Assembly: GCA_022573605.1 (NCBI GenBank)
Contig: JACZTQ010000001.1
Coordinates: 1 to 33,999 of the forward strand
Direction: 5' to 3'
Source: Pseudomonadota bacterium
GTDB taxonomy: Bacteria > Pseudomonadota > Alphaproteobacteria > Rhodobacterales > Rhodobacteraceae
Length of the DNA: 33,999 bases
A program made the position numbers and the translations under genes. The notes below the pieces were generated by a model. It was not told where the DNA came from. It searched no databases and worked only from the letters and a program-made list of their open reading frames with translations. Every line of letters starts with the position of its first letter. Position 1 is the stretch's first letter. Of this stretch, positions 1-33,999 are shown piece by piece.

Positions 1-584
1 TCGGGATCGCCGAAGCGGCCGTGGTCGCGCATCCGCAAACCGCCCGCATGGCCGCGGTCCACGATCACCCGGTCGGGCACGCCGACCATCCGGGCAAGCC
101 GCACCCCCTTGTCGAGCCAGCCGGCCATCAGCAAGGGCGGCGACGGCTTCTGCATCGAATGGATATCGAGCAGAAAGTCGGCGCTGGCCACCACCGGGCG
201 CACCTCGCGCGCCCGGCGCGCCTCGACCGAGTCGCGCTCCGAGGCCAGCACCTCCGGCGCCCACAGCCGGTTGAAATCCTCGTCCACCCAGCGGCTGGCG
301 TTCGGGTCGGCCGCATCGAATTGCCCGTAGGCCGCGACATTGATGAAACCGAGGGTCAGCCGGCCCCTGAGCGGCCTGATCCCGCGTTGCAGCAGCCAGT
401 CGAGCGCCACCGCCCCGCAGGGCTCGTTGCCGTGCACCAGGGCCGTGATCATCACATGCGGACCGGGCTTTCTGGCCTTGAACGACCACAGGTAGGGAAT
501 GCCCTGATTGCCCGTCGCATAGGCCGTCAGATCCGGCCCGGTCAACTCGACCGGATAGGCGTTCGGAATGTTCAGGCTGGACAT
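1..584 (-). CDS. Succinylglutamate desuccinylase/aspartoacylase family (M14-like zinc carboxypeptidase/deacylase), 3'-partial
   Basis: Not in the ORF track because it runs off the left edge. Manual translation from ATG at 584 (SD GAGGGGAG upstream) gives MSSLNIPNAYPVELTGPDL...VMITALVHGNEPCG...WVDEDFNRLW...FLLDIHSMQ. HGNE, DxNR and LDxHS are the M14/AstE-AspA zinc and substrate motifs. Confidence 0.88.
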   Translation of the reverse strand, partial: MSSLNIPNAYPVELTGPDLTAYATGNQGIPYLWSFKARKPGPHVMITALVHGNEPCGAVALDWLLQRGIRPLRGRLTLGFINVAAYGQFDAADPNASRWVDEDFNRLWAPEVLASERDSVEARRAREVRPVVASADFLLDIHSMQKPSPPLLMAGWLDKGVRLARMVGVPDRVIVDRGHAGGLRMRDHGRFGDP

Positions 585-943
585 GGGCGCGGCTCCCCTC
601 TCAAATCGCCGGCAACGGCAAGGGAGGAACCGTTGACCGGCCCCCGCGTCGCCCCGATCGGTATGATCCTCGAATCGAACCGCAATGCAAGGCCGGCGGC
701 GCGGGCCGCACCACCGAACTGCTGGCCGTTCGAGCGGCTGCTCCGGCCGAGCTTCCCGCTCGATCCGGAGACCGCCTGGAGCGGCTGAGCCGGTCCACGC
801 CCTCGCCAGGCATGCCTCCCACCCGATACCCCTTTGCAATCTCCGGCAAGCTGATAAGGTCCGGATGCCCGCCTTCGGGGCGGGCCAATCTCACAGGTTG
901 TGGGAACACGCCCTTCAAAGGGAAGCTGACAGGGAGGATGCTC

Positions 944-2524
944 ATGTCTAAGTTCAAGCAAACACTTGGAATTCTGGCGGCGACCGCGTTGCTCGGCGGC
1001 CCCGCGATGGCCGAGGAGCTGACCATCGGGCTGGCTTCCGAGCCGACGTCAATGGACCCGCATTTCCACAATCTCGGGCCGAACAACGCGATGAGCCGGC
1101 ATATCTTCGACCGGCTGATCCTCCAGGACGAACGCCAGCAACTGATCCCGGGGCTGGCCACCGAGTGGTACCCGATCGACGACCTGACCTGGGAATTCAA
1201 GCTGCGCCAGGGAGTGACCTATCACGATGGCTCGCCATTCAACGCCGACGACATCGTCTGCTCGTTCAATCGCGCGCCGGATGTACCGAATTCGCCCTCG
1301 TCCTTCGGCATATATACCAAGGGCAAGACGGTGGTGAGGATCGACGACTTCACCATCCATATCAAGACCCCGAGGCCCTATCCGCTGATGGCGAACGACG
1401 TCTCGACCATCGTGATCGTCTCGAGCGACAGCGGCTGCGATGCCACCACCGCGGCGTTCAACGACGGATCGGCGGCAATCGGCACCGGCCCGTTCAAGTT
1501 CGTCAGCTACTCGCCGGGCGATTCCATCGTGGTGGAGCGTAACGACGATTACTGGGGCGAGGCGCCGATCTGGTCGAAAGTGACCTTCAAGCCGCTCAAG
1601 TCCGGTCCGACCCGGCTTGCCGCGCTGCTCGCGGGCGACGTCGATATCATCGAGGGCGTGCCGACGACCGACATCACCATGCTCGCCAAGAACGCCGAAG
1701 TGTCGCTCAGCCAGGGCGTGTCCAACCGGGTGATCTACCTTCATCTCGATCATGACCGCGCCGACTCGCCCTTCGTGAAGGCCAACGGGGGCGGGGCGAT
1801 CGACAACCCGCTGCGCAAGCTCGAGGTCCGCCAGGCGATCTCGATGGCCATCAACCGCGACGCCATTGTCGATCAGGTCATGGAGGGGGTCGCGATCAAG
1901 GCGGGGCAGCTGTTGCCGGATGGCTTCTTCGGCGTCTCGGACAAGTTGGCGCCGGTCGGCTACGATCCCGAAGGGGCCAAGGCGTTGCTGGCGCAAGCCG
2001 GTGTTGGCGACGGTTTCGAGCTGACCATCCACGGGCCGAACGACCGCTATATCAACGACGCCAAGATCGCCGAGGCGATCGGCCAGATGCTGACCCGGAT
2101 CGGCATCAAGACCCAGGTCGAGACCATGCCGCGCTCGATCTACTTCAAGCGCGCCTCGCGCGGCGGCCCCGACGACACACCGGAATTCAGCTTCATCCTG
2201 GTCGGCTGGGGCGCGGGTTCGGGCGAGGCCTCGTCGCCGTTGAAATCCTTGATCCACACCTACGACAGGGAGGCCGGCTTCGGCGCTTCCAATCGCGGCC
2301 GCTATTCCGTCGCCGCGGTCGATGCGTTGATCGAGGAGGCGCTGGCAACCGTCGACGACGAGGAGCGCGCGGCGCTTCTGGCCCAGGCCACGGAGATGGC
2401 GATCAACGATGTCGCGATCATCCCGCTGCACTATCAGGTGAATACCTGGGCGGCGAAAAAGGGGCTGAAATACATCGCCCGCACCGACGAGTATACCCTG
2501 GCGATCGGCGTCATCAAGGAGTGA
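944..2524 (+). CDS. ABC transporter substrate-binding protein, family 5 (Dpp/Opp-like)
   Basis: Start reassigned to ATG 944 (GGAGG 6 nt upstream). Signal peptide MSKFKQTLGILAATALLGGPAMA; motifs PGLATEW, WEFKLRQGVTYHDG, IGTGPFKF, VRQAISMAINRDAI. Confidence 0.93.
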   Translation: MSKFKQTLGILAATALLGGPAMAEELTIGLASEPTSMDPHFHNLGPNNAMSRHIFDRLILQDERQQLIPGLATEWYPIDDLTWEFKLRQGVTYHDGSPFNADDIVCSFNRAPDVPNSPSSFGIYTKGKTVVRIDDFTIHIKTPRPYPLMANDVSTIVIVSSDSGCDATTAAFNDGSAAIGTGPFKFVSYSPGDSIVVERNDDYWGEAPIWSKVTFKPLKSGPTRLAALLAGDVDIIEGVPTTDITMLAKNAEVSLSQGVSNRVIYLHLDHDRADSPFVKANGGGAIDNPLRKLEVRQAISMAINRDAIVDQVMEGVAIKAGQLLPDGFFGVSDKLAPVGYDPEGAKALLAQAGVGDGFELTIHGPNDRYINDAKIAEAIGQMLTRIGIKTQVETMPRSIYFKRASRGGPDDTPEFSFILVGWGAGSGEASSPLKSLIHTYDREAGFGASNRGRYSVAAVDALIEEALATVDDEERAALLAQATEMAINDVAIIPLHYQVNTWAAKKGLKYIARTDEYTLAIGVIKE

Positions 2525-2532
2525 CGCGCCTT

Positions 2533-2558
2533 TAGGGTGGGCCCTCGGGCCCACCCTA
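2533..2558. repeat. Perfect hairpin (REP-like / mRNA-stabilising stem-loop) between binding-protein and permease genes
   Basis: TAGGGTGGGCCC-TC-GGGCCCACCCTA, a 12-bp perfect inverted repeat with no U-tract. Confidence 0.7.
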
Positions 2559-2583
2559 CCGTCTCGGCACGCGGGGCCGCCAC

Positions 2584-3561
2584 ATGACAGTGTTCATCAT
2601 TCGCCGTCTGCTTCAGGCGGCCCTGGTCGTGCTGCTGATGTCGTTGATCGTCTTCTTCGGCGTGAACGTCATCGGCGACCCGATCGACATGCTGATCAAT
2701 CCGGAGGCGGACCAGGCGGAGATCGAGCGCGCGATCAAGGCCCTCGGCCTCGACCGGCCGATCGGCGAGCAGTATCTGTTCTTCCTCAAGGGGGTGGCCA
2801 CGGGCGATTTCGGCCGCTCCTTCATTTTCGGCGAGCCGGCGCTGAAGCTGATCCTGCACCACATGCCGGCGACCGTGGAACTGGCGCTGACGGCTTTGAT
2901 CCTGGCGATCCTGATCGGCATCCCGCTCGGCCTTTTCGCCGGGCTCTATCCGGACCATCCGGTCTCGCGCGCGATCATGGCCGGCTCGATCCTCGGCTTC
3001 TCGCTGCCGACCTTCTGGGTCGGACTGATGATGATCATACTGTTTGCGGTCGTGCTCGGGTGGCTGCCGGCGACCGGGCGGGGCGATACGGCGGTCTTTC
3101 TCGGCATCAAGTCGAGCGCCTTTACCCGCGACGGGCTCAGCCACCTGGCCATGCCCGCCCTGAACCTGGCGCTGCTCAAGATCAGCCTGGTGATCCGCCT
3201 GACCCGGGCCGGCGCGCGCGAGGCGATGCACCAGGACTATATCAAGTTCGCCCGCGCCAAGGGCCTCAGAACCCGCCGGGTGATCGGGGTGCATCTGCTC
3301 AAGAACATCATGATTCCGGTGGTCACGGTGCTGGGTCTGGAATTTGGCAACCTGCTGGCCTTCTCGGTCGTGACCGAGTCGATTTTCGCCTGGCCGGGCA
3401 TGGGCAAGCTGCTGATCGAGTCGCTGCTGCAACTCGACCGCCCCGTCGTGGTCGCCTATCTGATGATTATCGTTGTGGTCTTCGTCATCATCAATCTGGC
3501 CGTGGACATCCTCTACTCGATCCTCGATCCGCGCGTCCGGCTGCGGGAACAGGGCACATGA
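2584..3561 (+). CDS. Peptide ABC transporter permease (DppB/OppB-like)
   Basis: FIIRRLLQA N-terminus, GLDRPIGEQY, EAA-type loop DYIKFARAKGL, C-terminal DILYSILDPRVR. Confidence 0.93.
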   Translation: MTVFIIRRLLQAALVVLLMSLIVFFGVNVIGDPIDMLINPEADQAEIERAIKALGLDRPIGEQYLFFLKGVATGDFGRSFIFGEPALKLILHHMPATVELALTALILAILIGIPLGLFAGLYPDHPVSRAIMAGSILGFSLPTFWVGLMMIILFAVVLGWLPATGRGDTAVFLGIKSSAFTRDGLSHLAMPALNLALLKISLVIRLTRAGAREAMHQDYIKFARAKGLRTRRVIGVHLLKNIMIPVVTVLGLEFGNLLAFSVVTESIFAWPGMGKLLIESLLQLDRPVVVAYLMIIVVVFVIINLAVDILYSILDPRVRLREQGT

Positions 3562-4475
3562 GCGTTCCGGCCGACAGCGCGCCGGGCGCGCCGGAAATCG
3601 GGGTCGAGACGCCCTTCCAACGCTTTCGCGCGGAGTTCTTCGAGAGCTGGATCGCCGCTTTCGCGCTCGGGCTCCTCGGCCTGATCGTCGTGCTGGCGCT
3701 GCTCGCGCCCTGGATCACGCCGCAGAATCCCTACGACCTGGGCCAGGTCGACGTGCTGGACGGCAAGCTGCCGCCGGGCTCCCGGGCCTACACCGGCTAC
3801 ACCATGTGGCTGGGCTCGGACGGGGCCGGGCGCGATCTCTATTCCGCCATTCTCTACGGTTTGCGCATTTCGATCTCGGTCGGCGTCGCCTCCGGCGTTA
3901 TCGCCCTGGTGATCGGCTCGACCATCGGCCTGATCGCGGCGTATGCCGGCGGGCGGGTGGAGACGGTGGTGATGCGGCTGGTCGACCTCCAGCTTTCGTT
4001 TCCGGCGGCCCTGATCGCCTTGATGCTGGTGGCGGTTATGGGCCGTGGCATCGACAAGATCATCATCGCGCTGGTCGCCGCCCAATGGGCCTACTATGCC
4101 CGCACCGTTCGCGCCTCCGCTCTGGTGGAGAGCGCCAAGGAGTATGTCGAGGCGGCGCGCTGCCTTGGCCTCGGCCACGCGCGGATCGTCTTTCGGCACA
4201 TCCTGCCGAACTGCATGGCGCCGCTGATCGTGGTTGGAACGGTGCAGACGGCCCACGCCATCGCGCTCGAGGCGACGCTCAGTTTCCTCGGTGTCGGGTT
4301 GCGCCAGACCGAGCCGTCGCTCGGCGTGCTGATCGCCAACGGCTTCGAATACATGATGTCGGGGCGCTACTGGATCAGTTTCTTCCCCGGCATCGCGCTG
4401 TTGCTGACCATCGTGTCGATCAATCTCGTCGGCGACCAGCTGCGCGACGTTCTGAACCCGAGGCTGAAGAAATGA
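3558..4475 (+). CDS. Peptide ABC transporter permease (DppC/OppC-like)
   Basis: ATGA overlap with the previous stop gives start 3558. Motifs WLGSDGAGRDLYS, EYVEAARCLG, RHILPN, GDQLRDVLNPR. Confidence 0.93.
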   Translation: MSVPADSAPGAPEIGVETPFQRFRAEFFESWIAAFALGLLGLIVVLALLAPWITPQNPYDLGQVDVLDGKLPPGSRAYTGYTMWLGSDGAGRDLYSAILYGLRISISVGVASGVIALVIGSTIGLIAAYAGGRVETVVMRLVDLQLSFPAALIALMLVAVMGRGIDKIIIALVAAQWAYYARTVRASALVESAKEYVEAARCLGLGHARIVFRHILPNCMAPLIVVGTVQTAHAIALEATLSFLGVGLRQTEPSLGVLIANGFEYMMSGRYWISFFPGIALLLTIVSINLVGDQLRDVLNPRLKK

Positions 4476-5446
4476 GCGTGCTGGAGGTCGCCGGGCTGCG
4501 GACCCATTTCTTCACCCGCGCCGGGGTGGTGAAAGCGGTGGACGGGGTGGATTTCACGCTTCAGCGCGGCGAGGTGATGGGTCTGGTCGGCGAATCCGGT
4601 TCCGGCAAGACCGTCACCGGCTTTTCGATCCTCGGCCTGGTCGACCCTCCGGGGCGGATCGTCGGCGGCTCGATCCGCTATCGGGGCGAGGAGCTTGTCG
4701 GCGCGCCCGACGAGCGTCTGCGCGAGCTTCGCGGGAACCGGATCGCGATGATCTTCCAGGACCCGATGATGACCCTGAACCCGGTGCTTCGCATCGACAC
4801 CCAGATGGTCGAGGCGATCCAGGCGCATGAGAGGGTGCCGAAAAAGGCCGCCTGGGAGCGCGCCCGCGACGGTCTCGGCCAGGTCGGCATCCCGTCGCCC
4901 GAGGAGCGGCTGCGGGCCTATCCCCACCAGCTCTCCGGCGGCATGCGCCAGCGGGTCACGATCGCGATTGCGTTCCTGAACGCCCCGGAGCTGATCATCG
5001 CCGACGAGCCGACCACGGCGCTCGATGTCACCATCCAGGCGCAGATCATCTACCAGGCCCAGAAGGTCTGCCGCGAGCGCGGCGCGGCAATGATCTGGAT
5101 CACCCACGATCTGGCGGTCGTCGCCGGCCTCGCCGACCGCATCTGCGTCATGTATGCCGGCCGGATCGTCGAGGCCGGACCGACCGACGACGTGATCGAC
5201 CGGCCGTTGCACCCCTACACCGTCGGGCTGCTGGGTTCGGTCCCGTCGGCGAACAAACGCGGCCAGAGGCTCAACCAGATCCCGGGCATGACGCCCAACA
5301 TGCTGGCCCTGCCCAAGGGCTGCGCCTTCCGCGAGCGCTGTGCTCGCGCCGGGGACGCCTGTCTGGCCGAGCCCGGCATCACCGAACCCGCCGCCGGGCG
5401 CGCGCTTCGCTGCTTTCACCCGCATGGCATCGAGGTTCCCGCATGA
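4472..5446 (+). CDS. Peptide ABC transporter ATP-binding protein (DppD/OppD-like)
   Basis: ATGA overlap gives start 4472. Walker A GESGSGKT, signature LSGGMRQR, Walker [10 protein letters not shown]-terminal Cys motif GCAFRERC. Confidence 0.94.
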
Positions 5447-6447
5447 GCGTGCCGCTGATCGAGGTCCGCGGCGTGACCAAGCATTTCGTCAAACGCCTGG
5501 ACCTGGCCGGCAAGATTGCCCGGCGCCTTGGCGCCGATGTCGACGAGGAGGTGGTCCACGCGGTCGATGCGGTCGACCTCGCGGTGAGGCCCGGCGAAGT
5601 CGTCGGCCTCGCCGGCGAGTCGGGCTGCGGCAAGTCCACGCTGGGGCGGATGATGGCCGGAATCCTGCCGCCCACCGACGGCGAGATCCTGTTCGAGGGG
5701 ATCGCCGCCTCCGAGATGAGCGGCGCCCAGCGCCGCGCCGCGACGCTTGCCGTCCAGATGATCTTCCAGGACCCGTTCGCCAGTCTCAATCCCCGCCTGC
5801 GGGTCGAGCAGATCATCGGCGAGGCGCCGCTGGTGCACGGACTGGTCGATCGCGGCGGCCTGTCCGACTACGTCGATGACATCATGCGCAATGTCCGGCT
5901 CGATCCGGCCTTGAAACGGCGCTATCCACACCAGTTCTCGGGTGGACAGCGCCAGCGGATCGGCATCGCCCGGGCGCTCGCGGTGCGGCCGCGCTTCCTG
6001 GTTTGCGACGAGGCGATCGCATCGCTCGACGTCTCGATTCAGGCGCAGGTGCTGAACCTGTTCATGGACCTGCGCGAAGAGTTCGACCTGACTTATCTGT
6101 TCATCTCGCACGACCTCTCGGTGGTCGAGCACATCGCCGATCGGGTGGTGATCATGTATCTCGGCCGGATCGTCGAAAGCGCGCCGACGGAACAGCTTTT
6201 CAGTGCGCCGCGTCACCCCTATACCCAGGCGCTGCTGGCCGACGTGCCGCGACTGGATCAGCGAAAACATGATTTCTCGCCGGTCGCGGGCGAGATCCCG
6301 TCGCCGCTCGATCCGCCGCCGGGATGTCATTTCCACCCGCGCTGCCCGCATGCGATGCCGATTTGCCGGACGCAGCAACCGGTTCTGCGCGAGATCGCGC
6401 CGGGCGCCTTTTCGGCCTGCCACCTGGATGGGAACTCCGGGACATGA
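5443..6447 (+). CDS. Peptide ABC transporter ATP-binding protein (DppF/OppF-like)
   Basis: GESGCGKST, FSGGQRQR, VCDEAIASLD, GCHFHPRCP; ATGA overlap with the previous gene. Confidence 0.94.
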   Translation: MSVPLIEVRGVTKHFVKRLDLAGKIARRLGADVDEEVVHAVDAVDLAVRPGEVVGLAGESGCGKSTLGRMMAGILPPTDGEILFEGIAASEMSGAQRRAATLAVQMIFQDPFASLNPRLRVEQIIGEAPLVHGLVDRGGLSDYVDDIMRNVRLDPALKRRYPHQFSGGQRQRIGIARALAVRPRFLVCDEAIASLDVSIQAQVLNLFMDLREEFDLTYLFISHDLSVVEHIADRVVIMYLGRIVESAPTEQLFSAPRHPYTQALLADVPRLDQRKHDFSPVAGEIPSPLDPPPGCHFHPRCPHAMPICRTQQPVLREIAPGAFSACHLDGNSGT

Positions 6448-6531
6448 GCGGGCCTGTCCCGCGCGGGCTCACGTCGTAATCGGCGGCGTCCTCGGTTCGG
6501 ACCAGGGAAACAACCTGTCGAAAGCTCACAT

Positions 6532-6684
6532 CTAGAGCAAATTCCACCCAGGCAGAACCACGTCATGCTCGTGCTTGACACGGGCATCCAGGTCTTAAAC
6601 GGTTGATTTAAAGACTGGATTGCCGGGTCAAGCCCGGCAATGACAACGGGGAGAGCGACTCTGCTTGAGTGGAATTTGCTCTAG
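6532..6684. mobile_element. Nested palindromic element (MITE/REP-like), 153 bp
   Basis: Outer 25-bp inverted repeats: CTAGAGCAAATTCCACCCAGGCAGA (6532-6556) and TCTGCTTGAGTGGAATTTGCTCTAG (6660-6684), two mismatches. Inner pair: GTCATGCTCGTGCTTGACACGGGCATCCA (6562-6590) and TGGATTGCCGGGTCAAGCCCGGCAATGAC (6616-6644). CTAG at both ends. Confidence 0.75.
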
Positions 6685-7472
6685 TGCTGGAGAATCTGGC
6701 TGAGGAACAGCTTGGTGCGGGGGTGCTGCGGGTTGTTGAAGAATTCGAAGGGTTCGTTCTGCTCGACGATGTCGCCCTCGTCCATGAAGATCACCCGGTC
6801 GGCGACGGTCTTGGCAAAACCCATCTCGTGGCTCACCACGATCATCGTCATGCCGGTGTCGGCGAGTTCGATCATGACGTCGAGCACCTCCTTGATCATC
6901 TCCGGGTCGAGCGCCGAGGTGGGCTCGTCGAACAGCATGATCTTCGGGTTCATGCAGAGCGAACGGGCGATCGCCACGCGCTGCTGCTGACCGCCCGAGA
7001 GCTGGCCCGGGTATTTGTTGGCCTGCTCGGGGATCTTGACCCGGGTGAGATACTTCATCGCCGCTTCCTGGGCTTCGGCCTTGGGTGTCTTGCGGGTCCA
7101 GATCGGCCCCAGGGTGAGGTTCTCCAGCACGGTGAGATGGGGAAACAGGTTGAAGCTCTGGAACACCATGCCCACTTCCCGGCGAATATGGTCGATGTGC
7201 TTGAGATTCTTGTCCAGCAGTATGCCATCGACGACGATGTCGCCTTCCTGATGCTCCTCGAGGCGGTTGATGCAGCGGATCAGGGTCGATTTACCCGACC
7301 CGGACGGCCCGCAGACGACGATCCGCTCGCCCTTGTGGACCACCAGGTCGATGTCCTTCAGGGCGTGGAAGGCGCCATACCATTTATTGACCTTGTTGAG
7401 CTGGATGATGACCTCGGTCGAAGCGGCGGAGGCCAGTTGGCCCGGGGTGTCCTGGGTGTCGGTGGATGTCAT
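6681..7472 (-). CDS. aapP: Amino acid ABC transporter ATP-binding protein AapP
   Basis: [50 protein letters not shown]; last gene of the J-Q-M-P order. Confidence 0.93.
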
Positions 7473-7497
7473 TGTTCTCTCCCCCGGTCTTTCCGGA

Positions 7498-8826
7498 TCA
7501 ACGTTTGGCGCCGGCTGAAAGTTTCACTTCCAGATGCCGGCTGTATTTCGACATGACCGAGCAGACGACGAAGAAAACCACCGCGCCGAACAGCAGCGGT
7601 TCCTTGTGCAGCCCGCGCCAGGGCACGTCCTGACTGACCGAGCGCAGCATGCCCAGGATGTCGAACAGTCCGATGATCGACACCAGGGTGGTGTCCTTCA
7701 GCAGCCCGATGAAGCTGCCGACGATATTCGGAATCATGTGCTTGAGGGCCTGGGGCATGACGATCAGCCCCATCATTCCCCAATAGCCGAGGCCGATGGT
7801 ATGGGCGGCCTCGTACTGGCCCCTGGGAATGGCCTGGAGGCCGGCGCGAACGGTCTCGGCCATGTAGCAGGCGGAAAACAGCGACACCGCGATGATGACC
7901 TGAACCAGCTTGTTGAGGACGAAGCCTTCAGGCATGAACAGCGGGAACATGGTGGTGGCCATGAACAGCACGGTAATCAGCGGCACCGAGCGGAACAGTT
8001 CGATGAACGCCGTGCTCATGACCCGGATGACCGGCATCTTGGAGCGCCGGCCGAGGGCCAGGATGATGCCGCCCGGAAGCGCCGTGGCGATGCCGATTCC
8101 CGAGATCACCAGGGTGAGGAACATGCCGCCCCATTTGGACCAGGGAACCACCTCTTCGGTCCAGCCCGTTTGCAGGGCATAGCCCACCGCAAGGGCGGCC
8201 GCGAGAAGGACCAGAAGGGTGTTGCGCTGGGTCGCCTCCGGCGCCTGATCCTTGCCCAGCCAGCGGAGCAGGGTGTCCGGCAGGCCGCGGCCGCTGGACA
8301 CCCCGATGATCGCATGCGCGGTATTGCCGGCCAGGCAGACCATCGCCAGGGTGACCATGACCTGCATGAACAGCGACTTGTCGCCGCCGGCGAAGAGATA
8401 ACCGGCGAGGAAGGGATAGAGGAACACCGTGGACAGGCCGATGAAGATCTTGGCCCTGACCCGGGGCAGCCAAAGCGGCGCCATCCACAGGACCAGCAGC
8501 AAGCCGCCGAGATTGACCCGCCACAGTTCGGTCCTCGGGTAGCGGCCGTAGAAGATATTGTCGATCCACTGGATGACGCCGGCCCAGCAGGCGCCATCGA
8601 TGCTGATATCGAAACATTCGCGCCGGTCCTTGGCCACCCAGACGGCATCGGCCACGCCCCAGATCCACAACCCCTTCACCACCACATAGATGATGTAGAG
8701 GCAGATCAGGGTGAGGACGGCGTTGAGCACGGTGCTGAAAAGATTCTTGTGCAGCCACCCGATCACCGTGGTCTCCGACAGGGGGGCGGTCCGGGACGAC
8801 GTGGGCTGCGTTCTGACCACGACCAT
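7498..8826 (-). CDS. aapM: Amino acid ABC transporter permease AapM
   Basis: True start at ATG 8826, just after the aapQ stop. [48 protein letters not shown]. Confidence 0.9.
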
Positions 8827-8828
8827 GA

Positions 8829-10046
8829 TCAGCGCTCCACCAGTTGGACGCGTTTGTTGTAGATGTTCAGCAGGCCCGATATCGAGAGGCTGACGGTCAT
8901 GTAGAACGCCATTGTCATGCCGACCATCTCGACCGCGTAACCGGCCTGGTTCAGCGCCGTCTGCATGAACAGCGCGACCACGTCCGAATAGCCGATGGCG
9001 ACGGCCAGCGAGGAATTCTTGACCACGTTCATGCAATTGCTGATCAGCGGCGGAACGATGGCCCGCATGGCCTGGGGAATGATCACCAGGGCCAGCACCC
9101 GGTTCTGTTTGAGGCCGATCGACAGCGCCGCGTCGCTTTGACCCGTGTCCACCGAGAGGATGCCGGCGCGCACGGCTTCGGCGAGATGCGCCGCATGATA
9201 GAAGGTCAGGGCGACCAGCAGCGCCAGGAAAGCCGGCGGCAGGCTGACGCCGCCCTTGAAGTTGAAGCCCTGGAGCGACGGGATATCCCAGTCGAGCGGA
9301 GACCCGGTCGCCAGATAGGCGATTCCCGGCACAACGATCAGCAGGCCCATGGAGGCCGAGAAGGTCGGGAATACCTGGCCGGTCAGGTCCTGGCGCTTGT
9401 GAGCCCAGCGGCTGAGAAAGAACACGCCGATGACTGCGGCGACAAAGGCCACGATGGTCATCCAGAACAGATCGCCGGGGACCGGCGAGGCCGCATACAG
9501 GCCGCGATTGTTGAGGAACACGACCTCCGCGCCGCCGGAAAGATCGATGCTGTTCTTGACCCTGGGCAGGATCGAGAAGACCGCGACATACCAGAAGATG
9601 ATCTGCATCAGCAGTGGGGTGTTGCGAAGGATCTCCACATAGACCAGCGCCAGCCGGGCGACCAGCCAATTGGAGGAAAGCCTCAAAATGCCGACGAAGA
9701 AACCGAGTACGGTGCTGGCGATGATCGCGAAGAACGAGATCAGAAGGGTGTTGAGGACGCCGATGAAGAAGATGCGGCGGTAGGTCCCGATGCCGGGCTC
9801 GTATTCGATCAGCTTGAAGTCGGTGTCGAACCCGGCGGTGGCGGTGAGGAAGCCGAAGCCGGTGTTCATCCCGCGCACTTCGAGATTGTGGGCGGTGGTG
9901 GTGATCAGATACCAGGCGAGCCAGCCGACGGTGCCGGCGGTCAGAAGCTGATAGAAGATCGAGCGCACCCGCTCGTCGTGGAAAAAGTCGAACCGCTCTT
10001 TCGGCTTGACCCGCACCGATGCGCTATCGGTTTCACTGACGGCCAT
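8829..10046 (-). CDS. aapQ: Amino acid ABC transporter permease AapQ
   Basis: GFGFL-xxxAGF, LRLSSNWL, YVEILRNTPLL, NNRGLY, AEAVRAGI, KNSSLAVAIGY. Confidence 0.92.
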   Translation of the reverse strand: MAVSETDSASVRVKPKERFDFFHDERVRSIFYQLLTAGTVGWLAWYLITTTAHNLEVRGMNTGFGFLTATAGFDTDFKLIEYEPGIGTYRRIFFIGVLNTLLISFFAIIASTVLGFFVGILRLSSNWLVARLALVYVEILRNTPLLMQIIFWYVAVFSILPRVKNSIDLSGGAEVVFLNNRGLYAASPVPGDLFWMTIVAFVAAVIGVFFLSRWAHKRQDLTGQVFPTFSASMGLLIVVPGIAYLATGSPLDWDIPSLQGFNFKGGVSLPPAFLALLVALTFYHAAHLAEAVRAGILSVDTGQSDAALSIGLKQNRVLALVIIPQAMRAIVPPLISNCMNVVKNSSLAVAIGYSDVVALFMQTALNQAGYAVEMVGMTMAFYMTVSLSISGLLNIYNKRVQLVER

Positions 10047-10083
10047 GATCGTTGGACCCTGATGTTACCGCAGGCTCAATCCG

Positions 10084-10121
10084 AGAAAACGGCGCCAGCC
10101 CTCGATCGGGGCCGGCGCCGT
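10084..10121 (-). terminator. Intrinsic terminator-like stem-loop after aapJ
   Basis: Minus strand reads ACGGCGCCGGCCC-CGATCGA-GGGCTGGCGCCGT followed by TTTCT, ~10 nt after the aapJ stop. Confidence 0.6.
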
Positions 10122-10130
10122 CAGATCATC

Positions 10131-11171
10131 CTAGCGGAACGGCGGGGAGTACATCAGTCCGCCTTGGGTCCAGAGGGCGTTCGCCGACCCGGCCCGGCCG
10201 ATGCCGATGCCCAATTCGCCACCTCCCATGTAGGCTTCGTAGACCTCGCCGTAATTGCCGACCGCCTTGATGATGTTGTAGGCCCAGTCCTTGGTAAGGC
10301 CCAAACCCTCATGAAGGTTGCCCTCGACGCCGAGGATGCGCCGCACCGAGGGGTTGGTCGCGTTGGCGCGCATGTCATCGACATTGGCCTGGGTGATGCC
10401 GAGCTCCTCGGCGCCGACCAGCACGTGAACCGTCCACTTGACGATGTCGAACCACTGGTCGTCACCATGCCTCACGGCCGGCGCCAGGGGCTCCTTGGAG
10501 ATGGTCTCGGGCAGCACCAGATGGTCGCCCGGATTGGGGAACGCCGCCTTGGAGGAGGCCAGCCCCGACTTGTCGTTGGTCATCGCGTCGCAACCGCCCT
10601 GAAGATAGGTGTCGTTGCGGACGTTGGTGTCCTCGAAGGTGACCGGGCTGATGTCGAGATTGTGGAGCCGGCTGAAGTCGGCCAGGTTCAGCTCGGTGGT
10701 GGTGCCGGTCAGCACGCAGACCGTGGCGCCCTTGAGGTCGAGCGCGCTGGTGATGCCGCTGTCCTTGGGCACCATGAAGCCCTGGCCGTCATAGAAGTTG
10801 ACGGCGGTGAAGTCGAGGCCGAGCTGGGTGTCGCGCAGCAACGTCCAGGTGGCAGTCCGCGACAGCAGATCGGACTCGCCGTTGGCCAGCGCGGTAAAGC
10901 GGACCTGGCTGCTGACCGACTGAATCTCCAGCTTGTCCTTGCTGCCGAAGATGGCGGCGGCGACGGCCTGGCAGATCGCGACGTCGCTGCCGTACCAATC
11001 GCCATTGGCGTCGAGATTGTAGAAGCCGGGCGTAGGCGGGCCAACCTGGCAGCGCAGAAAGCCGCGTTCCTTGACGATCTCGAGCGTGCTGGCCGCTTGA
11101 GCGGCGGTGGCGCCGGCAAGGGTCATCGCGGCGACCGCGGTTGCCGATGCAAAGAGTGTTGTGAGTTTCAT
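10131..11171 (-). CDS. aapJ: General L-amino acid ABC transporter substrate-binding protein AapJ
   Basis: Start reassigned to ATG 11171. Signal peptide MKLTTLFASATAVAAMTLAGATAAQA; RFTALANGESDLLSR, NFYDGQGFMV, ISKEPLAP, VGNYGE, GGLMYSPPFR. Confidence 0.93.
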   Translation of the reverse strand: MKLTTLFASATAVAAMTLAGATAAQAASTLEIVKERGFLRCQVGPPTPGFYNLDANGDWYGSDVAICQAVAAAIFGSKDKLEIQSVSSQVRFTALANGESDLLSRTATWTLLRDTQLGLDFTAVNFYDGQGFMVPKDSGITSALDLKGATVCVLTGTTTELNLADFSRLHNLDISPVTFEDTNVRNDTYLQGGCDAMTNDKSGLASSKAAFPNPGDHLVLPETISKEPLAPAVRHGDDQWFDIVKWTVHVLVGAEELGITQANVDDMRANATNPSVRRILGVEGNLHEGLGLTKDWAYNIIKAVGNYGEVYEAYMGGGELGIGIGRAGSANALWTQGGLMYSPPFR

Positions 11172-11545
11172 CCCTGTTATCCCTTGTTGACTTCGCGACG
11201 TCACAAACGGGAAGGAGTCCCGTCCATGCGCCATCTCCGAATCACGCTAGCTGTTTGTTTTCCATATGACAACAGCGCGTTGGGAGCGTTTACGCCCGGC
11301 GTGACGGTTGTCGGTCGCTCGACCCGGTTTGTTCGGCGATGCACTCGAACCGCGTGTCAACGGCTTGCGGGTTGGTTTGGCGCGGATTCGCCTGGATGGT
11401 CTCGGCCCGCGCCTTGCCGGTCAGACAGGCGGCTTCGGCGGCATAGGGCAGCGGCCCCCAGCCCTCGCTTGCTTCGCCCTCAACCCATTGCCCATCAAGG
11501 AGATAATATCACCATGAGAAATTTCATGGTCTCGAAAACCCCGCC

Positions 11546-12334
11546 TCAACTGCCCGCATCGACCGCCGTCCAGTAATCGACATTCAGCTTGCTGATCCAG
11601 CGATCGTGCAAGGAGCCGAGGCATTGACGCAAGGTCATCAGGCCGGACCAGGTGACCCGGTGGCATTGCTCGAAGCCGGTCTCGGCCAGGGCATAGCCCG
11701 ATGATTCCGGCGATAACGCAACGCTGCTCCAGACCCGATCGCGCTCGGCCTCGCTGGCCCGGCCGGCCCGGGGCAGCGCATTGACCAGCCGCGCCGTCAG
11801 CAGGGCCGCGCCGGTCCGCTCGCCGCCACGATCGATGATCGCCGCCGCGACCTTGCGCAGCGGCCCCGCCGCCACGGCGATATCGTAATCGGTATGGACC
11901 CAGTAGGCGGCCGGATTGGGCGCGGGGATCAGGGTGGCCCGCTCGCCGACGGTCACCCGGACCGAGACCAGCCCGTTGTCCTGGAGAAATTTCGCCGGCA
12001 CGCTGATGCGGACCGCCGAGCGTCCCCGCGCCGAGGCGAAAGCGAGCAGCCCGCGCGCCTGAAGGCGGACGGTTGCGCCATCTTCCCGCACGCCCTCGAC
12101 GATCAGGGTCTCCGGGTCGTGGATATAATATACCGTGCCCAGGGCCGGCGGCCGGCGGCGCTTCTCGATGCAAAAGGAGGTGAACTCGGCGCCGCATTGC
12201 CTGCGTTCGCATTGCAGGGAAGTCGGCTCCAGGCTGGCGATGAGGCCGAGGATCTGCGGCTCGGCCGAGGCCCGGGTCAGGCCGATCAGCGAACAGGCGA
12301 CGAGGATCAGGGTGAAACGCAACCATGCGGCCAT
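11546..12334 (-). CDS. Hypothetical secreted protein
   Basis: ATG 12334 has SD GAGGAG upstream. Hydrophobic signal-like N-terminus (RFTLILVACSLIGLTRASA); several Cys (CERRQC..FC; C..C near the C-terminus). No family recognised. Confidence 0.7.
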   Translation of the reverse strand: MAAWLRFTLILVACSLIGLTRASAEPQILGLIASLEPTSLQCERRQCGAEFTSFCIEKRRRPPALGTVYYIHDPETLIVEGVREDGATVRLQARGLLAFASARGRSAVRISVPAKFLQDNGLVSVRVTVGERATLIPAPNPAAYWVHTDYDIAVAAGPLRKVAAAIIDRGGERTGAALLTARLVNALPRAGRASEAERDRVWSSVALSPESSGYALAETGFEQCHRVTWSGLMTLRQCLGSLHDRWISKLNVDYWTAVDAGS

Positions 12335-12479
12335 TGATCGATCTCCTCGAATAGGACCGGCGGGAATCATAACACGATCCGGTCCGAATGTGGGAAAACC
12401 TTGGCCCGTCCGGAAACCCGGATTCGATCGGTAGAGTGGACGGCGCCGCCGGCACACCGGGCGCAACAGGGTCGGCGGG

Positions 12480-14093
12480 TCAGACGATCTGGAACGGCGG
12501 CATCATCACCGGGACCTCGACCTCCAGCAGCACCGGCGCCTTGGCCGCGAGCGCCGTGCGCAGGGTCTGGCCGAGGCCGGCCGGGTCGCAGCGCAGGCCG
12601 GTGACGCCATAGGCCTCGGCGAGTTTCATGAAATCGGGATTGTGCAGGTCGGTGCCGATGAAGCGCTCGCCGAACCGGTGCGTCTGGTCCCAGCGCGACG
12701 CGCCGTAGGCGTGATTGTTGAAGACGATGGCGATGACGTCGATGCCGTGCCGCCCCGCCGTCGACAGCTCTTCGGTGCCGTACATGAAACCACCGTCGCC
12801 GCAGAGCGCGACGACCTGCCGGTCCGGAACCGCGACCTTGGCCCCGAGCGCGGTGGGGAAGGCGTAGCCGAGGGTGCCGAAATAGGACGAGGTGAGAAAC
12901 CTGCGCGGCGCGTTCACGGGATAGGCGATGGTGCTCCAGTAGCCCAGGTTGGTGATGCCGCCGACCACCACCGCGTCCTCGTCCAGTTCGGCGCGTAGCA
13001 TGGCCATCATGTCGAGTTGCCGGGGGGCGAACTCGCGGACCTTGGCCCGGAAGGCCTGGCGCCGGGCGGCGACCTCCCCGGCGCGCGACTCCCGCGCCGG
13101 GCCGGCGCCGCGCAGCGCCCGGATCAGGCCGGCCAGGGCTCCCTTCGCATCCGCTTCGATGCCGACTTCGGCGGGGAAGTTCTTGCCGATCTCGCTCGGA
13201 TCGATATCGATCTGGACCAGGCGCGGCAGCCGCTCCGCCGCGAAGTTCCGGATCATCAGCCGGGTGCCGACGGCGAGCACCGCGTCGCTATGGGCCATGA
13301 GTTCCTCGATCGGGCTCATGATATAGTTGACCCCGAGGAACAGCGGGTGCTGGTCGGGGATCGTGCCCTTGCTCTGCTGGGTGGTGATCACCGGCGCCTG
13401 GAGCAACTCGGCGAGCTCGACCAGCTCGGCCGCGGCCCCGGCGCTGACAATGCCGCCGCCGGCAATGATCGCCGGCCTCTCGGCCTTGGCCAGCAGCCGG
13501 GCGGCCCGTTCGATCTCGCCGGGCGCGCCGGCGGGCCTGGCATGGTCCTCGGCGGCGATGATCCGGGCGCCGCCCTCGGCCGCCAGCGTATCGAGGGGAA
13601 TCTCGAGCTCGACCGGCCTGGGGCGCCCGGTCTTGAGGTGGCGGAAGGCCTCGTGCACGGCTTCGGGAATCTCCTCCATGCGGGTGACCCGGTGGTTCCA
13701 CTTGGTGATCGAGTTGAAGACCTCGAGCTGCTCCTCGACCTCGTGCAACTCGCCGCGGCGCTTGCCCAGCGAGGTGCTGGGGATTTGCCCGGTGACCAGC
13801 AGCACCGGAGACGAGGAGGCGTAGGCCGTGCCCAGGCCGGCGGCGGCGTTGAAGGCGCCGGGGCCGGGGGTCACCAGGGCGACGCCGGGCTGGCCGGTCA
13901 CCTTGGCGTAGCCGTCGGCCATGTAGGTCGTGGCCTGCTCGTGGCGGGTGTGGATCAGGCGCACCGCGTTGCGTTGCTCATGGAGAGCATCGAACGCCGG
14001 CATGATCTGCACGCCGGGCAGAGCGAAGATCGTGTCCACGCCCTCCGACACCAACTGCCCGACGAGCGCCTGGGCTCCGGTCATCCGCGCCAT
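12480..14093 (-). CDS. Thiamine pyrophosphate-binding protein (acetolactate synthase/decarboxylase family)
   Basis: MTGAQALV, FALPG, catalytic Glu in TRHEQ, RPRPVELEIP, ThDP motif GDGGFMY...VFNNHAYG. Start at ATG 14093. No ilvH/ilvN partner nearby, so the substrate is unknown. Confidence 0.9.
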   Translation of the reverse strand: MARMTGAQALVGQLVSEGVDTIFALPGVQIMPAFDALHEQRNAVRLIHTRHEQATTYMADGYAKVTGQPGVALVTPGPGAFNAAAGLGTAYASSSPVLLVTGQIPSTSLGKRRGELHEVEEQLEVFNSITKWNHRVTRMEEIPEAVHEAFRHLKTGRPRPVELEIPLDTLAAEGGARIIAAEDHARPAGAPGEIERAARLLAKAERPAIIAGGGIVSAGAAAELVELAELLQAPVITTQQSKGTIPDQHPLFLGVNYIMSPIEELMAHSDAVLAVGTRLMIRNFAAERLPRLVQIDIDPSEIGKNFPAEVGIEADAKGALAGLIRALRGAGPARESRAGEVAARRQAFRAKVREFAPRQLDMMAMLRAELDEDAVVVGGITNLGYWSTIAYPVNAPRRFLTSSYFGTLGYAFPTALGAKVAVPDRQVVALCGDGGFMYGTEELSTAGRHGIDVIAIVFNNHAYGASRWDQTHRFGERFIGTDLHNPDFMKLAEAYGVTGLRCDPAGLGQTLRTALAAKAPVLLEVEVPVMMPPFQIV

Positions 14094-14272
14094 GAATTCC
14101 TGCTCCCGCTGGTATGCCAAGCCTGTCACAATGTAACCGCCCACGAAGTCGTGGCAACTCCGGACTACGGAGACGACACCGGAATTCGCTCCAGCGTCCT
14201 GAATCCAAAGTTTCCCGGATCAAAAAACCATAGAGATTCCCGCACCCGCGCGAACGACGCCGGTGCGGCGCG

Positions 14273-14309
14273 CCTCCTCCCCCCTCGTGGGGGAGGATGG
14301 GAGGGGGGG
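14273..14309. repeat. C/G-tract palindromic REP-like element, copy 1
   Basis: CCTCCCCC-CTCGT-GGGGGAGG-ATGGGAGGGGGGG; same layout as the element at 20082-20117. Confidence 0.6.
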
Positions 14310-14585
14310 CGGCGCGCAGCGACGCTCCCGGTCGCTCATTGGGGGAGCTCATGGACGGTTCAGTTCCGCCCGCGCCCTGCCCCTGGAGGGCAACCGCCGG
14401 CCCCGGAAACCATCGTTGCGATGGACCGGAGGCCTGTGGTGCGCTAACTTACAAGCTTGACCAATCGCCGGCGGCGGACCAAATACACCCTCGCCGGCAT
14501 CGACTTTGGATGCGGACAAGCCATCTTGCAAGCCATCTTGCTGAAAAGAGCGGAGATCGAACCGGAGACCAACGAGCGACGGCGC

Positions 14586-14615
14586 TTGCAACACTGCGGA
14601 GACGTTGCGTAAAAT
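14586..14615 (+). promoter_or_regulatory. Candidate sigma70 promoter of the formate dehydrogenase operon
   Basis: TTGCAA (14586-14591), 18 nt spacer, TAAAAT (14610-14615), ~85 nt upstream of ATG 14700. Overlapped by a GCAAC...GTTGC inverted repeat. Consensus match only. Confidence 0.35.
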
Positions 14616-14699
14616 CACCGAAGGTTGCGCCAGAGCCGCCGGCGGAAAACAACCTCGACACGGCCACCGATTAGGACGACGCACAAAGAGAGGACGGCA

Positions 14700-16640
14700 A
14701 TGCAGGACCACCACGTGGATGAGATGCGCCCGCGCGAAGTCGGGACCGGCTATGACGCCGCCGGCGATCCCGAGCTGAGCCTCGAGCCCTGCCGGCTGGA
14801 AATCGACGGCAAACCGGTCGAGGCGATGGCGGGCGAGACCATCCTGGGCGCTGCGCTGCGCGCCGGCATCGAGATTCCGGCGATGTGCTTCGATCCGCGG
14901 ATGAAACCCACCGGCGACTGCGAATTGTGCAATGTCGTGCTCGAGGGCCGGGCCGACCCGGTGAAGGCCTGCATGATCGTGGCCGAAGCGGGCATGACGA
15001 TCCAGACCATGAATGCGCGGTTGAAGACCCAGCGCAAGGACCGGCTCAACACCTATCTGGCCGATCACAACGCCTATTGCCAGCCGCCCTGCACCGCGGC
15101 CTGCCCGGCCGGGATCGACATCGCCGGCTATATCGACCTCATCCTGCAGAAGGACTATGCCGGCTCGACGAAGCTGATCAAGGAGATGCTGCCGCTGCCG
15201 GGCGTGCTCGGGCGGGTCTGCCCGCGGCCCTGCGAAGACCCCTGCCGGCGGATCCAGATCGATGGCAAGCCGGTGGCGATCTGCGCCCTGAAGCGCTTCG
15301 CCGCCGACAAGGCCGCCGAAGCCGGATTGCCGACCCAGCCCGAGCCCAAGCCCGCCACCGGCAAGCGCGTCGCCGTGATCGGCGCCGGCCCGACCGGCCT
15401 GTCCGCAGCCTACTACCTGGCGCTCGACGGGCACAAGGTGACGCTGCTGGAGGCGGAAAGGAAGGCCGGCGGCGTGCTGCGCTTCGGCATTCCGCCCTAC
15501 CGCCTGCCCAACAACGTGCTCGACCAGGAGATCGACGACATCCTGGCGCTCGGCGTCGAGTTGAAGACCAACCAGACCATGGGCCGCGACTACCAGCTCG
15601 ACACCCTCAGGGATCAGGGCTTCGACGCGGTCTACCTCTCGATCGGCGCCATGGCCGCCAAACCGACCAACCTTCCCGGCGACGACGCCGAGGGCGTGAT
15701 GTCGGCGATCAAGTTCCTCGCCGACGTCAACTGGAACGAAAAGGTCGAAATCGGCGACCGCATCATCGTCATCGGCGGCGGCTTCACGGCGGCGGACGCG
15801 GTGCGCACGGCGCGCCGGGTCGGCGCTTCCGACGTGACCATGCAGTACCGGCGCACCCGCAAGGAGATGTCGGCTGCGGCGCACGAAATCCACGAATGCG
15901 ATATCGAGGGGATCACGCTCGACCTGCTGACCGCGCCGGTTTCCATCAACGTCGAGAACGGGCGCGTGGTCGGCCTGACCTCGCTGCGCATGGAGCTTGG
16001 CGAGCCCGATGAAAGCGGGCGGCGGCGTCCGGTCCCGCTGCCGGGGACCGAGTATTTCACCCCCGCGGACACCATCATGATGGCCATCGGACAGGACGTC
16101 GACATCGCCGCGCTCAACCAGGGCGACCTCGGCGTCCACAACCGATGGGGCACCATCGAGGTCGACGAATTGACCATGATGACCAACCTGCCGGGCGTTT
16201 TCTCCGGCGGCGACTGCGTCACCGGCGCCGCCACCGTGGTCGAGGGCGTGGGCGCCGGGCGGCTCGGCGCCTTCGCCATCAATGCCTACCTGAACGGCGC
16301 CGACGAGGCTGGAATCGCCGCCGCGATCTTCCAGCACAAGCCGAAGTTCTTCGACATCGGCGCGAAAGCCGCCTCGTTGGCGCCGTTGATCGAAATGCCG
16401 GTGCTGGATGGCGAGGGCCGCCTCGAGGCGTTCGCCAATGCGCGGGGCGGCGGCGACGTCGATAACGACGAGGCCTTCCGGGAGGTCGAAGTCGGCTTCA
16501 CGGAGGAAGAGGCGCTGGAAGAGGCCGGCAGGTGCCTGATGTGCCGCTGCCAGGCGGCCGGCTCGTGCACGTTGCAGAAACTGTCGATCGAATATGGTGC
16601 CGGAACCACGACCTACCTGGGCAAGGATGCATGGAAATGA
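14700..16640 (+). CDS. Fe-S/FAD NAD(P)-dependent oxidoreductase (2Fe-2S plus GltD/SfrB-like), probable formate dehydrogenase electron-transfer subunit
   Basis: ATG 14700 with SD GAGAGG. 2Fe-2S motif C-x10-C-x2-C-x13-C; GltD-type PPCTAACP, RVCPRPCEDPC; Rossmann GAGPTG and GGGFTA; YRRTRKEM; GGDCVTG; C-terminal CLMCRCQAAGSCTLQ. Confidence 0.9.
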   Translation: MQDHHVDEMRPREVGTGYDAAGDPELSLEPCRLEIDGKPVEAMAGETILGAALRAGIEIPAMCFDPRMKPTGDCELCNVVLEGRADPVKACMIVAEAGMTIQTMNARLKTQRKDRLNTYLADHNAYCQPPCTAACPAGIDIAGYIDLILQKDYAGSTKLIKEMLPLPGVLGRVCPRPCEDPCRRIQIDGKPVAICALKRFAADKAAEAGLPTQPEPKPATGKRVAVIGAGPTGLSAAYYLALDGHKVTLLEAERKAGGVLRFGIPPYRLPNNVLDQEIDDILALGVELKTNQTMGRDYQLDTLRDQGFDAVYLSIGAMAAKPTNLPGDDAEGVMSAIKFLADVNWNEKVEIGDRIIVIGGGFTAADAVRTARRVGASDVTMQYRRTRKEMSAAAHEIHECDIEGITLDLLTAPVSINVENGRVVGLTSLRMELGEPDESGRRRPVPLPGTEYFTPADTIMMAIGQDVDIAALNQGDLGVHNRWGTIEVDELTMMTNLPGVFSGGDCVTGAATVVEGVGAGRLGAFAINAYLNGADEAGIAAAIFQHKPKFFDIGAKAASLAPLIEMPVLDGEGRLEAFANARGGGDVDNDEAFREVEVGFTEEEALEEAGRCLMCRCQAAGSCTLQKLSIEYGAGTTTYLGKDAWK

Positions 16641-19000
16641 ACATAAACCTCAAGCTCCAAGAGTCTAGAACGCTCGATCCGGGCATCGCCGCGCCGCTGG
16701 TGTCCTTTCCGTTTTTCCAGCTCGAATACGAAAAGTGCATCAAGTGCCTGCAATGCGTGCGCATCTGCGACGAGGTCCAGCATCGCAAGGTCTATACCAC
16801 CGACGACTCGGGCTACCCGGTGCTGGTCAGCGGCACCAACGATTTCCGCGACACCGATTGCAACAACTGCGGCCAGTGTGTCGGGGTCTGCCCGACCGGC
16901 GCCCTGGTCGATCTGACCGACACCGGCGTCCTGCCCAAGCACCTGCGCCAGAAGACCACCACGACCTGCGGTTATTGCGGGGTCGGCTGCGCCATCGAGC
17001 TGGAAACCGAGGCGGGCAAGGTGGTCGCCGTCAACCCCTCGCTGGTCTCGGACGCCAACATCGGCAATCTGTGCGTCAAGGGCCGCTTCGGCATGGACTT
17101 CATCCATCATCCCGACCGTCTGACGACGCCGCTGATGCGCCGCGGCGGCAAGGACAGCCCGCTGGAGCCGGCAAGCTGGGACGAGGCCATCGCCTTTGTC
17201 GCCCGGCGCTTCAACGAGGTCAAGGCCGAGCACGGCGCCTCGGCGCTGGCCGGCCTGACCTCGGCGCGGGCCACCAACGAGGACAATTTCGTCTTCCAGA
17301 AGTTGATCCGCTGCGCCTTCGGCACCAACAACATCGACCACTGCGCCCGGCTCTGCCACATGGCCTCCGCCGTGGCCCTGAAAATGGCGGTCGGCTCCAG
17401 CGCCCCGTCGGCGTCAAGTCCCGACGTGCGCATGGCGACGGCGTTCATCGTCTGCGGCTCGAACACCACCGTGACCCACCCGGTGATCTCGAGCCAGGTG
17501 TTCAGGGCCAAATACGAGAGCGGGGCGAAGCTTGTCGTGATCGACCCGCGCCGGATCGAGATGGTCGATCACGCCGATGTCTGGCTGCGGCCGAGGAACG
17601 GCACCAATGTCTCGGTGCTGAACGGCATTGCCCGGATCATCTGGAAGGAGGGGCTGGCCAACGACGCCTTCATCGAGGCGCGCACCGAAGGCTGGCAGAG
17701 CTACATCGAGAACCTCGAGAGATATACCCCCGAGTATGTCGAGGAGGTCTCCGGCGTGCCGGCGGGCCGGCTGCGCCAAGCCGCCCTGATGTACGGCAAG
17801 GCGGCGCGCGGCATGCTGTTGTGGGGCATGGGCATCACCCAGCACCTGACCGGCGTCGACGGCGCCTTGGCGATGGCCAATCTGTCGCTGCTCTCGGGCC
17901 ATGTCGGGCGTCCCGGCACCGGATTTATCCCGCTGCGCGGCCAGTCCAACGTGCAGGGCTGTTCCGACATGCAGGGCCAGCACAACAACCTGCCCGGCTA
18001 CCACGACATCAAGGACCCGGCGGATCGCGCCAAGTTCGAGAAAGCCTGGGGCGTGCCGATGCCGACGGACGAATACCTGACGGTGATCGAGATGGAGGAT
18101 GGCGCCGGCGAGGGCACCATCAAGGCGATGTTCATCATGGGCGAGAACCCGATGGGCTCGAGCCCCGACTTAAAGGAGGTCGAGCACGGCCTGAAGAAGC
18201 TCGAATTCCTCGTCGTGCAGGACCTGTTCCTGTCCGAGACGGCGGAGCTGGCCGACGTCGTCTTCCCGGCCGCCAGTTTTGCCGAGAAGGACGGCACCTT
18301 CACCAACACCGAGCGGCGCGTGCAAATGGTGCGCAAGGCGGTGGAGCCGCCCGGCGAGGCGCGGGCCGACTGGGAAATCATCTGCGACGTATCGACCGCC
18401 ATGGGCTACGAGATGAGCTATCCGGACGCCGCGTCGATCATGGAGGAGATCGCCTCCCTGGTGCCCTCCTACGCCGGCATCCGCCACGAGCGGCTCGGCG
18501 GCAGCGGCCTGCAATGGCCCTGCTTCGACACCAATCACCCCGGCACCCGTTTCCTTTATGCGGAGGACTTCCCGACCGCCTCGGGCCGGGGTCTGTTCCA
18601 TGCCGTCAACCAGGACGACGCGGGCGAGGACGCGGCCGACGATCTCTATCCGCTGAACCTCAACTCGGGCCGGTTGCTCGAGCACTATCACACCGGCACC
18701 ATGTCGCGGCGTTCGCGCGGGCTGCATCACATGCGGCCCGAGGGCGAGGTCGAGGTGCACCCCGAGGACGCGCGGCGCTACGGTCTGGAGAACGGCTGCA
18801 TGGGCCGCATCGTCACCAAGCGCGGCGCGATCGAGGTCAAGGTGTTTGTGACCGAAAAGACCCCGGAGGGGGCGATCTTCTACCCCTTCCACTTTGCCGA
18901 GGCGCCGGCCAACCGGCTGATCGCCGGCACCTTCGACAAGGCCTCGCAGACCCCGGCCTACAAGCGCACCGCCGCCAGGGTCGAGCGCATCGAGGCGTAG
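16637..19000 (+). CDS. fdhF: Formate dehydrogenase alpha subunit (Mo/W-bis-PGD, Cys-ligated)
   Basis: ATGA overlap start (16631 also possible). Two ferredoxin motifs (CIKCLQCVRIC, CNNCGQCVGVCP), CGYCGVGC...LCVKGRFG, active-site DHCARLCH, LRGQSNVQG, AEKDGTFTNTERRVQ, GRLLEHYHTGTM. Confidence 0.92.
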   Translation: MNINLKLQESRTLDPGIAAPLVSFPFFQLEYEKCIKCLQCVRICDEVQHRKVYTTDDSGYPVLVSGTNDFRDTDCNNCGQCVGVCPTGALVDLTDTGVLPKHLRQKTTTTCGYCGVGCAIELETEAGKVVAVNPSLVSDANIGNLCVKGRFGMDFIHHPDRLTTPLMRRGGKDSPLEPASWDEAIAFVARRFNEVKAEHGASALAGLTSARATNEDNFVFQKLIRCAFGTNNIDHCARLCHMASAVALKMAVGSSAPSASSPDVRMATAFIVCGSNTTVTHPVISSQVFRAKYESGAKLVVIDPRRIEMVDHADVWLRPRNGTNVSVLNGIARIIWKEGLANDAFIEARTEGWQSYIENLERYTPEYVEEVSGVPAGRLRQAALMYGKAARGMLLWGMGITQHLTGVDGALAMANLSLLSGHVGRPGTGFIPLRGQSNVQGCSDMQGQHNNLPGYHDIKDPADRAKFEKAWGVPMPTDEYLTVIEMEDGAGEGTIKAMFIMGENPMGSSPDLKEVEHGLKKLEFLVVQDLFLSETAELADVVFPAASFAEKDGTFTNTERRVQMVRKAVEPPGEARADWEIICDVSTAMGYEMSYPDAASIMEEIASLVPSYAGIRHERLGGSGLQWPCFDTNHPGTRFLYAEDFPTASGRGLFHAVNQDDAGEDAADDLYPLNLNSGRLLEHYHTGTMSRRSRGLHHMRPEGEVEVHPEDARRYGLENGCMGRIVTKRGAIEVKVFVTEKTPEGAIFYPFHFAEAPANRLIAGTFDKASQTPAYKRTAARVERIEA

Positions 19001-19085
19001 GAAGATGCGCTCGCGTGGCGTTTCCGGGTTGCGGGGCGTAGCCACTGGGGTGACGAAGGTAGAGGGGGCGATGGCGGCGAAGTAA

Positions 19086-19739
19086 ATGCTTCCACACACT
19101 GTCGAGATTGGGAGTGCCGACGCAGTCGCAGATGCACTCTCTTTTGTACCTTGTAGAATCCCTAGGCCACGGACGAGTGACCTCGGACAACCATTGACCG
19201 AATGGTGGATGTTGCGGCGACTGCTACAACGCTATCCGGATGACCTCCCGTTCGATTTTCCGCTCGTTATTGAAAAGGGAGAGCGACCGGATTTTCTTAT
19301 TAAACACAATGACATGATCTATAATTTGGAGGCAACTGAAGCGACCAGCCATCTTGATCAACACGCTTGGGCAACGACTGACCGCACGAAGCCTCACTTG
19401 GTCAGCGAGTTTGGCGGTCGAGCCGAAGGCGGCATGGGAGGCAACCAACCGGAGCGTCTTGTTATCGCCGACGTCCTTCGAGCGATACGCCGCAAGCGGA
19501 AATTGTCACGAGACCTTTCACCTCAATGTCTGAATCTTTTAATTTATGTAAATTCGGAACCTGGATTTCTGCTTGATATTGAATATTTCGCCGCTACCGT
19601 AGAAGGTTATTGGCCATTGCTTGATGTATCGTGCAAAAATTATGGCGACATATTTACTATTCTCGGCAAGTCTTGTTGGCTTGATATTCGAGGCAACAAA
19701 GCGCGGATCATACGCGCCATCGTTTCATCGCCCAAGTGA
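19086..19739 (+). CDS. Hypothetical protein, PD-(D/E)XK nuclease-like, AT-rich
   Basis: ERPDFLI-x8-LEAT resembles a PD...E-x-K/T catalytic core. Composition differs from the flanks (e.g. 20 of 60 G+C at 19501-19560). Confidence 0.6.
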   Translation: MLPHTVEIGSADAVADALSFVPCRIPRPRTSDLGQPLTEWWMLRRLLQRYPDDLPFDFPLVIEKGERPDFLIKHNDMIYNLEATEATSHLDQHAWATTDRTKPHLVSEFGGRAEGGMGGNQPERLVIADVLRAIRRKRKLSRDLSPQCLNLLIYVNSEPGFLLDIEYFAATVEGYWPLLDVSCKNYGDIFTILGKSCWLDIRGNKARIIRAIVSSPK

Positions 19740-19767
19740 AGTGGTCGGGTCAACGCTGACTCTGGCC

Positions 19768-19935
19768 CTACTGTGCAGAGGCAATCACCATAGAATTGTA
19801 AGCATAGGTCTTCCAACCCGGCCTATAGCCCTCGCTCGCCTGGTTGCCCCACACCGTCCAACCTTTGCGCCCGACACCGCCGAAAAGCTCCATCTACGGG
19901 CTCCAGCTACCGCTTTCGATGACCTCGTACTGCTC
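19768..19935 (-). pseudogene. MT-A70-family adenine methyltransferase C-terminal remnant
   Basis: Manual translation: EQYEVIESGSWSP*MELFGGVGRKGWTVWGNQASEGYRPGWKTYAYNSMVIASAQ*. This matches the MT-A70 C-terminal pattern (E.Y..IE..S.GPYLELF.R..R.GW..WGN[QE]), with an in-frame TAG at 19894-19896 and no N-terminal part. Confidence 0.72.
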
Positions 19936-20081
19936 GCCCGCCAAAAAACCTTTTTTTGAAATCCCTTTGTTTTTTAACGGACGCTTCGGGCGTAAGCGCG
20001 GACGGGGCGATGAAGCGGCTCCCTCCCCCCGCGTGGGCTTCGCAGGGGAGGGGCTTCGGGTCCCTCAAGGTGCAACGCAGT

Positions 20082-20117
20082 CCCCTCCCCCAAAAAGGGG
20101 GAGGGTTAGGGTGGGGG
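20082..20117. repeat. C/G-tract palindromic REP-like element, copy 2
   Basis: CCCTCCCCC-AAAAA-GGGGGAGGG-TTAGGGTGGGGG, ~40 nt past the last stop of the minus-strand operon. A related hairpin lies at 20021-20053. Confidence 0.62.
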
Positions 20118-20154
20118 TCGCTGCGGTATGAGCCCTGCGCAGAGGCCGCCGGTA

Positions 20155-23100
20155 TCAGTGGCGCCCCAGCGGCAGCCCGCCCAGCGCCATCGTCCGGCCG
20201 CGCCGGGCGAAGGTGGTGACGGTCTCCTGACGCTGGACGCCGCCCTCGATGATGGTGATCAGCGGGATGCCGAGGCTGACCGACAACTCGGCGATAAAGC
20301 CGATCCCGGTCCCCGACATGTCCTCCAGCGTGTGGATGCCGATCCCCGGCCCCTCGCCGAGATCCAGCGAGCCGCCGCGCGCGATCGCCGAACCCGAGAA
20401 CCTGGTCTCGTCGCCGAACACCACGGTGAGCTGCACCGATGCGCCGACGCTGTAGATCCAGCCGACGGCGCCCGAGGCCGATCCGTAGTAGCCGATCTTG
20501 CGCCCCGGAGCGAACACCGCCCCGGCGCCGAAATAACCCCCGGCGCCGAGCGCTCCGCCGCCGGATACCCCGAGCCCGACGGTGATGTTGTGCCGGTCGC
20601 AGAGATCGAGGATGCCGCCGATGCCGCCGATGAAACTCAACCCCGGGACCGCTCCAAGGGCGGTGTCGAGGGCGAAGATCGCCAGCTCGACCTCCCAGCC
20701 CGAAAGCACCGTCGGCCCGGGCAGGTGGATCGTGGCGCCCCCGCCGAGCGGCCGGGCATAGCTCCGGGCCGCCGCCCCCGGCGGGGTCAGGAGCCGGTCG
20801 AGATAGGCTCGCGCCTGCTCCTCGGTGGCGCCGTTCGCCACCGCCCGGGCGATCGCCGCGTCACGGTCCCCCGCCGAGGCGGCGGGCGCCGCCGGCGCCC
20901 GGGTGTCGGCCGCGCCCGGCCTGGCCAGCGGCAGCCCTCCGATCACGCCGCGGTCGCGCGCCACAATCGGCAGCCCGCCGATGGTACGCGACGAGAGCCG
21001 GTGCCGGGGGCCGGAGGCCGCGGCCAGGCTGAACACATTGACCGAACTGATCCCGCCGCCCATCGCCCAGTTGATCTTGTCGGGCGTCAGCAGGCAGATG
21101 GTGTTTTCGATGTCGGTCGGTCCGCTGACCAGGATGCCCATCACCGGGATGCGCCCCGGCAGGCGGTCGCCGGACATGTTGTCGGTGAAGTCGATGAAGG
21201 CCGGCGACCCGGAGGTTCCGACCAGCGCGAAGATCATCAGGTTGGCGGTCTCCCCGGCCGGCCCGATCGAACGGATACGATCGATATCGAGATGCTGGAT
21301 GGTGGAGTCGACGCGGCCGCGGCCCGAGGCATAGCCGGTGATCGCAACCGGCGTATCGGGGACCGGAGAGAAGTTGATCAGATCGAAATGCAGCCCGTTC
21401 GGCGGGCCGTTGACGCCCGGGTCGGGCACCCGGATCACCGCCATGTCGAAGGTGCTGTTGTTCCCGCTCGAGGCGTATTGGGGATGGATCGTCCAGTCGC
21501 CCGAGGTGACCTTGAACGACTTGAGGTCACTCCCCGCCCCGCTGCCGTGTTGCCCGACGTGGACCATGATCTCGCTGGCGCCTACGGGGACATGGCCGGC
21601 GGTCAGGATCAGGTCGGGGGTAATGTAGAAGCCCGTACCATGCCCACCGAAGCTGCCATCCGCCAGGAAAGTGTCGAGCTTGCAGATCGCCGAGAACGGA
21701 AAATAGCCGGTCTCGGTAACACCGGCGGCGAAGCTTCCCCGCCGCACCAGCCGGTCGATGATCTTCTGAATCAGGTCGATCGGGCCGGTCGCGTTCAGCG
21801 GCATGATGCTGATATCGCCGGCATCCATCGCCCGAGCCAGGCCGAAGGCCGAGGCCGGGATCGCCCGCGCGCCCATGATCCAGTCGTTCTTCCGCGGCGT
21901 CAGCAGCACGCCGCGATTGAGGTTCGGGTTATCTTCTGGCGACTTGATATGGACGCCCATCACCCGCCACTGCTCGGTCGGGTCCGGCACCGACTGGGTG
22001 TCGGTGAAGCCGACGAAGACCGGCGACCCGGACGAGCCTTTCAGGGTTTGCAGATTGTATTCGACGATCTCGCCGCCGTTGGACAGCGCGCGCACATGGT
22101 CGATGTCCAGATGCTGGACGGTGCTGTCCACCGGCTGCACCGACCGTTTTCCCCAAGCGTAGCCGCAGACCGCGACCGGCGTCTCCGGTGACGGGCTGTA
22201 GTTGATCAACTGGAAATGCTGACCGTTCGGCGCCGCGTTCTTGGCCCGGATCACGCACAGGTCGAAATTGGGGTCCTCGCTGGCGAGATAGTTCGGATGC
22301 ACCTCCCAGTCCCCGGGCGACAGCGTGAAGTCAGGCGTCGAGGAGGGTCCGTTCTGGCCCGCCGTCACCGTGGCGCTCAGCGCCTGGCCGGTGACCGCGT
22401 CATAGAAGTTGTGGCCGCAGGTCAGGATCAGGTCGGGCGCGACATAGAAACCGGTGCCGTGGCCCGATCCGCTCGGGAACTGCATCTCCAGCCGGCAGAT
22501 CGCCGAGAACGGGAAGAACGAGGTGTCGCGAACCCCGGCCACGAAGCTCTGGCGGCGGCGGAAGTAATCGATGATCTCGTCGATCAGCTCCATCGGGTTG
22601 CGCGCCTCCAGCACCGGGCCGACATAGGCCTGCGCGCGGGCGATCGCCTGGCTCGAAGCCGCCGGCGGCTCCACCGTCGTGTCGACCTCGAACTCGGCCG
22701 GCGGGAACAGCGACAGCGGGGTCTGGCCGGCGGCCTCCGGGTCGTGCGAATAGACCAGCCGCTCGTCGACATAGACCTCGTAGGCGGGAAAGCCGTCATG
22801 GTTGCCGGTGACGGTCACGGCGGGGCTCTCCGGGGCGCCGTGGAAGCTGACGGTGAGGTCGCAATCGATGTTCGGCGACATCGTCACCAGCGGAATCCCG
22901 CCCGAGGCATAGAGCCTGACCGAGCCGAGGGAGTCGGCGACATCGGCGCTATCGGCGCTGTAGGAGGCCCAGAGATTATCCTCGGTCCGTTGCAGGCGCC
23001 CGGCGTCGAGCGGCTCGGCGCCCTCGTTGAGCAGCCACCACCAGTCCGGCTTGTTGGGCGCCTTGGTGACGTCGGAGGGCGCGTATTCATGGCTCTCGCC

Positions 23101-23391
23101 CCATTGCGGCGGCGTCAGGTAGCGGATGAACGCGCCATTCTCGTAAGGTTGCGCATCGGCGCCCTGGAGGATCGCTTTGACCTGCATCTCGGCGCGCGAG
23201 GTGCCGCCGGAATACTGGAACCCGCGCCCGTCGCCGCTGAAATAGCGATTGTCGACGAACGGCACCGGCATCTCGATGACCGGGGCCGGGATGAAGATGC
23301 GCAGTTTGACATCGACCTCGTGCTGGCCGGCGCTCATGGCGCCGGAGCGAACACGGTTGCTGGTGCTGGAATAGTCAAGCGGATAGGCCAT
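20155..23391 (-). CDS. Multi-domain protein: DUF3238-like domain, two trypsin-like (V8-type) serine protease domains, Gly-rich C-terminal domain
   Basis: N-domain has FSGDGRGF..GTSRA and GNHDGFPAYEVYV (DUF3238-like, from memory of the family). Protease 1: GTGF..LTCGH, FDLCVI, KGSSGSPV. Protease 2: GTGF..LTAGH, FDMAVI, VGTSGSP. SD GAGAGG; no signal peptide visible. Confidence 0.85.
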   Translation of the reverse strand: MAYPLDYSSTSNRVRSGAMSAGQHEVDVKLRIFIPAPVIEMPVPFVDNRYFSGDGRGFQYSGGTSRAEMQVKAILQGADAQPYENGAFIRYLTPPQWGESHEYAPSDVTKAPNKPDWWWLLNEGAEPLDAGRLQRTEDNLWASYSADSADVADSLGSVRLYASGGIPLVTMSPNIDCDLTVSFHGAPESPAVTVTGNHDGFPAYEVYVDERLVYSHDPEAAGQTPLSLFPPAEFEVDTTVEPPAASSQAIARAQAYVGPVLEARNPMELIDEIIDYFRRRQSFVAGVRDTSFFPFSAICRLEMQFPSGSGHGTGFYVAPDLILTCGHNFYDAVTGQALSATVTAGQNGPSSTPDFTLSPGDWEVHPNYLASEDPNFDLCVIRAKNAAPNGQHFQLINYSPSPETPVAVCGYAWGKRSVQPVDSTVQHLDIDHVRALSNGGEIVEYNLQTLKGSSGSPVFVGFTDTQSVPDPTEQWRVMGVHIKSPEDNPNLNRGVLLTPRKNDWIMGARAIPASAFGLARAMDAGDISIMPLNATGPIDLIQKIIDRLVRRGSFAAGVTETGYFPFSAICKLDTFLADGSFGGHGTGFYITPDLILTAGHVPVGASEIMVHVGQHGSGAGSDLKSFKVTSGDWTIHPQYASSGNNSTFDMAVIRVPDPGVNGPPNGLHFDLINFSPVPDTPVAITGYASGRGRVDSTIQHLDIDRIRSIGPAGETANLMIFALVGTSGSPAFIDFTDNMSGDRLPGRIPVMGILVSGPTDIENTICLLTPDKINWAMGGGISSVNVFSLAAASGPRHRLSSRTIGGLPIVARDRGVIGGLPLARPGAADTRAPAAPAASAGDRDAAIARAVANGATEEQARAYLDRLLTPPGAAARSYARPLGGGATIHLPGPTVLSGWEVELAIFALDTALGAVPGLSFIGGIGGILDLCDRHNITVGLGVSGGGALGAGGYFGAGAVFAPGRKIGYYGSASGAVGWIYSVGASVQLTVVFGDETRFSGSAIARGGSLDLGEGPGIGIHTLEDMSGTGIGFIAELSVSLGIPLITIIEGGVQRQETVTTFARRGRTMALGGLPLGRH

Positions 23392-23464
23392 GGCGCCTCT
23401 CTTCCTCTCTGCTGGGTTGGGCGCATCGGGGTGCGCGCGCTCGTTGGGTCGATGGAGGGCCGGG

Positions 23465-24769
23465 TCATTGCGTCGGCCCTCCGGTGATCGGCTTGTTGGC
23501 GGCCGGGTTGGGGGTGTTGGCCTGGATCGAGCTGATCACCCCGGCATCGGCGAAACGCTCGAGCGGGAAGACATCGGACTTGAAGCGCAGATCGATCTCG
23601 CCGGTGAGGTTCGCCGAGACGTCGATTTCGCTCTCCGAATTCTTCTGCGAGCTCGAGACATAGGCGACCGTGGTCTTCACGCTGGCGCTGACCGGCGACA
23701 GGAACCAGCCATAGCTGGCTTGGGCCTCGGTCTTGGTGTCGAATTTCTGCGCCTCGCGGGCGCGGGTGACATCGGTGGTGTCGATCCGGAAGCCCATGCC
23801 GGCCTTGATCCGCCCGCGGGTGACGACGATGCGGTTGATGCCCATCAGCACCATCGAAGCCAGCGTCTGCTGCCTGCTCTGCGCCAGCTTGCGCCGGGCC
23901 GCGGGGACCAGCGTCTGCTCGATGGTCTCGGCATCGATCCCGGTCACCTCCTCGGAGAGATTGAGGTCGCGGCGGAAATTGGGCGGGTCCATGTCGTCGG
24001 CATTGGCGGTCGGGCGCAGTTGCGGGCCTTCGCTGGTGATCTCGAGCCGGATCACCTGGGGATAGGCGCTGACAAGCCAGTCGCGGGCGTTGTTGTCGGT
24101 GATGTTGTCCCGCATGAACTCGTCGACCGTCTTGGCGACATTGGAGAGCAGCTCGCCGAAGGCCTCCATCTGCTGGATCGAGGCATCGACGATGGCCTGG
24201 AAGGTGCCCTTGATCAGGTCGGCCACGAAGGTCGGGAAGGCGATCGCGTTCAGCGTATCCTCGGTGATCCGGGCGACATTCGCGGCCGCGACCGGAGTCA
24301 TGCCCTCCTCGCCGGCAAAGCCCTCGGCCTGGGCCCGCGCCAGTGGCGGCCGGCCCGCGGTGTGGGCCGGGGCGTGGGCCGGGGCGCTTTTCGGTTCGGG
24401 CGCGCGGCCCGGTATCGCGGCGCGCCGCCGGCGCGGTGGCGGGACCGGCTCCACCGTGCCCTCGATGATCCTGCGCTCGCGCACCACCGGGGTCTGGCCG
24501 AGGATTTTCGACTGGTGCCAGTCGTCGTGGACCAGCGTTGCCGCATAGGTCGAGATCTTCTCCAGATCGCGGCGCATGCTGTCGCGGGTGTCGCCGGAGA
24601 GCTGGTGGAAGGCCGGGCTCGACTCGAGCAGGGCGCGAACCTGGCCCGCCGCCAGGGTGCGGACCTCCGGCGAGGTTTCCATCTCGGCGCCCGGAGGCGT
24701 GGCGAACGGTCCGGGAAGCGGGTTTTCGGATAACCCCGCGATCGGGAGGCCATGGCTCGGCTGTGTCAT
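23465..24769 (-). CDS. Hypothetical protein, beta-hairpin family paralogue 3
   Basis: Shares AIAFPTFVADLIKGTFQAIVDASIQQME, MVLMGINRIVV and LTGEIDLRFKSD..PL with two other genes in the operon. Start is 1 nt after the upstream stop, with SD GGAGG. Confidence 0.88.
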   Translation of the reverse strand: MTQPSHGLPIAGLSENPLPGPFATPPGAEMETSPEVRTLAAGQVRALLESSPAFHQLSGDTRDSMRRDLEKISTYAATLVHDDWHQSKILGQTPVVRERRIIEGTVEPVPPPRRRRAAIPGRAPEPKSAPAHAPAHTAGRPPLARAQAEGFAGEEGMTPVAAANVARITEDTLNAIAFPTFVADLIKGTFQAIVDASIQQMEAFGELLSNVAKTVDEFMRDNITDNNARDWLVSAYPQVIRLEITSEGPQLRPTANADDMDPPNFRRDLNLSEEVTGIDAETIEQTLVPAARRKLAQSRQQTLASMVLMGINRIVVTRGRIKAGMGFRIDTTDVTRAREAQKFDTKTEAQASYGWFLSPVSASVKTTVAYVSSSQKNSESEIDVSANLTGEIDLRFKSDVFPLERFADAGVISSIQANTPNPAANKPITGGPTQ

Positions 24770-24770
24770 C

Positions 24771-26276
24771 TTATCCTCCCAGGTATCCGCCGGCGATGCC
24801 GCCGACCGCTTCGCCGATCATCTGGCCCTGCTCGCCGCCGACGGCGCCGCCGATGGCGCCGCCGGCGGTTGCGCCGGCGGCGCTGTAATCGCCGCTGGCG
24901 GCGTCCCGGATCACGCTGCCCGCGGTATCGCCGATGGTTTGCCCGGGGGCATCTTGCCGCGGGATCTCGGCGTCGCTCGGCGCCGGCAGCCGGCGCATCC
25001 GGGCATCGACCACCGATGCGGCGGACGGGCCGGTATCGAGGCGGGCGGCAGGCGGGGAGATGCCCCCGTGAAGCGGGGTATTGGCCTCCGGGTTCGGCGT
25101 GTTGGCGCGGATCCGTTCGATCGCCTCGGCCCGCGCCAGCCGGTTGAGCGGCATGTAGTCGGTCTCGAAGGTCACATCGACCTCGCCGGTCAGATCGGCC
25201 GAGACGTTCAGCGCGCTGTCGCTGTCCTGCCTGGTCGAGCGCACATAGGTGATCGAGGTCCGGGCCGAAAAAGCCACGTAGTAGAAGCCGGAGACCGACA
25301 ACTGGGTGCTGGTGTCGAAGGCGCTGGCGCTCTCCTGGTGCAGCCGGTCGCTGGCGTCGATATGAAACCCCATGGTGGCGCGGATGCGGCCGTGGCGCAC
25401 CACGATGCGCTGCAATCCCAGCATCACCATCGACGACAGCATCTGCAACCGCGACTGCGCCAGCTTGCGCCTTGCGGCCGGAACCAGCTGCTCCTCGATC
25501 ACCGTGTCGTCGAGGCTCGTGATCGGCTCGGGCAGGTTCAGGGCGCCCCGCAGGGCGGTCAGGTCGGCCGCGCTGGCCTCGTCTCCCGCCTCGGTGGTCT
25601 CCACCCGGGGTTCCTCGTCTTCGGTATTGACCACCATCAGATGGGGGTAGGACTGGGCCAGCCAGTCGCGCGCCTGGTTGTCGGTGATGTTCTCGGCCAT
25701 GTACTGGTCCACGGTCTTGGAGACGTCGCTGATCAGTTGCAGGAAGGTTTCCATCTGCTTGATGGTCGAGCCGACGATGGCGTCGAACGAGCCCTTGATC
25801 AGGTCGGCCACGAAGGTCGGGAAGGCGATGGCCCGCAGCGTGGACTCGGTGACCTCGCCGATCCGCGCCGTCGCGCCGCTGCGAAAGTCGCCCTGCGCCG
25901 TCAGCGCCCGCGCCGGCGGCTCGGGCATCCGGTAGATCTGCTCGGTCTTCACCAGCGGCCGCTGTCCCAGGCGCCGCGATTGCGCCCAGTCGTCGCGCAC
26001 CAACTCGGCGGCATAGGCGGAAATCCGCACCAGGCGTTCGCGCAAGGTGGTCTGATCGCCGGTTGAAAGCGCGTGGTAGGACGGTGTGCGCTCGAGCAGC
26101 GCCCGAACCTGCCCATCGACCAGGTTGAGCGTCTCCGGCCCGGGAATCACGCCGTCGGGCGATGGCGGCTTGTCGAAGGGCGCGGGCAGCGCCTCGGGCA
26201 AGCGCCCGCCGCCCGCCGGCGGAGGCGCCGGCTTGACGGCTGCAATCGGGGTGTGCCTGATGCTCATGGCGTTCAT
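24771..26276 (-). CDS. Hypothetical protein, beta-hairpin family paralogue 2, with C-terminal glycine zipper
   Basis: True start at ATG 26276 (ATGA overlap) or 26267, not 29141. AIAFPTFVADLIKGSFDAIV, MVMLGLQRIVV, LTGEVDVTFETDYMPL; ends GATAGGAIGGAVGG...IGEAVGGIAGGYLGG. Confidence 0.87.
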   Translation of the reverse strand: MNAMSIRHTPIAAVKPAPPPAGGGRLPEALPAPFDKPPSPDGVIPGPETLNLVDGQVRALLERTPSYHALSTGDQTTLRERLVRISAYAAELVRDDWAQSRRLGQRPLVKTEQIYRMPEPPARALTAQGDFRSGATARIGEVTESTLRAIAFPTFVADLIKGSFDAIVGSTIKQMETFLQLISDVSKTVDQYMAENITDNQARDWLAQSYPHLMVVNTEDEEPRVETTEAGDEASAADLTALRGALNLPEPITSLDDTVIEEQLVPAARRKLAQSRLQMLSSMVMLGLQRIVVRHGRIRATMGFHIDASDRLHQESASAFDTSTQLSVSGFYYVAFSARTSITYVRSTRQDSDSALNVSADLTGEVDVTFETDYMPLNRLARAEAIERIRANTPNPEANTPLHGGISPPAARLDTGPSAASVVDARMRRLPAPSDAEIPRQDAPGQTIGDTAGSVIRDAASGDYSAAGATAGGAIGGAVGGEQGQMIGEAVGGIAGGYLGG

Positions 26277-27277
26277 GCCGGAGCCCCGCCGAAACCGCCG
26301 GCGGCGAAGCCGCGGGCGCGCGCGCCAGATCCGCCCACGGGCGCGTTGCCGTGGCCGGACCGGCGCTGCGGCTCGGCGCCATACCCGCCGCCCGCCGATT
26401 GCCGGGGCGCGTCCCCCACGGCGCGCAGCCAGGCATCGGCCCAGGCCACGGCCTCGGGAGAGGCGAGCACCGCCGCCGCCGCCGCGTCCGATTGCAGCGC
26501 CTCCAGCCGGCCGGCGGACCAGCTCAGCAACCGCATCCCGTTCTGGGCCCGGGCCACCCGCGTCCCCAGGTCCGGGGTGTCGGCGCCGAGCACGGCGCGG
26601 ATCACGTCCCAGGCCGTCCGGCCGCGAAACAGCGTGGTCAGGCCGCGATGATCGAGCGCGGCGATGGCGAGCCGCAACTGCGCCGACATCTTCTCGGCGA
26701 CGATCAGGGTCGAGCCCAGAAGCCGCCCGCCCAGATTGGCGATCAGCGTGCGCGCGGCCATGGTGAGCCGGGCGCCGGCGCCGAACGATGGCCGGCCGAA
26801 GCGCGCCTCGTCGTCGAGCCGCCCGATGGCGCCGCAGAACATCGCGAAACGGGGCTCGAACTCGTGGTTCGCAATGGTCTGCCCGAGGCCGGGATCGGTG
26901 AAGCCGAGACCGAAGACGCGGACGAAGATCTGGTTGCGCAGGTCGCGGTCGATCCAGTCGCCGCGCATCGCCGTCGCCAGTTGCTCGATCAGTCTCGCGG
27001 CTTCGCGGTCGGAGATGTCGAGGGTGAAACGCGCGCTCGCGAGCTCCTCGGCCACCGAGAGCAGAAAGGTTCCCTCGAGCTCGGCCATGAAGTAGAGCGA
27101 GGCCAGGATCCGCATCGCCTCGGGGGTCACCGCAGCGCCCCCGGCGCCGCCGTAGGCCGGCAGGTCGATGCGGTAGGGGTCGCCCATCAAGGCCAGCGCG
27201 AAGGCCCGCGAGCGGCCGCACGAGCCGATCAGCGCATCGACATGCGTCAGCGAGTTGGAGAGAAGCGCCGAGGCCAT
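26273..27277 (-). CDS. Hypothetical helical protein, paralogue of the C-terminal part of 29640-31772
   Basis: Fits the operon (12-nt gap upstream, ATGA overlap downstream). Motif order LYFMAELE / R..IFVRVFG / NHEF / NL..R / AEKMSAQL / AWDVI parallels the 710-aa protein. Confidence 0.82.
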   Translation of the reverse strand: MASALLSNSLTHVDALIGSCGRSRAFALALMGDPYRIDLPAYGGAGGAAVTPEAMRILASLYFMAELEGTFLLSVAEELASARFTLDISDREAARLIEQLATAMRGDWIDRDLRNQIFVRVFGLGFTDPGLGQTIANHEFEPRFAMFCGAIGRLDDEARFGRPSFGAGARLTMAARTLIANLGGRLLGSTLIVAEKMSAQLRLAIAALDHRGLTTLFRGRTAWDVIRAVLGADTPDLGTRVARAQNGMRLLSWSAGRLEALQSDAAAAAVLASPEAVAWADAWLRAVGDAPRQSAGGGYGAEPQRRSGHGNAPVGGSGARARGFAAGGFGGAPA

Positions 27278-27289
27278 TCGCGCGGCCCC

Positions 27290-28513
27290 CTAGGTTCCCG
27301 GCGGCGGCGGCAGGGCGGGCGGCGGCGGCGGCGCCAGCGGCTGCACCTGGTTTAGCTGCGCCGGGGTCGGCTGCCGCGCCTGCTGCACCAGGACCGTCTC
27401 CGAGGTGCCGAGCATGTCCATCATCATCTCCAGCGGGAAGGTCTCGGACTTGAAGCGCAGATCGACATTGCCCTTCAGCGTCGCCTTGAGCGCCGACTTG
27501 CTCTCGCTGTCGTCGGTCTGGACGGTCTCCACGTTCAGCCTGGTGCGCTCCGCCTCGCGCTTCCGGGTGAAAATCCACCAGCCTTCCTTCTTCCTCCTCG
27601 CTGTCCGGTGGGTGAACGAGGACTTGATCGCGTTGGCGCGCCGCACCTGGTCGGAGGCGCTGATCTTGAACACCACCGAGGCCTGGATCTTGCCGTCGGT
27701 GACGACGATCCGGTTGATGCCCATCAGCACCATGGTGGCCAGCAGCTTCTGGCGGTCCATCGCCATCGACTTGCGCATCGCCGGCACGACCTCCTGCTTC
27801 ACCACCTCCTCGTCGGCGACATCGAGGTCGAAGGGCAGGCCCAGATTGCCCAGGAAGCTGGACATCTGGCCCTCGTCGGCATCGGCTCTCGGGACCACCG
27901 CCCCGGCGTCGAGGTCGGCTTCGAAGAGGTCGGGGTGCCCCGCGGCGAGCTGGTCCATCGCCTGCTCTTCCGAGACGTTGTCCTTCATGTATTCGTCGAC
28001 CGACTTGGCGACATTGCCGACCATCGCGGTATAGGCCTCCATCTGCTGGATCGAGGTCTCGACGATGGCGTTGAACACGCCCTCGATCAGCCCGCCGACG
28101 AAGCCGGGAAAATCGGTGGTGTTGATGAAGTCGGAGAACTGGTCGCCGGCGGCGGCGGTGGCGACGTTGGCATAGGCGTCGCCGGCGGTGTCGAAGTCTG
28201 TCTGCCTGCCGGTCGGCGCTCTTGGCGGCCTGATCGGCGTGCCCGCCAGCGCCCGTGCCGTCGGCAGCGCGCCGGTGGCGCCCTCGATCGCCGCGGTGAG
28301 CGGCAGCCCCGCGGTCTCGCCGCCGGCGTCGGCGATGAAGCGCGCGACCTTCACGGTGTCGCGCGCGGTCTCGAGCTGCCGCTCCTTGCTCAGGGCGTTG
28401 AACGCCGGCGAGCGGGTCAGGATCGACTTGACCCTGGCGCGCACCAGGTCGAGCGTTGCCGGGTCGTCGTCGAACGGGCCGTCCTGGGTTGACGGGTGGT
28501 CTTGGGGTTCCAT
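27290..28513 (-). CDS. Hypothetical protein, beta-hairpin family paralogue 1
   Basis: DFPGFVGGLIEGVFNAIVETSIQQMEAY, MVLMGINRIVVTDGKI, LKGNVDLRFKSETFPL; SD GAGAGG; Pro-rich tail. Confidence 0.88.
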   Translation of the reverse strand: MEPQDHPSTQDGPFDDDPATLDLVRARVKSILTRSPAFNALSKERQLETARDTVKVARFIADAGGETAGLPLTAAIEGATGALPTARALAGTPIRPPRAPTGRQTDFDTAGDAYANVATAAAGDQFSDFINTTDFPGFVGGLIEGVFNAIVETSIQQMEAYTAMVGNVAKSVDEYMKDNVSEEQAMDQLAAGHPDLFEADLDAGAVVPRADADEGQMSSFLGNLGLPFDLDVADEEVVKQEVVPAMRKSMAMDRQKLLATMVLMGINRIVVTDGKIQASVVFKISASDQVRRANAIKSSFTHRTARRKKEGWWIFTRKREAERTRLNVETVQTDDSESKSALKATLKGNVDLRFKSETFPLEMMMDMLGTSETVLVQQARQPTPAQLNQVQPLAPPPPPALPPPPGT

Positions 28514-28528
28514 GGGCGCGTCCTCTCT

Positions 28529-29584
28529 CTAGGCTGCCGCGACCGGCGTTGGCGCCTCGGCCGGCGCGAGCGCGGCGCGGCTTGCTTCGGACTCGAACTG
28601 CACCGGGCGCAGGTACAGCGCCAGGCGCGCCGGCATGTCGCGCCGCACCCGCACCGACAGCACGGTGACCGCGCCGGGCCCGTGGAACCCGTCGGGGGTC
28701 ATTGCCGTCATCCAGCGGTCGAGCGCGGCGAGGTTTTGCGGCCGCTCGGTCATCGGCAGCCGCAGCAGCGGCAGCAACTGCTCGGGCACGTCGGGCAGGG
28801 CGTCGATATTGACGTCGAGGCGCAGCTCGGGACCGTTGCGGCTGTTCAGAACCGTCAGCACCGAGGTTCCGGCGGGCAGCACGAAGCGGGCCCCGAGCAC
28901 GAACGAGACCAGCATCCGCAGGCCCCCGTGGCGCTCGCCGAGGCCGAGCGCCCGCATCAGCGGCGCCAGGTCGTCGAGCCGGGTATCGGCATCGATCGCG
29001 AACGACATCTGCTGCCCGCCCGAGGCGCGCCCGCAGCGGATCGTGGTATAGAGCGGCCGCAGCCCCGGCAGCTGCTCGACCGCGATGCGGGCCAGCGCCA
29101 TCAACGGCTCCGGCAGGGTGTCGGCGATATGCGGCCCCCATTCATAGCTGGCGGCGGCTTCGTTGAGACCGTTTTCGTCGAAGCCCAGGGCATACATCGC
29201 GCCGTAGCCCTTGGCTTGGGCCCAGTCGCCCCGCATGGCCTCGGTGCGGCCGTCGAGCCAGTGCCGGGCATCGCGCCCGAACTGCTCGCCGACCAGCTGG
29301 CGCATCGCCTGGGTGGAGATCTCGCGCTGATCGTCCCGGCCGACGCCGCGTCCGCTCGGCCGGACCTGGAAGGAGAGCGATTTCGGAGCCGTTTCGTAGA
29401 AGCTGGGTTCGAACGGACGCTCCCGGAGCTGATCTCCATGAGCGTCGTCCACGGTCCAGTCGAGCGACTTGTCGAGCGCGCTCGAGACACTGTGGAGCTG
29501 CGCCGGGTTGGGCGTCATGAGTCGGTTTGACGCCATGCCCAGCAGCGACTTGGCCGCGTCCGCGGCGCGTGTGCGATATGCCAT
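28529..29584 (-). CDS. Hypothetical protein, possible ABBA (PT-barrel) prenyltransferase-like fold
   Basis: SD AGGAGG. Five apparent beta-hairpins separated by helical segments, ending RLALYLRP. The CDS is well supported; the fold is inference. Confidence 0.75.
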   Translation of the reverse strand: MAYRTRAADAAKSLLGMASNRLMTPNPAQLHSVSSALDKSLDWTVDDAHGDQLRERPFEPSFYETAPKSLSFQVRPSGRGVGRDDQREISTQAMRQLVGEQFGRDARHWLDGRTEAMRGDWAQAKGYGAMYALGFDENGLNEAAASYEWGPHIADTLPEPLMALARIAVEQLPGLRPLYTTIRCGRASGGQQMSFAIDADTRLDDLAPLMRALGLGERHGGLRMLVSFVLGARFVLPAGTSVLTVLNSRNGPELRLDVNIDALPDVPEQLLPLLRLPMTERPQNLAALDRWMTAMTPDGFHGPGAVTVLSVRVRRDMPARLALYLRPVQFESEASRAALAPAEAPTPVAAA

Positions 29585-29639
29585 GACGGCCTCCTGTCCT
29601 GTTCAATCCGGCTCAAGGGGCGGCGCTGACGCGCCGGCC

Positions 29640-31772
29640 CTAGAACCCCGGCAGCATCGAGCGCAACTGGTCGAGGCTGGGCGCCTGTCCCCGACCGACC
29701 ATCTGCTTGATCTGTTCGATGCCGGAGAGGTCGATGCCACCGATTCCCCCGGCGCCCCCGCCGGCCATGCCGCCGGCCGCGGGCAGGCTCGGCGCGGCGA
29801 TGGTCTCGACCGGCTGGCTGTACTCGTCGACCATCGAATCCCGCACCCCGGAGACGGCCCGGAAATGCTGCGACGCCACCATCAGCGCCTGGGTGTCGTC
29901 GTAGCTCAGATCGCCTTCGTTATCCGCCGTCTCGGAGAACAGCGCCCGCCCTCTCGCGCTGTCGGACCAGACCGAATGGTTGTCGGCGGCGATGGTCATG
30001 ATGCGCTGGGTCTCGACCGCAAGCGTGCGGTGCAGCACCACATTGACGGTTTCGCCGAATTCGCGCTGGGCGACGCGCTCGACCACCTGCCACGGCGTGG
30101 TGACGCCGAAGGCGGTGCGGATCGACGGCATCGCCAGGATCTTGAGGATCTTCTTGATCTGGTTCGACATCCGTTCCGCCGTGAACGCGGTGCCGGCCCA
30201 GCCGCGCAGGCTGGCATTGGCCACAAAATCGCGCATCGACTTGCGCACGAACTCCGAATTCGTCGACTTGAACCGCTTGCCGCGCGCGGTGGCGTCGAGC
30301 ACGTTGAGGATGCTCCTCTCGCGCTCGTATTCGGCGATCGACGAGACCGCCCGCATCAGCAGGGTGTTGAACTCGGAATTCGGCTGCACGTCGAAACTGA
30401 TCTGCCCGCCGGGCGCGCCCAACACCCGGCCGTAGACCGAATAGCGGGCGGATTCGTCGAGGAAATCCTCCATCGACCAGTACAGCGTGTCGAGTTCGCG
30501 CGCCGTGCCGTCGGAGGCCGAAATCGGCAGCAGGCCGGCCATGAACAACTCGAGGATGCGGTTGGACACCCGGTGCATCATCATCTGTTCGAGCTGATAG
30601 GAGACGTAGATGGTCGAGACCGCGCGGATATTGTCGGGCTCGATCTCGTCGTTGTAGCCGTAGGGATCGGTGAGCGGCGGCAAGGCCAGGTCGGCCACCC
30701 CGCCGCCGGCGCCGCCGCCGCCCAGGGCGACGTCGCTGACATGCTGGGTGTATTTGGAGCGGGACAGCGAATCCAGCAGCTTGGTTTCGCCCAGGTGCTG
30801 GTCGTAGGCGTCGACCATCGCCCGGCCGGTGGCGGCGAAGGATTGCAGGAAGATCGGCACGCCGCGCAGGACCGGGCTCTCCGACAGGGCCTTGAAGACC
30901 TTGGCGTAGATCGAAATCCGCTGGGTCTCGCGGGCCGTCGGCGCGAACATGTTGACGCCGTGCTTGTCGATCTCGACTTCGTTCGATTCCTTGGCGCTGC
31001 CCGACAGCTCGGTCACGATCCGCTGGGCGGCGGCGAAGAACCGGGCGTCGCGGGGGTTGTAGTTCCCGTCCTGGAGCAGCAGTCCGGCGGTCGAGATCAC
31101 CCAGATCCTGGCATCCGCCTCGCTCGGGTCGTGCCCCAGAAGGGCGACGGCCTGAATCACCGCATCGATGAAAACGGCCTGACCCTCTTCGGTCTTGAGG
31201 CTGTCTGGCACCGGGGCCGTGTTGATGGCCGCGGCTTCGAGGATATCGATCCTCAGTTTCGTCGCGTCCGACATATCATGGTTCTCCTTCTCTTCCTCTT
31301 CCGGGTCTGACGCCGGGGGCTCGTCGCCGGGAAACTCCGTGTTCCCGAGAACGAATTGGTTGAAGTTAATCATAAGTCCCGCGTCGCCCGGGATCGCCGC
31401 GCTCATGGCGATGCGCAGGATCCGGGCGACCCGGTGATGGTTGTGGGCATGCGCGGTGACGTGAGTGCGTATGGCCTTGACCGCATTCGCCTTCTGCTCG
31501 CCGTCGAGACCGTCGATCGCCAGCTTCGCCGACAGCCAGCGCCGCGCGATCCGGCCGGCGATCGCCTCCATGAGCTCGCGAAGCGCATCGAGGTCGTCGA
31601 GCACTTCCTCCACCTTCTGGCCGATGTCGACGACCTTCTCGACGTCTTTCGGCGTCAGCACCTCGCCGGCGACCTCAAGCAGGCGCTCGATCTCGGCCCC
31701 GGTGGGTTCGCGGCCAAGGACATGGGCGGTCAGCGCCGCCGCGGCTATCGGAGAAAAATCGCTGAGGCTCAT
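29640..31772 (-). CDS. Large hypothetical helical protein (710 aa), possible internal start at 31274
   Basis: ATGA overlap with the subtilase stop. The C-terminal half aligns by eye with 26273-27277. Confidence 0.85.
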   Translation of the reverse strand: MSLSDFSPIAAAALTAHVLGREPTGAEIERLLEVAGEVLTPKDVEKVVDIGQKVEEVLDDLDALRELMEAIAGRIARRWLSAKLAIDGLDGEQKANAVKAIRTHVTAHAHNHHRVARILRIAMSAAIPGDAGLMINFNQFVLGNTEFPGDEPPASDPEEEEKENHDMSDATKLRIDILEAAAINTAPVPDSLKTEEGQAVFIDAVIQAVALLGHDPSEADARIWVISTAGLLLQDGNYNPRDARFFAAAQRIVTELSGSAKESNEVEIDKHGVNMFAPTARETQRISIYAKVFKALSESPVLRGVPIFLQSFAATGRAMVDAYDQHLGETKLLDSLSRSKYTQHVSDVALGGGGAGGGVADLALPPLTDPYGYNDEIEPDNIRAVSTIYVSYQLEQMMMHRVSNRILELFMAGLLPISASDGTARELDTLYWSMEDFLDESARYSVYGRVLGAPGGQISFDVQPNSEFNTLLMRAVSSIAEYERERSILNVLDATARGKRFKSTNSEFVRKSMRDFVANASLRGWAGTAFTAERMSNQIKKILKILAMPSIRTAFGVTTPWQVVERVAQREFGETVNVVLHRTLAVETQRIMTIAADNHSVWSDSARGRALFSETADNEGDLSYDDTQALMVASQHFRAVSGVRDSMVDEYSQPVETIAAPSLPAAGGMAGGGAGGIGGIDLSGIEQIKQMVGRGQAPSLDQLRSMLPGF

Positions 31773-32645
31773 GGCGTGGTCTCCCTTTCGTGGAAGTCGG
31801 TTTGATCGAGCAGGCTGAGCGCGGCCGGGATGTCGAGCATGCCGCTGCCGGCGCCGTGGTCATGCCCCCGGGCCGCGCCCTCGGCGGAAGCGGTCAGGAG
31901 CTGTTTCGCCTCGGCGCCGGTCAGGTCGTGGCCGCGCGACAGCGCGCGCGCGGCGAGCAAGGCGGCGGCGCCGGCGACGAACGGCGCGGCGTGGCTGGTG
32001 CCGGTGCTCTCGCGGTAGCCGTCCAGCCCGGCCGAGAAGACGTCCTCGCCGGGGGCGCAGAGCGCGATATGGGGGCCGCTGGTGGAGAATTCCGAGACCC
32101 GCCCGTCCAGGCTCATCGAGCCGACCGCGATGGTTTGCGGCAGGGCTGCGGGGTAGTAGGTCTCCTCCAGCCCCGAATTGCCCATCGCCGCGACCGGGAT
32201 CACCCGGTGCGCCTCGGCATAGCGCAGAACGTCGGAATGCGGGCCGGGGGCGTCCGGGTCGAGGTCGGCGCCGGCGGTCCCGAAGCTCATGTTGATGACC
32301 TTGGCGCCGAGATCGACGGCGATCTTGATCGCGGCGTCGATGTCGGACAGTCCGCCGACACCGACCAGTTCGCCCGATCCCATCAGCGCCGCCGCCAGGG
32401 CCCGGACCGGAATGATCGGCGAGGCGCCGGCGATGCCCCTGGGCATCCCCAGCCCGGCCGCGCCGATGAAACTGGCGCCGCGCCCGCATTCCGGTCACCC
32501 GCGCGAGGATCGCCCGGTCGACCCTGCCGCCGCCGTCGATCGTGCCGGCGGCCCGCGCGGCGCCCGCCAGCACGTCGAGATGGGCCGGCGCCCGGGTTTC
32601 CACCCCGGGCCGCAACTTGACGCAGATCCGGCCGCCGCGGTTCAT
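31769..32645 (-). pseudogene. S8 subtilisin-like serine peptidase, internally deleted and frameshifted
   Basis: Start at ATG 32645 (SD GGAGG, ATGA overlap) gives ~60 aa of propeptide-like sequence, MNRGGRICVKLRPG...RRQFH. The frame changes near 32467 into IGAAGLGMPRGIAG...VINMSFG, AAMGNSG, YYPAA, APGEDV, GTSHAAPFVAG. The catalytic Asp and His segments are absent. Confidence 0.82.
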
Positions 32646-33580
32646 CGCCCGTCCTCCCCGGCCGGATCGACATCGAGCCGGTAGGCCTGTCTGGCGCCGT
32701 CGGGCAGTTCGATCTCCAGGGCGCCGGCGGCGACGTTCTCCGGCAGGCCGAAGGAGACGCTCCGGGCGGTCGCGGCAAGGATCGGCAACTCGCGCCCGTC
32801 GAGGCGCGCCCGTGGCGCGATGCCCGCATCGAGCAGATTGTCGCCCCGCAGGCGGATCTGCCTGGCGCCCTTGCCGACCCGGATCACGGGCTTGCCGGGC
32901 CGCGCGCGGGGCGCCTTTCCGGCCGGCGCCAAGGGGGCCTCCGGCGGGCGCTTGATGCCTTGGCGGATGCGATCGGCCAGGCCGCCCGGCGCCAGGCCCG
33001 GGTCGGGGCGCTCGACCCCGGGGTCGAGCCACGGCCGCGGCGGATCGGCGGCCGGTTGCGGCACGGGTTGCGGATCACCGGGAGGATCGCCGGTCACCTC
33101 GTCGATACGGGGGCGCGAGAGGTCGAGCGCACTGCGGATGCGGTCCAGATCGACGCCGGAATAGCGCGACATGGTGTCCTCGCCGGCCCGGCGCTGAAGC
33201 TTGCGGAGCTGGGCGGCGTTGCGCACCCCGAGCTTTTCAAGCTGCCGGCGCTCGTCCGCCGCCAGCCCGACCTCCGCCAGGGTCGGCGCCTGCGTCATCT
33301 CGAGGGAAACCGTGTTTTCCTCGATCATCGGCCGCGTGATGGTGGTGAAACCGATCTTCACCTTGCTTGCTCCAGTTTCGTTCGGACCGCTGGGGCGCAT
33401 CGTCACCCTTCCTTCGCTGTCCATCTCCACGAACACTTGCAGGTCGACCGAGAAATCCTTGAGCGCGAAGGTCAGGGGCCGGTTCACGGCCTTCAGCCTG
33501 AGTGCGTCCTGGGTTTTGTCGAGCTGTGCCGTGATCGCCTCCAAGAACTCCTCGATCGGGTAGCTGCCGCCCCGCGCCAT
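32642..33580 (-). CDS. Hypothetical protein: Trypco2-like N-terminal domain, Pro-rich linker, IPT/TIG-like C-terminal domain
   Basis: N-terminal amphipathic helix PIEEFLEAITAQLDKTQDAL followed by strands FALKDFSVDLQVFV and SKVKIGF. C-terminal IRLRGDNL...ARLDGRELPIL..TARSVSFGLP...GALEI. Domain names are inference. Confidence 0.78.
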   Translation of the reverse strand: MARGGSYPIEEFLEAITAQLDKTQDALRLKAVNRPLTFALKDFSVDLQVFVEMDSEGRVTMRPSGPNETGASKVKIGFTTITRPMIEENTVSLEMTQAPTLAEVGLAADERRQLEKLGVRNAAQLRKLQRRAGEDTMSRYSGVDLDRIRSALDLSRPRIDEVTGDPPGDPQPVPQPAADPPRPWLDPGVERPDPGLAPGGLADRIRQGIKRPPEAPLAPAGKAPRARPGKPVIRVGKGARQIRLRGDNLLDAGIAPRARLDGRELPILAATARSVSFGLPENVAAGALEIELPDGARQAYRLDVDPAGEDGR

Positions 33581-33584
33581 GGGA

Positions 33585-33872
33585 TTACTCCGATGGGTTG
33601 GGGGCCGGGTCGGCCGGGTCTTCGGTTGGTCCGCCGGTCGGTGTCTGCTCTCGCTTGACGCGGATCCGGGTGCGATGCACGACCGGCTCCACCCCCGAGC
33701 GGTAGGCCGAATAGGGCGGGTGGGCGACGAACGCCGGTCCGTCGCGCCCGTGCACCATGCGCACCATCATCGGCAGCTCGATTTCCGCCTCGTCGATGCC
33801 GAGGTAGGGCTGCTCGGGGGTCACCCCCTCGATCAGCGCGATCAGGGTGTCGGACAGCATCATGCGGGTCAT
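33585..33872 (-). CDS. Small hypothetical protein (helix plus beta strands)
   Basis: SD GGGAGG, ATGA overlap upstream, 4-nt gap downstream. LSDTLIALIEGV..LGIDEAEIELPMMV..VVHRTRIRV. Confidence 0.75.
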   Translation of the reverse strand: MTRMMLSDTLIALIEGVTPEQPYLGIDEAEIELPMMVRMVHGRDGPAFVAHPPYSAYRSGVEPVVHRTRIRVKREQTPTGGPTEDPADPAPNPSE

Positions 33873-33999
33873 CGCCGGCCTCCCCCGCGCGGCCGGCGCG
33901 GATCATAGGGTTGCGTGATCAGGGACTGTTGAACCGTGGGCGCGGGCGGCGGCGCCAGGTCCTCGCCGGGCTCTGGCGGCGGCGGCGGTGGCGGCGCCA
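33869..33999 (-). CDS. C-terminal end of an upstream operon gene (5'-partial), proline-rich
   Basis: Open frame APPPPPPPEPGEDLAPPPAPTVQQSLITQPYDPRRPRGGGRR* whose TGA overlaps the next ATG (ATGA at 33869-33872). Confidence 0.65.
   Translation of the reverse strand, partial: APPPPPPPEPGEDLAPPPAPTVQQSLITQPYDPRRPRGGGRR

Follow-up and report, generated by a model that had tools for sequence, protein, structure and literature searches.

The window (the whole stretch of DNA analysed, 33,999 nucleotides) carries on its minus strand three hairpin-bearing paralogues, B1, B2 and B3, set within a larger gene cluster with the following features.

20155..23391, minus strand: cargo polyprotein of 1078 aa with a weak DUF3238 match, two trypsin domains (H/D/S motifs) and a Gly-rich C-terminal domain
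21826..21837, minus strand: ARAM between the cargo trypsin domains, with equivalents at 22630-22641 and 20746-20757
23465..24769, minus strand: B3, hairpin paralogue of 434 aa; N-terminal helical domain (residues ~18-90), linker, core from residue 165, hairpin module at residues 310-396 (23582-23842)
24329..24340, minus strand: ARAQ in the B3 linker (residues 144-147), predicted subtilase site, with equivalents in B2 (25902-25913) and B1 (28247-28258)
24771..26276, minus strand: B2, hairpin paralogue of 501 aa with a Gly-rich C-tail; hairpin module at residues 287-370 (25167-25418)
26273..27277, minus strand: X, 334 aa, predicted-helical, unrelated to B and lying between B1 and B2
27290..28513, minus strand: B1, hairpin paralogue of 407 aa with a charged, variable tip; hairpin module at residues 265-354 (27452-27721)
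28529..29584, minus strand: U1, 351 aa, ABBA prenyltransferase fold (predicted)
29640..31772, minus strand: U2, 710 aa, paralogous to X
31769..32645, minus strand: S8 subtilase, broken at about 32466-32469 in this assembly
32642..33580, minus strand: U4, 312 aa, showing weak similarity to Trypco2/Pepco in its N-terminal domain
33585..33872, minus strand: U5, conserved protein of 95 aa with no family
33869..33997, minus strand: Pro-rich stretch, probably the C-terminal tail of the fourth paralogue B0, which the end of the contig interrupts; its assignment is based only on position and the composition of the tail

Neither a sigma-70 promoter nor an Rfam family was found in the region, and an abundant RNA stretch there (23534-23885) shows no unusual degree of structure (z about -0.8).

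All three B genes are coding-type open reading frames (GC3 0.89-0.93), the start codon of B2 falling within a longer spurious ORF. The earlier note had described them as paralogues sharing a long hairpin, with B2 and B3 the closer pair, and this was borne out: identity over the three ranges from 30 to 48% and the hairpin spans ~85 residues, with B2 and B3 44-45% identical (tblastn, E~1e-100) against 34% for B1-B3 and 30% for B1-B2, and B2 and B3 grouped apart in a tree. The motifs it quoted (V[RK]..L...P.[FY]..LS, FP.FV..LI.G.F.AIV...I.QME, the aromatic clusters GWWIF, GFYYVAF and YGWFL, and L.G.[VI]D..F.....PL) are all present, and one further motif, given as starting M..G, exists with the spacing M...G. 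The N-terminal helical block is likewise real, as a domain of its own that a Pro/Ala linker, modelled at pLDDT <50 (residues 118-157), separates from the core. The polar alternating region, put at ~60 aa, is a module of 84-90 aa, which in B2 and B3 alternates and is rich in Ser/Thr (29-31% S/T, against 11% in the remaining core) but in B1 is 38% charged. B2 and B3 have an amphipathic hairpin with an aromatic tip; the hairpin of B1 is charge-rich. Among 94 B2/B3 relatives the hairpin is of near-fixed length (median 85) with a period-2 pattern, and its tip is aromatic in 88. Relatives add a fourth paralogue (B0) and often a fifth; of B0, the window keeps only a probable tail at the contig end. 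Only two longer relatives were seen, a single B2-B3 ORF and an apparently frameshifted X-B2 ORF; these fusion types are singletons and were given no weight as support.

The operon as a whole comprises ~12 genes: an activator, a lysozyme-like protein A, B0, U5, U4, the subtilase, U2, U1, B1, X, B2, B3 and variable cargo. Of 54 genome loci, 40 keep the order S8-U2-U1-B1(-B1')-X-B2-B3 unbroken (two of the 40 on one contig), the remainder having split ORFs (3) or being truncated (11); a second subtype shows S8-U2-U1-B-B in 30/36 loci, and S8 directly follows U4 at every locus covering both. The B paralogues form 4-5 conserved classes, kept together in fixed order, and the family amounts to 1,856 clusters (50% identity, E<=0.001) in at least six phyla, with hosts in Proteobacteria, Myxococcota, Acidobacteriota, Actinomycetota, Planctomycetota and Chloroflexota. 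B, X, U1, U2, U4 and U5 have no family in Pfam, NCBIfam, PHROGs or PADLOC, and the annotation is "hypothetical" in the record inspected and in all name-bearing homologues. No description of the operon was found in a literature search covering mainly open-access papers. The B genes are one part of this undescribed and unnamed operon, a wider system (subtilase, prenyltransferase-fold protein, Pepco-like subunit and hydrolase cargo) that the earlier note does not mention.

X is a homologue of the C-terminal part of U2 (HHalign 100%, E 4.5e-87). Profiles of B, X/U2 and U1 returned nothing credible from PDB sequences; rows for adenylosuccinate lyase and protein A constructs against X/U2 (E~3e-4) were treated as helical noise. 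As modelled, U1 has an ABBA barrel fold: in a comparison of two predicted models it matches Trp_DMAT with a TM of 0.77 over 327 aa. Its polar residues R, E, D and Q are conserved across 74 sequences, and its prenyl transfer activity is putative. HHalign comparison of U1 with DMATS/NphB-type proteins was insensitive, the positive control having failed. The S8 gene of the window is, as assembled, without the catalytic Asp and His region, and in a second run of the same population other sequence continues past the break. In relatives, D, H and S motifs occur together in 31/45 ORFs (by regular expression, the misses being mostly in the His pattern).

A short motif, A-[RQ]-[AS]-[LMQ], occurs in 48 of 88 B2/B3 linkers against 9.1 in shuffled sequences (maximum 16) and clusters 27-36 aa ahead of the core. 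In a held-out subtype the count is 11/21 against 2.4 (maximum 8), and immediately C-terminal to the cargo amidase domain it is 11/20 against 1.4 (maximum 5), with a flank control of 4 against 3.6. This fixed placement, before the B2/B3 core and after the amidase domain, suggests that the subtilase cleaves at the motif. The cargo itself is variable: 29/34 cargo proteins of relatives carry peptidoglycan-hydrolase-type domains (Amidase_3 in 21), the whole set mixing many wall-enzyme types with proteases and lipase-like domains, and even within the population one contig of run X2 skips 851 nt of cargo.

Our preferred reading, a tentative one with somewhat less than even confidence, is that the operon encodes a particle of several barrel rings, matured by proteolysis and set free by lysis, which delivers hydrolases into other cells. 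We infer that the B proteins form pores and mixed rings; the particle is predicted to export hydrolases that have no signal peptide and to bring them into the envelope of other bacterial cells. A dedicated activator, of BTAD or sigma-54 type, would turn the operon on, after which the subtilase would cut at A-[RQ]-[AS]-[LMQ]; this would free the B proteins of their prodomains and divide the cargo into its individual enzymes. The cores of B0, B1, B2 and B3, together with the Pepco-like U4, might then place their hairpins side by side in mixed or stacked barrels, with the aromatic tips of B2 and B3 spanning a membrane and U2 and X acting as helical scaffolds. A lipid anchor may be supplied by U1, through prenylation of aromatic residues at the tips or of newly formed N-termini. 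Finally, the constant amidase and lysozyme-like domains would lyse the producer, and the particle would deliver the variable enzymes. Several findings count against this reading: the window's cargo has two trypsin domains and is without a peptidoglycan hydrolase domain, no conserved immunity gene was seen 3' of the cargo, and the motif is neither enriched in the front A proteins (12 against 6.3, maximum 15) nor clearly depleted within Pfam domains (6 against 8.8 expected).

None of the observations distinguishes delivery to other cells from a breach of the producer's own membrane. A matured barrel could act like a holin, opening the inner membrane so that the hydrolases reach the cell's own wall. 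A subpopulation would then lyse and release its mixture of enzymes, and no particle would attack other cells. We consider this rather unlikely, although signal-less peptidoglycan hydrolases lie at one or both operon ends and no secretion apparatus is encoded. Lysis-based release has a precedent in T10SS, which also combines a signal-less wall hydrolase, large cytoplasmic cargo and a dedicated activator (PMC10847048), and Pepco is toxic to the cell producing it (PMC12642450). A signal-less peptidoglycan hydrolase, as in T10SS, is found among 29/34 cargo proteins of relatives and not in the cargo of the window. In the window, no signal peptide was seen in the cargo polyprotein or evident in the other operon proteins. 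Unlike T10SS and holin-endolysin systems, the operon has a beta-hairpin family and, in the window, no holin-like helical membrane protein was seen (no holin family match; 19-residue hydropathy <=1.7 in nine non-cargo proteins). Self-lysis would need far less than 4-5 barrel classes, a pair of scaffold paralogues and a protein with a prenyltransferase fold. The mixture of wall enzymes, proteases and lipase-like domains in the cargo also argues against this reading, and B relatives were not found in IMG/VR or GenBank phages.

A compact globular fold would have spoken against a pore, and both AlphaFold models instead show an extended, long two-stranded hairpin; the low confidence at its tip (pLDDT <50) counts against the delivery particle. 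The earlier note had pointed to aerolysin, MACPF and gasdermin families for comparison, and there the fold searches gave no significant match. More broadly, nothing reached E<=0.001 or Z>=8 (Foldseek against PDB with full model and core, Foldseek against BFVD with full model, VIA-wide with both), the best values being Foldseek E 0.13 and 0.014 and VIA Z 5.5 and 5.2; that no pore-forming or tube protein matched significantly counts against the delivery particle. Aerolysin-type and binary-toxin rows are weak (E>=0.19, TM<=0.08 by query, rmsd >20 A). MACPF/CDC proteins combine a bent sheet of four strands and two clusters of helices that turn into hairpins; the B model has one hairpin, and a single weak MACPF/CDC row was returned (E 0.095). 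Gasdermins have a core fold with two hairpins per subunit, and none appears in the Foldseek and VIA-wide match lists for the B models. Rows for SecB and a phage collar were read as generic hairpin matches. Prediction of a complex of three B3 cores gave ipSAE values of 0.00 and 0.00, the controls likewise not folding, and was given no weight in either direction.

Weak fold rows that include phage collar and tube proteins would also suit an assembly away from membranes, such as a soluble tube, cage or surface layer storing or displaying enzymes, or a cyanobactin-like action of subtilase and ABBA enzyme on operon-encoded peptides. The tips of B0 (aromatic in 3/16 only) and of B1 relatives (charged, variable in length) are not membrane-like, and both count against the delivery particle. 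As in cyanobactin maturation (PatA/PatG, F-family; PMC13290415), a subtilase and an ABBA-fold enzyme are clustered and short motifs recur; the partial S8 gene matches TIGR03895 (cyanobactin) weakly, at 90 bits against a cut-off of 421, and DUF5838 clusters are among the Atlas matches. We nevertheless judge this reading improbable: unlike in cyanobactin systems the likely substrates are large proteins, neither a heterocyclase nor a short precursor gene was seen in the conserved gene set, and the B2/B3 strands flanking the tip are hydrophobic on one face and carry an invariant Tyr (94/94, by the classifying motif). Like eCIS, tailocins and T6SS, the operon is large and ordered, has variable cargo at its end and occurs in bacteria of soil and sediment. 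Searches of Pfam, NCBIfam and PHROGs with the operon proteins of the window found no tube, sheath, baseplate or spike homologues.

The proposed distant kinship of B to DUF2589 has partial support. A DUF2589-A profile matches 66/174 B cores at >=10 bits, against 1/174 reversed and 0 locally shuffled cores, and in an HMM ranking 14,894 decoys fall below B (best E 2e-4; Atlas 0.80). However, PF11655 matched 0/132 B cores at E<=1 and nothing in the own genome (Pfam cut-off 23 bits), and HHalign is not significant (14% and 5%, reversed controls equal or higher), rising to 77% against 37% only with the insert removed. These comparisons suggest a weak to moderate kinship. Both families occur as tandem paralogues and share, in the same order, an N-helix (LI.G...A..DA) and a Ser/Thr-rich hairpin with a G-W/F tip; B differs in its ~90-aa insert and N-terminal domain, DUF2589 proteins having 160-250 aa, and DUF2589, itself uncharacterised, is found in viral contigs, unlike B.

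U4 weakly resembles Pepco (Trypco1/Trypco2): its N-terminal domain aligns with Trypco2 by HHalign (60%, E 8.6e-5; reversed control 0.2%), and the top 12 HMM rows are all U4 (best E 0.037), a protein with no Pfam match. The B proteins do not exceed 0.4% against Trypco (HHalign, profiles of 4-6 sequences). Pepco is a protease-activated, homo-oligomeric beta-barrel whose subunits, of about 110-117 aa, are cut at the C-terminus and are linked to phage sensors (PMC12642450). The operon resembles it in having helix-plus-hairpin subunits and a protease encoded alongside, with site-specific cleavage (predicted here), and differs in B proteins of 400-500 aa, 4-5 classes, an N-terminal domain and enzyme cargo. 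A protease beside a Pepco-like domain, together with a patchy distribution (2/300 other genomes of the host's own family), would fit anti-phage abortive infection, in which phage-triggered proteolysis opens a lethal pore as in Pepco or bacterial gasdermin. This appears highly improbable, as the operon has a transcriptional activator and no sensor domain, its core genes are without PADLOC match, the PADLOC models that match 14/113 flank proteins point to scattered generic domains (ABC, sigma-54 AAA, cyclase, WYL) and not a defence island, and the polymorphic wall hydrolases would be left unexplained.

Binary A-B and bi-component beta-pore toxins (anthrax PA type, leukocidins) combine N-terminal proteolysis with a long hairpin barrel. 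By analogy, the operon may share with them separate enzyme cargo, paralogous subunits and an N-terminal domain that is cut off; unlike them, it is without sequence or fold match and without evident signal peptides, encodes its own maturing protease and has cargo aimed mostly at bacterial walls. It is possible, though on the doubtful side, that the preferred delivery particle is a new non-contractile machine, a hetero-oligomeric beta-barrel of 4-5 paralogues, subtilase-matured, lipidated by an ABBA prenyltransferase that works on folded proteins, and loaded with enzymes derived from polymorphic polyproteins, forming an elaborate branch of a DUF2589/Pepco-like barrel superfamily. If the delivery model is right, enzymes without a signal peptide would have a further, new way of crossing bacterial envelopes, and an ABBA enzyme might prove to prenylate large proteins natively in bacteria. 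DUF2589-like proteins would then have a function open to testing, and the modular wall hydrolases could be catalogued together with a cleavage code that can be predicted. Carriers of the operon are in culture (Ruegeria, Celeribacter, Kribbella, Actinoplanes and Ramlibacter), which makes the system directly testable.

The three B reading frames, the motifs quoted for them and the closer kinship of B2 and B3 to each other than to B1, all proposed in the earlier note, were borne out by ORF, motif, identity and tree analyses. X, unrelated to B, separates B1 from B2 and shares homology with the C-terminal region of the partner protein U2. A GTDB scan left 54 loci from Alpha-, Beta- and Gammaproteobacteria, Myxococcota, Acidobacteriota, Actinomycetota, Planctomycetota and Chloroflexota. 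The order S8-U2-U1-B1(-B1')-X-B2-B3, starting with the subtilase gene, is exact in 40/54, present with split ORFs in 3/54 and truncated without contradiction in 11/54; in five genomes searched whole, 4–5 B paralogues form a single cluster. Clustering at 50% identity divides the B family into 1,856 clusters, and the viral collections searched yielded no member. Within the source organism's taxonomic family it is rare, turning up in 2 of 300 further genomes. Literature searches returned no description of the operon, and we conclude that it is real, conserved and, apparently, undescribed.

Upstream lie genes for a BTAD activator (at two of three loci tested, the third having none there), protein A (weak GH46 match in one of four examined), the further paralogue B0, U5 and U4. 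The front of the window's operon is probably on another contig of the same genome (G000):

C178, 2830-5435: BTAD-type activator and start of protein A, cut by the contig end

A divergent subtype stops at B2 and keeps S8-U2-U1-B-B in 30 of 36 loci, namely one plasmid copy and those 35 out of 80 metagenome loci that reach 7 kb or more. A complete subtype-II operon (L223, NZ_CP091309.1) is carried by an 880-kb Burkholderia pyrrocinia plasmid, the sole match among 72,556 plasmids; the front of the plasmid copy carries a sigma-54 activator together with DUF3467 and a multi-domain amidase, and among its core genes only the subtilase has an annotation other than hypothetical. In Betaproteobacteria (L022, L028, L031, L032, L223), a DUF3467-type small gene and a sigma-54 activator replace the BTAD regulator. 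A DPWAP-like C-terminal motif recurs on B0 and U4 (L039, L040, L052, L057, L058) and is missing from the window's proteins.

Neither Pfam nor NCBIfam has a family covering the B cores, the parts following the N-terminal domain and linker. AlphaFold models of B3 (91 sequences, pLDDT 73, pTM 0.48) and of its core (132 sequences, pLDDT 77, pTM 0.63) run from an N-terminal helical domain through a disordered linker, a ~50-residue helix, a small insert and a second long helix to a long hairpin, with confident strands at 312-332 and 381-400 and pLDDT <50 in the middle and tip. Among 165 hairpins whose bounds could be set, 94 are B2/B3-type (84–95 aa, period-2 alternation, at least two tip aromatics in 88), 55 B1-type (85–123 aa, more charged) and 16 B0-type (81 aa, aromatic tip in three). 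A 159-row tree recovers B1 (55 rows, support 100), B0 (10 rows, 99) and B2+B3 (94 rows, 97), the split between B2 and B3 being less resolved. In Pendulispora albinea, one 983-aa ORF (P0121) spans B2 and B3, as a natural fusion or through a lost stop codon. Beta-barrel stems are typically unpaired amphipathic hairpins of fixed length, and by analogy the B proteins may form such a stem; a non-membrane assembly seems to us improbable. Kinship to a known pore family found no backing: fold searches tie B to none, so B may act in the manner of a binary pore toxin or of Pepco while belonging to neither.

The suggested distant relationship to DUF2589, a family mentioned in a passage of PMC3949148, held in part. 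Scored with profiles of DUF2589-A (31 sequences, many near-identical and viral), B cores outrank 14,894 decoys as well as reversed and shuffled controls, the N-helix and hairpin matching in the same order; Atlas features (0.80) gave a lead only. However, HHalign brought no confirmation, and Pfam membership was tested and rejected. B is thus probably distant kin of DUF2589, not a member.

The Atlas model of U1 (pTM 0.87; TM 0.77 over 327 residues against Trp_DMAT clusters) has an ABBA prenyltransferase fold. Since the conserved gene set holds no small-molecule pathway genes, the U1 substrate would be a protein; F-family ABBA enzymes prenylate peptide residues (PMC13290415). The U4 N-terminal domain weakly resembles Trypco2/Pepco, which forms protease-activated 9–10-mer barrels (PMC12642450).

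In the cargo, the terminal product, [AST]Q[SAG][LM] occurs 31 times against 6.9 in shuffled sequence (maximum 18), a count that is not independent as the motif was first spotted there by eye; flanks gave 4 against 3.6. The putative processing motif A-[RQ]-[AS]-[LMQ] is found in 48 of 88 B2/B3 linkers (9.1 shuffled), mostly 27–36 residues ahead of the core, and in 11 of 21 linkers of a held-out subtype (2.4 shuffled). Counting against this role, the motif showed no significant enrichment in the A proteins at the front, and Pfam domains do not clearly exclude it. Subtilisins prefer a small P2 and a hydrophobic P1, which the motif fits, and we infer that the subtilase cuts here, a docking signal being a possible alternative. 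Some A proteins (including L057:11819-13807) carry acidic Tyr-rich repeats, [ARQ]AY[DEG], six in one protein; they resemble cyanobactin protease recognition sites and might be cleavage or prenylation sites.

D, H and S motifs occur in 31 of 45 subtilase relatives. The window's subtilase is broken near 32466-32469, lacking ~160 residues, Asp and His among them. In run X2, contigs from both sides continue past this point into other sequence and the loose end reads as the His motif, which makes an assembly collapse or a strain deletion the probable origin of the join.

Among 34 terminal cargo proteins scanned, 21 carry Amidase_3, 4 more M15/VanY and 4 NlpC/P60 or C92, while one has trypsin alone, one a PETase-like domain alone and three no match; the window's has two trypsin domains. 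By a crude hydropathy test, none of the ten proteins of the window shows an evident signal peptide or transmembrane helix, bar a hydrophobic segment close to the C-terminus of the cargo. Cargo varies among strains: run X1 has dense substitutions at 21621-21704, and a contig of run X2 skips 851 nt. The gene order is fixed, the paralogues fall into classes, the hairpins follow a pattern, a protease and an ABBA-fold protein are encoded, the motif recurs, and the hydrolases are polymorphic and signal-less. All this fits a protease-matured barrel that would move enzymes across an envelope, which we consider fairly likely, counting a released particle and a purely holin-like device together. The holin-like role has precedent in PMC10847048; many subunit classes and diverse cargo argue for the particle, leaving a purely holin-like role unlikely. 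That the barrel is a released particle is our tentative reading. Phage defence is very improbable, the operon having no sensor and no defence island being found.

At 23534-23885, on the hairpin codons of B3 (~295-412), metatranscriptomes X19 and X20, from different studies, each hold one contig of 340–352 nt at depths of 254 and 161, against about 2–8 for the other operon contigs listed. Both stop at 23885, where DNA contigs pass through; checks for an Rfam match, promoter or special folding found none. This weakly hints at an abundant internal or antisense RNA. The window takes up an entire 34-kb contig, C75 of G000; its DNA was found in metagenomes of marine and marine-sediment origin, and the closest named homologues come from Roseovarius and Ruegeria. 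An orphan ORF of low GC (19086-19739, plus strand; GC3 0.47), for which a family search found none, lies between formate-dehydrogenase-like genes and the operon end. Housekeeping genes occupy positions 812-19000; they encode ABC transporters for peptides and amino acids, a TPP enzyme, and a molybdopterin oxidoreductase that has a flavin/FeS subunit.
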